Both the position numbers and the translations under genes were made by a program. From IMG/VR virus record IMGVR_UViG_3300023203_000736: DNA of 64,000 nucleotides; one strand, 5' to 3'. The notes under the pieces were generated by a model that worked only from the letters and a program-made list of their open reading frames with translations, made no database searches and was not told where the DNA came from. The stretch is from a virus (taxonomy: Duplodnaviria > Heunggongvirae > Uroviricota > Caudoviricetes). Each line of letters starts with the position of its first letter. Within the stretch, counting starts at the first letter, position 1. Positions 1 to 64,000 of the stretch are shown here, one piece after another.

Positions 1-1516
1 CATACTTCGCCAGCGTCAGGGCAAAGTCATTCACCGTGTCGGGATTGTTCCGCTTGCTGCCCCACTTCGGCAGATTGATCGTGCTGCTGATGGCCTGATC
101 CACGTAGTCCTGGATGTCGGCCTGCACTCTCATCCGCCGCTCGAAGTCCTCAGCGAGGTGCAGGGCGCTTTCCACCTTGTCAGGATTAAGGCCGTAGAGC
201 TTGATTAGCTCTTGGGCGGCTGAGTCCACAACGTACTGGTAATGCCACTTGGTCCCCTCACGCAGATACCGGCGCTTGTAGGCGACGGCGAAGATCGGCT
301 CGATGCCGGTGCTTGTGCCGGCGAGAATGCCGATCGTCCCTGTCGGGGCGATGGCTCGCCGGGCGATCGGACGCGAGACGCCCAGCTTATCGGCGAACTC
401 GTTCGAGACCTTATTCGTGACGCCCCGGTAGAACCTCAGCCAGTTGTGAAGCTCGGGTGTTACCTCGTAACGATAGCCGCGTTTGAGCAGCCATTCGTGA
501 ATGCCCATCAAGCCGACGCCCAATCGGCGGTTTTTCTCTCGGACCTTCTGAATCTTCTCGTAGGGCAGGTCCGCCCGGAGCGTTCCGCAGAGCAGGAACT
601 TGGTGGCCAGTTCGAGGACTGTCTTGAACTCCTCGATGCCCTCGATACGTCCAAGGTTCACGCTGCCAAGGTTGCAGACATCGGAGTCGTCTCCACTGAC
701 GACCTCAGTGCAGGCGTTTCTCAGCGTGTCTCGCTCTTGCTCGAACAGGTTGAACGAGAATCCAGGCTCAGCCGTCGAGACGGCCTGCAAGACATTCCGT
801 CTGAACAACTCGCCGGGATCGCCGGTTTGACACAACTGGAGGAGCCACGATGTATCGTAGTTCACCGAGACATTTGTCATGTCCAGCGGCGCGGGCCAGT
901 TCTGGTCGTGTTGCTTGACCTCGGCCAGCGTCAGCCGTGTGCCGGGGACGAGCAGGTCGTGCCAGTTCTTCACGGTCAGGAACTTTTCGATGTCGCCGTG
1001 TCGCCAGTTCAGCGAGGCATAGATAGCGGATCGCCGGCTGCCGCCCTGCATGACGTTGCGGCCAATCTCGTTTATCATCAGCATCTTGGGGATCGGGCCG
1101 CTGGCGAAGCCGCCGGTGCCGGAAAGGATCGAGTTGCTCTTGCGGTAGATCGAATAGTCGATCCCGATCCCGCCGCCGGTCATCAGGCAGCTTTCCGCCT
1201 TCCAAGAGAGATTGGCCCAGTCTTCACGTGAATCCTCCTCCGCGCACAGCAAGTAACAGTTGTTGTAGTATTTGCGCGGGCGGCCGGCGTAATAGAGGTA
1301 GCGGCCACCGGGAATGAATGTGAGATCGCGGATGAAGCCCTTGAGCGACTGCATCTCGTCATCGGAGAGCAGTTGCTTATGATGCGGATTCTTGGTCTCA
1401 GGCAGCTTTCCGCACACGTCCTCCACCAGTACGTCGGCCAGCTTCGCCCATGTCTCACATCCAGTATGTTGATATTTGGCGATGAAGATGTCCTCGCTGA
1501 ACTTTGAGCGGAACAT
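1..1516 (-). CDS. Ribonucleotide reductase large subunit, class-II-like. The N-terminal ~505 aa are in the window; the C-terminus runs off the window start.
   Basis: Manual minus-strand translation from ATG at 1516 reads MFRSKFSEDIF... It contains the RNR active-site block CNLGSVNL and the stretch APTGTIGILAGTSTGIEP. The ORF is absent from the supplied track because it exits the window. Confidence 0.8.
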   Translation of the reverse strand, partial: MFRSKFSEDIFIAKYQHTGCETWAKLADVLVEDVCGKLPETKNPHHKQLLSDDEMQSLKGFIRDLTFIPGGRYLYYAGRPRKYYNNCYLLCAEEDSREDWANLSWKAESCLMTGGGIGIDYSIYRKSNSILSGTGGFASGPIPKMLMINEIGRNVMQGGSRRSAIYASLNWRHGDIEKFLTVKNWHDLLVPGTRLTLAEVKQHDQNWPAPLDMTNVSVNYDTSWLLQLCQTGDPGELFRRNVLQAVSTAEPGFSFNLFEQERDTLRNACTEVVSGDDSDVCNLGSVNLGRIEGIEEFKTVLELATKFLLCGTLRADLPYEKIQKVREKNRRLGVGLMGIHEWLLKRGYRYEVTPELHNWLRFYRGVTNKVSNEFADKLGVSRPIARRAIAPTGTIGILAGTSTGIEPIFAVAYKRRYLREGTKWHYQYVVDSAAQELIKLYGLNPDKVESALHLAEDFERRMRVQADIQDYVDQAISSTINLPKWGSKRNNPDTVNDFALTLAKY

Positions 1517-1738
1517 CGGATTGATTTCAGAATGAAACGTCAAGGTTGCTTGCTCCCAGGGGACATAGTTGCGGGCCGTAATGAAAGGGTGATGACTGGA
1601 ATCAGCGCGGCCTCTTCCAGCACGTCATCGGGATGCTGAAAGTCGAGCGAGAAATGAGAGGTGGGGCAATTGAGTTGTTCCATGCCGATCGCCATGCCCT
1701 CGAAGATCGTGGCGACGGCTTCGCCGCGCATGAGCGAC

Positions 1739-2077
1739 TCACGCAAACGGGTTAGGGCCTTTGGGGCAATCGGCATCGGGATCAACCTTTACGAGTGTGG
1801 CGTGGGTGGGTAAACGGTCCTTCTTCCGAAGGCCGAGCTTCTCCTTGACGAGTCCGCGTGCCTCGCTACGGGTGTTCGCGCGAACCATGCCGTTCTGGCC
1901 GTTGCACTCCCAATGCCACTCGAACCGTGGCGGATTGAGGCGAGGGTCCAGGATTACGCCATCGGCGATGGCCTTTCGCTTGATCTCACGCTTGACTCTT
2001 GAGAGGGCTTCCTGGTAGCCGATTTTGTGCGGGCGTCGGGGCAGGGACTCCAAGTATTCGATGCGGGTTCGTCTCAT
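1739..2077 (-). CDS. Hypothetical basic protein (112 aa).
   Basis: Its start ATG (2077-2075) overlaps the TGA of the upstream GNAT gene in an ATGA arrangement. The longer track ORF (to 2194) would overlap the GNAT gene. Confidence 0.45.
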   Translation of the reverse strand: MRRTRIEYLESLPRRPHKIGYQEALSRVKREIKRKAIADGVILDPRLNPPRFEWHWECNGQNGMVRANTRSEARGLVKEKLGLRKKDRLPTHATLVKVDPDADCPKGPNPFA

Positions 2078-2550
2078 GTCTCTGTCTGGGAAAGGGGAAT
2101 GGAAAACAGAACGCCGTCCTCCCACTCGCCGTAGAACTTGAACCAGTTCTTGAGCAGCGGGACTTCGGCCCGGAAGCCGAGCTTGATGAGCCATTGGCTC
2201 AGATCATCAGGGTCGCCCGGCCGCAGTCGGCTCTCCGGGACGAGCATCAGCAGTTCGATTGCCCCGATTTCGCGGGCGAAAAGTACGCAGTTGCCCAGCA
2301 GCCGGCGGGCAATACCCTGGTTCCGGTACGGTGCTTTCACCGCAATCCTGACGATCTCCACACCGCGATTTCGGTTGCTGGTGAAAATCACCATTCCAAC
2401 CGGAGTGCCATTCCACGTAGCAACGCAGGCCAAGCAATCCTTGGCGACTTGCCGCCAGTCCTCGGGCAGCCATGCGTAGTCGAAGCACTTATTGTCGATG
2501 TCCAGCAGGTAATGAGCATCCCTCTCGGTAGTAGCGCGGATGTTCAGCAT
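2074..2550 (-). CDS. GNAT-family N-acetyltransferase.
   Basis: Contains the RNQGIARRLL acetyl-CoA-binding motif (Q/RxxGxG/A) in a GNAT-like ~158-aa fold. Confidence 0.7.
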   Translation of the reverse strand: MLNIRATTERDAHYLLDIDNKCFDYAWLPEDWRQVAKDCLACVATWNGTPVGMVIFTSNRNRGVEIVRIAVKAPYRNQGIARRLLGNCVLFAREIGAIELLMLVPESRLRPGDPDDLSQWLIKLGFRAEVPLLKNWFKFYGEWEDGVLFSIPLSQTET

Positions 2551-2554
2551 GTGC

Positions 2555-3631
2555 TCACTTTCTGAATTGGGGTCGGGCCATCTGAGCGTAGAGGTTCTCT
2601 TCCAGCGAACCGTCCGATTGCAGTGCGATCACCTTCTGCTCCAAATGGTGACACTTCTGATCGCTTTCCTCGCGGCTCAGGTCACGGAACACCCAGCCGC
2701 TCGTGATCGCATCCCAACATTCGACCATGCGGTTAAGCACGGTCATCTGATGGGCATTGCTCACGCGGGCGCGTTGCTGGGCGACTCGCAACAGCGGTCG
2801 GCCTTCCGGCATGTATTTGCTGACGATTTCGTCGATGCAGCACACTACCTCTTCGTCGCCTATCTGCTCGCCAAGGAGCCAACCGTACATGCAGAGTTGG
2901 TCGGCGTACTCCTCGTTGCCGCTTTCCATGTACAACTGATTGATCTCGAATCCGTGGTGGTCATACGGCACGTAGTCCTTGTGTGCCGTGTTGTGACTCT
3001 TGCTCGCCTTGAACGGGGGGCCATAGCCGTCACGGCAAAGGCGGTAGTTCTTACTCGGAGAGGCTCCGTACTTCGAGCAGAAACCCTTGACCTTCCAATC
3101 GAGGATCACGTGAACCCCGCATTCGTGAATGAAGCGGCAGTCCGGCTTGCCGACGATCGGCACGCCTTTGATCTCGCTACGGACCTCGAATTCAAACCGA
3201 GGCGGCTCCTTCGATTTCTGGAGCATGGCCAACAGTTCGTCGAACGCGCCGGTCAGCACGTAGCAATCGAAGACGTATTTGCCCGCGTCCAGCGCGAAGT
3301 CGCGGTTGTGCGGCTCGACTTGATTCTCGAAGATCGCGGTGAAGTTAAACTGTGGATCAGCCCCTTTGCCGAACAGCCGTTCGTGCAAGGCAGACTTCGC
3401 ATAGGCGTCGAAGCCGGCACCGACCGACATATAGATTTCCTGGGCGATGCGCGGAGCGCGGGTCTCGGCCAAGTGTTTTATGTAAAACTCTTCGCGGTCC
3501 TTACCCCAGAGCGTCAGCGAAGAGTGGCTAAGGTAGGTTGGCTTTCTCACGAGTCGAGCATCTCCTTGATCCTGTGCCGCAAGTAATCGGCAGCCAAGTG
3601 ACCGTTGAGGGCGTTCCACGGTCGAGGGCAT
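2555..3631 (-). CDS. Putative PD-(D/E)xK-family nuclease. The start is uncertain; an internal Met is at 3430.
   Basis: KPDCRFIHECGVHVILDWKVKG reads as PD ... DxK. The C-terminal part is Cys/His-rich. Its 5' end overlaps the next gene if the first Met is used. Confidence 0.4.
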   Translation of the reverse strand: MPSTVERPQRSLGCRLLAAQDQGDARLVRKPTYLSHSSLTLWGKDREEFYIKHLAETRAPRIAQEIYMSVGAGFDAYAKSALHERLFGKGADPQFNFTAIFENQVEPHNRDFALDAGKYVFDCYVLTGAFDELLAMLQKSKEPPRFEFEVRSEIKGVPIVGKPDCRFIHECGVHVILDWKVKGFCSKYGASPSKNYRLCRDGYGPPFKASKSHNTAHKDYVPYDHHGFEINQLYMESGNEEYADQLCMYGWLLGEQIGDEEVVCCIDEIVSKYMPEGRPLLRVAQQRARVSNAHQMTVLNRMVECWDAITSGWVFRDLSREESDQKCHHLEQKVIALQSDGSLEENLYAQMARPQFRK

Positions 3632-4065
3632 AACAGCGAAGCACCGCCCGCCTGGTGGAAATGAAACACGTTGTCCTCTCTATCGTCGATCAGTAGCGTG
3701 CGACCATTCGCGCACCACGACTTGTTCGGCGTTAAAATGAAGCGTTGGACATAAGAGGGCATGTTCCGATGAATCCAGAACAGCTTTCCTTCCGCCGAGC
3801 CGACCCAATTGGCCGGCGTCGAACAGATGACGACGTTCTCGGGACCAACAGCCTTTTCGCAGATGGCAACGATCTCCCTCCCGTCTGCCATCCAGGGCAG
3901 ATTGAGCCACCAGTGCGCATCTGTCCCGGACCACAATTGCTCATCGCTGTGTGGCAAGCAGCCACGATTGAAGGCGGAAAGATCAGTCAATCCGAGCCGT
4001 ACCATCACGGCCGAGTGGAGATCGACGATCACGCCGTCCATATCGAGAAAGATTTGTCGGTTCAT
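3547..4065 (-). CDS. HAD-superfamily 5'(3')-deoxyribonucleotidase-like phosphatase.
   Basis: Has the N-terminal FLDMDGVIVD motif (HAD motif I, DxDG) and a C-terminal LLIDDREDNV block. It is a paralog of the 10306-10866 gene. Its start overlaps the upstream stop as ATGA. Confidence 0.65.
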   Translation of the reverse strand: MNRQIFLDMDGVIVDLHSAVMVRLGLTDLSAFNRGCLPHSDEQLWSGTDAHWWLNLPWMADGREIVAICEKAVGPENVVICSTPANWVGSAEGKLFWIHRNMPSYVQRFILTPNKSWCANGRTLLIDDREDNVFHFHQAGGASLLCPRPWNALNGHLAADYLRHRIKEMLDS

Positions 4066-4370
4066 GCCGGTTGACCGTCCCTCCCGTTGATGCACGGCTT
4101 ATTGAGGTCACGCATCGGAACGCCGTGCTGCTCGAAGCAGGCGACTCCGAGGGTCACGACTTTTCGCAGACTCTCCAAGGTCTTCTCGTCGCCGTCCTCG
4201 CAGGTCGCCGTGCGGAACGCCTGGTCAAGGTAGTGCCTCATGTAGACCAGGAACTCGCCGACAGTGCGATTGTGCTCCTGGAAAGTGCCGTTCCATTGGC
4301 GTTGCCCCCAGCGGCGGGCCTGGTAGGCACGCTCGCTGGCGATTGCGTCGAAAATCATGTCGATGGTCAT
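4062..4370 (-). CDS. Small acidic protein, possibly a MazG-like all-alpha NTP pyrophosphohydrolase.
   Basis: ERAYQARRWG and TVGEFLVYM resemble the EExxE / EVGEL helices of MazG-type NTP-PPases. This is a weak call. ATGA overlaps on both sides. Confidence 0.3.
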   Translation of the reverse strand: MTIDMIFDAIASERAYQARRWGQRQWNGTFQEHNRTVGEFLVYMRHYLDQAFRTATCEDGDEKTLESLRKVVTLGVACFEQHGVPMRDLNKPCINGRDGQPA

Positions 4371-5440
4371 TCGTTGTCCTGTGCGCCTTTCCGATCGAGA
4401 TAGTCCGCGCTCACGCTTTTCAAGATCAGCCGGCCGCCGGTCGGAGCGTAGAAGTGCTCTACCTGCGGAGTGATGACGCAGCCTTCTCGATCCTTAAAGC
4501 TGCTCTTGATCTTGTCTGGAGTAGCCAACGTCGTGGGACCGTAGGTGAACTGATTCACGAGGTCTTTGCTGAACGGTCCCTCATAAAGCACGGGAACCAA
4601 TTCGACGCCGAACTGGGCGCAGGCGGCTTTCAGAGCCTCCCAGTCGAGATACCTGCCGTTGACGCTGATGTCGAAAACACGATAGCCATCCCTGTCCTTG
4701 ACTCCGTAGTCCAAGTCCTGGACGCCCGACCCGTAGATTTCCCCGAAAACGATCACTGAGTTCTTCTCATCACAGAGATGCGTGAGGAGATTCAAGACGC
4801 ATTCGTCTTCGAGCGGCTTCCAGTAGATGCACGCCTTGCCTTCTTCCGGCTTCTTCCGTCTGGTCCGATGGCTCCCGGCCATGAACTCGAATTCGCCGTT
4901 CTTGAGGATCAGGCCGACCCGGCTATTCGTGCCGTGAATCTTTTCCGTGATCCGAACGAGCGTTCCTTCCGCGAAGGCGTCAGGAAACCGCCAGATGTTC
5001 TCGATCTCCGTATACTTGTGAAACTGGCTATCCTCTGGCGCGAGATCGCCGGGAAAATACTTGGCCGGCGGTTCGTACTTCTTGGCGGCCCACATCACCG
5101 ACACGTCGCTTCCCAGGGGATGGGCGCGCAAGAGGTCGGGAGCAGGGATGACGAAACCGAAGCTCGGTTCGCCTCGCAGCCGGCAGGCCGCCACCCGACA
5201 CTGGCACTTGATGCCGTCGAGTTCGGCGTGTTTGAGGTACTTCTGGATGCCGAGCGTCTGGCTGACATCCTGTGGGATCAGAATTCCGGGAGGGAAGAAG
5301 ACTACCCGCTGACCTTGTTGGAACTCGCCCTTGCCGACGATCGTCGTGAGGCCCTTGATGACCGCGATTTCCAACTTGCTCGCGTTCGGATGGGGCCTCA
5401 CTTCATCAATGGTGGTGAGTTCAACGAAGAGGTTGGACAT
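4367..5440 (-). CDS. ATP-dependent RNA ligase, Rnl5-like (DraRnl/NgrRnl type), with an N-terminal OB-like domain.
   Basis: Nucleotidyltransferase motif I is TEKIHGTN (KxHGxN). The N-terminal region runs MSNLFVELTTIDEV...KLEIAVIKG. No C-terminal Rnl2 domain is present. Start is taken at MSNLF (5440). Confidence 0.6.
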   Translation of the reverse strand: MSNLFVELTTIDEVRPHPNASKLEIAVIKGLTTIVGKGEFQQGQRVVFFPPGILIPQDVSQTLGIQKYLKHAELDGIKCQCRVAACRLRGEPSFGFVIPAPDLLRAHPLGSDVSVMWAAKKYEPPAKYFPGDLAPEDSQFHKYTEIENIWRFPDAFAEGTLVRITEKIHGTNSRVGLILKNGEFEFMAGSHRTRRKKPEEGKACIYWKPLEDECVLNLLTHLCDEKNSVIVFGEIYGSGVQDLDYGVKDRDGYRVFDISVNGRYLDWEALKAACAQFGVELVPVLYEGPFSKDLVNQFTYGPTTLATPDKIKSSFKDREGCVITPQVEHFYAPTGGRLILKSVSADYLDRKGAQDNE

Positions 5441-5711
5441 AGGCGCGTACCTTGAGCGCTGGAGGATGGTTGGAGGAAAAGCTAGCGCAACGCCAGGCGC
5501 GGTTGGCGAGTCCTCTTCGACAGAGACCGCTTGCGCCAGCAAATTGGACTGACTGTGGCGGGATCGCCGAGTAGTCTAAGTCAACCTGGGAGTCTCCCAA
5601 GTATCAGGGCGCACACTGCCTTTTCGAGCAACGTCTTTTCCGGCAGCTAGGGACTGCTCTCCAGCGTTGCCGCTGGCATATTGCTCAGCCCATCAACTCC
5701 CAGGTCGGAAG

Positions 5712-6131
5712 CTATTGAAGGTCTTTGAGGATCGACCGGAGGTACTTGCGGGCGGCCTTGAATCGCAGAATCAGGGCACTGCCGAGGCAGCCGCCGATCG
5801 CCATGCCGACGCCCGAAAGCGTCGATGACGCTAGGTTGGTCAGCGTCTCGGTGCTATGGGTGGCCGCGTAGACCAGGGCAGCAACGCCTGACACGGCGAC
5901 CAGAACCAGGGCAAAGGCCCCGGTGGCGTAGGCAGCCGTGCGCCGCGACCAATGGCCCAGCTTCCGGCTGGCAGGTTTCTCCAGCACGTTCCGGCGGAAG
6001 AAGTCGTGGATGTTCTGGCCCGGCGAGCGATCCAGAGAGATCGTTTGCCTGCCTTCACCGTTGTCCACGTTCAGCCAGGTGCCCTCATCGTCCTGGGTGA
6101 CTTCCACGGTTGTTTCGATAGTTCTGTTCAT
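5712..6131 (-). CDS. Membrane protein (2 predicted TM helices).
   Basis: Start MNRTIETTVEV. The C-terminal half is hydrophobic (AAYATGAFALVLVAVSGVAALVYA, GVGMAIGGCLGSALIL). ATGA overlap with the upstream gene. Confidence 0.45.
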   Translation of the reverse strand: MNRTIETTVEVTQDDEGTWLNVDNGEGRQTISLDRSPGQNIHDFFRRNVLEKPASRKLGHWSRRTAAYATGAFALVLVAVSGVAALVYAATHSTETLTNLASSTLSGVGMAIGGCLGSALILRFKAARKYLRSILKDLQ

Positions 6132-6355
6132 GGATACCTCTTCTCCCGGACCTTGGGCAGTTCGCGCGGGAACTGGCCCACGTCGTTCAGCACGTTCTCC
6201 TCGGCATACCGCTTGCCACCCTCGATGATGCCTCCAGCAACGAGCTTCTCCAGGAGCTTGGTTGCCGAGACCCACTGGGACTCGATCACCAATCGGCCGT
6301 CGATGTAAAGGGCCTCCTTCTGGTCTGGAATGGCCACGAGAAATACTTGACTCAT
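6128..6355 (-). CDS. Hypothetical 75-aa protein.
   Basis: MSQVFLVAIPDQKEALYIDGRLVIES... ATGA overlap with the upstream MTase stop. Confidence 0.4.
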   Translation of the reverse strand: MSQVFLVAIPDQKEALYIDGRLVIESQWVSATKLLEKLVAGGIIEGGKRYAEENVLNDVGQFPRELPKVREKRYP

Positions 6356-6990
6356 CGCAATGCCTCCTCGGGCAGGAAGTAATGGGGTTCGATGCCGTGA
6401 ACGTTGAAGATCACGACTTCGCAGTGGAACTCGACGCCTGGAAAAACATCCAGGGGAAGGCTGACGACCGACGTGATCCTGGCACCGCAGTCTCGCAGCC
6501 ACTGCCAACGTGTGCTCCGTATCCGCTGATTCAGACGGAAGCCCATCGGCGTGAATATCGCAACGGGCATGGTCGGACGGAACAGCGTGAACACATGCGA
6601 CAGGAAGACCTCTGGATAGAGTCGCTTCCCCGCAGCACCATTGAAGGGCGGGTTGCAGATCGCTAGGTCCGCCCCGGCGAACATCGTCTTGTCGGTGATG
6701 TCCTCGAACCGTCCCGTGTGGCAGAAATCACACTGCGACTCGTCCACGTGCGGGTCGATGTCACAACCGAGAACGCGACATCCAGCCTTCTTCCAAGGGT
6801 CGGTCAATCGGCCGGTGCCAATCGCCGGATCGAACACCGTCTTGAACTGAGGATGCCGCAGGACGTTGTAAGCCATCGAGTTGTAAAGGATGTCGAACAG
6901 GAAGCTCGCAACGCCAGGCGGCGTGTAGATCGTGCTGGGCTTCGGGTTCCTCCGGTAATCGTTTCGTGAAACTGTCAAAGGACTCGGCAT
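6352..6990 (-). CDS. DNA N6-adenine methyltransferase (motif I before motif IV).
   Basis: VFDPAIGTGRL (FxGxG SAM-binding) is followed by ICNPPFNG (NPPF catalytic motif). Confidence 0.7.
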   Translation of the reverse strand: MPSPLTVSRNDYRRNPKPSTIYTPPGVASFLFDILYNSMAYNVLRHPQFKTVFDPAIGTGRLTDPWKKAGCRVLGCDIDPHVDESQCDFCHTGRFEDITDKTMFAGADLAICNPPFNGAAGKRLYPEVFLSHVFTLFRPTMPVAIFTPMGFRLNQRIRSTRWQWLRDCGARITSVVSLPLDVFPGVEFHCEVVIFNVHGIEPHYFLPEEALR

Positions 6991-7706
6991 CGGTCTTCCA
7001 TTGGTCGCTCGTGGTCAATCTTCTCCGCAAGCACTTTCTCGACTCGTTGGACGGCCTCAGCAAAATACTTGGCGTCCTTCTCGATTCCCACGAACCGCTT
7101 CCCGCTTCGGATCGCAGCCTCGGCCGTGGCACCCGATCCCATGAACCAGTCGCCGATTGCTTCGCCCGGCATCAAGGTAGCGAGCCGTTGCAGGAGTTCG
7201 ATTGGCTTCTCGGCTGGGTGAATGCGGTCGCTTGTTGGCACCACGCGGCACGCCAGGACGGTCCCTTGCGTGTCCGTGAGCGTTGCGCCGGTGCCGGAGC
7301 ACGCCAGGATCAACTCGTGCTGATGCCGCCACGGGCGGCCCATTCCGATCCGCTCCTTGTTCCAGACCAGACAGACCGATCGCGGGAACAGGCTGTAGGT
7401 AGCTTCGTAGAACACCGGGTAGCTCTGGGCATCACAGAAGAACAGGTGGTGAGCATCCTTGCCCGCGACCTTCTGTGACAGGCCCACGATTTGCTCAAAC
7501 CAGCCCCGCAGGATGCTCAGGTCTGCGTAGCAACGAGTCCAATCGCACTGCTCGGCCCGGCTCGCATAATGCTGAGCCGGAAGGAAGAACGGCGGGTCGG
7601 TGATGACCGCATCGACCATGCCGGCAGGCAAACGTTTTAGGACGTGTTCGGCATCACCGCAGAACAGCGAAATATCGTCCTGCTGCCAATCAGGCTTCAA
7701 GGTCAT
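6975..7706 (-). CDS. DNA methyltransferase, beta-class N6A/N4C (motif IV before motif I).
   Basis: DAVITDPPFF (DPPF) is N-terminal and FMGSGATAEAA (FxGxG) is C-terminal. Start is taken at MTLKPDW, which overlaps the DNA ligase stop as ATGA. Confidence 0.7.
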   Translation of the reverse strand: MTLKPDWQQDDISLFCGDAEHVLKRLPAGMVDAVITDPPFFLPAQHYASRAEQCDWTRCYADLSILRGWFEQIVGLSQKVAGKDAHHLFFCDAQSYPVFYEATYSLFPRSVCLVWNKERIGMGRPWRHQHELILACSGTGATLTDTQGTVLACRVVPTSDRIHPAEKPIELLQRLATLMPGEAIGDWFMGSGATAEAAIRSGKRFVGIEKDAKYFAEAVQRVEKVLAEKIDHERPMEDRCRVL

Positions 7707-8794
7707 TCCACGTCCCTCCGTCGCCAATAGCGGGCTTCCTTTGGGATTCCGTCATCGGTGAGTTCCCGGTACTTGAACGTGACCGTCTGGCCTGTCTTGA
7801 AGCACCGCCCCTGGAAGAACTTGGGCATATCCTCGCCCGGATGCTCGGCCGCCGTGCGGCTCATGTCGGGGTTGAGAAACTCGCGCTCGGCGTCCGTCAG
7901 GCCGGCAAGCTCCAGTCGCTTGCCTTGGTAGTCCACGATTAGGGCACCGATCTTGCCCAAGAGTCGGCTACCCTTGTCTGTCTCACGGCCGCTGGTGAAG
8001 CCGACGATCGCGGCTTCCGCATCCTCGAAGGGCTTGAACTTGAGTAAGCCCTTATGCCGCTTCGGCGTCCAAGTCGCCATCGGATCACGGATCACGCAAC
8101 CCTCGCCTCCCTGGTCGAGCACCTTTCGCAGGAACTCGTTGACCATCTCACGAGCGGCCTCCTCATCCTCGGGGAGCCGAATCTGCTGGTGGATGAACAC
8201 GCAATCGTTCTGGGCTTCCAGGAACTCGCGCAGGAACATCAACTCATCGTTAAAGGTCGCGGGCGTCTTCACCCAGCCATAGCCCGGCATCTTGTCGATG
8301 CGAGACTTGAGCCATTGGTCGATCTTCTCGAACTCCAGATTGCACACCATGTTCGGATTCTTGATCTCTCCCGACATGAACACGTATGGTAAAGCTGGCG
8401 CACTGTAGACCGCATAACTGATCCGATGGAAACGAGGGTCGGGATCATCACCGGCGCAGATCGACCGGCAGAGTTGAAACCCGCCCCGACCGGCCCAGAG
8501 TTCGCCGTCTAGCGGACACGCTGGCAGAGCGTTGAGAAAATCATCCGGGGCCATGATCGGATTCCCATACCGCGACCACAGACCCGTGGCAGATGGTTTG
8601 AGCTTGGACTTTCTCTTGCCGGTTTTCGGGTCTGTCACGCTGGCCCACGGTATTTGTTCGGTAGGGACGCCACGGCTTACACCGCCGTCCCAGAAGCAGC
8701 GAGTTCCGTCGAGCTTCTCGCTGACCAGGTAGCCGGCGATCTTGTGTTTGTCTGGGTTGTAGGTGTCGGCCAATTGCAGAAACTCACGACGCAC
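7703..8794 (-). CDS. ATP-dependent DNA ligase.
   Basis: Motif I is SEKLDGTR (KxDGxR). The ligase/OB architecture is about 360 aa. Confidence 0.8.
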   Translation of the reverse strand: MRREFLQLADTYNPDKHKIAGYLVSEKLDGTRCFWDGGVSRGVPTEQIPWASVTDPKTGKRKSKLKPSATGLWSRYGNPIMAPDDFLNALPACPLDGELWAGRGGFQLCRSICAGDDPDPRFHRISYAVYSAPALPYVFMSGEIKNPNMVCNLEFEKIDQWLKSRIDKMPGYGWVKTPATFNDELMFLREFLEAQNDCVFIHQQIRLPEDEEAAREMVNEFLRKVLDQGGEGCVIRDPMATWTPKRHKGLLKFKPFEDAEAAIVGFTSGRETDKGSRLLGKIGALIVDYQGKRLELAGLTDAEREFLNPDMSRTAAEHPGEDMPKFFQGRCFKTGQTVTFKYRELTDDGIPKEARYWRRRDVE

Positions 8795-9068
8795 TGTTGC
8801 TCTCCAGGTACTTGAACGCGGACTCGCTAAAATCAGCGAGGAAACTGCCTGCGCAACCGCAGGCGAACACGATGAACGGATTGAGGCTAATCAGTGGGCC
8901 AAGCAGAACGCCGCACCAGAACCCCGAGCACTGATAGCACTCGAACAGGCCGTGGTACAACTTGGCGGGGAGATGTGCCTTCGCCCATTCGTCCACCGGC
9001 TCCATAATCTCGCTGTCCACAACGATGTGCGTCATGCCAATGACGGCAATGCAGAACAGCAAGATCAT
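8784..9068 (-). CDS. Small Cys-rich hydrophobic protein.
   Basis: YHGLFECYQCSGFWCGVLLGPLI... ATGA overlap with the upstream phosphoesterase stop. Confidence 0.35.
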   Translation of the reverse strand: MILLFCIAVIGMTHIVVDSEIMEPVDEWAKAHLPAKLYHGLFECYQCSGFWCGVLLGPLISLNPFIVFACGCAGSFLADFSESAFKYLESNSAS

Positions 9069-9856
9069 ATTGGCAACTCCGTTTGATTGGGGACCGGCTG
9101 CCGGTCCACCCAGTCGAACACGCCGACCGTGCCGCTATCGTCGATGCACACGTAACCATTGGTGTGCTCAGCCCAGGTGCCGCAGTTGTAGTTCCAAGTG
9201 CAGAGGCGGCCGGGCTGGTGCGTATGGCCCGTTATAAACACGTCGCAATCCGCCTTGAGGTAAAGGTCGTGCAGGTTGCGGTTGATTTCGACGAACCGAT
9301 CCGGCTTGCCTCGCAGCCAGTTCCATTTGCTCACAAGCCACTCCATGCGGCTCAATGAGCGAGCTTCCACCGTGCGGTACTTGTCGAGCATGGGGCCGCC
9401 GTTGCGGTCCTCTCGCAATCCGGTGTAGATTGCGGTGATCCGGCCGAGACCTGGCGTGTCGCCTACGCAGTATGGGTCCGCCTCGTGGCCGTGGAGGAAG
9501 CGGAACAATCTGCCGCCCTTATTGAGGCAGCAGCCGAGACACATCCGCTCGAAGAAGGGATGCGCCAGCCATCCGCCCTGTCCGACGAAGTAACGCAGAT
9601 CGGCGTCATGGTTCCCCAGAATGTAGGTGGCCTGCATCTTCGCCAGCCGATCAAGGAGCGACATCCGTTTCGTGAGTACCTTGCTCATGTTGCTCTGCCA
9701 CAACTCGAACAGGTCGCCGCAGATCACCAGCCGGCCGGCGTTGTCCTCGACCATATCGAGGAACGAGGCCAATTGCTTTTCACGATCGCCATACGCGAAA
9801 TTGTCGCGCGGCCCGCCGTCGCCCATGTGAAGATCACTGATTGCATAAACCGGCAT
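9065..9856 (-). CDS. Calcineurin-like metallophosphoesterase.
   Basis: The motif series is SDLHMGDG, GDLFE, GNHD, GHTHQ. Confidence 0.7.
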   Translation of the reverse strand: MPVYAISDLHMGDGGPRDNFAYGDREKQLASFLDMVEDNAGRLVICGDLFELWQSNMSKVLTKRMSLLDRLAKMQATYILGNHDADLRYFVGQGGWLAHPFFERMCLGCCLNKGGRLFRFLHGHEADPYCVGDTPGLGRITAIYTGLREDRNGGPMLDKYRTVEARSLSRMEWLVSKWNWLRGKPDRFVEINRNLHDLYLKADCDVFITGHTHQPGRLCTWNYNCGTWAEHTNGYVCIDDSGTVGVFDWVDRQPVPNQTELPI

Positions 9857-9877
9857 AAAGCCTCCTTTGTCTCAAAA

Positions 9878-9949
9878 AGCCAGCGGCAGGGGTCGAACCT
9901 GCAACCTGCTGATTACAAGTCAGCCGCTCTTCCGTTGAGCTACACTGGC
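9878..9949 (-). tRNA. tRNA-Thr (anticodon TGT).
   Basis: Hand-folded as GCCAGTG-TA-GCTC-AACGGAA-GAGC-G-GCTGA-CTTGTAA-TCAGC-AGGTT-GCAGG-TTCGACC-CCTGC-CGCTGGC-T. The acceptor stem has 7 bp with one G-U pair. The D, anticodon and T arms are canonical. Confidence 0.8.
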
Positions 9950-10132
9950 TCCCAGTCCGATCACGACTGCGCGTCGGCGCTGGTCGTCTCGGCTTGGACC
10001 TCCTCGCACGGGGCGGTGTCGCACGGAGCCGCATCGGCGGCTTCGGTGCGTGGAGCCTCGGGAAGAGTCTGCTCTTCCGACTGAGGGCGGGTCTGGGTTT
10101 CGTCGTGCGTCATTGCGAGCACTCCTGTGGGG

Positions 10133-10306
10133 TTAGAAATGGGCAGGGCGTCCGGTGCGATTCGCAATCGCAAGTCCCTGCTTGATAGCCTTCTTCTTTG
10201 CAGCCTTGCGGCTGGCCGAATTGCCCGGCGTGTAGGTGTAAACCGTGCCGGTCTCGCCGTAACGGTAGCCAGGCTTTCCGTCCTTCGTTGTCCGTTGAAT
10301 GGGCAT
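10133..10306 (-). CDS. Small basic protein (57 aa).
   Basis: MPIQRTTKDGKPGYRYGETGTVYTYTPGNSASRKAAKKKAIKQ... It lies downstream of the HAD gene, and the stop and start overlap by 1 nt. Confidence 0.35.
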   Translation of the reverse strand: MPIQRTTKDGKPGYRYGETGTVYTYTPGNSASRKAAKKKAIKQGLAIANRTGRPAHF

Positions 10307-10866
10307 CAGGGTCTCCAAAACTGCTCGCCGAGATAGGCCACTGGATCGCGGCCGTGCAGCGAGTTCCACGGTCGGGGCACGAGGATCGCATTGCCGCCGC
10401 ATCGCTGAAATGCGGCGACGTTCTTGTCGCTGTCGTCGATCAGTAGGACGCCGGGCTTCGCACACAGATGCTTGGAAGGCCCGATGAGGAACTGCCGTTG
10501 CATCCACTTCGGGGCATGTTGCTGAATCCATTCCAGCTTTCCAGCCAGACAGTCGGCACTCAGCGTTGGACTGGTAAGGAAGTGAACATGCTCCTGGCCG
10601 ACCCTGGCCTCGGCCCATCCCAAGATGAAGCCGAACTCCGGTGAAAGCGGGACACCGGCCCAGATTTCACGGGTGATTGAGTTCCAAAACGCGGCCGGCG
10701 TGAATCGCTCATAGCCAGCCAGCCGATTCGCGGCACTCACGATGTCCCAGCCGCATTCGACCGGGTAGTGCGAGTCATCGGGATACGGCAGTCGGAGGTA
10801 ATCAAACACATGCTTGTGGAACGTATTGGAAACGCCGTCGATGTCCAGCAGGATGTTCTCAATCAT
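10306..10866 (-). CDS. HAD-superfamily nucleotidase-like phosphatase (paralog of 3547-4065).
   Basis: ILLDIDGVSN (DxDG) and LLIDDSDKNV...ILVPRPWN run colinear with LLIDDREDNV...LLCPRPWN in the paralog. Confidence 0.6.
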   Translation of the reverse strand: MIENILLDIDGVSNTFHKHVFDYLRLPYPDDSHYPVECGWDIVSAANRLAGYERFTPAAFWNSITREIWAGVPLSPEFGFILGWAEARVGQEHVHFLTSPTLSADCLAGKLEWIQQHAPKWMQRQFLIGPSKHLCAKPGVLLIDDSDKNVAAFQRCGGNAILVPRPWNSLHGRDPVAYLGEQFWRP

Positions 10867-11533
10867 CGGCGTATTCCGGGCAGCGTTCCTTGAGGCGCTT
10901 GTACAGCTTGCCGCGCCTTACAGTTACCGTGTTTTCAGCCATTCCAAGAGCCTCTCCGATCTCCCGGTCGTTGTAGCCTTCAATCCGCATTTCCACGATT
11001 CGCATGTCCTTTTGATCGAGACAACACGCCCTGATTTCTTCCTCAAGCTCCGGCCCCGCGAACAGATCAACGGCAAACCGTTTCGCGCAGAGGGTCTCAG
11101 CCGCGCTACCCCCAATCGTGCGCGGAGGCGTGATTGGCTGGTCCTTCTTTCGCGCAGCCTCTTGGGAGGCGTGAGGAATCACAATTGTGGATTCCTCGTC
11201 CAGCAACTTGTCGATGCGCTGGTCAATCGCCGTGTAGATGTAGCCGGTGGGATTGATCTTCTTTGCCCGAGTTCCCTTCTGCATTCGATCGACCGCCGCA
11301 CACAACCCCGACACGCCTGCCGAAATCATGTCTTCGCGCATGTGGGCCATCTTGGGGTTCCGTCGCAGGTAGTGGTCCACGCGCAATACCACCAACGCCG
11401 CATTGCCCAGGATCATCTCGTCACGCGCCTTGTCGTCGCCGGCAATCAGGCGTTGGTATACCTCCTCGTTCTTCTTTCGAGAAAACGCCTTGGTATGACC
11501 GGCGGCGCGGCAATGCTCCATCAGATTCATCAT
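10859..11533 (-). CDS. Sigma-70 family RNA polymerase sigma factor.
   Basis: The region-2-like block is QRLIAGDDKARDEMILGNAALVV. The region-4 HTH is REIGEALGMAENTVTVRRGKLYKRLKE. Start is taken at MMNLMEH, which overlaps the upstream stop as ATGA. Confidence 0.65.
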   Translation of the reverse strand: MMNLMEHCRAAGHTKAFSRKKNEEVYQRLIAGDDKARDEMILGNAALVVLRVDHYLRRNPKMAHMREDMISAGVSGLCAAVDRMQKGTRAKKINPTGYIYTAIDQRIDKLLDEESTIVIPHASQEAARKKDQPITPPRTIGGSAAETLCAKRFAVDLFAGPELEEEIRACCLDQKDMRIVEMRIEGYNDREIGEALGMAENTVTVRRGKLYKRLKERCPEYADD

Positions 11534-12099
11534 GGTGCTGTCCGATCCACTCGCCAAAGACAGTAGGTGTAGAGGCCACGGTTTTCGCAGGCTTTGCGCG
11601 AGTAAGAAAACTCGAATCCATCGGGATCGAAGATGCGTCCCTTCTCGTAGGCGAGAAGGTGATAACATCGAGGCCCCTGGCATTCGATGACGCCGCGAGA
11701 GGTCAAGAGTTGACGAGTGAATCGACTCCAGTTCTCTTCGTCAGTGCCAACGAGTGTTTTCCGCGCCGGGTCGTTGGCCGGTTCGATCGCCGCCCGCAAG
11801 GGAATCGGCGTCACGGCGTACCCCAGGTCCACGGCGACCTGGATCAACTCGTAGATGTTGTGACTGCGACGATTGGCCGGCTCCGGCAGATCGGGGAAGA
11901 TCACTTCTCCACCGTCATGCCCCAGCCGCTTCATCAAATCGGCGGCGGGGATGCCCAGCGCCATTGCAAACGCCGTTACGGCGCATTGCCATCGTTCATG
12001 CTTGATCTGCAACTTCACGTTCCGCCTCCAGGCGAGCGAGTTCATCGAGCAGTTCGTCGATGTCTGGAACGTCTCCCCAAGAGTCCTTCCAGAACTCAC
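11530..12099 (-). CDS. Hypothetical protein, possibly with a papain-like Cys/His fold.
   Basis: CAVTAFAMALG ... CYHLLAYEKGRIFDPDGF. The start is uncertain; an internal Met is at 12045. Confidence 0.4.
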   Translation of the reverse strand: MSSGRTLGETFQTSTNCSMNSLAWRRNVKLQIKHERWQCAVTAFAMALGIPAADLMKRLGHDGGEVIFPDLPEPANRRSHNIYELIQVAVDLGYAVTPIPLRAAIEPANDPARKTLVGTDEENWSRFTRQLLTSRGVIECQGPRCYHLLAYEKGRIFDPDGFEFSYSRKACENRGLYTYCLWRVDRTAP

Positions 12100-12415
12100 G
12101 CCAATTGGGCGGCGCGAACAGCTTGTCGTATTCCTCTTGGGTCGCGGCCGTAAGAATCCAGATGCCGCAACCGTACCGCTCCCACACGGGCCACTTGATC
12201 TTCTGCTCGCGCGTGAAGCTGTACTTGCCGGGGGTCTTTACGTCGATCCACCGGCCGCCCCATTTCGGATGATGGCAATAGAGATCAGGAATCCCGTACT
12301 GATAGGCGTTCCCGATCATCCGCTCGACAAGCCAGTTCCTCGCTTTGAGGAACGTGATTAGGTCGCGCTGAATGTACCATTCCGGCCCATGCTTAGGCCG
12401 TATGATACGCTTCAT
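11996..12415 (-). CDS. Putative VRR-NUC-like nuclease.
   Basis: Start MKRIIRPKHGPEWY. YGIPDLYCHH ... RWIDVKTPGK resembles the PD...(D/E)xK core of VRR-NUC. ATGA overlap with the upstream gene. Confidence 0.35.
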   Translation of the reverse strand: MKRIIRPKHGPEWYIQRDLITFLKARNWLVERMIGNAYQYGIPDLYCHHPKWGGRWIDVKTPGKYSFTREQKIKWPVWERYGCGIWILTAATQEEYDKLFAPPNWREFWKDSWGDVPDIDELLDELARLEAEREVADQA

Positions 12416-12606
12416 TCGTCGAGGATGGTGAACTGCTCGGGATGGGTCTTCACGGCATCCAAGTCGATCGTGAATCGGCCGGTGTGATCCTTGCCGAAGC
12501 CAATCAGGGCTTCGCAGAAGGGACCGTAGCGCCTCGTCATGCGGGGCGCGTCGTCCATCACCATGCCTGCCGGAATCACGATGTCCTGCTCGATTCGGAC
12601 TTTCAT
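12412..12606 (-). CDS. Hypothetical 64-aa protein.
   Basis: The ORF is coupled to its neighbours by 4-nt overlaps. Confidence 0.3.
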   Translation of the reverse strand: MKVRIEQDIVIPAGMVMDDAPRMTRRYGPFCEALIGFGKDHTGRFTIDLDAVKTHPEQFTILDE

Positions 12607-13013
12607 TTCTTCTCCGGTTTCTTCTCGGCCGGCTTAGCCGGCTTCTCTGTTCTCTTCTTTCTCGCAAAGCACCAGCGAAGCAACCGCCAGTACCACGGCA
12701 AGATGGTCGTGTCGATGTACTTGCCGTTGTCCCACACGACGGTCTTTGTCTCGACGCCATTCAGTTGAGTCACCCGCATGACGCGAACCTTCTCCTTGCG
12801 GTAGCGCACACGGGCATTCAGGATCGCCATGCGCGCAGCCTTCAATTCGGCCGGTCGCAGGTTCTTGACGACTCCCACTTCGACGCGCGGCCAGGGGAAC
12901 CACAACCGTCGCCAGACCTTCGCCACCGACCAAACGTAATCAGGGGCAAACGTCTGGATGTTGTCGTACCCGGACACCGCAGCAAGGTAGGTCTGTATCT
13001 TGAAAACGGTCAT
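12603..13013 (-). CDS. Hypothetical protein.
   Basis: Start is taken at MTVFKIQTYLAAV. The longer ORF's N-terminal extension overlaps the polymerase gene. Confidence 0.35.
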   Translation of the reverse strand: MTVFKIQTYLAAVSGYDNIQTFAPDYVWSVAKVWRRLWFPWPRVEVGVVKNLRPAELKAARMAILNARVRYRKEKVRVMRVTQLNGVETKTVVWDNGKYIDTTILPWYWRLLRWCFARKKRTEKPAKPAEKKPEKK

Positions 13014-13186
13014 GGGACCACCCAGATCGGAACCCACCTTGCCAAGATGGTAGAATGCTCGTGTGGTGGTGGGGTGCAAAGGGGAATGTGGGTCAAGCCT
13101 GGTGAACTTGGCCCAGCGGAGAAAGCGTTGAAGCGCTAAAAACGCCGAGCGAGTACCCCGTCCCGTCCCCACCACCACACTGTTTC

Positions 13187-15757
13187 TCACATCATTTCCG
13201 GCGCGCGGATTTTGACCTTTTCCGCTCCGTCCTTCTTCTCAGCCCAGTTGGCCATCTCCTCGAACCAGGACATGCCGATCAGCGGCACCTTGTCACGGTA
13301 GGACTCGACGACACGGCGAACCGTTGCCGTCACCTGCTTCACGACGCTCGGGTGCGTGCTGCACATGAGTTCGTCGTGGACGTTCATCGGGCCGACGAGA
13401 AGCTCATGGATTCCCGCCGGTTGGATGTCCCAGATTGCCCGCTGCACGGCCTTCGTGATCTGGCCGCCAGGCGATTGAATCTCATGGTTGGCCGCCGCTC
13501 GCATGTTGGCGGCTTGAATCTGGAAGGCGGCTCCATACAAGGCGCTGGCGACGGCACCGCCGGCGGTCTGAATCCTGTCACTGCGATGAACCTTGACTGG
13601 GTGGTTCCGCCAGCCTTTGGGCGGCTTCCGAGCAAGCTCAAACAGCGCCCGGCAAATCTTGTTCTCCAAAGTGAAGTAGCGGCGGAATCCCAGGAAGCTC
13701 TCGACAAACTCGGCCGGTTCGTCCCACACAACCTGCGAGCCGATGCCTCCGGGTTGCTTCATCGAGCAGAACTTCTTTATCGTCCGCTCGCGGGCCTTGC
13801 CGATGCCCTTGTACCGATTGGCCCATTCCTCGTGAGCCTTCCTGGCTTGCGCCTCGCTGATGCTCAGGTTGCGTTGCAGCGTCTTTTCGTTGCCACCGTA
13901 AATCTCAGCGAAGACGCCGCTCTTGCCCTTCTTGTACTTCTCCTTGTCCGCGACCACTTCCTCATAGCTGCAATCGAAGAGAACCATGCCGAAGAGGGCG
14001 TGTATCTTTTTGGTTCCAATGCCGGTCCCATCGCACTCCTCGCACTCATGTGTGCCAGTGCCGTGGCACTTTCGGCACTTCTTCGAGTGGCACTTGCCTG
14101 TGCCGTTACACTCGATGCAAGGTGCCTTCGTTATGAGGGTCTTACGAATCTCAGGGTCGTTGTAGACCGCATCCGCAATCGTGACCTCGAAGCTATCAAA
14201 GTCGCCGCCGCAGAGGTTGTAACCCGGCCATGCCAGGGGAAACATGCAGCGGACTTCATCCGAACCCTTGATGCCTTGGGCATTCAGACCATCGCCGCCG
14301 CTCATGCGGTTGCTGAGCGTGCCCACGATGTTGAAGCTCGCGTGGAACTTGCCAGCGAAGATCAGCTTGGTGAAAAGCTCGACCTCCTTGACCGCGTGCT
14401 TGACCGTCAATAGTTCCTTGGCTCGCACGGCGGCAGGATGTTCCTGACCGGCGGTAAGGTGGCCGAGTCCGTTACATCGCTTGCAGATGCCGTCTTTCAG
14501 TCGGCCAGTTCCGCCGCACTTCAGGCAGTGCTCATGGACATGGATTCCATCCCAAGCCTCCACGCCCGCCGTACCGATCTCGTCTTCGTCATCGTCATCT
14601 TCATCCTCGATGACCTTGTATTTGGTTGTGGCTTCCAGGTTCTGCTTCTTCGTCGATTCCTGAATTTTGAGGCTCTCAATGTCGTCCATGACCTCCATCA
14701 GGTAGGCCCGGACGGCGGCCGGCTTGTTGATGTTCACGGGCGAGGCGGCGACCACCGCCTTCGCCTTCTCCAGCAAGCCCTCCATGCCCTCCACGTTGAT
14801 TGTGAAGCCACGCCAGCGAATCACCGGGACCATGCAGGCGAGAATCGAATCGTCGTCGCCCGGCGTCGGATAGCCAAAGTGCTTATCGAGCGCCCGCGTG
14901 TAAACGATGTCGTCCGTCGCGTAGTCCCGAGCGTCCGGGCGGTTAGCCCAGTGCTCGATGAAATGATGAATGACTGCGGGCCAGGCTCGGCCGGCGAGCT
15001 TCTGCTTGCCGTCCTTTTCCGACCATACTTCCCAGTTCTTTTCAGGGCTGCTCACCGCCAGGGCGGTTGGAGCATAGCCGACTTCGTAGGGCCGCCACGC
15101 TGGATCAGGTTCGACATCCTTGTAGTGGTACTTCGGGGTCAATCCCATCGCGTGTTCAGCAAGGAACTTCAAGCCGCCCGCCGGATTGAATCTCAGGCAT
15201 ACGTCCTTGAAGTCCTCATCCACCAATCCGTCGCGGTTGCGACGATCGAACACCTGCCACTTCGGGGCGTCCTTGTCCGCACTCTTGGCGAAGTAGATGT
15301 CGTCAAGCTCGATGCGTTGCTCCAACCCCTGCGCCAACGCATACGCCAGCGCGGTGGGCACCTTCCGTATCCTGATGTCCTCACGAGCCATCAGGCTTTG
15401 GTACGGTCCCTTACGGGAGTGCAACAGCAGGTCAAGGGCGCTGGCCGGCTTCACGCAGGGGCCGTCCTGCCCTTTTGGCTCCAGCAGGGCAATCTCCTCG
15501 ATATGCTCGCAAGGAATCCAACTGGGATCAGCCAGGCGAAACGTCGTGTAGGTCTTGACGATATGGAACCAGTCGAAAGCCAGGTTGAAGCCGACAACCG
15601 TGTGTTCACACAGCCACTCGATCAGCGCAAGGGTCTCGCGGATCGGCCGTCGCCAGACTTCGTACAATGCAATAGGGCCTTCTCCCTCCGCATACTGGAG
15701 GAGCACCATCTGCGAGTGTAGTCCGCAGGTTTCTGTATCAAGGTAGACTTTGCTCAT
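13187..15757 (-). CDS. Family A DNA polymerase with 3'-5' exonuclease and two inserted DnaJ-type zinc-finger arrays.
   Basis: Exo I is YLDTETCG. Pol motif A is CGGDFDSFEV, motif B is KSGVFAEIYGGN and motif C is NVHDELM. The inserts are CLKCGGTG/CKRCNGLG (near 14461-14527) and CIECNGTG/CRKCHGTG/CEECDGTG (near 14023-14119). Confidence 0.85.
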   Translation of the reverse strand: MSKVYLDTETCGLHSQMVLLQYAEGEGPIALYEVWRRPIRETLALIEWLCEHTVVGFNLAFDWFHIVKTYTTFRLADPSWIPCEHIEEIALLEPKGQDGPCVKPASALDLLLHSRKGPYQSLMAREDIRIRKVPTALAYALAQGLEQRIELDDIYFAKSADKDAPKWQVFDRRNRDGLVDEDFKDVCLRFNPAGGLKFLAEHAMGLTPKYHYKDVEPDPAWRPYEVGYAPTALAVSSPEKNWEVWSEKDGKQKLAGRAWPAVIHHFIEHWANRPDARDYATDDIVYTRALDKHFGYPTPGDDDSILACMVPVIRWRGFTINVEGMEGLLEKAKAVVAASPVNINKPAAVRAYLMEVMDDIESLKIQESTKKQNLEATTKYKVIEDEDDDDEDEIGTAGVEAWDGIHVHEHCLKCGGTGRLKDGICKRCNGLGHLTAGQEHPAAVRAKELLTVKHAVKEVELFTKLIFAGKFHASFNIVGTLSNRMSGGDGLNAQGIKGSDEVRCMFPLAWPGYNLCGGDFDSFEVTIADAVYNDPEIRKTLITKAPCIECNGTGKCHSKKCRKCHGTGTHECEECDGTGIGTKKIHALFGMVLFDCSYEEVVADKEKYKKGKSGVFAEIYGGNEKTLQRNLSISEAQARKAHEEWANRYKGIGKARERTIKKFCSMKQPGGIGSQVVWDEPAEFVESFLGFRRYFTLENKICRALFELARKPPKGWRNHPVKVHRSDRIQTAGGAVASALYGAAFQIQAANMRAAANHEIQSPGGQITKAVQRAIWDIQPAGIHELLVGPMNVHDELMCSTHPSVVKQVTATVRRVVESYRDKVPLIGMSWFEEMANWAEKKDGAEKVKIRAPEMM

Positions 15758-16149
15758 GGCACAGATGGTTGCGGCTTGAAGACCTTGTAGCCGTCCTCGT
15801 CGTAAGACAGGTCTGCGTAGTAGCGTTTGTCGAGCGACTTCCGTTCGGCGTCCCTCTCCAGAGAGAAACGTTCATACCGCTCTTCCGCATCCCATGCCTT
15901 GAGCGCTTTCTTTAGCGTCGGAAAGACCCCAAGATGTGCGCCCTTGTAGGTGGCCGTGATACGGTCTCCCACCACCTCGACGCCTTGGCCGAAGGGCAGA
16001 AGCCTTCGGGCCTTGGGCGGCGGGATGGGGCGCTTCTGTGCGATCGCTTCTTTGACGGTTTCCGCTTCGTCCTCTTCCAGACGGTAGATCACTTTGCCGT
16101 TTGGGAGTCTGACAGCGAATTGAAAGTCGTTCTCGTATTGGTCGTACAT
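15754..16149 (-). CDS. Hypothetical protein.
   Basis: 131-aa ORF whose stop overlaps the polymerase start. Confidence 0.45.
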   Translation of the reverse strand: MYDQYENDFQFAVRLPNGKVIYRLEEDEAETVKEAIAQKRPIPPPKARRLLPFGQGVEVVGDRITATYKGAHLGVFPTLKKALKAWDAEERYERFSLERDAERKSLDKRYYADLSYDEDGYKVFKPQPSVP

Positions 16150-16300
16150 GGTGTAAACTCAGAGGGCCTCGGCATTCCACACGGCTTCCCATCCGGCTAT
16201 GACGGGAATACCGTTACTGCCAGCCAGCAGTCCTAGTCGCCAGCCGTGTGGTCTATAGGTTCAGCGCTGCTGCGCGCCGAGGCCCTCTGATGATTCAGGG

Positions 16301-17935
16301 CTAGTTGCGAATGAAGTCCGCCATCAAGGCAGGGCAGGATGCGTCGAATCCGACGACATCCAACATGCCGGCGTCGTTCGGGTCGGCGATCGTAAACCCG
16401 GTGGCCGTCATGCCAACGACAATCAGCTTGGCATTGATGCCCGTGGCCTGACGGTACTGCATGAGGGCCTGGCTGGGATGGATGTGCCCAGCCCAGGTCT
16501 CATTGTCCGTGTAGACCACGAAAGCATCGACTTCGAGCCGATTCTTGAGGGCATAGATCATCGGGAGAGCGCAGTCGGTGCCGCCCATCGGAATCTGCTC
16601 GATCGCCTGGATCACGCCGTTGAGACCCTTCCGTTTCGAGATGTCCACGGGCACCAGTTCGTGCGAGAAGCCGACCACGTGAGTCTGCGGCTCGACCTTC
16701 TGAGTCACCATCGACATGCAGGCTGAAGCCTTTCGGGCGTCCAGGTGCGTGCCGGCTAGGTGCTCCCAACCCATCGACCCGGACACGTCCAGGGCCAGCA
16801 AGTGCCGCTTGCCGGTCGGCTCGACGGTATCGAAGGCCGCGTAGAAGGCGTCCTCCAAGGCGTCGGTGATCTGGGGCACCGGCTGCCACGTCAGGCTGCC
16901 TTTGACGCCGTGGCCGCTACCATAGGTGTCGGCCGCGATCAGGATAGACAGCGGATGCACGCGAGCGCCTTTGAGCCGCTCCTTGTTCGTGAGCGTGTCG
17001 CACACCAGCTTCGTCGCCAACGACAGCGGTTTGAGCAGGCCAACGCTGGTCATCTTGCCGAGGTTCCGAATCATGGCCGTGGGCGGCAGATTCGGTAGCA
17101 AGGCGTCCCAAACCTTCGGGTTGCCCAGCAGCGTGTTGGGCACGTGTTCCAGGGTCACGCCATAATTCTGAATCAACTGGATGGCTGCCTTCTCGTCGGC
17201 AGTACCGAGCTTGTTGATCTCGTTAAAGCCAGCAATGAGGGCCAGCGCCTGACCGCCGTAGGCCACAGCGAACCCGGCGCTCCGACCGTTGGTGTATGCC
17301 TCTGGCAGGGTTCCGTGCGTGAGCCAACGATAGATCGCGTTCCGTTGCGAATCAGTTGTCTTCGGATGGCTCAGCCGCAGCACATCGCGGTGCGTGTAGC
17401 CGGCGCGGTTACGGTACTTCGTAACCTGATAGGCCAGCTTATCCGCAGGCTTGGCGTTGTACCAAGCCGCAACCGCCTCACGCAGGCCACGGCCCCAGCC
17501 GCGCAGTTCCTTGCAGTTGGCGACGAACTGGAACAGGTGGGTCGCCGTGCGGCAGACGCGAGGCATCGCGGCCAAGGCTCGATGCCGGAGGTAGCCCTGG
17601 TCCTGCTGGCTCGCCAGCAAAGCCAGGGCGAAGATTGCAGGATCGTTCTTTGGAGCACGTCCCAACTCGCTGATCGCGGCGATCGTCTCGACGGCGCGAA
17701 TGGCGTCGGTCTTCCCGCATTCAATCACCACGTTGGCATTGTCGGCCGTCAACTGCTGCTCGCCCACATAGTAGGTGCCGCCCTCGCTGCCAAGGATCAG
17801 GAACCGCTCCAGACGGCTCCAGCAATCGAGAGTGTGGCTGTAGCCGCCGGCGCTGTTCTCCGCCTGGCGCTTGCCGGGAATCGGCCGGCTCTGCGGAGTA
17901 ACTCGGGACGACACATGCTTGGCAAGGGTCTGCAT
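16301..17935 (-). CDS. rsr: Ro60 ortholog Rsr (TROVE domain plus C-terminal vWA/MIDAS).
   Basis: [22 protein letters not shown] and PAIFALALL are colinear with human Ro60 [22 protein letters not shown] and PMLFALAIC. C-terminal [11 protein letters not shown] is a DxSxS MIDAS motif. Confidence 0.9.
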   Translation of the reverse strand: [544 protein letters not shown]

Positions 17936-17959
17936 CGAACGATCTCCAGGGTAGAAGGA

Positions 17960-18019
17960 TTGGGCAAACAGTTGCCGTGGGCGTCATCATTGCCAGATAA
18001 CCCACGCGCTTCGGCCCAA
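17960..18019 (-). ncRNA. Y-RNA-like stem-loop 4 (Ro-binding-type helix with bulged C), 25 nt upstream of the rsr ATG.
   Basis: Minus strand reads UUGGGC-C-GAAG...CGUGGG-loop(UUAUCUGGCAAUGAUGACG)-CCCACG...GUUU-GCCCAA. The lower helix TTGGGC/GCCCAA has a bulged C followed by GAA/UUU. Confidence 0.45.
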
Positions 18020-18026
18020 TGTTTTG

Positions 18027-18093
18027 CCGGGCAAAGAGCGCCGATCGGTGTTTGTCAACTAAAGGTGAGATAACCGATTCAGCTTCGGCCCGG
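18027..18093 (-). ncRNA. Y-RNA-like stem-loop 3.
   Basis: CCGGGC-C-GAAG-CUGA-AUCGG-loop(UUAUCUCACCUUUAGUUGACAAACA)-CCGAU-CGGCGCU-CUUU-GCCCGG. The helix has 11 bp with a single bulged C. GGGCCGAAG..GUUAUCUCA matches vertebrate Y RNA GGUCCGAAGG..GUUAUCUCA. Confidence 0.5.
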
Positions 18094-18095
18094 AG

Positions 18096-18226
18096 GCACG
18101 CCGGTAGGACTTGAACCTACGACCACAGGTTCCCATTGTGATAACGCTCCCAATTCGGCCCATCAGGCAAGGGACTTGGAAGCGGTTTTCTGATACCTGT
18201 GCTCTGACCAACTGAGCTACGGCGTA
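18096..18226 (-). ncRNA. tRNA-like / Y-RNA chimera A (YrlA-like).
   Basis: Acceptor TACGCCG/CGGCGTG, D-arm GCTC-AGTTGGTCA-GAGC and T-arm GTAGG-TTCAAGT-CCTAC are present. The anticodon position is occupied by a ~65-nt insert that contains UGGGCCGAAUUGGGAGCGUUAUC. Confidence 0.55.
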
Positions 18227-18235
18227 CATATAAGC

Positions 18236-18357
18236 GGACACCGGCGGGAGTCGAACCCGCAACACCCCGTTATCAGCGGATAACGCTTTGCCTTCGGCCC
18301 AAGGGGCAAGGGATGGAAAGCGCGTCTTAGGTGCTTTGCCGATTAAGCTACGGCGTC
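18236..18357 (-). ncRNA. tRNA-like / Y-RNA chimera B (YrlA-like).
   Basis: Acceptor GACGCCG/CGGTGTC, D-arm GCTT-AATCGGCA-AAGC and T-arm GCGGG-TTCGACT-CCCGC are present. The insert CUUUCCAUCCCUUGCCCCUUGGGCCGAAGGCAAAGCGUUAUC has 17 of 23 nt identical to the hY1 motif UGGUCCGAAGGUAGUGAGUUAUC. Confidence 0.55.
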
Positions 18358-18370
18358 CACAATCGTCCCT

Positions 18371-18408
18371 CCTTTGGATGACGTAGCTCAATTCGCTTTC
18401 CGTTCAAC
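18371..18408 (-). promoter_or_regulatory. Conserved 38-nt element R1. It starts at the ParB-like stop codon and lies immediately 5' of Y-RNA chimera B.
   Basis: Minus strand: TGAACGGAAAGCGAATTGAGCTACGTCATCCAAAGGAGG. It is nearly identical to R2 at 24421-24458. Confidence 0.4.
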
Positions 18409-19204
18409 TTTTGTCCCGTTTTGCCGATTCGATGTCGTGATCGAGTTCTTCGTCGTTGATATATCCCGCACACCACGCTCCAAACCGCGTAACCAGTCCG
18501 CCCAGACCGGCTTCGAGCAATTGCCCGATGCGGGCATTGATCTCTTCCTTGCCGCGCCGATAGCGAAATGTCCTCCGATACCTGGGATTGACGTTGATCT
18601 TACGCTTGTTCTTGCCGCGAGCCGCGATGATCTCGTTCGCGGCTTGAATCTGCTCATCAGGCGGCAGCTTCACCAAGGCGTCAACGTCGAGCAGCGTCAG
18701 CATACGAGCGGCGACCTTCTCGCGGAGTTCCTCGGGAAGCTCCATGATCCGAAGCCGCTGATGTACCCAACGTGTATCCCGATTCATTTCCTGGGCAATC
18801 GCCCGAAGACTTGCACCCTTCGGAAACCGCCTGGCGATTGCCTGTGCCTGTTCAAGAGGATTGAGGTCTTCGCGTTCCAGGTTCTCCGTGAGGTTCAGAA
18901 TCTCGGCCGCCCGATCGGTGAGGCCCCGCCGGATGTTCGCCGGAATGCCGGTCCATCTCAGAAACGTCTTGACCGCCGCCAGACGACGGAAACCCGCAAC
19001 CAAGCGATACGGCTCCACAAAGCCGGCTTGGCTGTCCTCGCGCTGTTGAAGAATCACCGGAATTTCAAGTCCCGCCTGCGCGATATTGTCCGCTAGCCCC
19101 TTGACGGACTGAAATGTAAACGCAGTGCGGCAGTTGAAGTCGGGATCAACCCAGATGTCGGTGAGCGGAACGTCGTACACGTCATAGCGACTAAGGCGTT
19201 CCAT
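18404..19204 (-). CDS. ParB-like nuclease-domain protein.
   Basis: LVAGFRRLAAV is the GxRR ParB-box. Start is taken at MERLSRYDVY (19204), because the longer ORF runs over tRNA-Asn. Confidence 0.65.
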   Translation of the reverse strand: MERLSRYDVYDVPLTDIWVDPDFNCRTAFTFQSVKGLADNIAQAGLEIPVILQQREDSQAGFVEPYRLVAGFRRLAAVKTFLRWTGIPANIRRGLTDRAAEILNLTENLEREDLNPLEQAQAIARRFPKGASLRAIAQEMNRDTRWVHQRLRIMELPEELREKVAARMLTLLDVDALVKLPPDEQIQAANEIIAARGKNKRKINVNPRYRRTFRYRRGKEEINARIGQLLEAGLGGLVTRFGAWCAGYINDEELDHDIESAKRDKS

Positions 19205-19252
19205 AGATGCCTCGGTAGACGAAAAACGGCCCGACCGAAGCCGGGCCAAAAG

Positions 19253-19325
19253 CTGCATCGCCTGGAGTCGAACCAGGAACCACAGCATTAACAGTGCCGC
19301 GCTCTACCATTTGAGCTACGATGCA
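19253..19325 (-). tRNA. tRNA-Asn (anticodon GTT).
   Basis: TGCATCG-TA-GCTC-AAATGGTA-GAGC-G-CGGCA-CTGTTAA-TGCTG-TGGTT-CCTGG-TTCGACT-CCAGG-CGATGCA-G. All arms are canonical. Confidence 0.85.
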
Positions 19326-19331
19326 ATGGGG

Positions 19332-19673
19332 CTAACTCAGGGTGTCGGTAACGAGCGAATCAAGCGGCACTCCCGTCGAGACCACGCATTCCCTGCGCGG
19401 AAAGGGGATGATGTATTCGCGGTCCTCCGGTTCCTCACCAGGACCAGGGGCCGTCAGGGCTTTGACGCCCTCTTTGCCGACCGGCTCATACGTCTCGCGG
19501 AAGACGTCGTCCCTGCAAGGGTAGAGTTCGTCCTTGACGCCCTGGACAATCCAATCGCCAGGCTCAGCGATCAAGTCATGGCCGTGGAGCGTCTGGCTTC
19601 CTGGGATCACGACCCGTTGCATGACGCGCTCGGCATTGACAACCACTGGTTTCTTGCGGAAGGCAGCAGGCAT
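19332..19673 (-). CDS. Hypothetical protein.
   Basis: Start MPAAFRKKPVVVNAERV. It ends 7 nt from tRNA-Asn. Confidence 0.4.
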   Translation of the reverse strand: MPAAFRKKPVVVNAERVMQRVVIPGSQTLHGHDLIAEPGDWIVQGVKDELYPCRDDVFRETYEPVGKEGVKALTAPGPGEEPEDREYIIPFPRRECVVSTGVPLDSLVTDTLS

Positions 19674-19814
19674 CACGATCCTCCAGAGAACCCGGCCGGG
19701 GCCGGACGATCCGACAGGTCCGGCCGGGAGCAAATGGCAGCGGGTCCGGGCGAAATCTGAGGCCAATCAACCTCTAGCTTGCTGGCTACGTTCGCCTCTT
19801 CGCCGCTGCCTCGA

Positions 19815-21125
19815 TCATTTGAGTGGTCCAATATCCCGGCCGCCGTCAATGATGTAGCGCTGCGGCCCATTTTTTTCATTCTCGTGCCGCAGCTTCACGT
19901 TCAGCCGCCAGGTCAACCCATGCTTGGGGTTGACCCCGTGGAACCATTGGGCCGGCTCGCGGTAGCCTGACAGGCTGTTGTAGGCAAAGGCGTCTGTTCC
20001 CAGCCAACTGCCGTTCACGAGCAACTCACCGTCCACATCCGATAGCGTGCTCGCCGCGTGATGGTGCCCACAGCAGAAGTAACGGCACCGCTTGGCACCG
20101 GCCGCCGCGCCCAAGGCGATCAAGCCCTTCTGACGCCGGACCATGCCGTACCACGGGATTCCAAGGCTGCTGCGGCAGTCATCGCCGTGGCTGACGTTAA
20201 AGCCGACCCCATTGATATTGACGTTCGCCGACCAAGCGTCCGGGATCGTGAAGTACACGTTCTCCAGGCCACGGCAATGCAGCCGGGCGATCTCCCCGAC
20301 CAGGTAATCCCAGTTGTCATGGGCACCGAGGTAGTCCTTCTTTGGCGTCCGCCGGCCGTGGTTGCCCGCAAGATACAGGACGTTGACTTGCTCGAAGTGG
20401 GCCGCCAAGTCGCGGTACATCAGGGCGTGAAGCTGCCCGATCGCCAGGCAGTTCTTGAACTGGTTGCGGTAGTAGGACCGCTCGCAGGCCCGGTGGATTT
20501 CGCCGCTGGTGAAGTCGCCGTAGGCGAGCACCCAAAGTACGGGGAAATGAAACTTGGGCGTGAGGGTGTTCTGGGTCCATTCAACGACCGTGTTGACGTA
20601 TCGTTCGGCGCGAGCGCAGGAGATCGGGAAGTTGTATTCCTCCAAACCGCCGACTTCCTCGGGCCGAACCACGGCGTCGTGATGGCCGTCGCTCACGTGC
20701 ATGACGCAGTGCTCGACGATCTGCGCCTTGGGCCGTAATACGATCTGCGAAGGCAGGGCCTTGAAGGGCTTAATGCGCTGTTCCATCTCGGCGGTGATTG
20801 CCCGAAACAAGCCCTGCGTCTTGGCGCTGGCCTTGCTCTTGGCCCGCTCGCGGTTGCGTTCCTCGGTTAGATGGATGATCTCGGCTTCAAGCTCCAAGAT
20901 TCTCTTGTTGGTCGGGTCGTGCTCCTCCAGCTTCTTCCGCTGGCCGCCGGCCCTCCTCGGTACTGGCTCTCCGTTTGGCCACAGGACTTCCTTGTGAGCG
21001 CGTCCTGTGGCAATGTCACTGACCAGCGAACGGCTGACCTTATACTTCTTGGCAATCGCCGCCTGGGTCGTTTTGCCGGCGATGTCGGCCTTGATGCGCG
21101 TGGCCTTTTCACTGCTGATCTTCAT
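19815..21125 (-). CDS. HTH domain plus calcineurin-like metallophosphoesterase-domain protein.
   Basis: N-terminal TQAAIAKKYKVSRSLVSDIATGR is an HTH. Phosphoesterase signatures are HVSDGHHD, LAGNHG and CGHHH. Confidence 0.55.
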   Translation of the reverse strand: MKISSEKATRIKADIAGKTTQAAIAKKYKVSRSLVSDIATGRAHKEVLWPNGEPVPRRAGGQRKKLEEHDPTNKRILELEAEIIHLTEERNRERAKSKASAKTQGLFRAITAEMEQRIKPFKALPSQIVLRPKAQIVEHCVMHVSDGHHDAVVRPEEVGGLEEYNFPISCARAERYVNTVVEWTQNTLTPKFHFPVLWVLAYGDFTSGEIHRACERSYYRNQFKNCLAIGQLHALMYRDLAAHFEQVNVLYLAGNHGRRTPKKDYLGAHDNWDYLVGEIARLHCRGLENVYFTIPDAWSANVNINGVGFNVSHGDDCRSSLGIPWYGMVRRQKGLIALGAAAGAKRCRYFCCGHHHAASTLSDVDGELLVNGSWLGTDAFAYNSLSGYREPAQWFHGVNPKHGLTWRLNVKLRHENEKNGPQRYIIDGGRDIGPLK

Positions 21126-21139
21126 AGATACCTCTCCAG

Positions 21140-23146
21140 TCAGGCCACGAGTTCCTCGACGATCACTTCATCGTCACTGCCCTCCTCATCGAGAGCGTCC
21201 CGGAACTCACCGAGCGTCATCAATTCCAATTTGCGATTGGCCTGGATGACTTCCAGCACGCGGGCATCCGTCGGCAGATGAATAAGGTCCACGATGTCAC
21301 AGCCGAGGTTTTCATCCATTCCTTTGCGGTGGATGCGGTCTTCGGACTGTGCTCGATATTCCGGCTTGAAGCTGTTGCTCCAATACACGGCCATCCGCGC
21401 CTCGACCAGCGTGAGGCTCATTCCGCCTGATTCCGGGTGTGACGCGAAGGCAACGCGCTGATTGTCCCGATCGGACCAGAACTCCAGCGATTCTTCGCCG
21501 TTCTGAGTAATGACATTGCCCTCACGATCAGTGACCTCAAAGCCGCGTCCGTCGCAACGAAAGACCGACCATCCATCCTTCCGACAGATTGTGGCAACCC
21601 TGTCCACGCTGCCTGTGAACCCGGCGAACACCACGATGCGACCGTTCTCCTCGCATTCTTCGAGGAGCATTTTCAGCGCCTTTTCCTTCGGACAAGGAAC
21701 CTCGCGTGTGTAGCGTATGACTCTCGGAACCGTCTTCGTGCCCCCACAACGAGTGCAGGGCACCTTGCGTTTCTGGAGCTTTGCAGCGAACTCCTTGCTG
21801 AGCATGTCGATAGCGCTATAACTGGCTTCCTCATCCGCCGGATCAAACCACTCTTCGATCTCACCGCAACTGTTGGGGCAATGCGGGCAAGGGACTTCGC
21901 CATCCTCCCGGTCCTGGTACTGAAATCCATCGCTCAACTCTCGAAGCAGAGTCAAACCAGTAATCGTGTTCGGAGCGCCGTCCATGATCGCTTGCGCCAC
22001 CCGAAGCACGCTGGGATTCGGCTTACAGATGATCTTTCGATACCGTTTGTCCGGCAGGGTCAGGCAGTCCTTCTTGTGCTTGATGACTACCAAGCCTTTG
22101 AGCCGCTCGTGCATGTAGGCGACTTCGTTGACGCTTGCCTCGAAGGCATGGACCTCGCCAGGATCAAGGATGCCATCAAACTCATGCGGCCCTTCCTTCT
22201 CGAATAGGCCGCAATGCCTGCATTTCCGCTGGTCGTCCTTCCAGCCAATGCGCTTGGGGAACATGCCGGCATCGTATTGGTGCATCACGACAAAGGCGCA
22301 TCGTTGCTCCAGCGCCTTCCTGCTGCCTTCGCGCAGAAAGCCCGGCCAGGCGATTTCGCACTGACTCCACCAATCAAGAGGCGATTTCGGCGAAGGGGTG
22401 CCGCTCATCTCGATCGCGTAGCCGTCAAAGCTGAACTTCTCCCGGATGAAGTCAGCCAACCGCTGGGCGGCCTGCGTTCGCTGACTCGTATCGCCCTTGA
22501 GCCGGCTGGACTCGTCGAAGATCACGCCCTGGGGAAGCTCGTTCTCGGCATTCCACTGGTCCATCCGCCGAGTGAGTTCTTCGTAGGTGATGAACTCGAT
22601 GCGGATAGGTCCAGAGAAGTCGAAGCCCCACTTGGCGAACTCGCGCCTGATGTTGGGAATCGAACTCTTGGGTCCAACCCACCACCAGTAGAGCACGCCG
22701 CTCTTCTCGATCACCTTCTGGGCCGCCAGGGTCTTGCCCGTTCCCATCTCGGCCGCCCAGAGTTGGTAGTGATAAGTGAGGCCGCTGTCCGCCAGATCGC
22801 ATTGATGTGGCATCAGGGCCGCGGGAACGCCGTTAAGCCGCGCACCGGAATAGTCATGCCGGATCGGATCGCGGTCGAACCAAGCATAGACATCCTCGCC
22901 CATGAGGAACGCAAGCTGAAAGCGATTGCGAGGACAGTCTTCAACGGACCAGATTTTGCGTCCGTCCTCGTCCTCGTCGCGCCCGTGCCAGCGCGAGCCG
23001 CGCATGGCCTTGATCTCTTCCTTTAGCGAAAACGGCGACTTGAGGAACCAGATTCGGCCGTCCTTGTATTCCAAGGTGGCCGCCGAGCGGATGAGCTTGC
23101 CGCTCGAAGTCCGAGTTGTCAGCTTGCATTGAATGATGTCAGGCAT
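21140..23146 (-). CDS. SNF2-family (SF2) helicase with zinc-ribbon inserts.
   Basis: Motif I is AAEMGTGKTL. Motif II is VIFDESSRLK (DExx). A C-terminal helicase domain follows. Cys clusters are CPHCPNSCGE and CTRCGGTKT. Confidence 0.8.
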   Translation of the reverse strand: MPDIIQCKLTTRTSSGKLIRSAATLEYKDGRIWFLKSPFSLKEEIKAMRGSRWHGRDEDEDGRKIWSVEDCPRNRFQLAFLMGEDVYAWFDRDPIRHDYSGARLNGVPAALMPHQCDLADSGLTYHYQLWAAEMGTGKTLAAQKVIEKSGVLYWWWVGPKSSIPNIRREFAKWGFDFSGPIRIEFITYEELTRRMDQWNAENELPQGVIFDESSRLKGDTSQRTQAAQRLADFIREKFSFDGYAIEMSGTPSPKSPLDWWSQCEIAWPGFLREGSRKALEQRCAFVVMHQYDAGMFPKRIGWKDDQRKCRHCGLFEKEGPHEFDGILDPGEVHAFEASVNEVAYMHERLKGLVVIKHKKDCLTLPDKRYRKIICKPNPSVLRVAQAIMDGAPNTITGLTLLRELSDGFQYQDREDGEVPCPHCPNSCGEIEEWFDPADEEASYSAIDMLSKEFAAKLQKRKVPCTRCGGTKTVPRVIRYTREVPCPKEKALKMLLEECEENGRIVVFAGFTGSVDRVATICRKDGWSVFRCDGRGFEVTDREGNVITQNGEESLEFWSDRDNQRVAFASHPESGGMSLTLVEARMAVYWSNSFKPEYRAQSEDRIHRKGMDENLGCDIVDLIHLPTDARVLEVIQANRKLELMTLGEFRDALDEEGSDDEVIVEELVA

Positions 23147-23657
23147 GATATTCCAGCAAGAAACCGCTGCGGTCGGGAGCGGTCCTCCGCTCGAAGTTGT
23201 TCCATACGGAGGTCAACCCCGCCCGATCAAACAGCAGGAGGATTTTCGAGTAACAGGTTCGTACAGTGGGCGGCGTGACTTCGCTGGTTCCGGCGGCCAC
23301 GGCGTCTCGCCATTGGGCCAGGGTTCCGGTGAGAACGGCCAGATTGACATTGGGGGCCGTTGTCTCGGCTCGGACGAAAGACATGCCGGAGGTTCGCTCC
23401 AGGATGTCCAGCAGATCACGCTCGTCGGCGATCACAAGAACGCTGAACGAGACGTGGGACAACAGATTGGGAGTGATTGCGCCGTCTTCTTCCTTGAGTG
23501 CCGCCAGGCACGACAGGAATTTCTCGGCGTCCGCCAATTGGCGATGGCTGGCGTCGGCAGCACCGGCGATGTTGTAGCCCAAGGCATGATGCGTCAGGCT
23601 CAAAAGCGTGGTGAAGTCGATCACCGGCTGGGTGATGAGCACGGCTTCGACGGGCAT
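23139..23657 (-). CDS. Hypothetical protein.
   Basis: Start MPVEAVLITQPV. It overlaps the helicase start by 8 nt. Confidence 0.4.
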   Translation of the reverse strand: MPVEAVLITQPVIDFTTLLSLTHHALGYNIAGAADASHRQLADAEKFLSCLAALKEEDGAITPNLLSHVSFSVLVIADERDLLDILERTSGMSFVRAETTAPNVNLAVLTGTLAQWRDAVAAGTSEVTPPTVRTCYSKILLLFDRAGLTSVWNNFERRTAPDRSGFLLEYHA

Positions 23658-23658
23658 G

Positions 23659-24033
23659 TCAACACGCCTCCCAATCGTACTGCCAATCCCAGTCGTCGTC
23701 TGACGAATCGTCCATGTCGTCTGGGTCGGAGAGGCATGTGACCTCAACCTCTATCTGACTTTCGTATTCCGGTTGAAGGCGAGCCGACAGAGCCTCGTGG
23801 ATTGCGTCCCGACAATCGCCAGGATCAATTCCCCACCAATCCGCATCAACCTGAATCGCAAGCCGGCGGCCGTCGCTGCTTTCCTCAATGCCCTGAAACG
23901 CGACATCTACAACGCGCCCCTTATAGTCGAAGGCGTTATCCAAGGCTTCATGGATGACTTCCTTCCAAGAGGGGCGATTGCGCGGCCTCCATCGGCCCAG
24001 GTAAAGATAGATGTCACAAGCTACCCGACTCAC
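23659..24033 (-). CDS. Hypothetical acidic protein.
   Basis: 124-aa ORF with a D/E/W-rich C-terminus. Confidence 0.4.
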   Translation of the reverse strand: MSRVACDIYLYLGRWRPRNRPSWKEVIHEALDNAFDYKGRVVDVAFQGIEESSDGRRLAIQVDADWWGIDPGDCRDAIHEALSARLQPEYESQIEVEVTCLSDPDDMDDSSDDDWDWQYDWEAC

Positions 24034-24420
24034 GATATGATCTCCGTCTCAATTGCCATGCCGTTGGGCAGGCAAGAGAATGGCCGGTTACTGCGTGTTT
24101 CGCTGGCGTCGGTATAATCTCCGCTAGTCCACACGCCCTTGTTGAGATTCCCACCCTGGGCCGCCCACCACCGAAACATGAGGCAGCCACCCTCACCGAC
24201 CCTGCAAACCCGTCCATGATGTGCGTCCAACAGGAGAGGCGCGACGGGTATGTTCTGCAATCGCCGCCGCAAGGACGGCGAAAGAACCCTGTCCACGCAT
24301 GGTGGACGGATCAAGAGATGCTCCACCCGCCGGGATTCTTTACGGAGCGGTCACACCTAGCCCGGCGGCACACCGCTTCTCAGGTGGAGCGTGCAATCGC
24401 TGATTCGCCAGGCCGTCTCC

Positions 24421-24458
24421 CCTTTGGATGACGTAGCTCGACGCGATTTCCGTTCAAC
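24421..24458 (-). promoter_or_regulatory. Conserved 38-nt element R2, starting at the stop codon of gene 24454-25197.
   Basis: Minus strand: TGAACGGAAATCGCGTCGAGCTACGTCATCCAAAGGGGAG. It matches R1 at 33 of 38 positions. Confidence 0.4.
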
Positions 24459-25197
24459 GAGCGCGCGATTTCGTGCTCGCATCCTCCTTGACCGTCTCGA
24501 CTTCGGAAGCGCCCGGATGGGTGAACTTCTCGATCTCCTCGGCGATCACGGCGACAGCCGGCAGGTTCGTGAACGGCACGGAGCAGGACTGCACGTCCGG
24601 CACATGCCACGAGTGGCCGCGCTTGTTCTTGGCCAGTCGGACCTTGAGGGTGCAGGGCATGGGACCGTGGGGCTGCATCTTGCTCACGTCCGAGCCGGCG
24701 GCCTTCTTGGCGTCGATCTGGGCCTGGCTCAAGGGCAGAAAGACCGCGATGTCGCCCGCGATCGGACGGGTGCTCTTGGAGCCGCAGAAGAACTCCAGGA
24801 AGCGGCCCGAGGATCGCTCGAACACAAGGAAGCTCGTCCCGTACATGCAGCCGGAGTCGCTCTCCTGGCTGCGGGCCGCGATGTCCTTGAAGTCGTCTCT
24901 GGTCGGGTCATAGTTGGCGATGATGGCTTCCTTGTCGCTCATGTCGAGTGCCTTGAGCCGGCGGGCCAAGGGAAGCACGTCGATCGAGGGACCGAGCTTG
25001 ACGATCTTCTTGTCCGACTCGGGAATCCCATAGGTGCCGGGAGGAATCAGACCTTCATTGATCGCGTTGCCCTTGGAGAACAACTGGAGGCGACCGAGGA
25101 AGCCGGAGCTTCTCGACATTTCCTCGAACTGCTCGTCGGAGCCAAGCTGGGTGGAGGGAAGCTGGTTGAGATCGACAGGGACTAGAGTGGTACTCAT
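24454..25197 (-). CDS. Hypothetical protein.
   Basis: 247-aa ORF with no recognisable motif. Confidence 0.45.
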   Translation of the reverse strand: MSTTLVPVDLNQLPSTQLGSDEQFEEMSRSSGFLGRLQLFSKGNAINEGLIPPGTYGIPESDKKIVKLGPSIDVLPLARRLKALDMSDKEAIIANYDPTRDDFKDIAARSQESDSGCMYGTSFLVFERSSGRFLEFFCGSKSTRPIAGDIAVFLPLSQAQIDAKKAAGSDVSKMQPHGPMPCTLKVRLAKNKRGHSWHVPDVQSCSVPFTNLPAVAVIAEEIEKFTHPGASEVETVKEDASTKSRAR

Positions 25198-25242
25198 TGA
25201 AAACTCAGGGATTGGGTTGGTGAAAGTTGGAACGGAAAAGAA

Positions 25243-26121
25243 CTAACTCGAATCTATGGGCGCATCCAGAACCTCTCTTTCTCTGCGGGCACGCACCCCA
25301 GCTTCCTGTTGCCGCACGCTGGCTTTGTCGAGATGGCAGGCCCACCGCAGGCCGGCGTAGAAGCCATCGAGCACGTTCAGGCAATCCTCGGCCGCGCAGA
25401 TCAGTGCTCCGACTTCCTTCTTTTCAATCTCGTGTACGATCTCTTTGACGTGATGAAGATGGGCCTCGGGTCGGAACTCGTCCGAATAGAAGGCGTCCAT
25501 CTTGCCCTGCTTGACCGCCTCCCGGAACTGCTTGACGCACGCCGCCGCCAACGGCTTGAATTCCCTGGCGGGCATGACCTTGGCCCGATCCACGTAGTCC
25601 TTTTGCATGGACCGTGGAATCGTGGCCAACTTGTAAGCGTTCTCAATGGGAATCTCGCCCCGATCGACCATCACCTGAATCTCTTTCAGCAGGTTGGTCA
25701 GATCGAGGCACTTCCCGACCCAGCGAGGCTGCTTGCGGATGAGACAAGCCAACTCGCCTTGGGTCATGCCGGGATTGCGCACCAGCAGCCTCTTGAGTTG
25801 CTGGGCATACTCGGCCTGCTTCGTTTCCGGCGAGATCGCGTTCGCCTGAAGCATCAGGACAAGAGCTTCGTCATCGCTACACTCCCTGATGATGCAGGGC
25901 AGCGCGTCCCGGCCGACTTCGCGGGCGGCTGTGTAGCGCTGGAGGCCGTTGATGATCTCGTAGCCGCCTTCGACAGGCCGCACGAGAAGCGATTGCAGGA
26001 TGCCCTTTTCCCGGATGCTGTCTCGCAGTTCCAGGTACTCGACGCTATCCCGATTCACGCCTCGCAGTTTGATCTTGGGTTCTCGCAGGACGTGGATCGG
26101 GAGGAACTCGATCTGGTCCAT
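25243..26121 (-). CDS. ParB/Srx-like domain protein.
   Basis: EIINGLQRYTAAREVG is a ParB-box. Start is taken at MDQIEFLPIHVL (26121). The upstream extension is an artefact of the inverted repeat. Confidence 0.6.
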   Translation of the reverse strand: MDQIEFLPIHVLREPKIKLRGVNRDSVEYLELRDSIREKGILQSLLVRPVEGGYEIINGLQRYTAAREVGRDALPCIIRECSDDEALVLMLQANAISPETKQAEYAQQLKRLLVRNPGMTQGELACLIRKQPRWVGKCLDLTNLLKEIQVMVDRGEIPIENAYKLATIPRSMQKDYVDRAKVMPAREFKPLAAACVKQFREAVKQGKMDAFYSDEFRPEAHLHHVKEIVHEIEKKEVGALICAAEDCLNVLDGFYAGLRWACHLDKASVRQQEAGVRARREREVLDAPIDSS

Positions 26122-26142
26122 GCGACGACTCCCTTTTCCACA

Positions 26143-26178
26143 AATACAGTAGCCTAGATCGCCACGATTCCTCAATGA
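26143..26178 (-). promoter_or_regulatory. Promoter-like motif P1 (TTGAGG-N18-TACTGT), 22 nt upstream of the 26121 start.
   Basis: Minus strand: TCATTGAGGAATCGTGGCGATCTAGGCTACTGTATT. It forms an inverted-repeat partner with P2 and is repeated at 61363-61398. Confidence 0.4.
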
Positions 26179-26261
26179 AAAGCGGACGAGGCGATGAATT
26201 GATTAGATGGAGCCGTTACAACCAGACCATGAGCGCCGCCGATGGCTGAAAAGTTTGGAAG

Positions 26262-26297
26262 TCATTGAGGAATCCGAGGAATCTAGGCTACTGTATT
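26262..26297 (+). promoter_or_regulatory. Promoter-like motif P2, divergent from P1 and upstream of the primase gene.
   Basis: TCATTGAGGAATCCGAGGAATCTAGGCTACTGTATT. Confidence 0.4.
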
Positions 26298-26387
26298 CTC
26301 GGAGAAGTTAATCTCTCGCCATTCTGGCGACACTCTCCCCTCTGCGTGCGATTTCGCCCGCAGATTCCATGCGCTATAGGAGTCCCC

Positions 26388-29123
26388 ATGCCCAAACTCT
26401 CGGAAGCGATTTTTAACTTCCTTCAAGCTCGCAGAATGCCGAACAACGCCGATCTGATCGACCGTTGGGACATCGGCATGGAATGCCAGGTCAACGTTGC
26501 GGCCGACAGCGGCGAGCCGGTGGACGGGAGGCGGAACACCTACACGGACGGCCAGTATGAGTGGTTTAACATCAGGGTGCCGAAGAACGCCGCTGGCGAT
26601 CCAGAGTTCACGGACTACGAACTCCGCTGGCCCCTGGACCTGCATGTCGAAGGCATCGGCATGACCGGCTGGCGCTGGTCCACGCGCCGATCCATGTGGT
26701 GCGCCTTCGACTTCGACAGCATCACCGGCCATGCCAAGGGCATTGGCATCTCTGATGAGGAGCTTGAGCGCGTCAAACAGGCCGCCATGCTGCTGCCTTA
26801 TGTCGAGGTCCGCAGGAGCACGGGCGGGGCCGGCATCCACCTGTATGTCTACTTCGACGACGAAGGCATCCCGACTGAGAACCACACCGTCCATGCCGCC
26901 CTGGGACGCTGCGCCCTCGGCATGGCGTCATCCGAAACGGGCTTCGATTTCGCTTCGCAGATCGACGCCTGCGGCGGGAATATGTGGTTCCATCATCGCA
27001 AGATGACGGCCGAGAACGATGGTCTCAAAATCATCAAGCCGGCCGAGAAGAAGCTGAAGGTCGCCGATCTGCCGAGCAACTGGCGCGACCATATCGAGGT
27101 CGTGACCCGGCGTCGGGCCAAGGTGCGGGTTCATGCGGAGTTGAAGGACGAGAACCTCGATCCCTTCGAGGAACTCACGTCGGCCAGACGCATCGTTCCG
27201 CTCGACGACACCCACAAGGCGATCATCGACGAGCTTTCGCACTCCGGCTTTAGCACCATCTGGGTCTCGGACCACCATCTTCTCCAGACGCACACCTGCG
27301 GCTTGGCGAAGCTGATGGAGAACAAGGAGTTGAAGCTGCAAGGCATCTTCAAGACCATCTCCCAGGGCACCCACCCAGAGACGCCCAACTGCTTCATGTT
27401 CCCGCTCGACAAGGGCGGCTGGCGGGTCTACCGCTTCTCGCCCGGCGTCAATGAGGCCGAGACATGGAACCAGGACCGGGAGGGATGGACGAACTGCTAT
27501 TTCAACACGAAGCCGAATCTGCGGACAGCCGCCAGGGCGATGGGGGCGCAAGAAGACCCGGATCAAGGCGGCTTTGCGTTCGGCAAGGCGGCTGATGCGA
27601 TCAATGCTGCCAAAGCCCTCGGTCAGAAAATCGAGTTGCCTGCGGCTGACAAGGACCGGCTAGAGAGGCTCATGGGCCGCAAGGCCCGCCTCAAGACCCA
27701 CAAGGACGGCCGGCTGGTAATGCAGATCAGCAAGAAGACCGGCGAAAAGAAGCCCTTGCAGGGTTGGATCGACAAGGGCACGAAATGGGTTAAGGTCTTC
27801 GACGCGATCGCGGACACGAAGAAGGAAGACGTATCGCACGCCGAGTACGACAACCTGATCCGCCAAGTGGTCACTCCTTCGCGCGAGGATGCCGGTTGGT
27901 ATCTGCGAGCCAGTGACATGGGCTGGGAGCGTTACGGCACCGAAAAGGTCAAGATGCGCCTGATTGCGATGGGAAACACCAAGCCCCAGGTGGAACTCAT
28001 CCTCGGCAGCACGATCGGCAAGGCGTGGAAGCTGGTCAACGTGCCGTTCCAACCGGAGTATCCCGGCGACCGCCAGTGGAACATGGATGCGGCCCAGTAC
28101 GCCTACCCGCCAGCGATTCTGGAGCGGGACGAGATTCCGCATCATCCGAATTGGGACCGGGTACTCAAGCACTGCGGCCAAGACCTGGATGGGGCCGTGC
28201 GAGGAAACGATTGGTGCAAGCTGCACAATATCAAAACAGGCGCGGACTACCTGCTGCATTGGATCGCCTTCTTGCTGCGTGATCCGTTCCAACCATTGCC
28301 CTATTTGTTTCTCTACGGAAACCAGAACAACGGCAAGTCGATCCTGCACCAGGCAATCAAGCTGCTGATGACCAAGGGAGTGGCCTCGGCCGACCGGGCG
28401 CTGAACAGCAACAACGATTTCAACGGCGAGCTTGCCAACTGCGTGCTGGCCTACATCGAGGAAACGGACCTCAGCTCGAATGACGGCAAGGCGTACAACC
28501 GCATCAAGGATTGGACCACCAACGACGAACTCTGGATTCGACGGATGCGCACGGACGCCTACAAGCAGCGGAACACGCTCCACTTTGTCCAGACAGGCAA
28601 CAAGCTGCGAAACCTTTACCTGGAGTCGAATGACACGCGGATCGTCGTGATCTTCGTGCCGGACCTCGCGCCGGGCGAGGAGATTCCAAAGAACGAGTTG
28701 ATCGCCAAGCTCAAGGACGAAGCCCCGCATTTCATGCGGACAGTCATGGACCTGACCCTGCCGTCACCTCACAGCCGCATGGGATTGCCTCCGCTTCGGA
28801 CCCGCAACAAGGAGCGGGCAGAGGAGATCAACAGCAATCCGCTTGAAACCTTCATCGCTGAGCAGTGCTACCAGGTGCCAGGCGAGATGGTCGAGTTCGC
28901 GGAGTTCTACAAGCGGTTCCTGGCATGGCTGCCCGAGGAGAGACGCTATGCCTGGAAGAAGAGCATCGTGCTAGACGAAATCAAGCAGCGTTTTCCCTAC
29001 GGCGGCTACACGGGGAACAAACGCATGGTCGGCAACCTGTCGTTTGAGGCCAGGACGCCTGAGCCGGGTGTCAAGCCTTGGACCAGCGTAGACAACTGGC
29101 TCGTGAGGAAGGAGGAAGCATGA
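26388..29123 (+). CDS. Primase-polymerase (AEP prim-pol N-terminus) fused to an SF3/D5-type helicase.
   Basis: CAFDFDSITGH is the DxD motif. GGAGIHLYVYF is the catalytic His. Walker A is LYGNQNNGKS. Start is taken at MPKLSEAIF. Confidence 0.8.
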   Translation: MPKLSEAIFNFLQARRMPNNADLIDRWDIGMECQVNVAADSGEPVDGRRNTYTDGQYEWFNIRVPKNAAGDPEFTDYELRWPLDLHVEGIGMTGWRWSTRRSMWCAFDFDSITGHAKGIGISDEELERVKQAAMLLPYVEVRRSTGGAGIHLYVYFDDEGIPTENHTVHAALGRCALGMASSETGFDFASQIDACGGNMWFHHRKMTAENDGLKIIKPAEKKLKVADLPSNWRDHIEVVTRRRAKVRVHAELKDENLDPFEELTSARRIVPLDDTHKAIIDELSHSGFSTIWVSDHHLLQTHTCGLAKLMENKELKLQGIFKTISQGTHPETPNCFMFPLDKGGWRVYRFSPGVNEAETWNQDREGWTNCYFNTKPNLRTAARAMGAQEDPDQGGFAFGKAADAINAAKALGQKIELPAADKDRLERLMGRKARLKTHKDGRLVMQISKKTGEKKPLQGWIDKGTKWVKVFDAIADTKKEDVSHAEYDNLIRQVVTPSREDAGWYLRASDMGWERYGTEKVKMRLIAMGNTKPQVELILGSTIGKAWKLVNVPFQPEYPGDRQWNMDAAQYAYPPAILERDEIPHHPNWDRVLKHCGQDLDGAVRGNDWCKLHNIKTGADYLLHWIAFLLRDPFQPLPYLFLYGNQNNGKSILHQAIKLLMTKGVASADRALNSNNDFNGELANCVLAYIEETDLSSNDGKAYNRIKDWTTNDELWIRRMRTDAYKQRNTLHFVQTGNKLRNLYLESNDTRIVVIFVPDLAPGEEIPKNELIAKLKDEAPHFMRTVMDLTLPSPHSRMGLPPLRTRNKERAEEINSNPLETFIAEQCYQVPGEMVEFAEFYKRFLAWLPEERRYAWKKSIVLDEIKQRFPYGGYTGNKRMVGNLSFEARTPEPGVKPWTSVDNWLVRKEEA

Positions 29124-29794
29124 AGATCATTGCAATCGGCCATTACCGCCGTGTCGGAAAAGACACGTTCGCCAACTACCTGATCGAGAAAGTCCGGCAC
29201 CTGGACCCCCGCTTGCGGATCGGCAAGCGATCGTGGGCCTGGAAGCTCAAGAAAATCTGCCATGAGCTTTACGGCTGGGCGGGTCTCAAGGGGCCGGAAT
29301 ACTACGAGACGGAGCCGGGAGCCAGCGAGCGGGAAGTCATTCTGCCGGCGATCGGGAAAAGCCCGCGCCAAATCTGGATCGACTTCGGCACGCCGGCCGT
29401 CCGGGAGCGGGTCTACGATCGCACCTGGCTCGACTATCTGCTCAAGGGCGAACACGACATAGACGTGATGCTCATTCCAGACACGCGGTTCCTCAACGAA
29501 GCTGAGGCAGTCCTGGAACTTGGCGGCGAACTTATCAAGGTTGTTCGGCCCGGCTTCGGGCCTGGTCCGAACAAGCCCGACCGGGAGCTTCTGGGCTTCA
29601 AGCGGTGGAGCAACGTGATCGGCGAGACAGGCGAGCTTCGTCAACTGGAGCTTTGGGCGGCCCGGTACGCGGCTTGGCTCTGCGGGGCAGAGAAACCGGA
29701 GCGGACAGTCGAGGAGATGCAGGAGGCGCTCAAGGCTGTTGAGCCGTGGGAGGCTGAGGAGAAGGCCAAAGACAAGGAGGAGATGCTGGTATGA
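29120..29794 (+). CDS. P-loop NTPase, putative nucleotide or deoxynucleotide kinase.
   Basis: MKIIAIGHYRRVGKDT is a GxxxxGK[ST]-like P-loop. ATGA overlap with the primase stop. Confidence 0.5.
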   Translation: MKIIAIGHYRRVGKDTFANYLIEKVRHLDPRLRIGKRSWAWKLKKICHELYGWAGLKGPEYYETEPGASEREVILPAIGKSPRQIWIDFGTPAVRERVYDRTWLDYLLKGEHDIDVMLIPDTRFLNEAEAVLELGGELIKVVRPGFGPGPNKPDRELLGFKRWSNVIGETGELRQLELWAARYAAWLCGAEKPERTVEEMQEALKAVEPWEAEEKAKDKEEMLV

Positions 29795-30411
29795 CCAAGA
29801 CCTACTCTGGCCTCGTCCACCTGAACGGCAATCTCCTGGCTTCGATCGACCTGGAAACCACCGGCCTCCAGGCCGGCTACCATGAGCCGATCCAGATCGC
29901 CGTGGTGCCGCTCGATAGCGACATACGGCCGCTGGAAGGGGTGCGGCCGTTCTACACGACGATCCGGCCCGAACACCCGGAGCGCCAGGAAAAGCGGGTG
30001 GGGTTCGTTCACGGTCTCAAACTGGAGGACTTGGTTCTCCATGCTCCAGAGGCCGGTAGAGTGCAAGACCTGCTCGTGGAATGGGGGGAGAAACTCGATC
30101 TGCCGGTGGGCAAGCAGCTTGTGCCGCTAGCCCATAACTGGGCCTTCGAGTCGCGGTTCCTGCAATCGTGGCTGGGCGTCGATCTCGCCAATACTCTTTT
30201 CTCCGGTCATGCCCGCGATGCCATGTTGTTTGCCCTGGCTTTGAACGACAAGGCGGCATTTTTGGGACTGCCAGCCCCGTTTGCTCGGGTCGGTCTAGGG
30301 TCGATATGCAGGCGGTTCGGCATCACGAATCCGAATCCGCATGACGCGCTTTGCGATGCACTCGCCGAGGCAGAATGCTACCGGGCAATGCTGACGATGG
30401 AACTGTTGTAG
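29791..30411 (+). CDS. DnaQ-like 3'-5' exonuclease (DEDDh).
   Basis: LASIDLETTGL is Exo I. HDALCDALAEAECY is Exo III with the catalytic His. ATGA overlap with the kinase stop. Confidence 0.7.
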   Translation: MTKTYSGLVHLNGNLLASIDLETTGLQAGYHEPIQIAVVPLDSDIRPLEGVRPFYTTIRPEHPERQEKRVGFVHGLKLEDLVLHAPEAGRVQDLLVEWGEKLDLPVGKQLVPLAHNWAFESRFLQSWLGVDLANTLFSGHARDAMLFALALNDKAAFLGLPAPFARVGLGSICRRFGITNPNPHDALCDALAEAECYRAMLTMELL

Positions 30412-30424
30412 ACTGTTAGGGCAC

Positions 30425-30464
30425 AAGAAAGGGCGCTCAGGTTTCGACCTGAGCGCCCTTTCTT
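30425..30464. terminator. Bidirectional rho-independent terminator between convergent genes.
   Basis: Perfect 18-bp stem AAGAAAGGGCGCTCAGGT / ACCTGAGCGCCCTTTCTT with a TTCG loop. It is flanked by A and T runs. Confidence 0.55.
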
Positions 30465-30472
30465 CATGCGCA

Positions 30473-30655
30473 CTACTTGCCTTTGCGGTGAAAGCCCTTC
30501 AAGGTTTTCGCTAAAGCGATCTGACGCTTCGTTGTCGTCGAGACGTTCTTCGGCGGATGGGCCATGTAATCGGCCAGGCTCATGTGAGCCGTCTTGGCCT
30601 TCCTGGTCAGCGCGCCGGGATGCTTGATCGCACCCTGAATCCATTTCTTTGCCAT
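30473..30655 (-). CDS. Small basic protein.
   Basis: MAKKWIQGAIKHPGALTRKAKTAHMSLADYMAHPPKN... Confidence 0.35.
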   Translation of the reverse strand: MAKKWIQGAIKHPGALTRKAKTAHMSLADYMAHPPKNVSTTTKRQIALAKTLKGFHRKGK

Positions 30656-30674
30656 GTGACTTGGCTCCTATTTG

Positions 30675-31673
30675 TTATCTCACCTTCAAGGTGAAGTACC
30701 TGCTGGCCCCGTAAGTCAGTCCTGGACCAGTTACAGTCAAATCGAATTGGACATCCTCGGGCCAGTTGAAAGCCCGCTTTGTTCGCACATCGTTCCCGAC
30801 CTGTTCCAAGTCCCAGTTGGGATACAGACTGGCGGTAAACAGGGGGTTGCTACAGGTGATTTGCCCTACCACAGTACCAGCGGGACTGCCTACTGGGAGC
30901 GTGAAGGTCGTTAGGCCAACCTGCGTGCAGTATCCGCGCACTTCATAACCACCTGGCCAAGGAATCAGAGGCCCGTGATCGTGCGTCTGAGCCTGCAATA
31001 TCAGTTGGCCATTACCGATCTCGGGATCACCATAGAGCGATATTGTGCCGTTGGGTTGAACTTGACCACTAGCAAGCCCAATATCGGGCAGATCACCATC
31101 ACACACGTAAATCGGAGTCGAATCGTAGCATGGAATGGAAGTACGTGTACGATAGGCTACAAACGATCTGACGTTCGTAGGATATGACACCCACATTGGA
31201 GCGGCGTAGTAGTCCGGGAAAACCTGGAAGCCAGTCAAGGCTGAATATGCACCAAATATCGACCCCTTACGAATGTACTTGATGCAAGACCAGCCGCCTT
31301 CCACACACATCACCATCCATGTTTCTGTCTCTGGATATGTGACTTCGCTGGGGCCAGAAAATGGAAGAACGACATCCCCTTCGCAAGGAACTGTACATCC
31401 ACACCAGCCGTTGTCGATTGCTTCGTCAAGCTCCTCGATGAGTGGCCAAAGCCATCGGCCCGTTGCATCAGCACTGAAACTGTTCTCTGGGCAGATCACC
31501 ATCAACTTGCCCCGAGCAGCGGTGATGTCGGCGGTTGTCCAAATGTGCGGTGCCTCAGCAAGCGGCAATGTGCCCGGCGACGTGCAACCACTCGGCGGAT
31601 TGGCGGCTAGACTGTTGATGTCCGTCAATATCCCGTTCCACCGATCCAGGGTTAGGGGAAAGAGAGCACCCAT
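30675..31673 (-). CDS. Hypothetical Cys-rich structural protein.
   Basis: 332-aa ORF at the distal end of the tail module. Confidence 0.45.
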   Translation of the reverse strand: MGALFPLTLDRWNGILTDINSLAANPPSGCTSPGTLPLAEAPHIWTTADITAARGKLMVICPENSFSADATGRWLWPLIEELDEAIDNGWCGCTVPCEGDVVLPFSGPSEVTYPETETWMVMCVEGGWSCIKYIRKGSIFGAYSALTGFQVFPDYYAAPMWVSYPTNVRSFVAYRTRTSIPCYDSTPIYVCDGDLPDIGLASGQVQPNGTISLYGDPEIGNGQLILQAQTHDHGPLIPWPGGYEVRGYCTQVGLTTFTLPVGSPAGTVVGQITCSNPLFTASLYPNWDLEQVGNDVRTKRAFNWPEDVQFDLTVTGPGLTYGASRYFTLKVR

Positions 31674-31682
31674 AGCCGAGCC

Positions 31683-32258
31683 TTATTGGTACAATTGGTG
31701 TGTTGCCAATCCCTGACGATCCGCCTGAGACGTGAGTAGCTTGAAGACCCTGCAATCGGCGAAGTCCACCAGCTTACAGCGAGACACATGAACGCCGAAT
31801 TGCCGCAATTCCTTGCGGACCTCTCTGCTCAGCGTCCTGGTCAGCGATTCATCCGCAAGGCCCTGCATGATCTCGTCATACGTGTGCGTGACGATCACGC
31901 GGGCAACGGCGGATTGCGTCAAGTCGTTGATCGTCGTGTCAACGTCCCAGTTGACCCTGCCGATCGCCCGTACTACGTCGGGAATGCGGTACACCACGAG
32001 CGTCTTGAGGACAACCTTCTTTCCATCCTTCGTGACCATCACCTGGTCGGGAATAGCGAGCGTTTGCCTTGCTGTGACAAGCACTTCCACTTCCGTCGTG
32101 AGCGGCCAGTACACATGCAGGCCGGGTCCAAGAGACACAATCTTCTTTCCACCCACCCACTTAACGGCCCCATGCGTGGCGCGCACGATGAGGATGCGTG
32201 GAAAGAATTGAAAGATGGCTTGGAACAATTGGTTGAGCCAGGCGAACGCGCTTTCCAT
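31683..32258 (-). CDS. Hypothetical protein.
   Basis: 191-aa ORF in the structural operon. Confidence 0.45.
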   Translation of the reverse strand: MESAFAWLNQLFQAIFQFFPRILIVRATHGAVKWVGGKKIVSLGPGLHVYWPLTTEVEVLVTARQTLAIPDQVMVTKDGKKVVLKTLVVYRIPDVVRAIGRVNWDVDTTINDLTQSAVARVIVTHTYDEIMQGLADESLTRTLSREVRKELRQFGVHVSRCKLVDFADCRVFKLLTSQADRQGLATHQLYQ

Positions 32259-32263
32259 AGACC

Positions 32264-34825
32264 CTACTCCGATTGAAGGAATGCGGTTCCTGCTCCGAAC
32301 TTCTCGCCGAAGTAGTCATACTCGAAGTCAAAGGCGGCATCGTGCTCGCCGTCGCTGACAACAGCCTCAGAGGACATCTGGAGCTTTTTGTCCTTGATCT
32401 GCTTGAAGAAACTGTCAAGTCGCGCCGATTCCTTCGTCGTGGAATCCACGATGATCGTCTTGCGGATGTCGATGATCGCTTCGGTCGGAGTGGGCTTGTA
32501 CTCGTTCTTCTGGTACTCAGGCGTCTGGCGATTGGGACTGGTCGTATCGAAGTTGTTCCTGTCCGGCAAGGGTGGCGGCGGAAGGACTTGATCGCCCTGA
32601 TCCGAGGGATGCTTATCGCCCTTGCTCTGATGGGTGCGGTAGCCCGAGATCGTGACGACCGTACCGCTGGTCAGGTCGCCATCGGCGTCATTGAAGGGAT
32701 TGTCGCTGCCGGCGTTCCCGGCCGCCTCCTCCTCAACGGTCGGAAAAACCAGCGTTTGCGATACATCCGCCGGCCAGGCGAAATCGTAGGGCGTCATCGT
32801 GCCCGCCTTTATCGGTGTCCACACCTCGAAGCTGATCTCGTTGCTCGCCGAATCGAAGTTCCCCTGTTCGACAATCCCGGTCACGGGACCAGTCGAAACA
32901 TAAGGCTTCGAGAAGTCGAGCGTCACCGGATCGAGGGCCTCAAGCTGGAGCTTGTGGATGAAGGTGCGGAACCGCAACTTCTTCCAGGTATTGGCCTCGC
33001 GGATCAACCAGAAGGTGGCGCTCTTGATGACGTAATCCTGCTGGTTGTAGATGTAGTATTCCTCGGTCTTCTCGTGAGTGCCGTACTTCCTGACGTTGTG
33101 CTGGAGGATGACCTTATTGGGTTCATCGACCGCGTAGTGAGGTTGCCACTCGGCAGTGAGCTTCGTTACCAAGTCCTCCGTGTCCGTGTGGAAGACCTCC
33201 ATCGACTTGGGCACGATGTCGCTTTGCGAGACCGTAATGGTCGCTGTCGGTTGCTCGGGAAGATAGCGGAGATAAAACGTGTTGCCGTTGAGCCAGATGG
33301 CGCAGCGGGCCTGCCGTGCGATCTCCTCCAACACCTGGACGATGTTCTTCTGCTCCAAGAGTGCGAAGTTCGACGGATACTGCGCGAGTCGCGTGCGGAC
33401 GTGGTTGAAGCTGGTAGCATCCGTGGTAAGCTCTGGCGTATACGTCTGGATCAAATACTCCAGGATGTTGACCGTATTCGGCCCGACGTTGGATTGGAAC
33501 GTGACGTAAAGCTGGTCCTCCCACCCTTCGTCCGTGTAGCTGGACAGCGGCTTGTTGAGCCGCACCATAACAGCCGAGACGCTGCCGAAGCTCTGTGTGC
33601 GCACAGAGTAGTATGAGGGCGGCACAGTCACCAACCGCATCACGCCCTCGAAGGCCCGCTTCGCGGACACGTTGAGCACCGTGCCCGGAACGATCGAAAC
33701 GATGTGGTCGATCGGCTCATCGCCGGCCAGCTTCACACGGCTGCCGCACTCGGCCCAGAACCAGCTTGCGCTGGAACCAGTCACCTTCTCGGTGTAGCCG
33801 ATCAACTCTCGCGGCCCGGTAGCCGGAATGCGGGTCGCTATAGTCACGTCGATGTGCGGGTTGTCGTTCTTCGTGGCGAACTCCGGGTGCTGGCGGGCAG
33901 TGATATGGAACGTCTGACCAGAGAAGTATCCGGTGAAGATGCCGCCATTGATGTCCACCTGAATCGACGTGTTCTGGGGAAAATGTTCGCCGCCGACTAC
34001 GGTGACGGTGGGCTTTTCCTCCGCCAGTTGCGCGTTCAACTCTGCCTGGAGTTCCGACGCCTGATAGGCAAGCTCGGACATCCGCTGCCAGGCTTCGGAT
34101 TCGCGGTGTGCGTAGTCGCTGGCCGCAGCATCGTCTCCATGTTCCTGGGCATTGGCTCGCTGCTCGTAGAAGATCAGGGCGATGATGTTGGTATAGTTCC
34201 GCTGCGTGGCCAGAACATCCAACTGCATCGGCAGCGTGAAGTCATGGATGCCCACGCCATGCGTGATCGTCCCGATGATTGGTTCGGTGATTGCCAGGGC
34301 CGGCACGTGAAGCGCCGTGCCGAAGATCATCGGCCAGGGCTGACCGACCAGGTTCTCCGGGATTTCGGCGAACGCGCCTTCCTCGGCCGAGAAGCCGACC
34401 TGGCGATCCTCCAGCTTGGAAATGATGGAGAAGGATACCGTCCGATCGCCCTCGTTCCAGGTGATCGGGCTGGAGACCTGGCCCTGGAAGACCAGGAACT
34501 TCTCGCCTACGGCCAGCCCCTCGAACCATTGATACAAGCGACAGGGCCGCTTGTGGATGTCGTGGGAGTCCAAGATCGCCTTGATCGAGCTGTCCGTGTC
34601 GTCCAGGGTGACTTCGATTTGCTGGCGCTGGCCGTTGCCCGAGACGTTGATTACGGCATCGAGTTCTCCGATGCTGAGAATCTTGCCCTTGATCCCGCCA
34701 GCAATTTCCCGATCGGCGTACTGTTGCGTGTTGCCAGCCACCCAATCCACTTCCAGGATGTTGATCGGCTCGGTGCCGAAGTGGGTGGCGAGCTTCGTTA
34801 GCGATTGGGCGGAAATGGTCCTCAC
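32264..34825 (-). CDS. Large tail or baseplate protein (853 aa).
   Basis: Assigned by position between the fibre genes and the distal tail genes. No catalytic motif was recognised. Confidence 0.5.
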   Translation of the reverse strand: MRTISAQSLTKLATHFGTEPINILEVDWVAGNTQQYADREIAGGIKGKILSIGELDAVINVSGNGQRQQIEVTLDDTDSSIKAILDSHDIHKRPCRLYQWFEGLAVGEKFLVFQGQVSSPITWNEGDRTVSFSIISKLEDRQVGFSAEEGAFAEIPENLVGQPWPMIFGTALHVPALAITEPIIGTITHGVGIHDFTLPMQLDVLATQRNYTNIIALIFYEQRANAQEHGDDAAASDYAHRESEAWQRMSELAYQASELQAELNAQLAEEKPTVTVVGGEHFPQNTSIQVDINGGIFTGYFSGQTFHITARQHPEFATKNDNPHIDVTIATRIPATGPRELIGYTEKVTGSSASWFWAECGSRVKLAGDEPIDHIVSIVPGTVLNVSAKRAFEGVMRLVTVPPSYYSVRTQSFGSVSAVMVRLNKPLSSYTDEGWEDQLYVTFQSNVGPNTVNILEYLIQTYTPELTTDATSFNHVRTRLAQYPSNFALLEQKNIVQVLEEIARQARCAIWLNGNTFYLRYLPEQPTATITVSQSDIVPKSMEVFHTDTEDLVTKLTAEWQPHYAVDEPNKVILQHNVRKYGTHEKTEEYYIYNQQDYVIKSATFWLIREANTWKKLRFRTFIHKLQLEALDPVTLDFSKPYVSTGPVTGIVEQGNFDSASNEISFEVWTPIKAGTMTPYDFAWPADVSQTLVFPTVEEEAAGNAGSDNPFNDADGDLTSGTVVTISGYRTHQSKGDKHPSDQGDQVLPPPPLPDRNNFDTTSPNRQTPEYQKNEYKPTPTEAIIDIRKTIIVDSTTKESARLDSFFKQIKDKKLQMSSEAVVSDGEHDAAFDFEYDYFGEKFGAGTAFLQSE

Positions 34826-35220
34826 TGCTCGACTCCCTCAAACTCGATGGTGATTTCCTGAGTCTCTCCGCGAGGCATCGGCGCGATCGCGGGCGCTGCA
34901 CGCGATGGCGTGTCGAACTCGAAGGGATTGTTGACGAAATGGCCTACCCAGACCCGCTCGTTGTGGTCCGTCACTTTGATTGCCGTGGCATAATAGGCTT
35001 GGATGAAGGCCCTGAGTTCCAGGGCCTTGTTCCGCGTGAGTAGGAAGGTCCATTGCAGCCCTCGGCGTCCGTGTTTCGTCTTGACGTAGGTGTAAAGCGT
35101 GCCGTCCATTGCGCGCTTCACCATGACCTCATCCGTGAGGTTTTCGCTGTCGCCGAATTGCGGGCTGGGCAGAAGGGTTGTCGCTTCCAGTGCGGGATGG
35201 GGTGCCTGCAAGATGAACAT
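34822..35220 (-). CDS. Hypothetical tail-associated protein.
   Basis: 132-aa ORF that overlaps its neighbours by 4 nt. Confidence 0.45.
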   Translation of the reverse strand: MFILQAPHPALEATTLLPSPQFGDSENLTDEVMVKRAMDGTLYTYVKTKHGRRGLQWTFLLTRNKALELRAFIQAYYATAIKVTDHNERVWVGHFVNNPFEFDTPSRAAPAIAPMPRGETQEITIEFEGVEQ

Positions 35221-35228
35221 GGAGACTC

Positions 35229-37577
35229 CTATGCCGAGAGCAGTTCACCCTCGAACTCGAAGCTGGCCGAGAAACTGTCCTTGCCGTCCTGGATCACAGG
35301 TTCATTCGGCGTCGTGATGACGCCTCTCCAGACCCTTTGTTCCCAATCGCTGAGCTTGACTTCCAGCCCCAAATGCTCCCGGACAAAGCGGATCAACTCA
35401 TGCGCCTCCTCACGGTAAAGCGCCGAGAAGCTGAGCACGAGCGTCTGGACCTTCGGCCAATCGGGATCGGCGAAGATCGTCAGGGTGCCGCCCCGAGTCT
35501 CGCGGTTGATCCGATCGAAACTCAGGCGGTCCTTGTTGCCAAGATCGGGCGGGCGAAGCTCGATTGTGTCGGTCGGCGTTCCCTCCGCCGGGTAGATCAG
35601 CGAGAAACGGGATGTGACGCCGGGGAACGGTCCCTGGAGAGCGCCAGGAATAGGACCGCCGCCCGTGGCCGGGGCATAGTCGAACAATGCAACCGCACCG
35701 TGCTTGATGAGCACGTAGGTGACGGTCTGACCAAGCTCAAGGTCCGACTCAGCCATCCGGTTGCGGACAACCGTGACGCCGGCCGACTGTTCCAGGTCGA
35801 TCTCGCTGCCCAGCGGCTTACTGCCGTGCGCGACGGCCGACTGGGACATCTCCAAGTAGCTCGATGCGGTCCCAAGCCGCGTGATCCACGCATCCTGATC
35901 CAACTCCAGAACGTTCTCGGCCGATACCAGGATGCCACCCGGTTCGATGAATCCGAAATTGGCGTTCTGACCAAGCGCGATAGGCGATTGCGCCCCGAGA
36001 TTCAGCACCGTGTTGACCGATGCCGAGGTATTCAGCCCGGTCGTGACCTCGATGATGTCGAGCGTGCCAGGAACGAACTCCTGGTGGGTTTCCTGCAAGA
36101 CGTTTGTGGCCGAGACATACCACGGCCGCGCGACCAGCAGGCTATGGTCCAAGGCAAGCGTGCTGCCTGCTGACAGATTAAGGACGTTGACGGTGCTGAC
36201 GCTCTGATCGAGGTCTTCGAGCCAGCTTTCGGCATCAACGTAATACTCGTGCGTGACGAGTCCGGTAGCTTCCTGGCTGAACGCCAAGGCGTTGTCTGCC
36301 GTCAGGGTCCGAATGAACCCGGCAGTCGCCTCCTGGTCGAGAGTCAGTTGGCTCTCCGCAGATGCGTCTATGATAAACGCTCCGAGAGCTTCCTGACTCA
36401 GGGCAAGGACATTCTCGGCACCGAGTTCGTGAATCCACTGATCCGTTGTGACAGCCGCCGCTTGAGTCAAGGCAAGCGTGCTGTCGGCACTGAGATCAAG
36501 AATCCACTGGTCCTCGCTGACCGTTGACTCTTGGCTCAAACTAAGCGCGCTCGCGGCACTGAGGTCGTAAACCGTGCCAAGCGCCCCGTTCGCTTCCTGA
36601 GTCAACGCCAGAACGCTCGTGGCGGACACTTCATGGAGCCAGACGCCCGTGGTTACGGCAGCCTCGCTCGCAAGCGACAGCGAGCTTTCGGCGGACACAT
36701 CATAGACCCATGCACCTGTCGTCACGACAGCTTCATCGGTCAGGCTGATCGTGCTGTCCGCGCCGACATTGACCGTCTTGGTCAATGACGCTAGGTGGTC
36801 AAGCGTCAGTTCACTGGACGCACTGCGGTCGAAGACCGCATGGAAACCCGCCGACTGGCTGAGTTCCAGGGCGCTTCCAGCGGAGACATTGATGATCCCG
36901 CCGGTGCCTTCGCCTTCCTCCTCGCCGAGGGCAGGTCGCATATTGCCCAGCAAGGAAGCAAGAGTTCCCAGCTTGCCGGTCATTTCACCCGTGACCGGAG
37001 ATGGCTCAACTTCCACGTAAGCCAACTGCGCGGTGCCGACCAGGCAGTCGATGCCCCCAATCGCCCATCGCGGTGAAGAATGACCGACGATCTCCGCATC
37101 GCAACTCGCGGAACTGACAAGCTCCAGCGTGCTTGCGGCGCTCAGATTGATGACCTGGCCGCCGACTGCTCCTCCCAGGGCCAAGGCCAGGCTTCCCAGC
37201 CCGACGCCTAGCCGACCGCTCCGCGTTCCAATCGCCGGCAACGGTGCGTCCGGCCCGGTGAATCCAAGCTGGGCATCTCCCAATTGCCAGTCGGGGCTGC
37301 CCATCGCCCAAGCGGGCGGGCCGTGACCGATGATCTCGGCCCCATCATCCGTGGACTGCGCGACAACCAGCGTGCTCGCGGCCGAAAGATTGAAGACCTT
37401 CGGGCCATCCGGTCCACTCAGGGCGATAAGGAGGTTTCCCAGCATCGCGGCAGGCACGCCGAGCTTGCCGCCCATCGTGCCCGTCGATGGCAACGGGGCC
37501 TCCGCACCGGCGTAAGCCAGTAGCATGTTCCCCAATTGGGAGTCAGCAGTGCCTAGCTTGCCGGTCTGTGCCATCAC
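35229..37577 (-). CDS. Repeat-rich tail fibre or spike protein.
   Basis: An N-terminal ~80-aa unit repeats three times (GKLGxxAxxLGNLL...SAASTL). The central region has at least eight ~21-aa repeats (LSAxSTLALSQEAxxxxxxWIxE). Confidence 0.55.
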   Translation of the reverse strand: MMAQTGKLGTADSQLGNMLLAYAGAEAPLPSTGTMGGKLGVPAAMLGNLLIALSGPDGPKVFNLSAASTLVVAQSTDDGAEIIGHGPPAWAMGSPDWQLGDAQLGFTGPDAPLPAIGTRSGRLGVGLGSLALALGGAVGGQVINLSAASTLELVSSASCDAEIVGHSSPRWAIGGIDCLVGTAQLAYVEVEPSPVTGEMTGKLGTLASLLGNMRPALGEEEGEGTGGIINVSAGSALELSQSAGFHAVFDRSASSELTLDHLASLTKTVNVGADSTISLTDEAVVTTGAWVYDVSAESSLSLASEAAVTTGVWLHEVSATSVLALTQEANGALGTVYDLSAASALSLSQESTVSEDQWILDLSADSTLALTQAAAVTTDQWIHELGAENVLALSQEALGAFIIDASAESQLTLDQEATAGFIRTLTADNALAFSQEATGLVTHEYYVDAESWLEDLDQSVSTVNVLNLSAGSTLALDHSLLVARPWYVSATNVLQETHQEFVPGTLDIIEVTTGLNTSASVNTVLNLGAQSPIALGQNANFGFIEPGGILVSAENVLELDQDAWITRLGTASSYLEMSQSAVAHGSKPLGSEIDLEQSAGVTVVRNRMAESDLELGQTVTYVLIKHGAVALFDYAPATGGGPIPGALQGPFPGVTSRFSLIYPAEGTPTDTIELRPPDLGNKDRLSFDRINRETRGGTLTIFADPDWPKVQTLVLSFSALYREEAHELIRFVREHLGLEVKLSDWEQRVWRGVITTPNEPVIQDGKDSFSASFEFEGELLSA
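36230..36900 (-). repeat. Degenerate ~63-66-nt tandem DNA repeats inside the fibre gene.
   Basis: Units such as ctgtcggcactgagatcaagaatccactggtcctcgctgaccgttgactcttggctcaaactaag recur. The repeats are coding and no spacer structure is present. Confidence 0.5.
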
Positions 37578-38552
37578 TTAACTCTCTTCCCAGTGGACCA
37601 GGGAAAGCGCTATCTTCCCGGTGTTTTCGCGTGGATCAATGTAGACGCCAACCTGCAAGGGATAATTGTAGGAGTACATTGACAACGATTGCCACTTGAT
37701 CCAATTCAGACCGTCCATTGAGAAGTAGTACAGCTTGTCATCGCCGGACAACTCGAACTTGAACCAGAAGAGTTGCATTGGTGGCACTATGCGGCCGTTG
37801 AACGACGGGTCGTTTTCGACAACGGAAGGCGAACTGTAGTGAATGAACTGCAAGTACGAGGCGTAAGTTGTTCCATGATAAAGACCCCAAAGCGTGAAAT
37901 CCTCGTCCGTGGGATTTCGCATACAGAACCCGAGTCTGGGGCTGTCCGATGAGATGCCGTTGAAACTGAGCGCTGCCACCAGCTTCGTTGTCCCAGAACT
38001 CAGTGGCCGCATAAGAAGCCGATACTCCGGGCTGTTGGCGTCAAGATCAGGGTCTTCAACAAGGATCGCACTGCCCGTGTATGTCGCCGTGGCGTTGCCC
38101 TGATTCACCCACGTCCAGCCGGTATGAGGAGGCGCTTTCAATCGCCGACACGGCCCGTACTTGTGCCAGGCAGAGCCATCGTCGTATTCCAGAAACAAGC
38201 CGTCCGTAGGCAGAAACAGTCGTCCCTTGACCCCGGCAGCAGGCTTATTGGCGTACACATCGGAAACAAACCGATTCGCAACGCGGGCCTCCAGGCCGCC
38301 CTTCGTCAAGAGGTGAATGACACTGGCACCACTGGCGTGCGTGGCCGGCGTCGTGCCTTCCATGCCGCGCGTAACGGTGAACGTCGCGCCAGCCACGCCG
38401 GTGACAAGAAGAATCTCGCTGTCGATCTTGATGCGGAAATTCCCGCTGGTCGGAAAGGCCGTGGCGTCGATGACGCTGCAACTGGTGGCCGTCGTCGTGG
38501 TGATGGCCGCCGACAACGTAGTAACGGCTTGGTTGGAGAATCTCTCGGTCAT
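37578..38552 (-). CDS. Tail-fibre-like protein, paralog 1 of 3.
   Basis: The N-terminal ~110 aa are shared with the next two genes (TTLSAxIxxxxTSxxVxxAxxFPTxGNFRIxIDSEIxxVTGV...YANKPAAG...PTDG). The C-terminus ends ...LVHWEES. Confidence 0.55.
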   Translation of the reverse strand: MTERFSNQAVTTLSAAITTTTATSCSVIDATAFPTSGNFRIKIDSEILLVTGVAGATFTVTRGMEGTTPATHASGASVIHLLTKGGLEARVANRFVSDVYANKPAAGVKGRLFLPTDGLFLEYDDGSAWHKYGPCRRLKAPPHTGWTWVNQGNATATYTGSAILVEDPDLDANSPEYRLLMRPLSSGTTKLVAALSFNGISSDSPRLGFCMRNPTDEDFTLWGLYHGTTYASYLQFIHYSSPSVVENDPSFNGRIVPPMQLFWFKFELSGDDKLYYFSMDGLNWIKWQSLSMYSYNYPLQVGVYIDPRENTGKIALSLVHWEES

Positions 38553-39523
38553 TAGTATTGCCTCCAGTGCAGGACGTTCATGCCCATGTCAATGTAGAGG
38601 TACGGAGACGACGACGTGTAGCTCTGGTAACGGTTGACGATCAGCCCGATCTGGTCCGGCGTCAGATAGTCGGTCGAAGAAAGGCTGACTAATTGCGACC
38701 AGGTATAACCATTGACGGAAACGGAAATCACGCGGTTCGTGGCGTTGTCGGAATACTTGAGCCACACCAAGGGCGTCTCGGCGTAATGCTTTCCACTTGG
38801 CCAGCCGGTGATCGAACCATAGTTGCTGGTCGGACTCGCGTAGTTGTAGCCCTGAATGTAGATGTCCGTGCTGCTCCCGCCGATCCCGTAGGCTTGCAGC
38901 TTGCCGCTCACCGAATCACGGATGCAAAGACCACACGCCACCTGGCTTGACGAGTTATAGGCCAGCCAATTCGGCAAGAACGCCATCTCCACGGTGAAAG
39001 GCGTGGAAGGATATGCCTTCACGCAGCCGGACATGGACAGACTGGTGGAATATGGCCCCAAGAGGTACACCGCTCCGCCTTTGTCGGTACAACTCGATGT
39101 TCCTTGATTTACCCATGTCGGAAAATCCGAGGCTTGCGGTGGTGTCATCGGCCAGATCGGGCCGAACTTCTCCCATGCCGTTCCATTGTCGCGCTCGATG
39201 AAGATGCCATCGGTCGGCACGAAGATGCGCCCCGGTGTACCGGCGGCCGGTTTATTGGCGTAAGTATCGTAAACCGACAGATCATCCTGGTCATGGGCAT
39301 CCAACGCCCCCGCCGTAAGAATGTGATACACGGGCGTGGCGCTGGTATGTGAAGCAGCTTGGGTTCCTTCTTGCGCGCGAACGACCGTTAAGGTCGTGCC
39401 GCTCACTCCCGTCACCTTCATAATCTCACTGTCGATGAGAATGCGGAAGTTCCCGCCCGTGAACCCCATTGCACTGGCCACGTCGAACGATGTGTCATCA
39501 TCGTCGATGCCCGCGCTCAATGT
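38552..39523 (-). CDS. Tail-fibre-like protein, paralog 2.
   Basis: Start MAEQFKNLASTTLSAGIDDDDTSF. It has the shared N-terminus and a divergent C-terminus ending ...NVLHWRQY. Confidence 0.55.
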   Translation of the reverse strand, partial: TLSAGIDDDDTSFDVASAMGFTGGNFRILIDSEIMKVTGVSGTTLTVVRAQEGTQAASHTSATPVYHILTAGALDAHDQDDLSVYDTYANKPAAGTPGRIFVPTDGIFIERDNGTAWEKFGPIWPMTPPQASDFPTWVNQGTSSCTDKGGAVYLLGPYSTSLSMSGCVKAYPSTPFTVEMAFLPNWLAYNSSSQVACGLCIRDSVSGKLQAYGIGGSSTDIYIQGYNYASPTSNYGSITGWPSGKHYAETPLVWLKYSDNATNRVISVSVNGYTWSQLVSLSSTDYLTPDQIGLIVNRYQSYTSSSPYLYIDMGMNVLHWRQY

Positions 39524-39555
39524 CGTGCTTGCTAGATTCTTGAATTGCTCGGCCA

Positions 39556-40536
39556 TTAGTTTTCCTCCCAATGCAAGAAGGAGATCACTCGCGGAATGCC
39601 ATTGGAGGTTTTCCAACTATTGGCAAAGACGCCTACCTGGTCGGCTGTGAGAAACACGGTTCGATCTTGGGCAGGGGCCACGGGGACAAAATTGAATCCA
39701 TCGAATGACACCTTTACCAGCCGATTGGTCCCGTCATCCGAGAAGCGAATCCAGTGCATCGCAAATTCGGGCGAACCGTAGTAGAACTGACACGCCGAAA
39801 CCGTGGTGTAATTCGTCCACTGGGTATAGAAGAAGCTGTAAGGATAGGTGCTTTGTCCCCAGCCGTAAGTGATGATCTTGCCGGAAGCGCTATCCCGCCA
39901 CAGGATGCCAAACTGAGGGACAGTGTTGCCAGCGCTCGTATAGGTTGGCGACTGCGGCAATATGCAGACAGTGATCTCGTAAGGCGTCGAGGGGGCATTT
40001 TTGACAAGACATCGCAGATTCTCGCCCGACGATACACCTGGGGTGGTCAACACCATCATGCCCTTGACATCTTCGACCGTCGCGCTTCCCTGATTGACCC
40101 AGGAGAAATCGCCGCTGTTGGGAGGCACCATGCGATTCAAGGGCAGCATGTCCCAAAGCGAGCCGTTGTCATGGCTGACGTAGCCATAATCTGGCAAGTA
40201 GAGCCGTCCTGCCTGCCCGGCAGCATCCCGGTTGGTGATCGTGCCGGTGGCGAACTGCTCGATGTCCCGCTGGGCCAGAGAGCCGGCCGTCAACACATGG
40301 AAGACGGCTACGTCGGCGTCGTGGCTGGCCGCGCTGGTGTCTTCCTGCGCCCGCGTGACCGTGAAGGTCTTGCCCTGCACGTCCGTGACCAGCATGATCT
40401 CGTTCTCGACGATGATGCGGAAATTGCCGATGGTGGGAAACCCAACGGCCGACTTCACAGTCAAGCTGGTATCATCGTTGTCGATGGCGGACTCCAGCGA
40501 GGAGAGGCCGCCATTGGCGAATTGTTCATAGGCCAT
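39556..40536 (-). CDS. Tail-fibre-like protein, paralog 3.
   Basis: Start MAYEQFANGGLSSLESAIDNDDTSL. The C-terminus ends ...SFLHWEEN. Confidence 0.55.
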   Translation of the reverse strand: MAYEQFANGGLSSLESAIDNDDTSLTVKSAVGFPTIGNFRIIVENEIMLVTDVQGKTFTVTRAQEDTSAASHDADVAVFHVLTAGSLAQRDIEQFATGTITNRDAAGQAGRLYLPDYGYVSHDNGSLWDMLPLNRMVPPNSGDFSWVNQGSATVEDVKGMMVLTTPGVSSGENLRCLVKNAPSTPYEITVCILPQSPTYTSAGNTVPQFGILWRDSASGKIITYGWGQSTYPYSFFYTQWTNYTTVSACQFYYGSPEFAMHWIRFSDDGTNRLVKVSFDGFNFVPVAPAQDRTVFLTADQVGVFANSWKTSNGIPRVISFLHWEEN

Positions 40537-40560
40537 TGTGTTTCCTTCAAGCAAAAGAAA

Positions 40561-40599
40561 AGGCCGAGCGAAGCCGAAACCCCGCCCGGCCTATGGCGA
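40561..40599 (-). terminator. Putative intra-operon rho-independent terminator or attenuator.
   Basis: Minus strand reads GGCCGGGCG-GGGTTTCGGCTT-CGCTCGGCC followed by TTTTCTTTT, then the RBS GAAGGAAACACA and the ATG of paralog 3. Confidence 0.45.
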
Positions 40600-40608
40600 G
40601 GGAGTAGG

Positions 40609-41217
40609 TTACGCACTCACCGAGTAGGTCACTTTGAGTTGATCGCCGTTGTTCACGGGCACGTCGCCGGAATTGAACAGAGCGGTCGCCCAGAGGGTGT
40701 TGCCCGCCGTATGGTCGCTCTTGGTCTGGGCGTTGGTTCCGCCACAGGCGAAGACGCCCTTCACCGTCCCGCTGGCCGTGATGTTGAAGATCGACACCGT
40801 GGTATTGCTGATCGCCTGGCCGCTGGCAGCGTTCTCCTGCCACTCAGGTCGGGTCGAAGCGCTGTTGCCGTTGTTGGCGTCGGTGTAATCCGCGAACTCA
40901 TCCCAGCCGTTGCCGACCTGGTTGATGTTCTCGTAGGTGTCGCCAGCCGCCAGTGCCGAGTAACCCGCGTTGTCGATCAGACCGAGATACCACGTGGCAA
41001 TCGCCGACACATTATGGAACATCACGTCGAGGAGCTTGTTCTTACCCTCGTTGGTGATGCCGTTGTCGAAGTCGTAGGTGGCCAGAAGTTGCCCGTCGCG
41101 CCAGTGCTCGACATTGAAGTGGCCACGCAGAGGAAGCTCGCTCTTCGCAATCCCGCCACGGATAACTTCGGCTCCGGCAGCGTGCTTGAGCGAGAGCTTG
41201 GAAACGCAAGTGCTCAT
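40609..41217 (-). CDS. Hypothetical distal tail protein.
   Basis: Lies immediately downstream of the tape measure gene. Confidence 0.45.
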   Translation of the reverse strand: MSTCVSKLSLKHAAGAEVIRGGIAKSELPLRGHFNVEHWRDGQLLATYDFDNGITNEGKNKLLDVMFHNVSAIATWYLGLIDNAGYSALAAGDTYENINQVGNGWDEFADYTDANNGNSASTRPEWQENAASGQAISNTTVSIFNITASGTVKGVFACGGTNAQTKSDHTAGNTLWATALFNSGDVPVNNGDQLKVTYSVSA

Positions 41218-41300
41218 ACGTTCTCCCAAAGGATGTAAAAGGTTGCACGACCGCCCGATGGCGGTGTAGGAAGATCGCCACTCACCGCGAGCAGCAGAGA

Positions 41301-44300
41301 TTACAGACGGCCCGATCCGCGACGATTCTCTCGTCGGATTTGACGCATAACCTCGCGGGCAACCATCGTGGGTTGCTGAGCGCCGTTGACGTTGATGTCC
41401 CCGACCGTCGTGTTGTAGACCACGCTGGAAGGCTCGGGGGCCGGCGGGATGCCGGCGTTGATGGCCTGGAGTTCCGGCAGGAACCGGCGGGTATTCTTGG
41501 CGCTGGTGACAAACTCGCCCGCGCTGAGCATGGCGGGAATGGTGTCCGTACCTCGGGCCGCGCCCCCGCTCTCGAAGAACTTCATCTTGCTCATCAGGCC
41601 GCCGAGCGACTTGCCCTGCACGCCGCCGCCAACCGCCGGCATCGGCATGTTCCGAATGGAGTCATTGAGATCGTTTTGGGCGGTCTCGGCTCCATTGATC
41701 GCATCCTTGATCGTCCGATAGGCCGTCGATGCCCGCTCGCTGGCAGCCTCCGCAGTCGGGGCCAGAAGGTCCGTCTTCGTGATGAGAAGCTCCTGCCCCT
41801 TGATGGCGCTCTGCTGCATCAACTCCAGCCGGACGAAGAACTGGGCGTTCTGCGCGCTTATGCCGGCCCTGACGTTCTCCTGGATCGCCGCCTCTACCTT
41901 GGGTTCGGACGCCTTGAGCGCTGCCACCTTCTGCTGCCCCGCAAGCGCGTCTTCGACGGCTGTGCCCAATTGACTGATCTGGGTCGAAGTCTCCCGCAGC
42001 TTCTTCCTCATCGCGGAGTCGGCGGTCAACGCGGCTTGGTCGCTCAATCTCTGAGCTTCCTGCGCCAGTTCATCGCGCACTCGCAACAACTGTCCGGTGT
42101 GCTTCTCGATGCCGTCCTGGGCGAAGGCCGCCGCCTGGGCTAGCACTCGGCCGAGTTCCGGCCCAAGTCTCGTACCGGAAATGGCAACTTCGGCGCTGAG
42201 CTTCTTGATGAGATCGACGTTCTTGTCGAGGTTCGCCTGCTCTTGAGGCAGGCCGGACAGATCGTTGATGGCCTTGTACAGTTCCGCCCGCTTCTTGACC
42301 AGCCCGACCGCAATGTCGTCGGTGCCGGTTTGCAGGCTGAACTTCGCGCCGCTGGCCTGTTCAAGCTCGGTGATGATCGCCTTGAGCTTGATCGTGCGGC
42401 CTTCGAGCTTCGAGAAGATCGCCTCGATGCCTTCATCGAAGGCGAAAGTCAAGCTGACAGGCCGGTCGGTCAAGGCGCTCTCGAACGGAGCGCGAATCTT
42501 GCGGGTCAAATCCTGGATGCCCAGGAACTCCTCAAGATTCACGTCGCCTCGGCTGAGAACGCTTTCCAACTCCTGGGTAAGCGGCAGGATCGCCTTGCGG
42601 GCGGCCTCCCGGTCCTCGAACTTGACCGTGCTGTCCTTGGAAATGATCTCGAACTTGCCGATCTGCTCGATGAGCCGCTTGGCGTCCTTGAGTTGCTCAC
42701 GCCGGGCCGCGATTTCCTGTTCGGCGGCCTGGGCCTGCGCCAAGGCCACCCTATTCTCCTGCTCGCGCAGAGCAAGACGTTGCTGGAGAATGCTGTTGAC
42801 TTCGCGTTCGGCCTCGCCGATCGCCGTAAGGGCATCTTGCTGCTCGCCGACCGTCTTGGCTTCCTTGAGCCGGGCTTCACCCAACTCCAGGGCAGCATTG
42901 GCGCGCTCGTCGGCGGTTCTCAAAAGCTCTTCGGCCGCCTCGAAATCGTTTTCCTGAACGAGCTTGGCGGCGCGGCCCTCCAACTCTCGGGCGCGCTGGA
43001 TTTGCTTGACCGCCTTGGCCTGGTCATTGAGCCGGCCAAGTTGGCGATCCAGATACCGCTCCTCGCTCTTGAGCTTGAGGTCGGAGGTTTCCTTGCGGTT
43101 CTTCTCGATGATCCGCGCGGACTCTTCCTGTCTTCGCTCTAGCTCGTGGATGACCTTCGAGATGAGCGAAAGCCGCTCTTTCAGTTGGTCCTTGAGCCGA
43201 TCCAGGATGTCTTCCTGGGCCTGGACGGCGTTGGCCTTGTCCTCCTCATAGAGCCGTTTCAGTTCGGCCACCAGCCTGAATTGCTGCTGGAAGGCTTCTT
43301 GCACCGTTTGAGTGCGCGCGGCTTGGACCTTTTTCGCTTCGGCCGTGGCAACGCGGGCCTTCTGGTCCGCGTGTTCCACGAATACGTCGTGCTCCTGCCT
43401 TAACTGCTCCACCAATTCGGCGGAGGTCTTGATCGCCGCCTCATTCCTGCTTCTCCACCAGGCGATTGCTCCGGCCAAAAGCAGGGTAGCCGAGACCAGC
43501 GCGATGACGGGATGCGCGTTCAAGGCCGCGCGCAGCGCGATCAGTCCGGCCTTCATCCCGATGAGTGTTCGCAGACCGAGAATGACGAGATTGGATGACC
43601 GCAGGATCAAGCCCATCCCAAGGTTGATCGCCCCCGCGAGAGGCAGGATGATCGCCATCGAGAGAAAGGCGTCCTTGAGGGCCTTGACCATGTTGACCAG
43701 GCCGCCCATCGTCTCGATAGTCTGCTTGATGACCCTGAGCGCGTTGACGCCGAAGTCGTTGACGAAGTAGTTGCGCAGTTCGGTGAGTTCCCTCTGCACC
43801 TGCTGGGCGTTGGTCTCCATGATGATCTGGAACTTGCCCTGGAGGCTCTCGGCCCCAGCACCGCGAATCTCTTCCAGCACTTTCCGGTATTTCTCTGCCG
43901 CATCCCCGGTGAGGCCGAACACGCCGCGCCCCACGCGGATGTTCTCGGTCAACTGGGCGATTTCCGACGCCGTTCCATTGGTCGTATTGCGGAGCCGCTC
44001 CAGGAAGCCTTGGAAGCCGTAGGTCGCCACGCCGACCTCGGCATTGGCGACACCAAGTTCCGCGAACGCCGCCCGCATCGCCTTGGTAGGCTTCAACAGG
44101 CCGCGCATGGCATTGGTCAAAAGCGTCTGGGCTTCGTCCGCCTTGAGACCGCTAATCGTCAACGTGGCCAGCGCCGCAAGGACTTCATCAAGACTCACGC
44201 CCAGTTCGTGAGCCATCGTTGTGCTGCGGCCGATGGTGTTGGCGATCTCGCTGAGGACGAACCGCCCTTTGTCCACCGCCGCGAAGAGCTTACCGCTGAT

Positions 44301-45122
44301 GTCGGCGGCGTCACTGGCGTTCATCCCATAGCTGTTGATGATACTGGAGAGGGCGTTGGTGGCGTCGTCCAAAGTGGAAACGGCGACTGTCGCCAACCGG
44401 GCCGACTCCACCAGCACCAGATGGGCGTCTGCTGCCTTGTCGATCTGGTTGGAGAGGATGTTGTAGTAGCCTTGGGCCACGTCCTCGATGGGGCGGTTGA
44501 ATTCCTCGCTCACGGCCCGGACCTGCCGGGCAACGTCGCCGAGGGTGCCCACGGCAGGGCCGCCGCTCGTCTGGATTTGGGCCAGTTGCGTCTCGAAGCC
44601 CATTGCCGAACTGAGGGCTTCCTCCAAACCATTGCGCAAGGCCGACATGGCGCGAACCACAAGCTGCGTGGCCACGACACGCGAGAGCGTGCCGAACGTG
44701 ACCGTCAGCTTGTCGCCATGTTTCGTCGCTTCCTTGAGATTTCGGGCGCTCTCTCGCCCGAGCTTCGTCATCGCGGCCTGAGCCTGGTTGGCGGCACCGA
44801 CCAATCCTTTCAGACTGGTTTGCGCCTGACCAAGCATGGCCACCAAGGCGGCCATGTTTCCTGGCGCTTGCGGGGTGGCGACTTGCGCCGCCTTGCCCGC
44901 AGCCTGGGCGTAACTCTGGACCTGGACCGCCGCCCTGCCGGCGAGCCGACCGATGCCCTTGAACGCATCCAGAATCGGCTTGGCGTTGCCGTTGAAGTTC
45001 CCCGCCGCCGTGGCCGCCGACTGCAATCTCTGCTCAAGGCCAAGCAATTGCTGATCGAGCCGCTGCAAAGCGGCTAGCGCTTCCGTGACCTCAAATCCGA
45101 GTGTCTGTGTGATCTCAGCCAT
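41301..45122 (-). CDS. Tail tape measure protein (1273 aa).
   Basis: Very long alpha-helical, coiled-coil protein rich in A/Q/E/L. Hydrophobic segments occur mid-protein. It is positioned after the chaperone genes. Confidence 0.8.
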   Translation of the reverse strand: MAEITQTLGFEVTEALAALQRLDQQLLGLEQRLQSAATAAGNFNGNAKPILDAFKGIGRLAGRAAVQVQSYAQAAGKAAQVATPQAPGNMAALVAMLGQAQTSLKGLVGAANQAQAAMTKLGRESARNLKEATKHGDKLTVTFGTLSRVVATQLVVRAMSALRNGLEEALSSAMGFETQLAQIQTSGGPAVGTLGDVARQVRAVSEEFNRPIEDVAQGYYNILSNQIDKAADAHLVLVESARLATVAVSTLDDATNALSSIINSYGMNASDAADISGKLFAAVDKGRFVLSEIANTIGRSTTMAHELGVSLDEVLAALATLTISGLKADEAQTLLTNAMRGLLKPTKAMRAAFAELGVANAEVGVATYGFQGFLERLRNTTNGTASEIAQLTENIRVGRGVFGLTGDAAEKYRKVLEEIRGAGAESLQGKFQIIMETNAQQVQRELTELRNYFVNDFGVNALRVIKQTIETMGGLVNMVKALKDAFLSMAIILPLAGAINLGMGLILRSSNLVILGLRTLIGMKAGLIALRAALNAHPVIALVSATLLLAGAIAWWRSRNEAAIKTSAELVEQLRQEHDVFVEHADQKARVATAEAKKVQAARTQTVQEAFQQQFRLVAELKRLYEEDKANAVQAQEDILDRLKDQLKERLSLISKVIHELERRQEESARIIEKNRKETSDLKLKSEERYLDRQLGRLNDQAKAVKQIQRARELEGRAAKLVQENDFEAAEELLRTADERANAALELGEARLKEAKTVGEQQDALTAIGEAEREVNSILQQRLALREQENRVALAQAQAAEQEIAARREQLKDAKRLIEQIGKFEIISKDSTVKFEDREAARKAILPLTQELESVLSRGDVNLEEFLGIQDLTRKIRAPFESALTDRPVSLTFAFDEGIEAIFSKLEGRTIKLKAIITELEQASGAKFSLQTGTDDIAVGLVKKRAELYKAINDLSGLPQEQANLDKNVDLIKKLSAEVAISGTRLGPELGRVLAQAAAFAQDGIEKHTGQLLRVRDELAQEAQRLSDQAALTADSAMRKKLRETSTQISQLGTAVEDALAGQQKVAALKASEPKVEAAIQENVRAGISAQNAQFFVRLELMQQSAIKGQELLITKTDLLAPTAEAASERASTAYRTIKDAINGAETAQNDLNDSIRNMPMPAVGGGVQGKSLGGLMSKMKFFESGGAARGTDTIPAMLSAGEFVTSAKNTRRFLPELQAINAGIPPAPEPSSVVYNTTVGDINVNGAQQPTMVAREVMRQIRRENRRGSGRL

Positions 45123-45123
45123 G

Positions 45124-45639
45124 TTATCCCACCCGGATTTGTCTGGTACGAAGGGCTACGAAGGGATCGGGCAGGGAGACGCCTGCCGCGAACTTCTCGA
45201 AGGCTTCCTGCCCGAGCTTCTGAAACTCGTAAGGGCCAGGCTTCTTGAGGACCGCCGGAGGCGGCCACTTTGTCGGATCAGGGTCGATGTTCGCGTTGTG
45301 GAACTCGTTCCAGATCAGATGGGCCAGCGTGGTCGAATAGGTGAAGACGTACCTGTTCGGATCAGACCTGCCGGGATCGAAATCGCCCTCGGCATGTCGA
45401 AGGCCGTAGTTGTTGGATGTCGGCAGATTCTCATAGGCGACCTTGCGAGCCAATGGCAGGAAGGTTGCGGCGGATGCACCGCTCCACACGGGAATGTTGG
45501 GAAGGACCGTGCCAAGCCATTGAACGGTAGCGTCCGTCAGAACATCCGTAAGATGCTCGTGCAGAATCTTCCGATACTTGGCCTCATTCAGACGAGGAGC
45601 GCGGAACGTGCCGGTGAATCTCATGGTCCACAGCCTCAC
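45124..45639 (-). CDS. Hypothetical protein between the chaperone and the tape measure gene.
   Basis: GTG start at 45639 or ATG at 45624. Its stop abuts the tape measure start. Confidence 0.45.
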   Translation of the reverse strand: MRLWTMRFTGTFRAPRLNEAKYRKILHEHLTDVLTDATVQWLGTVLPNIPVWSGASAATFLPLARKVAYENLPTSNNYGLRHAEGDFDPGRSDPNRYVFTYSTTLAHLIWNEFHNANIDPDPTKWPPPAVLKKPGPYEFQKLGQEAFEKFAAGVSLPDPFVALRTRQIRVG

Positions 45640-45799
45640 CTACGACGTGATTTCTGGCCCAGGGGCATCCCTGCCCCCAACAACTGAGCCTCATGCTCGC
45701 TCTCGTCGTGACTCAAAAGCTGATCGAACGCGACGATGAGGGCCTGCGTGTAGGGGCCGTTGTCATCCCAGCGTGACTTCACGCCGGGCGGCAGAATGC

Positions 45800-46327
45800 C
45801 TAGCCTTGTGCAGGCGCGCCAGACGGCGTATTCGCCGGTACGGTGGTCGGGCCACTTGTGCCTTCCGACCCCGGCTGAGGACCACGTAGAAAAACCTCTC
45901 GGGCCTGCTTGAGCTTGGCTTCATCCAGGCAGTTGGCTTCAAGAACCAGGCCCGTGATCCGGCCGATCTCGATCTGCGTGAAGCCGGCGCTCTTGAAGTC
46001 CTCCTCCCAGTTGGTCCAGGAGCCGGGATCATCGGGATTCACCGTCTCCCACTCGATGCCCGTGGGTTCGAGCGACTTGACGACCATGTACCCCAAACGA
46101 CGCTTGGCGTAGATTTCCATGTCGTTGCGGTAGTTGGGGTTGTTGGTGTCGGCGATCAACCCGTCGCGGGTCATCTTCTTGGGCGGCACCGGCTCGGGCA
46201 CGACCTTGTTGAAGTCCTCGAAGTCCGGCAGGCCACGGGCCTTGAACACGATGACCTCTTCGCCGCGCGGCAGCACCAGCGTATACTCGGGTGACAGGGT
46301 TTTGGGATCAACTCCAGCGATCTTCAT
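45800..46327 (-). CDS. Putative tail assembly chaperone (G-like).
   Basis: Assigned by position upstream of the tape measure gene. An overlapping -1 frame is open for 85 codons from ~45893 to 45636 (see findings). Confidence 0.45.
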   Translation of the reverse strand: MKIAGVDPKTLSPEYTLVLPRGEEVIVFKARGLPDFEDFNKVVPEPVPPKKMTRDGLIADTNNPNYRNDMEIYAKRRLGYMVVKSLEPTGIEWETVNPDDPGSWTNWEEDFKSAGFTQIEIGRITGLVLEANCLDEAKLKQAREVFLRGPQPGSEGTSGPTTVPANTPSGAPAQG

Positions 46328-46360
46328 GTGCGATTACTCCCTCGCAAAGGTAAGAGAAGG

Positions 46361-47107
46361 TTAGGTTTGACGCTCGACGATCGGCTCGACGGCGTTGCAG
46401 CGCCCCTTGATGGAAATCTTGGAGTCCGCGAAGCTGACCTCGCGGCTCTCGCTGCGGAAATCAGGGAACGTCGTGATCTCCTTTTGATTCGTGCCGCACG
46501 GTGGGATATGCGTGACTTCGATGTCCACCGCGTATGGCTCGCACTTGTCGGTCGCCGCTGACACCCATTCGGACGCCGAACCCTTGCGCTTCAAGGCGTC
46601 CATCGGTGAGATGGATTCGCCGGTTCCCGTGGTGATGTGTTCGTAGATGATGTCGAAACTGACATCCATCGGCACCTGGTCTCCTTCCCGCACGGTGTCG
46701 AGATCACCACGATCCAGATCGTACGGGTACTCGTTGTTTTCCGTGTAGGTCACGTCGCCATCGCCCACCTTGATCTCCACTTCCTGTGGAGCGAAGGTCA
46801 CGGTGCCGCCGTCCACGTAGGTTCCCGCGCCGAGGGCGGGCGTGAAGACGATATTGGTCGTCGGCCCGGAGTCGGTCGGCGTGCGTGCCGTCACGGTATG
46901 CACCGTAGTTCCAGCCGTTTCGCCGGCCACGGTAAAGCGAGCGCCTACCGGCACCATCGTGGTGACGGTCGTGTTGAGCGCCACCGTGTCAATGTCGAAG
47001 GTGGTGTCGTCTTCGGCCGGAGGCGTGACCGGCTCGTTGATGAGCGCCGTCCCCGCAAGACCGTCTCTGATCTTGATTACGGCGTCTCGAAGTTCAATTC
47101 TGGCCAT
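46361..47107 (-). CDS. Putative major tail protein.
   Basis: 248-aa Thr/Val-rich protein immediately upstream of the chaperone. Confidence 0.45.
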   Translation of the reverse strand: MARIELRDAVIKIRDGLAGTALINEPVTPPAEDDTTFDIDTVALNTTVTTMVPVGARFTVAGETAGTTVHTVTARTPTDSGPTTNIVFTPALGAGTYVDGGTVTFAPQEVEIKVGDGDVTYTENNEYPYDLDRGDLDTVREGDQVPMDVSFDIIYEHITTGTGESISPMDALKRKGSASEWVSAATDKCEPYAVDIEVTHIPPCGTNQKEITTFPDFRSESREVSFADSKISIKGRCNAVEPIVERQT

Positions 47108-47119
47108 CGAAAACTCCTG

Positions 47120-47632
47120 TTATTCGTTGAGGTAAAGGACGTACCGTGCATCCACGGCGGTCTGTTTGATCTTGTCCACCTTGTCCAACTGGCCAAAGTG
47201 CAACACCCGGATGCTGTTGTTGTTCCCCGGTCGCGGCACCAGACATCCAAGATGCACCTGAGTGTCAGGGTCGCTGGCGACGTAATCGCCGGGTTCGCCG
47301 CCGAAGTTCCAGACTGGAATCGGCAAGGACATCGCCTCGTGAAACAGACCCGCATACTTGAGGATGGTCGCGGCGTTCTTCTTTGCCCCGTCGTAGCGAC
47401 TGGTCAGAAGTACGTTGACATCGACATAAATGCGGTGGTAGCCCTTCGAGAGTTCCTGGTCGAAAGGGCCGGTGATGCGGATTTCCGCGCGGTCGCTGGC
47501 GTGCTCGAACTGTGCGGTGCGATCGTCGAAGTGTTCGATGAGCACGGGCAGCGAGACCTCGGTGGCGACCTGTTTCAGATAGTCGGCCACCGAATGAAAT
47601 ATCCAGCGCGACCAATTAGGGTTTGCGGCCAT
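47120..47632 (-). CDS. Putative tail terminator or head-tail joining protein.
   Basis: Assigned by position only. Confidence 0.4.
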   Translation of the reverse strand: MAANPNWSRWIFHSVADYLKQVATEVSLPVLIEHFDDRTAQFEHASDRAEIRITGPFDQELSKGYHRIYVDVNVLLTSRYDGAKKNAATILKYAGLFHEAMSLPIPVWNFGGEPGDYVASDPDTQVHLGCLVPRPGNNNSIRVLHFGQLDKVDKIKQTAVDARYVLYLNE

Positions 47633-47640
47633 AGTCGCTC

Positions 47641-48144
47641 CTATGCCCGGAGGGCGCTGGACTGGAGTTCCAAGAAGGATTCCGCCCTCAGATCGAAGAC
47701 TTGCTCGGGCGTCTCGCCTACAAGCTCGCGGGCCGCAATGACCCAGCCGGCGTCAACCTCGAAGGATTCGATGTTCTTGATCTGGTATTTGCGACGGTTG
47801 TAGACAATCCAATCGTCGGCAGTGAGTTCAGGTAGCGCGCGGACATCGCGGCGGTCGATGATGAACTCCCGCTGGCTGGCGTCGTAGTGGCCGCCCGTGA
47901 CGAACTGCTTGTTCGCCGAGATGACGGAGATCGTTTGCTGGGCAACCCGGTCAATCCGCGAGGGCACCACGATCGCTCGTCGCACGTGCGTGACGCTCTT
48001 CGTCACGATTTTCTCGCCCGTCCTTGCGTCCGTCTCGCTGGAAACCAGTTTGTAGATGTCAATCGGCGCGCCGTAATCCTTCTTCATCTGGTAGAGGGCT
48101 TGCCGAATCCGCTGGTTCAGATTGCGATTGATGGGCGGTCGCAT
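47641..48144 (-). CDS. Putative head-tail adaptor or head closure protein.
   Basis: Assigned by position only. Confidence 0.4.
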   Translation of the reverse strand: MRPPINRNLNQRIRQALYQMKKDYGAPIDIYKLVSSETDARTGEKIVTKSVTHVRRAIVVPSRIDRVAQQTISVISANKQFVTGGHYDASQREFIIDRRDVRALPELTADDWIVYNRRKYQIKNIESFEVDAGWVIAARELVGETPEQVFDLRAESFLELQSSALRA

Positions 48145-48153
48145 GGCGGGTTC

Positions 48154-48405
48154 CTAGCGGTCGAGAGTCCTTTCGATTCGTTCCATCACCGCCGTGTTCC
48201 TGGCGATGACGGCCGAACAGTCCTGGACCAGCGGCAAGATCACTTCCCGCTGTTCGTTCTCCAATTCGTCCAGCCGGTTGGAGAGCCGGTCTTCGCGCTT
48301 CCAGTCGCGCCACAGGAAGAAAACGACGGCGAGAAAGAAAGGGCCGAACTGTTTGATGAGTTCGATCGCGTCTGCGAACTCGCCTGAAGCAAAGAGGGTG
48401 GGCAT
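48154..48405 (-). CDS. Small membrane protein.
   Basis: Start MPTLFASGEFADAIELIKQFGPFFLAVVFFLW. It has one TM helix. Confidence 0.3.
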   Translation of the reverse strand: MPTLFASGEFADAIELIKQFGPFFLAVVFFLWRDWKREDRLSNRLDELENEQREVILPLVQDCSAVIARNTAVMERIERTLDR

Positions 48406-48506
48406 CAGAGAAGCCTTTCGCAGATGGCGCGGGACAATAGAAGGGCCGCTCGCCCCGGACGATTCCAGGGCGAGCGACCGTGATAGACAGAAACCACCAG
48501 CAGGGT

Positions 48507-49922
48507 TTAGCCGAGCAGCGGCACGCACAGCCGGGTGTCAAGCACCGCGACACCGCAGAGGGTATCGAGGTTGACCTTGGTTCCGCCGGCGTCGATGTCG
48601 TACTGCATCGCAACACGCATGGCGATGCCGTTTCGGTTGACCACCTTGGCCATCACGCCACCCGCCGGCAAAGCCAGAGGACGGCTCACCAGGGCGACGG
48701 CCTCGCGGTGGAACGCCCAGTTCAGCGATCCACACGGGCCGGGAAAAGCGTCATCGCCGCTGCCCACCGCGATTTCCAGCGGCCGATCCAGCACAACCTT
48801 TGTGGAGGTCGAACTGACCGGAACGGTCTGGATCACGGTGTAAACCCGACGATTCGCGCCAGGCGCGCCGAAGGCGAGCAACTGGCCGATCTGCGGCCCC
48901 TTGTTGGCCGTGTGGTTGTCAAGCTGAATGAGCTTGCTGTAACCAACGGCGTAAGCCTCGTGGGCATCGCACTTCTTGTAGTGCGTAGCCACGCAGTCAT
49001 CCAGCACCGCGTACTTGAGGGCCTCGCCGAGGACCACGGCACCCGTGGTGGCATCGGTCATATACGTGGGCTGATCGTTACCGGCCAGCACCAGGTACTC
49101 ACCGGCAACGCCCGTAATCGTGACGTTCAGAGCACCCTCGTAACCAGCCGGGTGCGGACCACTGGTACAGGTCAGGTCTTCCGAGTCAGCGCCGATCGAA
49201 ACCGAGTTGACATTCTGATCGAGATAGGTGTTGAAGCCCAGAATACGGCCGAGGGTCGCATTCTCCAGGGCCGACCCGCCGTCGCCGCGCTCGTTGGCCT
49301 TGATGAACATCGTGTTCTTCAAGAGGGCCGTTTCGCTCGCGGGCGAGAGCACAAGGTTCCGACCCTGCATCGGGGCCAGGTTCTCGTTGAGCCGCTGACG
49401 GGCTTCCAGCACGTAGTCGTGGCTGTTCGCGGCGCTCAGGCCACCGAGCTTGCCGGCGCGGTTGTTCACGCCGGTGAGGAACTCGTGAATGCGGCCCATG
49501 ATGGCGCGGTCAACCGAACGGCCGATCGTCTGCATCGCGGGCAGCAAGTAAACCTCCACCAAGTCCTGGAAGGACAGGCTGGCTTCGCCGTCCTTGATGA
49601 CGAAGGACTTGTAGAACCACTGATCCAACGGCACGCGCACGTTAGTGGCGGCGGCCGTCTCATGGACCAGCGTATCACCGTCCGCCTTGCGGCTGATGGT
49701 GAAGGTTCCGGGCCGGCGGGTGTTCACCACGTCGCCGTAGCTCTTGACCTCATCCTCGAAATCGCGGTAGACGAGGTTGGCCATGACCATGTTTTCTTCG
49801 AGGATGGCCAGACCCTCGTTGGCCCACATCTCGGGGATGAAGGCGTCGTTGTTTGCATCGGTCACGCCGTAACAGGCGACGGCCGACACACAGAGATACC
49901 AAAGATTCATTGTTGTCTCCAA
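48507..49922 (-). CDS. Putative major capsid protein.
   Basis: 471-aa ORF directly downstream of the scaffold-like gene. No family-specific motif was recognised. Confidence 0.5.
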   Translation of the reverse strand: METTMNLWYLCVSAVACYGVTDANNDAFIPEMWANEGLAILEENMVMANLVYRDFEDEVKSYGDVVNTRRPGTFTISRKADGDTLVHETAAATNVRVPLDQWFYKSFVIKDGEASLSFQDLVEVYLLPAMQTIGRSVDRAIMGRIHEFLTGVNNRAGKLGGLSAANSHDYVLEARQRLNENLAPMQGRNLVLSPASETALLKNTMFIKANERGDGGSALENATLGRILGFNTYLDQNVNSVSIGADSEDLTCTSGPHPAGYEGALNVTITGVAGEYLVLAGNDQPTYMTDATTGAVVLGEALKYAVLDDCVATHYKKCDAHEAYAVGYSKLIQLDNHTANKGPQIGQLLAFGAPGANRRVYTVIQTVPVSSTSTKVVLDRPLEIAVGSGDDAFPGPCGSLNWAFHREAVALVSRPLALPAGGVMAKVVNRNGIAMRVAMQYDIDAGGTKVNLDTLCGVAVLDTRLCVPLLG

Positions 49923-49967
49923 TCGGGACAGATCGTTGTTGTAAGAAGCAGGTCCGACCCCTGAGTC

Positions 49968-50852
49968 TTAACGGCGGCGATTTCGCCGGAGACCGAGCAG
50001 TTCAGGGTTCTCTGCTCGAACTTTCTGGTACTGATCGGGCGTGAGATTACGCACGTCAATCTTCCCGTTAGAACCCGGTGTGAGGCCACCGATAGCCGAA
50101 TTGCCGCCAACGCCCGAAACGACATTGCGCTTAAAGAGATTCTGGAACTCGGGAAGCTCCGTCATGCGCTTGACTGCCTCGCTGGGCGTCCGAGCGGTCT
50201 TGATCTCCTGGCCAGTGGTGGCGTCCTTGTCCGGGAAGTCCACCATGACATCGAACTGGCCGGTGCCCTTGCCGTTGGCATCCACCTTCTCGACCAGCTT
50301 GGTCCAGTCCTTCAACAGCGTCACGACTTGGCGGGTGTTGTAAGACTCATGTTCGACTGCGGCGTCTTGAAGCGCCCGCATGATCGTCGAATCGCGCCAC
50401 CGCGCTTCGGCGATCTCAGCGCGTCGCATGGTTGCCGCGAGTTTGCCTTGATAGGCCGCCTCCAGTTCCTTCTTTTCCTGGGCGGCCTGCTGTTCCTTGC
50501 TGCGAAGCTGCCCCTGGATCGTCTCCAAGTTCTCTTGCAGCGTTTGGCGCTCCTTTTCCGTCAGGCTCTTGTTGTTGGCCAGAAGCTCCTTGTAGGTCGC
50601 TTCGGTCTTCTCAAGCTCCTTGCGGTACTTCGTCTCCTGCTTTCGCCGTTCTGCGGCGATCGCGTCGTTGAACTTCTTCTGTTGCTCAGGGGTGAATCCC
50701 TCGGGCGGCTTCACGTCATCGAGCTTGTCGTCCGACTTCTTGTCCTTGTTGAGGTCGTCTTTGTTGAGGTCGTCCTTGTTCGGATCGTCTTCGCCTTCGT
50801 AGCAAGCAACGAGCGCGCAGGGTTTGTACCAGTCATTCATAAACATGACCAT
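49968..50852 (-). CDS. Putative scaffolding protein.
   Basis: Has an acidic N-terminus with DDLNKDDLNKD repeats, a long coiled-coil (QETKYRKELEKTEATYKELLANNKSL...) and a basic C-terminus. Confidence 0.5.
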   Translation of the reverse strand: MVMFMNDWYKPCALVACYEGEDDPNKDDLNKDDLNKDKKSDDKLDDVKPPEGFTPEQQKKFNDAIAAERRKQETKYRKELEKTEATYKELLANNKSLTEKERQTLQENLETIQGQLRSKEQQAAQEKKELEAAYQGKLAATMRRAEIAEARWRDSTIMRALQDAAVEHESYNTRQVVTLLKDWTKLVEKVDANGKGTGQFDVMVDFPDKDATTGQEIKTARTPSEAVKRMTELPEFQNLFKRNVVSGVGGNSAIGGLTPGSNGKIDVRNLTPDQYQKVRAENPELLGLRRNRRR

Positions 50853-50953
50853 CGTTTCCTTTGTTCCCCGAATTTGTCCCCGGTGGCTCTGGCACGGGTA
50901 GTTGCCAGCCGGTAATGGATGCCGCTCTCGCGGCTAGTAAGAGATGCCGGGAA

Positions 50954-52213
50954 TTACGACACCCGGCTTACACGGATCGCGTCATCGTCGCGCAAGAATG
51001 GCACGAGAAGCCGCCAGGCGAGCGCGGAAGGCACGCCGTTGACGATGTGCTCAACCGGCACATGATTGCGGCTGAACGTGGTGCGGACGGACGCATAACC
51101 CTGGCTTTCGATGCCAAGGTTCTCAAGCTCCAACTCCGGGTCTTTGCCGTCCAGGAGCGAATGGGCGATCTCGTAACACGCGCGACGGATCGCCAAAGGA
51201 ACCTCGGTATCTCCCCCTCGCGGAAACTCCAGAGCCTGCGAGGCTTCGGCGGTCATCACTTCCTCCACCGTGGGAGAACTGCAACTGCCGACAGCCGACG
51301 GAATGTCTTGCAGTCCATACTGCTGCAACAACACGTACACCGGACGCTTGTATCCCTTGTAGTTCAACGTGTCGATGATCTGCGTGGCTGCCCATAGGGC
51401 CTTCGGCCGATCGGCTGGATCGGCGTCGGACCACGCGCTCTCGTGGAGGCGCGAGGCGAAATAGGAGTCAGCTTCGACAAGCGTGCCGTAGTAGATCATG
51501 TCCAGCCCGTAGTATGGTGAATTCGCCAGGAGTTCAAGTATGAGCCTCGTAACCCGGAGTTCCGGGGAACCGAACCCTCCGAGCACCTCGCACTGAATCT
51601 GGGTTGCCTGGAGGCGATCGGTGTCGCCCCGGCCCACGACCTCCGATCCAAGGGCCGTGACATGGAGCGTAGGAACGAACCACTCGCCCAGAATCTCACA
51701 CTGGACCTGAGTCGCTCGAACGGCGGCAGCCTCAACGGACCCAAGTATTTCCGCAGCAACCGCAGTAACCCGAAGTCCTGGAACAGTTGGCTCGCCAAGG
51801 ACTTCGCATTGAACCTGGCTTACTCGAAGTCCCGGAATAGTCGGTTCCCCAAGGACTTCACATTGAACTTGAGTCGCTCGAAGACCATCGAGGTCGCCGC
51901 GTCCCAGAATCTCCGAACCGAGCGCAGTGACCCGAATCGTCGGAACAGTCACCTCACCGAGGACTTCGCACTGATTTTGAGTCGCTTGGAGTCCGTCGAG
52001 ATCACCGTTGCCTAAGATTTCCGCGCGAACTGCCGTAACCAGATTCGCCGGGAGGGCATAGGTGCCCAGTCTCTCACATACAACGCGAGTTGCCTGAACG
52101 CGGTCGGTTGCCCCGCGTCCCAGCACTTCAACGACTTCACGAGTCGTGTGAAGTCGTTGCGTGTCACCACGCCCAAGAACCTCCTGTACGATACGAGTTG
52201 TGCGAAGGCTCAT
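50954..52213 (-). CDS. Head-module protein with ~22/37-aa repeats carrying RGD motifs.
   Basis: The unit ATQVQCEVLGEPTIPGLRVTALGSEILGRGDLDGLR recurs ~7 times. Five are (L/V)GRGD and a sixth is the degenerate LGNGD. Confidence 0.5.
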   Translation of the reverse strand: MSLRTTRIVQEVLGRGDTQRLHTTREVVEVLGRGATDRVQATRVVCERLGTYALPANLVTAVRAEILGNGDLDGLQATQNQCEVLGEVTVPTIRVTALGSEILGRGDLDGLRATQVQCEVLGEPTIPGLRVSQVQCEVLGEPTVPGLRVTAVAAEILGSVEAAAVRATQVQCEILGEWFVPTLHVTALGSEVVGRGDTDRLQATQIQCEVLGGFGSPELRVTRLILELLANSPYYGLDMIYYGTLVEADSYFASRLHESAWSDADPADRPKALWAATQIIDTLNYKGYKRPVYVLLQQYGLQDIPSAVGSCSSPTVEEVMTAEASQALEFPRGGDTEVPLAIRRACYEIAHSLLDGKDPELELENLGIESQGYASVRTTFSRNHVPVEHIVNGVPSALAWRLLVPFLRDDDAIRVSRVS

Positions 52214-53262
52214 ACATGCTCAATGCCGATCTGCATGGCGGCAACCTCTGCCGGCGTCCACATAGCGCCAGTGGCCGGATTATGCTCTGCCAAGACTGAG
52301 AACACGTCGTACCCTGTGCTCGTCACTGTCTGATTGCCACCAGTGGTTTCCGTAGCGCCTGATTTGGCGAATGGCCGCAGACCTTGTGATGCAGTGTCGG
52401 TCACTCGTGCATCGGCATTCAGTTGTATGCCTTTGATGTTGGCATTGATCCGTGTGCAACTGGTCACCCCGTAGATGTCCTTGTTGCCAACGCTCGTCGA
52501 ATACACGTAGTCCACGTCATCATTCGACGGAACCTCGTCCACGCACGCGGCATTGCTCGTTCCCGTACTCCGCGTCCAGTTATTTAGGACATTGGAGTTG
52601 GGGAGTACGGCCTCAACGCTCTGGCTGCCGAGAAAGTCGTTATTATCCGTCCCCGTCGTGTCCAGGATGTACATATCGTCGAAGTAGACAAAGATGGAGG
52701 CCGAGGCCCCTTGCCCACCACGGAACTGGATTCGATCAATCAAGCCGCTTCCACTGTTTCGAGTGTCGATACCAGACGCGGAGGCAACCGTCGTCCCATT
52801 GATGCGGACCTCATAGGCACCATCCGTGTCGCCGATGGTCAGCTTGACTTCCATGTAGTACCACTGGCCGGCGGCGAGAGTGTAGGGGTCGCTTTCACCA
52901 GGCAATACCGTGCCCGCACGGTTCAATTGGATGATCCCAGGATTGAGAATCTTCAGTCCAACATGATAATTCTCTTCGCCATCGTAGAACCGCAAGATGT
53001 CATAGTTGACAGCAATGGTGTCGAGCTTGATGGCGGCACCGAAAACGATTGTCGCGGCTGGGGTGAACGGCGGAGTCGAGAATTGTACGGGAGGATTGGT
53101 TTGACGCAGACCGATCGAATAGCCGAAAAAACGCCCGCCGCCCGTGTAGACCACGCCAGTGACATCCCAGGGCGGGCCGTACTTCCGTACTATGAGCGCA
53201 GTCACATTCTGACTGGCGGCGGTGGCAAACGTCTCGAAACCCTCAATCCAACGTAGAGCCAT
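52210..53262 (-). CDS. Hypothetical head-module protein.
   Basis: 350-aa ORF that overlaps its neighbour by 4 nt. Confidence 0.45.
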   Translation of the reverse strand: MALRWIEGFETFATAASQNVTALIVRKYGPPWDVTGVVYTGGGRFFGYSIGLRQTNPPVQFSTPPFTPAATIVFGAAIKLDTIAVNYDILRFYDGEENYHVGLKILNPGIIQLNRAGTVLPGESDPYTLAAGQWYYMEVKLTIGDTDGAYEVRINGTTVASASGIDTRNSGSGLIDRIQFRGGQGASASIFVYFDDMYILDTTGTDNNDFLGSQSVEAVLPNSNVLNNWTRSTGTSNAACVDEVPSNDDVDYVYSTSVGNKDIYGVTSCTRINANIKGIQLNADARVTDTASQGLRPFAKSGATETTGGNQTVTSTGYDVFSVLAEHNPATGAMWTPAEVAAMQIGIEHV

Positions 53263-53264
53263 GA

Positions 53265-53852
53265 TTACCTCGAAATCCAGCTATATTGGCTACCGGCGCT
53301 GGCGTCCGTCTTGGTGATCGTAACCGTGCCGTTTGTCGCCGCGCCGGTCATGGGCGGAACATCTTGCTTGGCAAAAGTGCCTTGGAACGTGACCGTATAA
53401 GGCCCGCCGGCGGCACCGGACACATCGACGTTGCCCGCCCCGATGCTTGCCAAGCCTTCCAGTTCAGCCTTGAGCGTTGCCGCCGTGGCGTCACAGGCAA
53501 TGGCGTCCGTAGTCTCGCCCTCGAACGTGAGTGTGAAGGTGTCGCCGACTCCCAGGCCGTCAAGCGTGACAAGCTGCTGCGAATTGCCGGCCGGAGTGGC
53601 GACCACGTAGACCTTACAAGGATTGTCAACCGAGATGTTGATCTCTTCGCCAGCAGGGAGGCAGAAGCCTGTTTCCTCGCTGACACCTTGCGGGCCGACG
53701 TAGATGTCGATCGTATTGGCCGTGGCTGCCCGGACGTTGACGCCCTTGTATGCCTTGTGGGAGTATGGTGCTGTGACGATTGGTTTGCTCACCGCATCGG
53801 CACCGCCGTGTCCCACGATGAATTCGCTTACTGATTCTTGAAAAACGTCCAT
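53265..53852 (-). CDS. Hypothetical head-module protein.
   Basis: 195-aa Gly/Ala/Thr-rich ORF. Confidence 0.45.
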   Translation of the reverse strand: MDVFQESVSEFIVGHGGADAVSKPIVTAPYSHKAYKGVNVRAATANTIDIYVGPQGVSEETGFCLPAGEEINISVDNPCKVYVVATPAGNSQQLVTLDGLGVGDTFTLTFEGETTDAIACDATAATLKAELEGLASIGAGNVDVSGAAGGPYTVTFQGTFAKQDVPPMTGAATNGTVTITKTDASAGSQYSWISR

Positions 53853-55663
53853 TAGGTCTGTTTCCCTTGATTGTTAGCGCCTCGGCCTCGCACGCGCCGG
53901 TGCTTGCTGTCGTGCAACGTGCGATCCCGCCCCAGTTTCTTTTCCTGCCGCGAGGCTTGGAGGTTCACCGATAGGTCCGGCACCCCGCGAGCGGCAGGAT
54001 CGCCGCCCGTTGAATTGTTTGACCCCTTGACGCTTGCCTGGGCCTGGGCCACGCGGGCAGCACGCTCGGCATGGTCCTTCTTGGCCTGGATATGCTCCGT
54101 CTCGCTGAACCCAAGGGCCATCGAGCCGGTCTTCTCGCCGCAAAGGCCCGCTTCAACCGCCTGGAGGATCGTTTGCGGATCGCTCGTCGTATAGGCCGAC
54201 TCGTCGATCTCACTGTTGATCTTGGCGATCGTTTCCACGCCGACCTTGCCGCCAAGAAGGGCTTGCATGATCGACTTGCTGATTTCGCGTTTGACTGTCT
54301 GACCGGGCACACTGCTCATCAGCTTCGAGAGCGACGTGGCCTCGTCGATACGATCTTTGTCCGTCTTGAGCGAGTAGCGGTCGGGGTATTTGATCGTGGC
54401 GATCCTGCGGCGAGCGATGATGCGCTCCTCGTAGGTCGCCCAGAACTCCGCAATCTTCCGCTCCGCGCTTTCCAGCACAAGGCCGATGTAGCTCAGCCCG
54501 GCCTCCAGGCCGCCGCTGTCAAGCGCCTGCACACCGGCAGGCATCTTGGAGCCGAGCGCCTCGACGCCCAAATTCACCAGTCGGGTGATTTCCTGAGCGA
54601 TCTCCTCGCGCAGGTCCATCGACGCCTTGAGCGGGTCGGGCGATGGATTGATGAACGCCGGGGCCTGGGCCTTGATGTCGTAGGCGCGGCCGCGCGTCGC
54701 CCCGATCGTGATCTCATTGTCGTGCGAGGTCTGGCCGCCGGCCGTGGCGGTTCCGTCCGGGTTGGCCGCTTGTTTCAAGTGGCTGCCCACGGCCCGAAGA
54801 TCGCGCTGTTCGATGTAGAAAGGGAAGTTTGCCTTCAAGGCGAAGTTCACGTCGCTCGACACTAGGTTCAGCAAAGCGATCTGGTGATTGCAGATGTCCT
54901 TGATGAGCGAGTCGCCCAAATCCAAGAGGACGAACGGAATGCGAGTCAACTCAAGCTCGATCGGGCCGCCAGGGTTCCCATCGCGGTCGATTGGGTCGCC
55001 TTCGGCCGAGTAGAATTGCAGGTTCACCAATCCGGTCTCCGGGCTGATCCAGAGCAACCGGAATCGCTGAGCCTGTTGGAGCGGCAACATCGTCGTCGGG
55101 TCGCAGTTCAAGCATGTGTCCCGCAGGAGCAACGATTGAAACTCGCTCGGCTCATCAGGTTTGGTGCAGGCCCAACTCAGAATGTCCTCGACCTGGTAAG
55201 GATAGAGGTACGGACGAGCGCTGCCCACATCGGCCAGCGTTTCGCCGGGAATCACTGAGTTGTCCACGAACACGCCCGCACGACCCATCACGAGCAGTTC
55301 CGTCAGGCACTTGATGCCGAGGAATGCGTTCATCGTGCTGCCGCGCCGATCGACGCCCTGATCGAGTCCGGCGATCGCCCGCTGATAGCTCGGGGTGCCG
55401 TCTCGCCTGGTGATGTCGTGCATCCGCTGAAAGATCGAATTGCGGATGCGATTGATGGCTGCCTTGGCGAAACTGGGAATCGGCGTGAGTCGTTTGCGGG
55501 CCTCGAAGTCCTGCATGTCCTCACGGCTCGTGAATCGCTCAAGGTACTTCTGCCGAAACTCTTCTCCACCTTGGTACGTCAGTCGCCATTTCTCCCAGTC
55601 GGTCCAATTGCTCAACCAGTTAGGATGGCGTGAATCTATGATCCTTGTCTGAGTAAGACTCAT
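53852..55663 (-). CDS. Putative portal protein.
   Basis: 603-aa ORF immediately downstream of the large terminase. Its size and position are typical for a portal. Confidence 0.55.
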   Translation of the reverse strand: MSLTQTRIIDSRHPNWLSNWTDWEKWRLTYQGGEEFRQKYLERFTSREDMQDFEARKRLTPIPSFAKAAINRIRNSIFQRMHDITRRDGTPSYQRAIAGLDQGVDRRGSTMNAFLGIKCLTELLVMGRAGVFVDNSVIPGETLADVGSARPYLYPYQVEDILSWACTKPDEPSEFQSLLLRDTCLNCDPTTMLPLQQAQRFRLLWISPETGLVNLQFYSAEGDPIDRDGNPGGPIELELTRIPFVLLDLGDSLIKDICNHQIALLNLVSSDVNFALKANFPFYIEQRDLRAVGSHLKQAANPDGTATAGGQTSHDNEITIGATRGRAYDIKAQAPAFINPSPDPLKASMDLREEIAQEITRLVNLGVEALGSKMPAGVQALDSGGLEAGLSYIGLVLESAERKIAEFWATYEERIIARRRIATIKYPDRYSLKTDKDRIDEATSLSKLMSSVPGQTVKREISKSIMQALLGGKVGVETIAKINSEIDESAYTTSDPQTILQAVEAGLCGEKTGSMALGFSETEHIQAKKDHAERAARVAQAQASVKGSNNSTGGDPAARGVPDLSVNLQASRQEKKLGRDRTLHDSKHRRVRGRGANNQGKQT

Positions 55664-55675
55664 GCAACACCCTTA

Positions 55676-57370
55676 CTAGAGAAATGCCTTTACGTCCTTG
55701 TTTGTGACCTGCATCGCCACCAGCGGCAGGGCCATTTCCGCGTAGCACCTGGCGTGAGCGAAGTGATCCGGCCCGGTTTCCTTGTACACGTAGATGGGAT
55801 TGCCGAACTCGTCGCGCTCGTAGGTGCCCACCAGGCTCTTCATGTGCTCGCGGTACTCCAGCGACACATCGGCCGGCAGAAGAATGCGGGGCGGATCGGT
55901 CTTGAATCGTCCCAGCGCAGCACTCAGCCAGTTCGAGCGATCGACCGTGATTACCGGGGCGTCATCGTCATCGTCGGAGATGGCGATCTCCTTAGCCGTG
56001 ACGCCGCGACGGTAACGACACAAGTAGACGTGACCTGGAAAGCGGCGGGCAAAGCGGCGGGCTTCCAGAATCCAAGGATCGGCGTCAATGACGCATGTGA
56101 GAACTTGCCACTCCCGCATCAGCCGGTTGAGTTCCGAATCAAACTGATCCCGCCAAAACTTCCCTTCACAGAGGACTTTCGCCTGGGCGCTGGCATTAAG
56201 ATCGAGGCTGTATTCGTCGAAGAACCACTCGCAGACTTCGTAGTGGCTCCAATCGCCCACGTCCACGCCCATCGTGATGATTCGCTCGCCGCCCACGACG
56301 GGCCGTGGATCGTTCTTCGTGTGCGACCGAACGGAACGGTCGATCATGTCGTCGGTAACTTGCGCCCCGTCGCTGACAAACGGCAAGCCAAGTTGCGAGT
56401 TATGGAACTCCTTGTTGGCCAATTCGTCGCCGAAGCCACGGAAGTAACAGACGACCAACTCGCCCGGCGTCTTGGTGAACGAATAGAGTTGCGAGATATG
56501 GAAGCCCCGGTGATCGGGATTGCCATTGAGGTTCGTCGAGACCCATGTGGCATTCCTGAGAAACTCGGGTTTCGCCTTGTGCTCCAGCCGCGCGCCGCAG
56601 AGATGGCACTTGAGGAATGATTCTGCACAGCGAGAGTCAGTGACGCTCTCGCCGATGATCTCAATGTTGTCCGGCCACGACAAGAAGATATGCCGCGAAC
56701 AGCTTGGGCACGGGAACACGAAATGCTCCTGCGTGCTCGTCTTGTAGAGTTTGTGAATGCCGTGGTTGTGGACGGTCGGCGTGGAAATGCCCCAGACGTG
56801 CTTCTCGATGTGACCGTCGAGACGGGTCAGGGCGAGCCAGATGGCCTTCTGGTCCATCTCATCCACTTCGTCGAGGATGAGTTCGGAGACGGGGACCGAC
56901 TTGAGGTTGCTGTCGCCGCGCGATCCGCTGATGTAGAGACAGTTCGTTCCGGCCTGCTTGAGATCGACGGAATTGATGTCCGTGAAGATCGACTTGAGAT
57001 AAGGACTCAAGGCGAGCGCCGGCCCGAAGCGCCCCTTGCTGAACTTGCTGGCGTTCTTCGTTGTCGGCAGGACGTACATTACGTCCCGCTTGAGTTTGTC
57101 GATCGTGTACAAAGCGCGGTTGATGGCAACTTCCGTCACGCCCAACTGTGCGCCTTTCATGGCCCAGTTGAACGGTGCCCACGAATTGTGCATCTCCTTG
57201 ACCCACGGATGGTACACGTCCGAATAAGGTCCAGGGAAGTCACCGCCCATGATGCGACGATGGGCAGCCCATCTGTAGCACGTCGTTAGATTGCGGTCCT
57301 TGAGAAAGTCGTATACCCACGCCGGCAGTTCATTCTGAAGCTCGCTCATTGCTGACCATGTACTCGGCAC
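55676..57370 (-). CDS. Terminase large subunit (GpA-like).
   Basis: Walker B is SELILDEVDE. ATPase and nuclease domains are spread across 564 aa. It sits at the head of the structural operon. Confidence 0.8.
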   Translation of the reverse strand: MPSTWSAMSELQNELPAWVYDFLKDRNLTTCYRWAAHRRIMGGDFPGPYSDVYHPWVKEMHNSWAPFNWAMKGAQLGVTEVAINRALYTIDKLKRDVMYVLPTTKNASKFSKGRFGPALALSPYLKSIFTDINSVDLKQAGTNCLYISGSRGDSNLKSVPVSELILDEVDEMDQKAIWLALTRLDGHIEKHVWGISTPTVHNHGIHKLYKTSTQEHFVFPCPSCSRHIFLSWPDNIEIIGESVTDSRCAESFLKCHLCGARLEHKAKPEFLRNATWVSTNLNGNPDHRGFHISQLYSFTKTPGELVVCYFRGFGDELANKEFHNSQLGLPFVSDGAQVTDDMIDRSVRSHTKNDPRPVVGGERIITMGVDVGDWSHYEVCEWFFDEYSLDLNASAQAKVLCEGKFWRDQFDSELNRLMREWQVLTCVIDADPWILEARRFARRFPGHVYLCRYRRGVTAKEIAISDDDDDAPVITVDRSNWLSAALGRFKTDPPRILLPADVSLEYREHMKSLVGTYERDEFGNPIYVYKETGPDHFAHARCYAEMALPLVAMQVTNKDVKAFL

Positions 57371-57755
57371 TCAGCGGTTGGTCGCCTGGCCGCTCCTCCT
57401 GTACCGCTTCTTGCTCGACCGCTCTCACGCTCGTGCGGTCATTTTCATCGGGGAACAATCGCTGCGGTTCAGATTGAACTTCATTCGTGGCCTCGATCTT
57501 CTTGAGAACTTCTTGAAGTCTCGCCACGAGACCACTGATGGATTCGATAGGCGCGCCAGGCATCCCGAAGTCGCAGTAGCCCTCGATCATGCCCACGAAC
57601 GAGTGTGCGCCGATGAGCACTTGGCCCCAGAGGCGAGGCCCCTCAGTTTCCGACGAAAGCTGGAAAACCTTCTGCGGTGGCTGGGGAGCAACAGATGTCA
57701 TGGGAGCAGCCTCCTCGGGACAGTTCCGGCACTTTCGCTTGTTGCGTACTGCCAT
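57330..57755 (-). CDS. Hypothetical protein, possibly the small terminase subunit.
   Basis: Overlaps the large terminase start by 41 nt. Assigned by position only. Confidence 0.35.
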   Translation of the reverse strand: MAVRNKRKCRNCPEEAAPMTSVAPQPPQKVFQLSSETEGPRLWGQVLIGAHSFVGMIEGYCDFGMPGAPIESISGLVARLQEVLKKIEATNEVQSEPQRLFPDENDRTSVRAVEQEAVQEERPGDQPLSAEYMVSNERASE

Positions 57756-57835
57756 GTGGGTCTCCTTTTCGCTTCATGGACCCACGGCATCATGCAGTGA
57801 GTCGATGAAGCGGCCCTCTTGTGAGGGCCGCCTGG

Positions 57836-58162
57836 TCATTGGCGCGTCTGATTGAGTGAGCGTAGCGTGCTGAGCGCGAAACTGAGATTACTCGTTCGCA
57901 CCACCACGTTGCCGTCATCCATGACGATGTAAGTAGGCAAAACACTCATTCCGTACCAAGATGCGAGTTCACGCTGCGTGTCCACGTCGATTTCCGTGAC
58001 CGGAAACTCTTTGGCGACTTCGGCCAACAGCGGCTTATCGCGTTGACAGGGCTGGCACCAAGTCGCGTGAACAGCGACGAGAGAGGGGCCAGGCAGAGGC
58101 GATGCGTGGTCGCTGCACCCTGTCAGCATGAGAAGAGCAATCAGTGCGGCAACGTATCGCAT
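57836..58162 (-). CDS. Thioredoxin-like lipoprotein.
   Basis: Signal peptide with lipobox LMLTGC. The CxxC active site is ATWCQPCQ. Confidence 0.65.
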   Translation of the reverse strand: MRYVAALIALLMLTGCSDHASPLPGPSLVAVHATWCQPCQRDKPLLAEVAKEFPVTEIDVDTQRELASWYGMSVLPTYIVMDDGNVVVRTSNLSFALSTLRSLNQTRQ

Positions 58163-58566
58163 CAGACGGCCTGGGCGACCTTCGCGGCGTCCTCGACGGC
58201 CTTAGTCACTTCGGCCAGCTTCGCGGCGATATAGGCGCGGCCTTCCTCGCTCTTGAGCTTCGCTTCGAGCACATTGCGGAACACGGTCTCGACTTCGGCC
58301 AGCACGGGTTCCTCGCCCCCGAGGAACAGTTCCGCGATGGTCTGAATCTTGCGGGCCATCCCGGAGTAGTCACCGACCGAATAGTCGATCAGAAACTCGG
58401 GGGTCTTACGCAGGCCGACCGCCTGGAGCTTCGCGGCCAGCTTGGCTGCCGCGCGCCGGCGGTTCTCGATCTCGGTGTCCTTGGTGAACAGCCACTTCCC
58501 GATGAAGTAGCCCAGCAAGGGCACGCAAACGCAAAGGGCAATGGTAGCAGGGGTCAAAACGAACAT
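58162..58566 (-). CDS. Membrane protein (N-terminal TM helix).
   Basis: MFVLTPATIALCVCVPLLGYFIGKWLF... Confidence 0.4.
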   Translation of the reverse strand: MFVLTPATIALCVCVPLLGYFIGKWLFTKDTEIENRRRAAAKLAAKLQAVGLRKTPEFLIDYSVGDYSGMARKIQTIAELFLGGEEPVLAEVETVFRNVLEAKLKSEEGRAYIAAKLAEVTKAVEDAAKVAQAV

Positions 58567-58605
58567 CTTTCTTTCCTTCTTTCGTGGTTTGTGGTGAAAC
58601 GGACT

Positions 58606-59256
58606 CTACACCTTGCGGCCGTGATACACGTCCGAGAAGTGCTTGGCGGCACCGACGCCCAGACCGACAGCGGCCAGCACGCCCAGCAGAACCCACGTCA
58701 CGTCGCGTTTCGGGACCGGCGGGGGCGTCACAGGCGGCAGGGGTTGCGGGGGCGGATCGACGTGAGGTGGCTGAGGCTGGGGCTGCGGGCAACAATTCCG
58801 CCGCCTAAAGCACTCGGCAGATGTCGCCTTGCCGTTCAATCCCCTGGCCAAGGCATCGGCGGTCATCGGCACGCCCGCGCCGGAGTATTCCGCCACAGGG
58901 TCATTCTCGCCGACCGCCTGCAAACGAACGCACGGAAGCGCCGACATCGTGCTCGCGTAGCGATCGCGGTACATCGCGGTGTCACTGTAGATCACGTTGA
59001 AATGAGTCTGATTCTTGATGCCGACAAGCGTTTCGTTGGTGTCGAACCAATTCACCATCGCGCGGAACTTTGGATCGTTCCTATCGCCGAACAACGTCAG
59101 GTATGGCGTCTCTTGATCCTGCGGGAGCGATACGACCTTCTCTTCGGCGTAGCGCACTCCGTAGGCGGCATCGGCTTTCATCACAGGGTCGCCGGCCCAC
59201 GCCGGCGCACAACACGCGGCCACCAGCAGGGCGACCGCCAACAGGTAGCGGATCAT
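58606..59256 (-). CDS. Secreted protein with a Pro-rich linker and C-terminal TM anchor.
   Basis: Signal MIRYLLAVALLVAACCAPAWA. Linker is PQPQPQPPHVDPPPQPLPPVTPPPVP. TM segment is WVLLGVLAAVGLGVGAA. Confidence 0.45.
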   Translation of the reverse strand: MIRYLLAVALLVAACCAPAWAGDPVMKADAAYGVRYAEEKVVSLPQDQETPYLTLFGDRNDPKFRAMVNWFDTNETLVGIKNQTHFNVIYSDTAMYRDRYASTMSALPCVRLQAVGENDPVAEYSGAGVPMTADALARGLNGKATSAECFRRRNCCPQPQPQPPHVDPPPQPLPPVTPPPVPKRDVTWVLLGVLAAVGLGVGAAKHFSDVYHGRKV

Positions 59257-59268
59257 CTTTCTCTCCTT

Positions 59269-59841
59269 CTAGGGCAGGGGCGGGGCCGGGTTGTACACGG
59301 GCGTAACCGCCCAGCCGTTGGAGTTCTGCCATTCGCTCACGAAGGTGTCACGGGGAACCCACGTGATTGTGTCAGTGTCGTTGTTGTCCAGGATGCCCGC
59401 CCATTCGTTGTCGAAATGGACCAAGGCAACCATGTGCCTGCCGCCCATGACGGTCACGCCGCACCCGCGGCGCGTCGAGCAGGCCCAGTCCAGAAAACCG
59501 ACATCACCGTTGGTGACGTAGGCATACCGCAGTCCCTCGCGGTTGAACTTCGCGGCAAGGTCTTCTGGCCATTCGCCATTGCCGTAGTTTCGCCGCCAGT
59601 AGTCCGCTGTGTTGTAGCGGCCCTGCCAGCGGAGAAGGCTAATCATGGTCGCGTGGACGCAAGAGCCTTCGTTCCGATTCCCAATCCAATTCGGTTGTCG
59701 AAGCGAGACAGGCAGGTTGACGGTCGGATACTCAGTCTCGGCGGCCGGGGTTCTCCCCATATCTGGCTCGCCCAAGTCGATCACGACCTCGCAACCTGTC
59801 AGCACCAGCGAAAGAAAGGCAACTGCCAGGAGTCTTTTCAT
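59269..59841 (-). CDS. Lipoprotein with a papain-like Cys/His peptidase signature (candidate cell-wall hydrolase).
   Basis: Start MKRLLAVAFLSLVLTGC (lipobox). EGSCVHATMI is the nucleophile Cys. GGRHMVALVHFD is the His. Confidence 0.45.
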   Translation of the reverse strand: MKRLLAVAFLSLVLTGCEVVIDLGEPDMGRTPAAETEYPTVNLPVSLRQPNWIGNRNEGSCVHATMISLLRWQGRYNTADYWRRNYGNGEWPEDLAAKFNREGLRYAYVTNGDVGFLDWACSTRRGCGVTVMGGRHMVALVHFDNEWAGILDNNDTDTITWVPRDTFVSEWQNSNGWAVTPVYNPAPPLP

Positions 59842-60443
59842 TTCATTCTCCAAGGTTTGAGCAGAATGCCTCGCCTGCGTTCCGTTCGCACGAAGCGATT
59901 GGGATTCCACCGACTCACGTTGTCCGTCCGAAAGATGCCGATGGCCGTGTGAGCCGCGCAGCACCATTCCGAACAGAAGATTTTGGTCAAGTCCTGCTCT
60001 CGAAACAGCGACTCGATCCAAGAGAGGCCCACACCGGCCGACCGGAATGCACCCATCTCGTCGTAAGGCGTATGGATCGTCCCGGCCAGAAACTCGGTGA
60101 GGCGTTGCCGCTCGTTGTCATAGAGCGACCGATACAAGGGGTAATGCCACGCCTTGCCTCGATAGACCTTGACAACGGCGTCGAGACTATGAGCCTGCGT
60201 CCCGAAGAATGGCTTGCCAGTGATCTCACAAGGAAGACCATCGAGGGTCGTAGACTCGAACAGAAGAAGTCGGCCGTCCGTGGCCTCGCCCATGATTCCC
60301 ACGTGGCTGATGCCCCAACGTGGAACTCCGTAGGTGGCGATGTTGATGAGGTCGCTGGTGAGACAATCACCGCTGAATCCGATGATGTCGCCCGGCTGAA
60401 TCTCACGCGCGTCCCTTGGTTGAAGTCTGGACATGGCTTTCAC
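59838..60443 (-). CDS. Permuted papain-fold peptidase of the YiiX/YaeF type (candidate endolysin).
   Basis: GDIIGFSGD ... ISHVGIM ... CSEWC follows the YiiX-family His-then-Cys order. Confidence 0.55.
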   Translation of the reverse strand: MKAMSRLQPRDAREIQPGDIIGFSGDCLTSDLINIATYGVPRWGISHVGIMGEATDGRLLLFESTTLDGLPCEITGKPFFGTQAHSLDAVVKVYRGKAWHYPLYRSLYDNERQRLTEFLAGTIHTPYDEMGAFRSAGVGLSWIESLFREQDLTKIFCSEWCCAAHTAIGIFRTDNVSRWNPNRFVRTERRRGILLKPWRMK

Positions 60444-60606
60444 TCCGAGTCAAGGGGCTGGATTGGCGCTGCGGCCAGCTTGTGGACTTCACGCGCTGCG
60501 ATTTGCCGTCGTAGCGCTGCTGGTCCAGCGAATAGCAGACCTCGCAGCGGGTTTCGTCGAGCAACTCGATTCGATTACCGCAGGCGCACCATCGAGGCAG
60601 CAACAC
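60403..60606 (-). CDS. Small CxxC...CxxC protein.
   Basis: CACGNRIELLDETRCEVC. It overlaps the upstream gene end, so this is a low-confidence call. Confidence 0.25.
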   Translation of the reverse strand: MLLPRWCACGNRIELLDETRCEVCYSLDQQRYDGKSQRVKSTSWPQRQSSPLTRSESHVQTSTKGRA

Positions 60607-60794
60607 GGAACCTCATCTCTGTGTGGGAAGGCTGCCGCAGAGTGCGCCGGCGCTTGCGCGCCTCGCGTGCGGCAGCAGTGAGACCCTGGCGGCGATCGTC
60701 CGGCCAGGGAACCGCACGGCGTTTGCAACCGAACGTGCGGGGAGGAAACGCTTCAAGAAGCGTCGGGCCGTGGATGCGATCCACGGCGGGGTGA

Positions 60795-61340
60795 TTACGA
60801 AGCGGGCAGTCTCAGAAGTTCGCTGCCCCGCGCGGCCTTGACCGTGGGAAACAACCGATCGGCGATTCGGTCAATGATCTCCTCGGAGCCTTCAATGCCT
60901 CGAAGCTCCTCGACCACGATCTCGCATATCGACTGCACGAGACGATAGACGGCTTCCTTTGGAAGCAGTTCGCCCGTGCTCTGCTCCAAGGCAAGGCACT
61001 CCTTCGTGAGCTTGGCCAGCGTCATCAGCAGATTGTTGACGGACGCACAGCAGCTAAGCAACGACGGGTCATTGTTGACCTGCCTCTCGATCATCATGTA
61101 CGCCAGGTCGCGCGCTTCGCGCAACTGCTTGACGCCATCGTGGCCCAAGAGTTCCGCCAGCCGACGCCGGTTATTGACATCGGCCAGTTGCATCAGTCGC
61201 TTGCTCTCGGCCTCCTCTGTGCTCTTGCCGCCGTGGGCAAGGCAGAACTCGGAGCCGTACTCAGCCTCCCGCCAGCACTGTTCGTGGGGGTAGCTGAACT
61301 TGCACCGACGCGGATCGGCCGGGTCCGAGACGAGTTTCAT
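60795..61340 (-). CDS. Hypothetical protein.
   Basis: Start MKLVSDPADPRR at 61340, which lies 22 nt downstream of motif P3. Confidence 0.4.
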   Translation of the reverse strand: MKLVSDPADPRRCKFSYPHEQCWREAEYGSEFCLAHGGKSTEEAESKRLMQLADVNNRRRLAELLGHDGVKQLREARDLAYMMIERQVNNDPSLLSCCASVNNLLMTLAKLTKECLALEQSTGELLPKEAVYRLVQSICEIVVEELRGIEGSEEIIDRIADRLFPTVKAARGSELLRLPAS

Positions 61341-61362
61341 TGGGAGACCGTTCCTTTCTACC

Positions 61363-61398
61363 AATACAGTAGCCTAAAAACGTCGATTTCCTCAACGA
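61363..61398 (-). promoter_or_regulatory. Promoter-like motif P3 (third copy of P1/P2).
   Basis: Minus strand: TCGTTGAGGAAATCGACGTTTTTAGGCTACTGTATT. It has the same 22-nt spacing to the start codon as P1. Confidence 0.4.
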
Positions 61399-61590
61399 CT
61401 TCGCCGAATTTCCCGGCTTTTCACCGTTTTCGATGGGATTTTCAATTCATCGCGTCAATTCGCACCGCAAGTCGTTGTTTTCGTCGCGTCAGACAGAAAA
61501 TCAACCCGAGAAGTGAACGGTTCTTGTCGCGGCATTCGTCATCCAAAGGAGGCACTTCATCTCAGAGGCACTCAATCCCGGAGATCGGCA

Positions 61591-61830
61591 ATGCGGCAGT
61601 ACGTCATCCTCTACAAGCGGGGAGCCGGCAAGGAATTCACCCGGCTCAATCCCAAAGATCACGCCAACCTCATCGACCATGAAGAGGTCCGCGAGGCCGT
61701 CGAACTGATGCGGCAGCAGCCATTCCTTGAAGCAGCCTGCGTCCGCCTCAATGACGAGTTGTTCAACATCGTGTCCTTCACGCAGGAAGCGATTGCCCCG
61801 AACGCCTTCCAGTTCGTGGAGCAGGCGTGA
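61591..61830 (+). CDS. Hypothetical small protein.
   Basis: Start MRQYVILYKRGAGKEF. Confidence 0.35.
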   Translation: MRQYVILYKRGAGKEFTRLNPKDHANLIDHEEVREAVELMRQQPFLEAACVRLNDELFNIVSFTQEAIAPNAFQFVEQA

Positions 61831-62147
61831 CTGCGGACCTGGAACCCTTGACCAGCCTGATTCGAGTCTTCCCTGACGGCGGCCGGTACGGCGATCCGTA
61901 CACATTCTGTGCTACCTTGCGGCACTTGGATCGGAAGACTGTCGAAATCGTCGGCGCTTTACGGGCACCGACGCCCGGCGAATGGCGAGCGATTCGCACA
62001 GCGCTGGCCGGTGCCGGAATCACCGAGGCCACGTTCGTGCGGATCAAAGATGGCGTCAAGTCCCACCACCATATCGCATTGGCAGGAAACAAGAGTCGAT
62101 CAAGCCAAGAAGGCAATCGACGAAGTCTTCGCGGAACCAGACATTGA
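61827..62147 (+). CDS. Hypothetical protein (GTG start). A second frame to 62220 has the more protein-like C-terminus.
   Basis: The GTG overlaps the upstream TGA. The alternative frame ends ...EEMLDRLQALRAYIEELMSAIE. Confidence 0.3.
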   Translation: MTADLEPLTSLIRVFPDGGRYGDPYTFCATLRHLDRKTVEIVGALRAPTPGEWRAIRTALAGAGITEATFVRIKDGVKSHHHIALAGNKSRSSQEGNRRSLRGTRH

Positions 62148-62256
62148 CGAAGAGGAAATGCTTGACCGCCTGCAAGCCCTACGAGCGTACATCGAAGAAC
62201 TGATGAGCGCAATAGAATAGCCGCTGGCCTCCCTGCCGACGGCTATTCTCACGGAA

Positions 62257-62610
62257 CTACTTGCCCGCCAACTGGCGCTGCTTGAGATCGCTCCGCACCT
62301 GACGAACGTCGGTGCGATGAAGTCTCTTGGCAATCTTTTTCGCAACATCCCATGTAATCCCACCTTCCACGTATGGCACTTCCTTCCCCGAGTTCCGTCG
62401 CGTATCCGTTTCCGAATCCGCTTCCGTGGCTGCCACCTTGGCACGGCGGGAGACCTTGGAGGCCCGGCCCTTTCTGGCCTTGGCCCTGGTGGTGGCCGTG
62501 GATTTGGTTGTGGCTGCTGGCTGCCCGACAACGGCTCTGAGTTCCTCGACCGTTTCACAACGGCATTCCATGCCTCCAATCGTAAAGTAGTACATGCGTT
62601 CTCCTTTCAA
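62257..62610 (-). CDS. Hypothetical basic protein.
   Basis: 117-aa ORF starting MKGERMYYFTIGGMECRCETVEELR. Confidence 0.4.
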   Translation of the reverse strand: MKGERMYYFTIGGMECRCETVEELRAVVGQPAATTKSTATTRAKARKGRASKVSRRAKVAATEADSETDTRRNSGKEVPYVEGGITWDVAKKIAKRLHRTDVRQVRSDLKQRQLAGK

Positions 62611-62667
62611 GGGTGTTAAGTAGGATTGAAACTGCTCACTCTAACGATGACCTTTCCAGGAGTCAAC

Positions 62668-63138
62668 ATGCCCGAGAAGCCAAAGCTCAAAGCACGAATC
62701 ATCCCGGTATTTCGAGTCCACTATCAGGATTTGGAGCAATACATTCAACGGGTATTCGGCTTCGAGTTCGATTTCCTGTTTGCCACCGGGTTTGTCAACG
62801 GCATGTGCCCGGAATACCAGATCACAGGCATGATCCCGTCAGCAATGGCTCAGCAAGCGAAAGACTTGCGGGCAGGCCGGCGGACCAAGAACCTAGCTCT
62901 GATCGTCAACGTACTGGCGGCGGACAACTACATTCCGGCCGGAAAGTACATCATCGACACACATCAGCGGCCGAATCCGACCGAAGCGTACCGCAGTCTC
63001 CTGCTGAGCACACGTGATCCGCTGGCACCGGAATGCCTGCGATTCAAGGACAAGCACAAGGATGATCTTCAACTGATGGACCGCGTGAAGGTGCTCGACC
63101 AGGCAGCCACAGAACAACTCAAGCGTGCGCGGCATTAA
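62668..63138 (+). CDS. Hypothetical protein.
   Basis: Start MPEKPKLKARIIPVFRVHYQDLEQYIQRVFGFEF. Confidence 0.4.
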   Translation: MPEKPKLKARIIPVFRVHYQDLEQYIQRVFGFEFDFLFATGFVNGMCPEYQITGMIPSAMAQQAKDLRAGRRTKNLALIVNVLAADNYIPAGKYIIDTHQRPNPTEAYRSLLLSTRDPLAPECLRFKDKHKDDLQLMDRVKVLDQAATEQLKRARH

Positions 63139-63220
63139 CTCACGGGGCGGTAGTCCAACACCTGAGACGGCCCGACAAGGGATGCAATGTGCCGGTGGAA
63201 GCCCGGCCCGCCCCACTTCT

Positions 63221-64000
63221 CTACTTCATTGCGGCTTCACCATGACATAGGTTCACGATCTTCCTGACAAGCTCCTTATGGCCGAAGTAGTGATCGAAGA
63301 CCTTCCGTGGCTCAACAACCGAACGAACCATTGTGCGATGCTTGTGAGAAACGCATTTTGCGCAGAGGATGATCTTATCGGCGTTCCTTGGTACGTTCTC
63401 CGCCCGCAACCTGTCAACCTCAATGAACTCAAGATCGCAAAGGTGGCCAACCTTGTCGCGGATATGACGCCATTCGTCGCCCGTCCAACCTATCACCGCA
63501 ATCCTCTTCCGCCTGCCATTCGGCGGGAGCGGCTTGGCGCGATTCACGGTCGGCACGGGTTTCGAGTCCGGCATCTGGACAGAAATGCAGGTCGGCTCTG
63601 CCATCTGCTCAACAACCCGCCTCGCAACCACGGCCGCGAGATCGCCAGTTGTCATCGCACAGAGGATTTGATCCGCAGAGAATACGTTGGTCACATCCTC
63701 CGGCGTCATCAATTGACAGAGACGAGGGAGAAAACGCTGGCGCAATTCTTCATCCGTGAGACCCGTCAGTATTTCCTCCCTGGTTGCCGGTGCATTTTGG
63801 TGGCGGCTTAGTTTCTCGGCAAGCTCATCGCACTTCTCCGCCTTGGCTTGAATGTCACGATCCATCCCCTGGATTCGCTCGACCAACGGCTGCAAAGCAG
63901 CCGTTGGCAATATGCCAGGGCGTTGCCTGTCCTTGGGGAATTGCTTCTGTGCTCGGTTCGCCAGCGTGGCGATCGAATCAGGTGAGTTCCGACGCATTGA
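63221..64000 (-). CDS. Hypothetical protein that may continue beyond the window end.
   Basis: There is an ATG at 63997, but the reading frame stays open to the window edge. Confidence 0.4.
   Translation of the reverse strand, partial: SMRRNSPDSIATLANRAQKQFPKDRQRPGILPTAALQPLVERIQGMDRDIQAKAEKCDELAEKLSRHQNAPATREEILTGLTDEELRQRFLPRLCQLMTPEDVTNVFSADQILCAMTTGDLAAVVARRVVEQMAEPTCISVQMPDSKPVPTVNRAKPLPPNGRRKRIAVIGWTGDEWRHIRDKVGHLCDLEFIEVDRLRAENVPRNADKIILCAKCVSHKHRTMVRSVVEPRKVFDHYFGHKELVRKIVNLCHGEAAMK

What the first reader, a model, noticed from the sequence alone, without database searches (positions are those of the whole stretch)
18096..18357. Two tandem tRNA-like molecules whose anticodon arm is replaced by a Y-RNA Ro-binding module
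Both elements have a 7-bp acceptor stem formed by their ends. In A it is TACGCCG/CGGCGTG and in B it is GACGCCG/CGGTGTC. Both have a canonical D-arm (GCTC-AGTTGGTCA-GAGC and GCTT-AATCGGCA-AAGC) and T-arm (GTAGG-TTCAAGT-CCTAC and GCGGG-TTCGACT-CCCGC). Where the anticodon arm should be there is a ~60-65-nt insert containing UGGGCCGAAGGCAAAGCGUUAUC in B and UGGGCCGAAUUGGGAGCGUUAUC in A. This is the architecture reported for bacterial YrlA RNAs, a tRNA mimic fused to an Rsr-binding module. Here the two copies are separated by only 9 nt and share the 5' sequence ACGCCGUAGCU. RNase P or RNase Z could excise them from a polycistronic precursor.
Basis: seen in the sequence. Interest (0 to 1): 0.8.

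Follow-up and report, generated by a model that had tools for sequence, protein, structure and literature searches.

The report
Phage tRNA-shaped Y RNAs beside Ro60
Just upstream of a phage gene for the RNA-binding ring protein Ro60 lie two back-to-back RNAs that are complete tRNA look-alikes carrying a Ro60-docking hairpin on their anticodon arm. They are an apparently undescribed, unscrambled version of the known bacterial "YrlA" tRNA mimics.

Summary
The elements lie on the minus strand: B = 18357..18236 and A = 18226..18096. Both have a 7-bp acceptor stem, D arm and T arm, and both carry a capped hairpin with the Y-RNA motif GGGCCGAA...GUUAUC.

They sit 161-422 nt upstream of a full-length Ro60/Rsr gene (17935..16301) in a tailed-phage genome. 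Two simple Y-RNA hairpins, C and D, follow them.

Published YrlA is a circularly permuted tRNA: T arm before D arm, closed acceptor loop, RNA ends in the Ro stem. A and B have the normal tRNA order, open acceptor ends and a loop-capped Ro helix.

In A the module replaces the anticodon loop. In B it is inserted between nt 28 and 29 of the anticodon stem, and an anticodon-like loop (CUGAUAA) is kept.

Covariance models found about 116 distinct full-length relatives in other rsr loci. Covariation is strong: 93-95% of cells paired against 66-73% when shuffled. Permuted relatives in other phage contigs contain the same modules.

The most likely reading is Rsr-bound tRNA mimics cut from a B-A-C-D-rsr precursor by tRNA-processing enzymes. 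This is a new variant of a known kind. No expression or binding data exist.

The parts
18236..18357 (-). Chimera B (type B), 122 nt: a tRNA body with a Y module inserted in the 5' strand of the anticodon stem. Layout: acceptor 5' strand 18357..18351, D arm 18348..18333, nt 27-28 at 18331..18330, T arm 18260..18244, acceptor 3' strand plus discriminator 18243..18236.
   Evidence: Sequence read. Model R1, built without B, scores it 71.4 bits; model R2 scores it 97.5 bits. ARAGORN calls tRNA-Ile(GAU), 72 nt, once the insert is removed in silico.
18280..18329 (-). B's 50-nt Y module. Stem 2 is CGCUUUCC/GGCAAAGCG. Stem 1 is GCCC/GGGC capped by CUU (18307..18297). The motif GCCGAAG lies at 18298..18292, followed by GUUAU.
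   Evidence: Compensatory changes appear in the L002 orthologue, CGCUUACCC/GGGUCAGCG. Family covariation for helices 4 and 5 is.
18265..18279 (-). B's retained anticodon-like hairpin, CCG-CUGAUAA-CGG, plus G42 G43, which pair with C27 C28.
   Evidence: Parse. Helix 3 (27-28/42-43) is 96-97% paired across the family with 5-6 pair types.
18227..18235 (-). 9-nt spacer GCUUAUAUG between B's discriminator and A's first nucleotide.
18096..18226 (-). Chimera A (type A), 131 nt. Layout: acceptor 5' strand 18226..18220, D arm 18217..18201, anticodon stem CAGGU (18199..18195) / ACCUG (18130..18126), T arm 18120..18104, acceptor 3' strand plus discriminator 18103..18096. The anticodon loop is replaced by the Y module.
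   Evidence: Rfam tRNA 47.5 bits. R2, built without A, scores it 74.3 bits. The anticodon stem covaries in relatives: CAAGU/ACUUG, CCAGU/ACUGG, GCUGU/ACAGC, CGAGU/ACUCG, AUUGU/ACAAU.
18131..18194 (-). A's Y module with its internal loops. Stem 2 is CGCUUCCAA (18184..18176) / UUGGGAGCG (18153..18145). Stem 1 is GCCU/GGGC capped by GAU (18168..18158). It carries GGGCCGAAUUG and GUUAUC.
   Evidence: Compensatory changes in L001 (UCGA/UCGG) are.
18027..18093 (-). Simple Y-RNA hairpin C. Its termini pair as CCGGGC/GCCCGG, and it carries GGGCCGAAG...GGUUAUC. It starts 3 nt after A's discriminator.
   Evidence: Fold z = -2.9. A compensatory AUCGGU/ACCGAU to AUUGGU/ACCAAU change is seen in L002.
17960..18019 (-). 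Simple Y-RNA hairpin D. Its termini pair as UUGGGC/GCCCAA, and it carries GGGCCGAAG and a GUUAUC/GAUGAC upper stem.
   Evidence: The Rfam sbRNA model RF01656 (nematode Y-RNA homologue) scores it 19.9 bits here. Eight Y-RNA hairpins reach that model's gathering score across the 20 rsr loci scanned, most of them just upstream of rsr.
16301..17935 (-). rsr, a 544-aa Ro60 orthologue. A GGAG Shine-Dalgarno sequence lies at 17947.
   Evidence: Pfam TROVE 1e-46 and vWA_Ro60 2.5e-68. Matches solved structures RO60 9nen (1.3e-130), Xenopus Ro60 1yvp (4e-125) and D. radiodurans Rsr 2nvo (2e-120).

Best explanation
A and B are phage-encoded Y RNAs of the YrlA superfamily in a non-permuted, tRNA-topology form.

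Structure. Each is a complete tRNA body. It has a 7-bp acceptor stem made by its own ends, a D arm and a T arm, and the U8-A14, 15-48 Levitt and G18G19/T-loop elbow nucleotides. A closed, loop-capped bulged helix projects from the anticodon arm. That helix carries the Ro60-recognition strand GGGCCGAA(G)...GUUAUC.

Two subtypes. In A the module replaces the anticodon loop. In B it branches from the 5' strand of the anticodon stem between nt 28 and 29, and a 7-nt anticodon-like loop survives.

Inferred mechanism.
- B, A, the simple Y RNAs C and D, and rsr are transcribed as one minus-strand precursor.
- RNase P cuts at the 5' ends of B and A.
- 3' end processing at A's discriminator simultaneously frees the 5' end of C.
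- CCA is added after transcription, because none is encoded.
- Phage Rsr binds the capped helix.
- The tRNA-shaped body then serves as the effector or tethering domain, as proposed for YrlA. This would couple Rsr to tRNA-recognising factors or to RNA decay and repair during infection.

What is shown: the sequence, the covarying secondary structure, linkage to rsr, and homology of modules with permuted YrlA-type RNAs.

What is inferred: expression, the processing sites, Rsr binding and the cellular role.
For: 1. Gene context. Rsr lies immediately downstream on the same strand. The window is a tailed phage with terminase, portal, tape measure and a replication module.

2. Conservation in close relatives. 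The same B-A-C-D-rsr layout occurs in L001 and L002 with compensatory changes. A's acceptor changes from UACGCCG/CGGCGUG to CACGUUG/CAACGUG. B's stem 2 changes from CGCUUUCC/GGCAAAGCG to CGCUUACCC/GGGUCAGCG.

3. A large family. Models R1 and R2 find 116 distinct full-length (108-155 nt) hits in rsr-selected and pattern-selected loci.

4. Covariation.
- A8: 94.9% of cells paired against 73.2% shuffled; covariation score 0.523 against 0.159; 0/500 shuffles reach it; slid registers give 37-46%.
- A7: 93.2% against 65.9%; 0.583 against 0.165.

5. tRNA tertiary nucleotides in 61 fully parsed members. U8 is present in 60/61 and A14 in 61/61. The Levitt pair is G15-C48 in 33 and A15-U48 in 22. A itself has G15-C48 and B has A15-U48.

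6. Register.
- Each unit's own acceptor stem pairs 6.97/7. Cross-unit pairing across 18 tandem junctions is 5.44/7.
- Many loci have a single unit, which cannot form the permuted register.
- The MFE of the whole B-A dimer is two separate units. P(own acceptor) is 0.77 against 0.21 for the junction hairpin.

7. Link to rsr independent of how loci were chosen. A DNA pattern for the module plus T arm, which matches both topologies, finds 90 viral stretches. Of the 80 fetched, 50 encode Rsr within the few kb held. Only about 16 of the 80 carry the full non-permuted chimera, so this supports the module-rsr link, not the topology.

8. Homology with YrlA. Twenty-eight permuted elements have the same modules in rotated order.

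9. Experimental precedent. M. smegmatis YrlA, which has a 7-bp acceptor-like stem, is cut by RNase P, gains CCA in vivo, and is processed with YrlB from one precursor upstream of rsr (PMC4201824).
Against: - There are no expression, end-mapping or Rsr-binding data for any member.
- No sigma-70-like promoter or terminator was found flanking the cluster, so the transcription unit is inferred.
- A's motif is GCCGAAUUG. That is two nucleotides, not 0-1, before the G, so it does not strictly fit the published GNCGAAN0-1G. Across the family only CGGGCCG and GUUAUC are well conserved.
- In the unprocessed dimer the alternative junction hairpin is only 1.3 kcal/mol worse.
- The covariation alignments were fitted to the model structure, which biases pair counts towards it.
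- Conservation of a canonical anticodon-loop frame in type B (U33 38/40, purine-37 39/40) is not explained by a pure Rsr-tether role.
Confidence: 0.75

Rival explanations
1. The functional RNA is one canonical, circularly permuted YrlA spanning the junction. It would comprise B's Ro strand and T arm, a closed 'acceptor' hairpin made of B's 3' strand plus A's 5' strand with the spacer as loop, then A's D arm and Ro strand. The outer halves would be leftovers.
For: The Rfam YrlA model aligns exactly this way at 18289..18176, 42.7 bits, E = 1.3e-7 within 2 kb. The junction hairpin can form 6/7 pairs and has probability 0.21 in the dimer ensemble. Truly permuted relatives exist in other phage contigs.
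Against: - The score is below the gathering threshold of 69.
- Chen et al. warn that tandem tRNAs give exactly this kind of false hit (PMC4201824).
- Both Y modules are closed in cis by 3-nt caps, and stem 2 covaries in cis. B's Ro strand pairs with A's opposite strand over only 5 bp, against 8-9 bp in cis (sequence).
- The 1-72 pair is U-G in A and G-C in B. Cross-wise it would be U-C and G-G.
- L002 keeps perfect own-unit acceptor stems through double compensatory changes.
- Single non-tandem units are common.
Confidence: 0.06
2. B-type elements, and perhaps A, are precursors of ordinary decoding tRNAs. The Y module would be a new kind of intron that is excised, for example with ligation by an RNA ligase, with Rsr acting on the precursor or on the excised intron.
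For: - Removing the insert between nt 28 and 29 in silico makes ARAGORN of 49 type-B elements as 71-76-nt tRNAs. B becomes tRNA-Ile(GAU).
- 7-nt loops with U33 (38/40) and purine-37 (39/40) are conserved, and 23 different triplets occur.
- The elements sit in tRNA arrays.
- The phage encodes an RNA ligase at 5542..4367.
- Rsr/Y RNA genes are linked to RtcB in bacteria (bioRxiv 10.1101/312249).
Against: - No group I intron family matched, and 50 nt is too short for one. No bacterial protein-dependent tRNA splicing endonuclease has been reported (bioRxiv 10.1101/312249).
- The conserved fold is a three-way junction, not a bulge-helix-bulge.
- 'Ser' (GCU, UGA) and 'Leu' (UAA) triplets occur on 71-74-nt bodies without the long variable arm that bacterial Ser and Leu tRNAs need (established tRNA knowledge).
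- The syntenic orthologues B (GAU) and L002-B (GUU) differ in the triplet.
- 9 of 49 loops are not 7 nt long.
- Type A has no conserved loop frame.
- Identical modules exist in permuted YrlA-type RNAs, where excision cannot yield a tRNA. YrlAs are stable Rsr-bound RNAs (PMC4201824).
Confidence: 0.08
3. They are functional, unspliced, aminoacylated decoder tRNAs that merely carry an extra arm.
For: The tRNA body is complete and the acceptor end is free. B has an anticodon-like loop. M. smegmatis YrlA receives CCA (PMC4201824).
Against: A has no anticodon loop. The same triplet and identity inconsistencies apply as for the intron rival. A 50-nt helix branching from the anticodon stem is hard to reconcile with ribosomal A/P-site geometry; this last point is an inference.
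Confidence: 0.04
4. They are decayed tRNA pseudogenes disrupted by an unrelated insertion, or a chance resemblance.
For: ARAGORN in its default mode does not call them.
Against: More than 100 relatives show compensatory substitutions in every helix, including those of the insert. The insert size is tightly distributed, 46-74 nt with a mode of 50. Linkage to rsr is strong.
Confidence: 0.01

Closest known systems
YrlA (Y RNA-like A; Rfam RF02553; S. Typhimurium, M. smegmatis, mycobacteriophages; Chen et al. 2014, Wang et al. 2018)
   Same: - Encoded next to rsr on the same strand.
- Ro-recognition strand of the GNCGAA type.
- tRNA-like D arm, T arm and acceptor-like stem, with the tertiary-interaction nucleotides including a covarying 15-48 pair.
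- Often accompanied by a second, simpler Y RNA (YrlB) and processed from one precursor.
- Permuted phage relatives share every module with A and B.
   Different: - YrlA is circularly permuted. The T arm precedes the D arm, the acceptor-like stem is closed by a loop, there is no free CCA end unless RNase P cuts it, and the RNA termini form the Ro-binding stem.
- A and B have the tRNA gene order, termini at a 7-bp acceptor stem, and a Ro helix closed by a 3-nt cap.
- B also keeps a 7-nt anticodon-like loop.
- The Rfam model does not reach its gathering score on A or B. It also found nothing in the 40 other rsr loci scanned, including loci that carry permuted elements.
Deinococcus radiodurans Yrn1
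   Same: An Rsr-bound Y RNA with a T arm and partial D-loop features in the order D, 'anticodon arm', T (PMC4201824).
   Different: In Yrn1 the Ro-binding stem, formed by the termini, occupies the acceptor position, and the 'anticodon arm' is a plain hairpin with a 6-nt loop. Here the acceptor stem is a genuine 7-bp tRNA acceptor and the Ro module sits on the anticodon arm.
Metazoan Y RNAs and nematode sbRNAs (Rfam RF00019, RF01656)
   Same: A bulged lower helix with GG(U/G)CCGA on the 5' strand, followed by GUUAUC. The neighbouring hairpins C and D have this simple architecture. Similar Y-RNA hairpins in other rsr loci, most of them just upstream of rsr, reach the sbRNA gathering score.
   Different: There is no tRNA body in metazoan Y RNAs. 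In A and B the helix end that carries the termini in Y RNAs is capped.
Circularly permuted tRNA genes (Cyanidioschyzon merolae) and two-piece permuted tmRNAs
   Same: They are precedents for a tRNA-shaped RNA family existing in both permuted and non-permuted gene orders. Wang et al. 2018 cite permuted tRNAs. The tmRNA case is from my own knowledge.
   Different: Those RNAs mature into translation-active molecules. No such role is shown here.
Intron-containing tRNA genes (bacterial group I introns; archaeal bulge-helix-bulge introns)
   Same: There is an insertion in the anticodon arm whose removal restores a cloverleaf.
   Different: The insert is a conserved, covarying Ro-binding hairpin of about 50 nt located between nt 28 and 29 of the stem. 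It has no ribozyme core and does not form a BHB in the conserved fold.

Membership tests
YrlA (Chen et al. 2014; Rfam RF02553) | Encoded within about 4 kb of a Ro60/Rsr gene, on the same strand | tested here: met
   A and B lie 161-422 nt upstream of rsr (17935..16301) on the minus strand.
YrlA (Chen et al. 2014; Rfam RF02553) | GNCGAAN0-1G motif on the Ro-binding strand | tested here: inconclusive
   B has GCCGAAG, an exact fit. A has GCCGAAUUG, with two nucleotides before the G. Many relatives have GGGCCG followed by a triplet other than GAA.
YrlA (Chen et al. 2014; Rfam RF02553) | tRNA-like D and T arms with conserved tertiary-interaction nucleotides and a covarying 15-48 pair | tested here: met
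   U8 60/61, A14 61/61, G15-C48 33 and A15-U48 22 of 61, T loop UUCRANU. A has G15-C48 and B has A15-U48.
YrlA (Chen et al. 2014; Rfam RF02553) | Permuted order: T arm 5' of D arm, closed acceptor-like stem-loop between them, RNA termini in the Ro-binding stem | tested here: not met
   The order is D arm, module, T arm. Stem 1 is capped by CUU in B and GAU in A. The 7-bp acceptor stem is formed by the unit's own ends, with covariation.
YrlA (Chen et al. 2014; Rfam RF02553) | Score at or above the Rfam gathering threshold (69 bits) | tested here: not met
   42.7 bits, and only across the B/A junction. The model is narrow: it gave no hit in 40 other rsr loci either.
YrlA (Chen et al. 2014; Rfam RF02553) | Bound by Rsr in vivo; carries psi55 and D modifications | not testable with these tools
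   This needs immunoprecipitation, EMSA and modification mapping.
tRNA (Rfam RF00005) | Cloverleaf at or above the gathering score | tested here: met
   A scores 47.5 bits against a gathering score of 29, with a 61-nt insertion. B is not reported by Rfam, but ARAGORN calls it tRNA-Ile(GAU) after in-silico removal of the 50-nt insert.
tRNA (Rfam RF00005) | Anticodon loop whose triplet is consistent with the identity features of the body, i.e. a decoding function | tested here: not met
   A has no anticodon loop. Across type B the triplet varies between syntenic orthologues (GAU against GUU). Ser and Leu triplets occur without a long variable arm. Aminoacylation itself is not testable here.
Intron-containing tRNA (group I or BHB) | Group I ribozyme core, or a bulge-helix-bulge at the exon-intron junctions | tested here: not met
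   No Intron_gpI hit in the Rfam scans. The insert is 50-64 nt. The conserved fold places both junction strands at one three-way junction rather than as two bulges separated by 4 bp.
Simple Y RNA / sbRNA (RF01656), for neighbours C and D only | Terminal bulged helix with GGNCCGA 5' strand plus GUUAUC; score at or above 38 bits | tested here: inconclusive
   D scores 19.9 bits. Eight Y-RNA hairpins across the 20 rsr loci scanned, most of them just upstream of rsr, score 38.5-41.3 bits.

The most novel reading that the evidence does not exclude
The Y module may be a Ro60-docking cassette installed in otherwise competent tRNAs. Type-B chimeras would be matured to a free CCA end and either aminoacylated or precisely spliced, with ligation by a phage or host RNA ligase, to release both a working tRNA and a Y RNA. 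Rsr would then sit directly beside the anticodon loop. There it could act as a guard, sensor or repair platform against host anticodon nucleases during infection. This reading would also make the tandem B-A arrangement the living intermediate from which permuted YrlA arose.
Probability: 0.1. Interest if true: 0.9.

Novelty: new variant of a known kind. Interest (0 to 1): 0.62.

Why it matters
YrlA-type Y RNAs are the best-known bacterial tRNA mimics, but two things about them remain unknown: what their tRNA domain does, and how they arose.

Origin. [quoted passage not shown] The window shows exactly such a dimer, already carrying Ro modules. The Rfam YrlA model aligns across its junction. Permuted relatives are module-for-module rotations of type B, down to a relic anticodon loop that corresponds to YrlA's 'V' arm. 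Together these give the hypothesis concrete intermediates that can be tested phylogenetically.

Function. The non-permuted form presents a free acceptor end and often an intact anticodon-loop frame next to the Ro60 site. [quoted passage not shown] It points experiments towards CCA addition, aminoacylation and anticodon-loop-directed enzymes.

Annotation. These elements are unannotated, are missed by the Rfam YrlA model, and are mis-called as intron-bearing tRNAs. They are common in Rsr-encoding phage contigs and in tRNA-array loci of Myxococcota and Verrucomicrobiota MAGs.

Tried and rejected
- BLAST of the locus against 50,697 deposited phage genomes, in both near and distant modes, found nothing. 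No annotated relative was available.
- The Rfam YrlA gathering score is not a useful membership test. It found nothing in 40 rsr loci, including loci that carry permuted elements.
- I first read the T-to-D spacing of about 30-34 nt in Verrucomicrobiota loci as canonical YrlA. That was wrong. These are D-module-T chimeras followed by the next tRNA.
- The MAFFT alignment of A-type with B-type copies mis-registered the D arm. I therefore built separate seed alignments.
- I tried to test whether discriminator bases match the 'anticodon'. ARAGORN end coordinates were inconsistent, so the test was abandoned.
- I tested whether identical acceptor stems carry different triplets. Only 4 groups were available, 3 of them discordant, so the test is underpowered.
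- The sigma-70 promoter and terminator scan found nothing flanking the cluster. The plus-strand 'terminator' at 18268..18285 is only the reverse complement of B's GUUAUC/GAUAAC segment.
- The supplements of Chen et al. 2014 and the two Sim/Wolin reviews are not held. I could not check whether a non-permuted example is mentioned there.
Full report
**1. The observation**

The two elements are on the minus strand.
- B spans 18357..18236 (122 nt).
- A spans 18226..18096 (131 nt).
- A 9-nt spacer separates them.

The Rfam tRNA model matches A end to end at 47.5 bits, E = 4.9e-7 for the whole window, with a 61-nt insertion in the anticodon loop. ARAGORN in default mode calls only tRNA-Thr (9950..9877) and tRNA-Asn (19325..19253).

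**2. Context**

The ORF immediately downstream on the same strand (17935..16301, 544 aa) is a full-length Ro60/Rsr.
- Pfam TROVE and vWA_Ro60 domains match.
- E-values to solved RO60, Xenopus Ro60 and D. radiodurans Rsr structures are 1e-130 to 2e-120.

Two more elements lie between A and rsr: C (18093..18027) and D (18019..17960). They have the classical simple Y-RNA shape. Their termini pair as GGGC../..GCCC, and the 5' strand carries GGGCCGAAG and then GUUAUC. D weakly matches the Rfam model of nematode sbRNAs, which are Y-RNA homologues. Eight similar hairpins across the 20 rsr loci scanned, most of them just upstream of rsr, reach that model's gathering score.

The window is a tailed phage. 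It encodes terminase, portal, tape measure, primase, helicase, exonuclease and family-A DNA polymerase. No related record exists among deposited phage genomes.

**3. The topology question**

The Rfam YrlA model does hit the region, but below threshold (42.7 against 69 bits). It also hits in a different register: from B's module through B's T arm, the B/A junction and A's D arm. That is the published YrlA architecture:
- T arm before D arm
- a closed acceptor-like stem-loop between them
- RNA ends in the Ro-binding stem
- in effect a circularly permuted tRNA without a free CCA end (PMC4201824; bioRxiv 10.1101/312249).

Chen et al. explicitly note that tandem tRNAs give false YrlA hits of this kind.

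**4.

Capped modules. In both units the helix that carries the termini in Y RNAs is closed by a 3-nt loop: B has GCCC-CUU-GGGC and A has GCCU-GAU-GGGC. The adjacent stem pairs in cis: A has CGCUUCCAA/UUGGGAGCG and B has CGCUUUCC/GGCAAAGCG. B's Ro strand could pair with A's opposite strand over only 5 bp.

Acceptor pair 1-72. It is U-G in A and G-C in B. Cross-wise it would be U-C and G-G.

Orthologues. Two viral contigs whose Rsr is 82% and 71% identical (L001, L002) have the same B-A-C-D-rsr layout. L002 changes A's acceptor stem from UACGCCG/CGGCGUG to CACGUUG/CAACGUG. It changes B's stem 2 to CGCUUACCC/GGGUCAGCG.

Tandem junctions. Over 18 tandem junctions in other loci, own-unit acceptor stems average 6.97/7 pairs against 5.44/7 across junctions. 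Many loci carry a single unit, for which the permuted register is impossible.

Thermodynamics. Folding the whole 262-nt dimer gives two separate units (-95.1 kcal/mol). Forcing the junction hairpin costs 1.3 kcal/mol and leaves both modules folded in cis. Ensemble probabilities are 0.77 against 0.21.

**5. A family with two subtypes**

A covariance model built from the three A-type copies (R1) found B at 71.4 bits. It also found dozens of 115-150-nt hits in 160 rsr-containing loci from viral contigs and MAGs. Parsing these revealed two subtypes.

Type A (window A). A 5-bp anticodon stem encloses the module, so only the loop is replaced. The stem covaries: CAGGU/ACCUG, CAAGU/ACUUG, CCAGU/ACUGG, GCUGU/ACAGC, CGAGU/ACUCG, AUUGU/ACAAU.

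Type B (window B, the majority).
- The module is inserted between nt 28 and 29 of the anticodon stem.
- Nt 27-28 pair with nt 42-43. Nt 29-31 and 39-41 form the inner stem, closed by a loop.
- The insert is 46-74 nt, most often 50 nt.
- B reads C27C28 | module | C29C30G31-CUGAUAA-C39G40G41-G42G43.

A second model built from 20 type-B seeds (R2) found A at 74.3 bits. It yielded alignments of 41 viral and 65 MAG hits.

Pair counts on those alignments:

| Alignment | Cells paired | Shuffled | Covariation score | Shuffled | Shuffles reaching it | Slid registers |
|---|---|---|---|---|---|---|
| A8 (MAG) | 94.9% | 73.2% | 0.523 | 0.159 | 0/500 | 37-46% |
| A7 (viral) | 93.2% | 65.9% | 0.583 | 0.165 | 0/500 | 37-44% |

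Both-sided changes occur in every helix, including the 2-bp helix 27-28/42-43, which is 96-97% paired with 5-6 pair types. Caveat: these alignments were fitted to the model structure.

**6. tRNA likeness**

Among 61 fully parsed members:
- U8 is present in 60 and A14 in 61.
- The T loop is UUCRANU.
- The Levitt pair is G15-C48 in 33 and A15-U48 in 22. A has the former and B the latter.

Of 49 type-B members, 40 have a 7-nt loop. U33 is present in 38/40 and purine-37 in 39/40. Positions 34-36 are free, with 23 different triplets.

Deleting the insert in silico makes ARAGORN, 49 as 71-76-nt tRNAs.

The triplets do not behave like anticodons:
- The syntenic orthologues B and L002-B differ (GAU against GUU).
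- 'Ser' (GCU, UGA) and 'Leu' (UAA) triplets sit on bodies without a long variable arm.
- 9/49 loops are not 7 nt.
- Type A has no conserved loop frame.

I therefore regard them as tRNA mimics that retain an anticodon-arm shape, not as decoders. Why the loop frame is conserved remains unexplained.

**7. Relationship to YrlA**

I scanned viral contigs with a DNA pattern for the module plus T arm, chosen without reference to rsr. This pattern matches both topologies. It hit 90 stretches, and 50 of the 80 fetched encode Rsr within the few kb held. About 16 of the 80 loci contain full non-permuted chimeras.

Twenty-eight other matches are truly permuted: no D arm upstream, D arm after the T arm. 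These have:
- a 7-bp closed acceptor-like stem, all 7 pairs formed in 23/28, with a 4-7-nt loop in most
- the 27-28/42-43 pairs in rotated connectivity (24/28)
- a 7-nt anticodon-like loop in what Chen et al. call the V arm (21/28; U33 17/21, purine-37 21/21).

The two forms are therefore exact circular permutations of one design. The tandem B-A pair in the window is the kind of dimer from which a permuted YrlA could arise by a shift of the transcript ends. That fits the dimeric-tRNA origin model cited by Wang et al., and refines it.

The Rfam YrlA model found nothing at threshold in 40 rsr loci of either topology, so failing it says little.

I found no description of the non-permuted form in the searchable literature. 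Two reviews and the 2014 supplements are not held.

**8. Mechanism (inferred)**

No sigma-70 promoter or terminator separates the elements. B, A, C, D and rsr are packed with gaps of 2 to 24 nt, and a GGAG lies 8 nt before the rsr ATG.

By analogy with M. smegmatis, one precursor is likely. There, YrlA and YrlB are processed from a single precursor upstream of rsr, and the 7-bp acceptor-like stem is cut by RNase P and receives CCA (PMC4201824).
- RNase P would define the 5' ends of B and A.
- Cleavage at A's discriminator would create C's 5' end 3 nt downstream.
- CCA is not encoded, so it must be added.
- Rsr would bind the capped GGGCCGAA helix.
- The tRNA body would act as the effector domain.

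The same phage encodes an RNA ligase (5542..4367) and a metallophosphoesterase (9856..9065). That is compatible with, but does not demonstrate, a role in RNA repair or in countering tRNA-targeting defences.

**9. Verdict**

The finding is real and more interesting than a routine YrlA call, but its stated equivalence to YrlA is wrong in topology. It is a new variant (non-permuted, open acceptor, capped Ro helix, two insertion modes) of a known kind (tRNA-mimicking Y RNAs). The family it belongs to is large and apparently unannotated. All functional statements remain inference.

Noticed in passing
window 18027..18093 (-) and 17960..18019 (-): Two simple Y-RNA hairpins, C and D, lie between chimera A and the rsr start codon. 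C begins 3 nt after A's discriminator, so 3' processing of A would generate C's 5' end. D weakly matches the Rfam nematode sbRNA model (19.9 bits).
   Followed up: partly
window 4367..5542 (-), 9065..9856 (-), 7703..8794 (-): The same phage encodes an RNA ligase (PF09414), a calcineurin-type metallophosphoesterase next to tRNA-Thr, and an ATP-dependent DNA-ligase-like protein. Together these may form an RNA-repair toolkit alongside Rsr and the Y RNAs.
   Followed up: no
L162-L240 (e.g. L199 minus strand, L195, L209, L212, L225): Truly permuted YrlA-type elements in other phage contigs have a 7-bp closed acceptor-like stem. Their 'V' hairpin has a 7-nt loop with U33 and purine-37. This suggests that YrlA's V arm is a relic anticodon arm and that the two topologies are exact rotations of each other.
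   Followed up: partly
L081-L160 (e.g. L118 4834..6606, L090 4846..5534, L140 5626..6068): In Myxococcota and Verrucomicrobiota MAG contigs, rsr sits inside large tRNA arrays. These arrays contain up to seven tandem or interspersed tRNA-Y chimeras, mostly downstream of rsr.
   Followed up: partly
all fetched loci (L001-L240): ARAGORN with intron search enabled calls the chimeras as intron-containing tRNAs with arbitrary anticodons. The Rfam tRNA model passes many of them at 30-56 bits. Automated annotation will therefore mislabel them.
   Followed up: yes
L002 about 2700..2980: The L002 orthologous locus carries about 210 extra nucleotides between C and D, including two further GGGCCG...GGGUUAUC Y-like modules.
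   Followed up: no
window 18404..19288 (-) and 25243..26175 (-): There are two ParB-like ORFs. The annotated start of the first overlaps tRNA-Asn (19325..19253) and a terminator-like hairpin (19248..19227), so its true start is probably further downstream.
   Followed up: no
window 18268..18285 (+): The plus-strand 'terminator-like' hit is only the reverse complement of B's CGUUAUC-CGCU-GAUAACG segment. That segment can fold as a perfect 7-bp hairpin competing with the CCG/CGG anticodon-like stem.
   Followed up: partly

Follow-up and report, generated by a model that had tools for sequence, protein, structure and literature searches.

Why would a short sequence recur, on the same strand, at the stop codons of two unrelated genes of an uncultured phage? 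The question was raised by a sequence-only reading of the window, by which we mean the whole 64,000-nt stretch of IMG/VR record IMGVR_UViG_3300023203_000736. This reading had described two minus-strand copies of a 38-nt element, "repeated exactly" and in exact registration with the stops, as a possible phage-specific promoter, RNA-processing site or cassette junction. A repeat search of the 64-kb window confirmed both copies (copies 1 and 2, repeat family D11; Table 1), which are spaced 6050 nt apart and extend over 45 nt with 39 identical positions (87%). The previously given match of 33 in 38 positions is essentially right and comes to 34 of 38 over the two stretches that had been singled out, or to 33 of 39 with the string TGA...GG. 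The word "exactly" overstates the case, as the copies differ at six positions, four of which cluster in a spacer. What they share without a mismatch is the 19-nt core GAGCTACGTCATCCAAAGG, found twice against 0.01 expected occurrences and the longest exact repeat of the window.

A third copy, overlooked in the earlier count of two, lies on the plus strand and away from any stop codon, and it reveals the bipartite design of the element: TGAACGG, a variable 16-nt spacer, and then CGTCATCCAAAGGAGG. This pattern has exactly three sites (with 0, 2, and 0 mismatches) in the 64-kb window of the phage genome that the count covers, against 0 expected by chance. All three copies contain TGAAC and CGTC, with 18 nt from AAC to CGTC. 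CGTCATC(C) forms the conserved -10-like block, the A-rich/purine-rich putative start region CAAAGGAGG that follows it is also conserved, and downstream of CGTC a further 9-12 nt are conserved. Copies 1 and 3 are identical at 23 of 23 block positions and at only 3 of 16 spacer positions; the latter is the chance level, and the matching is confined to the two blocks. Identical blocks around a free spacer argue for selection on two blocks at fixed spacing rather than for simple duplication. A functionless origin by recent neutral duplication, or by chance similarity, could draw on the spacer portion GAGCTA that copies 1 and 2 have in common, but it sits badly with three sites where none is expected, with a third copy that is alike in the blocks only, and with an architecture that is kept in relatives despite orthologous flanks of only ~60-80% identity. 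We regard such an origin as extremely improbable, and the block-versus-spacer pattern already contradicts it.

The registration with stop codons is incidental. The TGA stops of the ParB-like gene upstream of copy 1 (ORF end 18404, stop 18406-18404) and of gene 24454-25197 upstream of copy 2 (ORF end 24454, stop 24456-24454) lie inside TTGAAC. The overlap arises because this TGA belongs to the -35-like block and the upstream ORFs end on it, the genome being so compact that these ORFs run into the putative promoter. It is not intrinsic to the element: copy 3 and its orthologues are located in a divergent intergenic region.

Table 1. Positions of the element copies and neighbouring features in the window, and motif variants in related contigs.
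Feature	Position	Strand	Details
Copy 1 (site 1)	18364..18408	-	-35-like TGAACGG 18406-18400; 16-nt spacer 18399-18384
Copy 1, -10-like and downstream block	18383-18368	-	CGTCATCCAAAGGAGG
Copy 2 (site 2)	24414..24458	-	TGAACGG 24456-24450; spacer 24449-24434; CGTCATCCAAAGGGGA 24433-24418
Copy 3 (site 3)	61514..61552	+	TGAACGG 61514-61520; spacer 61521-61536; CGTCATCCAAAGGAGG 61537-61552
Three tandem Y RNA-like/tRNA-like modules, unit after copy 1	17950..18358	-	
tRNA model match within the three-module unit	18096-18226		61-nt insert
YrlA match within the three-module unit	18176-18289		sub-threshold
Repeat family D14 within the three-module unit	17996, 18140, 18279		
Ro60/Rsr orthologue, next gene in copy 1 unit	16301..17935	-	vWA_Ro60 2.5e-68; TROVE 1e-46
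ParB-like proteins	18404-19288, 25243-26175		ParB_N + HTH_ParB
sigma70-family protein, 224 aa, candidate trans-acting motif reader	10859..11533	-	phrog_351 5.5e-14; SigF 1l0o_C 3e-11
sigma70-like class TTGAGG-N18-TACTGT, divergent pair	26146-26175, 26265-26294	-, +	
sigma70-like class TTGAGG-N18-TACTGT, third	61366-61395	-	
Variant in L144			TGAGCAG-N16-CGTCATCCAAAGGAG
Variant in L062			TGACGGC-N16-TGTCGTC
Variant in L063			TGGGGAA-N16-CGTCGTC
Variant in L143			TGAATCA-N16-TGTCGTG

All three copies are located in non-coding DNA immediately upstream of co-oriented units. Copy 1, which ends ~10-13 nt before the first tRNA-like/YrlA-like RNA, in agreement with the earlier description, precedes three YrlA-like RNAs plus Ro60/Rsr; copy 2 precedes a helicase/exonuclease block; and copy 3, in the divergent intergenic region, precedes a rightward small-gene block and lies 39 nt before the start codon (ATG, 61591) of a conserved 79-aa gene. 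The rightward genes of site 3 need a promoter, and copy 3 is the sole candidate there, as no sigma70-like promoter candidate was found on the plus strand of this site. Judged from sequence, the element is probably a small class of phage promoters with an alternative-sigma (ECF-like) architecture. Among the three options originally put forward we favour the promoter because conservation is bipartite and of fixed spacing, the three copies are co-oriented with the units they precede, their positions are kept in relatives with lineage-specific sequence, and a separate sigma70-like class is present; RNA processing and a cassette junction found no specific support. Two blocks at fixed spacing around a free spacer, placed upstream and co-oriented in three of three cases, are general traits of sigma-dependent promoters, and the window copies display the AAC-containing -35 block and the CGT(C)-containing -10 block of ECF promoters.

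The separate class, TTGAGG-N18-TACTGT, has three copies in the window and a -10 hexamer of the TAnnnT form. Since this canonical sigma70-like class coexists with the repeated motif, the latter would constitute a second class. The repeated element does not contain the TAnnnT -10 hexamer of housekeeping sigma70 promoters (TTGACA-N17-TATAAT), and a scan with the sigma70 consensus calls none of its three copies. The hexamers initially proposed, TTGAAC-N16-TACGTC, are not supported either, the TA being lost in copy 3 (ATTCGTC) and in the related contig L144 (CCACGTC). Caulobacter and alphaproteobacterial housekeeping promoters have the sequence GCTANAWC; a promoter of this type, compared with GCTACGTC, was rejected, as GCTA is not kept in copy 3 and L144.

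The phage belongs to an uncultured family with more than 55 related IMG/VR contigs, whose gene set comprises Ro60/Rsr, several Y RNA-like RNAs, an RNA ligase, and an own sigma factor; cultured relatives were found neither by DNA nor by the 247-aa protein. IMG/VR searches for exact or near-exact matches to three patterns returned none, a metagenome motif scan yielded one true relative (L056) and three chance matches, and a scan of a genome collection yielded a single match, again due to chance. Related uncultured phages retain the architecture TGA..-N16-YGTCRTC at their orthologues of sites 1 and 3: site 1 orthologues were found in L144, L062, and L063, and the block spacing is identical in these contigs and in L143. 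Motif variants are lineage-specific, being uniform inside a genome and diverged between genomes, and the closest relative (IMGVR_UViG_3300050333_000134) has its own 34-nt variant, identical at its sites 1 and 3. Some relatives conserve the -35-like block poorly (GACAATG in L142, GGCGGCG in L004), and AAC is missing in some, for example in TGAGCAG and TGACGGC.

Site 2 is a mosaic hot spot. Copy 2 is near-identical in L056, with one substitution in the spacer, and this contig matches the element and ~105 nt, beyond which divergence is complete; in L061 and L001 the element is absent and the sequence differs up to the common GCCTGGCGAATCAGCGA, while an extra ~80-nt hairpin insertion is found in the window. 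Rfam gave no match at the element or 3' of copy 2. Mosaicism of this kind would suit recombination substrates or cassette junctions that mark exchangeable modules, a role with a documented precedent in the PeSL cassettes of T4-type phages (PMC2839356). However, a stem-loop or terminator part is missing from the element, with no terminator-like site at any of the three copies, and the 6 kb that separate copies 1 and 2 are not a cassette: 55 relatives conserve the order of ParB1, g247, o202, helicase, and exonuclease, which lie between the copies and around them, and this rules out an inserted segment flanked by direct repeats. A cassette role would rather be a by-product of a repeated promoter than an alternative to it, and as an explanation of its own we consider it very improbable.

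The tail of the element, CCAAAGGAGG, is strongly Shine-Dalgarno-like, yet translation of the genes that follow does not use it (7 nt separate the ATG of the 79-aa gene from a GGAGA of its own), and non-coding RNAs follow copy 1. Both observations are compatible with an RNA-level signal in the 5' leader, either a Shine-Dalgarno-like stabiliser recruiting the 30S subunit or a GGAG-type site for a host or phage endoribonuclease. Such a signal offers no RNA-level rationale for TGAACGG at fixed spacing, though, and most of the tail would stay untranscribed if transcription started ~9-10 nt after CGTC. Conserved structure is likewise lacking, and the earlier impression of no obvious hairpin held up, none in or beside the element being significant (z = -0.3 to -0.95); a small CGUC..GACG hairpin shared by copies 1 and 2 was rejected, as it is lost in copy 3 and L144. 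The Shine-Dalgarno-like character is gone in the orthologous variants TTAAATAGAG and TTAGTAGAGG, and a properly spaced start codon follows the tail in copy 1 only, where it opens a 5-codon ORF inside the tRNA-like RNA. The lack of a hairpin, a tail that is not kept among variants, and a usable start codon in a single copy point to a role at the level of DNA rather than of the ribosome. We consider the RNA signal distinctly unlikely. Over 9 nt, TGAGCTACG, the spacer also matches the tRNA-like 5' ends in reverse complement; this was dismissed, being at chance level (~0.1-0.2 estimated) and missing from copy 3.

At the DNA level, the element might serve as an operator or centromere-like site for a phage DNA-binding protein, one of the two ParB-like proteins or another HTH regulator, with promoter activity being secondary. 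Partition sites are often found just 3' of parB genes, and ParB-like gene clusters adjoin two of the three copies, which lie just downstream of them; moreover, the conserved 16-nt block is longer than a sigma factor alone normally needs. Against this, the element contains no dyad symmetry, inverted repeats or tandem iterations, and the geometry of 7 and 16 nt around a free 16-nt spacer, together with the CGTC block, suits sigma recognition. No ParB gene is near copy 3 or its orthologues, which are exactly where a promoter is needed, and the closest relative has a ParB2 orthologue of 92% identity although its motif variant at the same site is very different. We consider a binding site of this kind unlikely.

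The phage sigma factor pointed out in the sequence-only reading is real by its sigma70-family profile matches and is encoded on the strand of copy 1, ~7 kb further downstream. Its best matches are SigF, SigG, and SigK, and by HMM it is nearer to group 3 than to ECF sigmas; against TIGR02937, the general sigma70/ECF superfamily model, it scores 34 bits, below the cut-off of 42.9. This protein may possibly be the reader of the motif, a link that we infer. In the mechanism we propose, a non-housekeeping sigma with RNA polymerase would bind the TGAACGG and CGTCATC blocks, and transcription would start ~6-10 nt past CGTC; the sigma would most plausibly be the phage's own, a host alternative sigma also being possible. 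Copy 1 would launch or boost the three Y RNA-like RNAs together with Ro60/Rsr and the replication genes further downstream, copy 2 the helicase/exonuclease block, and copy 3 the rightward small-gene block.

A wider proposal, which we advance only tentatively and hold to be doubtful, is that the phage sigma runs this transcription class and gives the virus control of its Ro60/Y RNA module and of the replication genes, the promoter set of each genome evolving in concert, by set replacement or gene-conversion homogenisation at fixed positions, and tracking changes in the sigma. Gene conversion alone could produce the uniformity within genomes. A homologue of the sigma, P0002, is 87% identical, and its region-4 recognition helix does not differ from that of the window's protein; if it came from the relative with the different motif variant, it would weaken the argument for co-evolution. 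A scan for a sigma orthologue in the contig of the closest relative found nothing.

If the promoter reading is true, it provides a first handle on the transcription programme of this uncultured phage family, reveals the genes that share their regulation with the Y RNA module, and offers a clear case of promoters that are fixed in genomic position while their sequence is replaced between close relatives. A role of the phage sigma, if true, would add a natural series of switches in sigma/promoter specificity in an uncultured family. The two motif classes, TTGAGG-N18-TACTGT and TGAACGG-N16-CGTCATC, are of practical use as markers for annotating the transcription units of these genomes. Given that repeated phage-specific promoter motifs are well known, the feature is of an ordinary kind and leaves general principles unchanged.

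ECF-sigma promoters are reported to have, as a common trait, CGTC at -13 to -10 and an AAC-type -35, as exemplified among group 4 sigmas by GGAACTT-N16 plus -10 for E. coli sigmaE and by the CGTC -10 of B. subtilis sigmaW/X/M and T. tengcongensis RpoE1 (PMC3397946). The element is like them in being bipartite, with GAAC in the -35, CGTC or TGTC as -10, no TAnnnT, a stringent sequence, and a fixed spacer. It is unlike them in its AAC-to-CGTC distance and in the conservation that extends 3' of CGTC, and the only nearby sigma scores better against group 3 sporulation-type models than against curated ECF models. The distance of 18 nt is at the long end of the range for ECF promoters, and ECF (group 4) sigmas lack region 3 and usually have an anti-sigma partner.

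In the PeSL (promoter-early stem-loop) cassettes of T4-type phages, which abound in hyperplastic regions, a sigma70-like promoter is joined to a terminator stem-loop (PMC2839356, PMC4122927). They share with the element that short conserved regulatory repeats are found at phage gene junctions and tied to mosaic breakpoints, whereas the element lacks both a stem-loop and sigma70-like character, and its neighbours are conserved core genes. Phage sigma factors with motifs of their own are known from phages 7-11 (gp47, GTAAtg-N16-aCTA) and phiEco32 (gp36, tAATGTAtA), where the motifs occupy similar genome positions (PMC8948821). Here, the motif is unrelated, it would serve replication and recombination genes, Y RNA-like RNAs, and Ro60 instead of late structural genes, and sigma dependence is something we infer. 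In common with 7-11 and phiEco32, this phage encodes a divergent sigma70-family protein and has a handful of near-identical motifs in front of gene blocks, related phages keep the positions with differing motif sequences, and promoters of the host-sigma70 type coexist.

Two minus-strand copies of a 45-nt motif, GTTGAACGGAAA-x-CG-xx-T-x-GAGCTACGTCATCCAAAGG-x-G-x-GACG, lie 6050 nt apart and agree at 39/45 positions, which confirms the pair picked out by the sequence-only reading. No exact repeat in the 64-kb window is longer than their 19-nt core (two occurrences, 0.01 expected), and a third copy of the motif, (G)TGAACGG-TTCTTGTCGCGGCATT-CGTCATCCAAAGGAGG, came up on the plus strand on reading other intergenic regions. 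The pattern TGAACGG-N16-CGTCATCCAAAGGAGG matches these three sites only in the window (0, 2 and 0 mismatches; 0 expected), and chance similarity is thereby excluded. Folding gave no significant hairpin in copy 1 or copy 2, as first described. Between copies 1 and 3, all 23 defined positions match, while the spacers agree at only 3/16, the chance level; the element is thus bipartite, with fixed spacing and a free spacer. Such a pattern is the signature of a sigma-type protein-recognition site, not of simple duplication.

The ORFs upstream of copies 1 and 2 terminate at 18404 and 24454, and their TGA stops are indeed the TGA within TTGAAC. The stop registration itself is nothing special: the TGA is also present in copy 3 and in the orthologues of that copy (GTGAACGG, GTGAATCA), where no ORF terminates, and therefore belongs to the motif. 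The ORFs upstream of sites 1 and 2 abut a promoter-like element and stop on its TGA.

Coordinates of the motif copies and of features discussed with them
Feature	Position	Strand	Remark
Motif copy 1	18364-18408	-
Motif copy 2	24414-24458	-
Motif copy 3	61514-61552	+
Three tandem tRNA-like/Y RNA-like modules	17950-18358	-	start 10-13 nt after copy 1
tRNA model match with 61-nt insert	18096-18226	-	basis for Y RNA-like modules
Repeat family D14, GATAAC..TTCGGCCCA	17996, 18140, 18279	-	three modules
Ro60/Rsr orthologue	16301-17935	-	next after Y RNA-like modules
Sigma70-family protein, 224 aa	10859-11533	-	phage-encoded
RNA ligase	4367-5542	-
ATP-dependent DNA ligase	7703-8794	-
Metallophosphoesterase	9065-9856	-
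TTGAGG-N18-TACTGT	26146-26175	-	points at ParB1
TTGAGG-N18-TACTGT	26265-26294	+	points at primase-like gene
TTGAGG-N18-TACTGT	61366-61395	-	points at gene 60795-61364

Between 26175 and about 1500, every gene is on the minus strand. Copy 1 stands, as already noticed, just before the Y RNA-like region; upstream of Ro60/Rsr, the modules number three rather than the two counted earlier, D14 recurring in three places. Their Rfam YrlA match (42.7 bits) is under the gathering score of 69 bits. For 22 phages, YrlA-like RNAs have previously been described beside a Ro60 gene in the same orientation (PMC4201824). Ro60/Rsr is followed by a family A DNA polymerase and, at a greater distance, by the sigma gene. 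The same leftward block holds an RNA ligase (Pfam RNA_ligase, 1.9e-20), a DNA ligase and a metallophosphoesterase, a hint of RNA repair or RNA quality control as a common theme. The listed 294-aa ParB-like ORF overlaps tRNA-Asn (19253-19325, minus strand) and its terminator-like hairpin (19248-19227); translation probably begins at ATG 19204, which has GAGG ahead of it, for a product of 266 aa (window 19204-19325, minus strand). Copy 2 is followed by ~130 nt of non-coding DNA, small ORFs, a helicase-like protein and an exonuclease. Copy 3 occupies a divergent intergenic region, 39 nt before the ATG of a conserved 79-aa gene with its own GGAGA ribosome-binding site; a sigma70-like promoter scan at site 3 gave no candidate on this strand. 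Elsewhere, a diverged 37-nt unit is present six times at a spacing of 54 or 108 nt (51576-52098, plus strand; 65-78% identity to the reference copy) and probably encodes a protein repeat of 18 or 36 residues.

DNA-level and 247-aa protein searches found no close cultured phage. The scan of relatives upheld the architecture at sites 1 and 3, but not the window's own sequence, which is absent from the closest relative, IMGVR_UViG_3300050333_000134 (76-83% DNA identity; >90% across the Y RNA region); this contig has its own 34-nt sequence, identical at both sites (AAAACCCCTCCCCGCCTGTCGTCTTAAATAGAGA). L144, an NCBI MAG contig about 78-80% identical to and collinear with window 20466-1, carries TGAGCAG-N16-CGTCATCCAAAGGAG at site 1, overlapping the ParB2 stop as in the window, with about 80 nt between motif and first Y RNA-like RNA versus 13 nt in the window. 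More distant relatives have TGGGGAA-N16-CGTCGTC at site 1 (L063) and TGAATCA-N16-TGTCGTG at site 3 (L143), and ten instances, aligned on YGTC, yield the consensus TGA..-N16-YGTCRTC-YYA. The architecture is thus old, and at sites 1 and 3 it is position-fixed, with a sequence that is lineage-specific yet uniform within each genome; gene conversion alone could produce this uniformity.

The copy at site 2 was placed there by the window lineage. The metagenome contig L056 has it with one change, in the spacer, and departs about 105 nt downstream, and in the related contigs L061 and L001 its place is taken by another conserved sequence (a hairpin and CCTGCAAAGGCTTA...) that the window lacks. L061 has TAG at the equivalent codon position, so the replaced segment starts exactly at the stop and leaves g247 intact. 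Given that the order ParB1, g247, o202, helicase, exonuclease is common to 55 IMG/VR contigs, the 6-kb interval separating these copies 1 and 2 is not an insertion. Site 2 is plainly a hot spot of mosaicism, which would suit a recombination junction like the promoter-early stem-loop cassettes of T4-type phages (PMC2839356), but the window element, unlike these, has no stem-loop, and it flanks conserved core genes.

Just downstream of copy 2, ~24322-24400 (minus strand) is a ~80-nt insertion relative to L061 that forms a long stem (GCTCCACC...GGTGGAGC); in L056 the match to it stops after the 5' two thirds, which places a mosaic breakpoint inside it. The stretch ~24080-24310 (minus strand) is about 95% identical to L061 ~3110-3340, against 76-83% for flanking coding DNA. 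Because of a 1-nt indel relative to the closest relative, this stretch may not be the 98-aa ORF 24030-24326 but non-coding: an RNA, or else a regulatory or origin region. The hairpin with which it starts (24307-24291) is retained in L061, with a compensatory pair change, G-C to A-T. In many other relatives (L009, L014, L017, L024, L031, L037, L046 and others), a conserved hairpin, CCCTGCCGG...CCGGCAGGG, directly follows the g247 homologue and precedes tRNA-like sequence starting GACGCCGTGGTGTAAGCAGCAC, which suggests that site 2 in such lineages holds a further tRNA-like RNA.

An exact-repeat survey and pattern search also found TTGAGG-N18-TACTGT, inside a longer TTGAGGAA...TAGGCTACTGTATT, in three copies conforming to the housekeeping TTGACA/TAnnnT form. 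Two constitute an inverted repeat with ~30-nt arms between the divergent ParB1 and primase-like genes (26143-26297), and the third lies in 61363-61395. The listed TTG ORF starts at 26175 and 26265 fall within these motifs and are therefore probably too far upstream. The TGAACGG-N16 motif is not of housekeeping form, since the bases ahead of CGTC vary (CTA, ATT, CCA) and consensus promoter scans of the window made no call at its copies. The phage thus has at least two promoter-like classes.

We consider the element a genuine, functional-looking regulatory repeat and most probably a promoter class; of the three options first raised, a phage-specific promoter is favoured over an RNA processing site and a recombination or cassette junction. 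Its architecture would be ECF-like, with GAAC in the -35 block and CGTC as the -10 block: CGTC at -13 to -10 is common to many ECF-sigma promoters, and the sigmaE -35 element is GGAACTT (PMC3397946). This register would put the transcription start about 9-10 nt past CGTC, within or just beyond AAAGGAGG, and would account for the observations that the Shine-Dalgarno-like tail goes unused in translation and is lost from the variants. An RNA-level leader or cleavage signal explains neither this loss nor the upstream block. Binding by ParB or another operator protein is weakened by the motif's lack of symmetry, its sigma-like geometry and a relative whose ParB2 is 92% identical while its motif variant differs.

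The phage's own sigma70-family protein matches phrog_351 (5.5e-14), the SigF structure 1l0o_C (3e-11) and, under the model cut-off, TIGR02937 (2e-8). Its presence and the precedent of phages 7-11 and phiEco32 lead us to favour it as the reader of the motif, while a host alternative sigma may read it instead. Phage promoter classes are a known kind of feature; of most interest would be a phage sigma that reads them, with promoter sets and sigma co-evolving in this family. The motifs used by the sigmas of 7-11 and phiEco32 are short and near-identical, lie at similar genome positions in related phages and differ in sequence from phage to phage (PMC8948821), and in the window's family, too, the motif sequence varies between relatives while its positions are kept.
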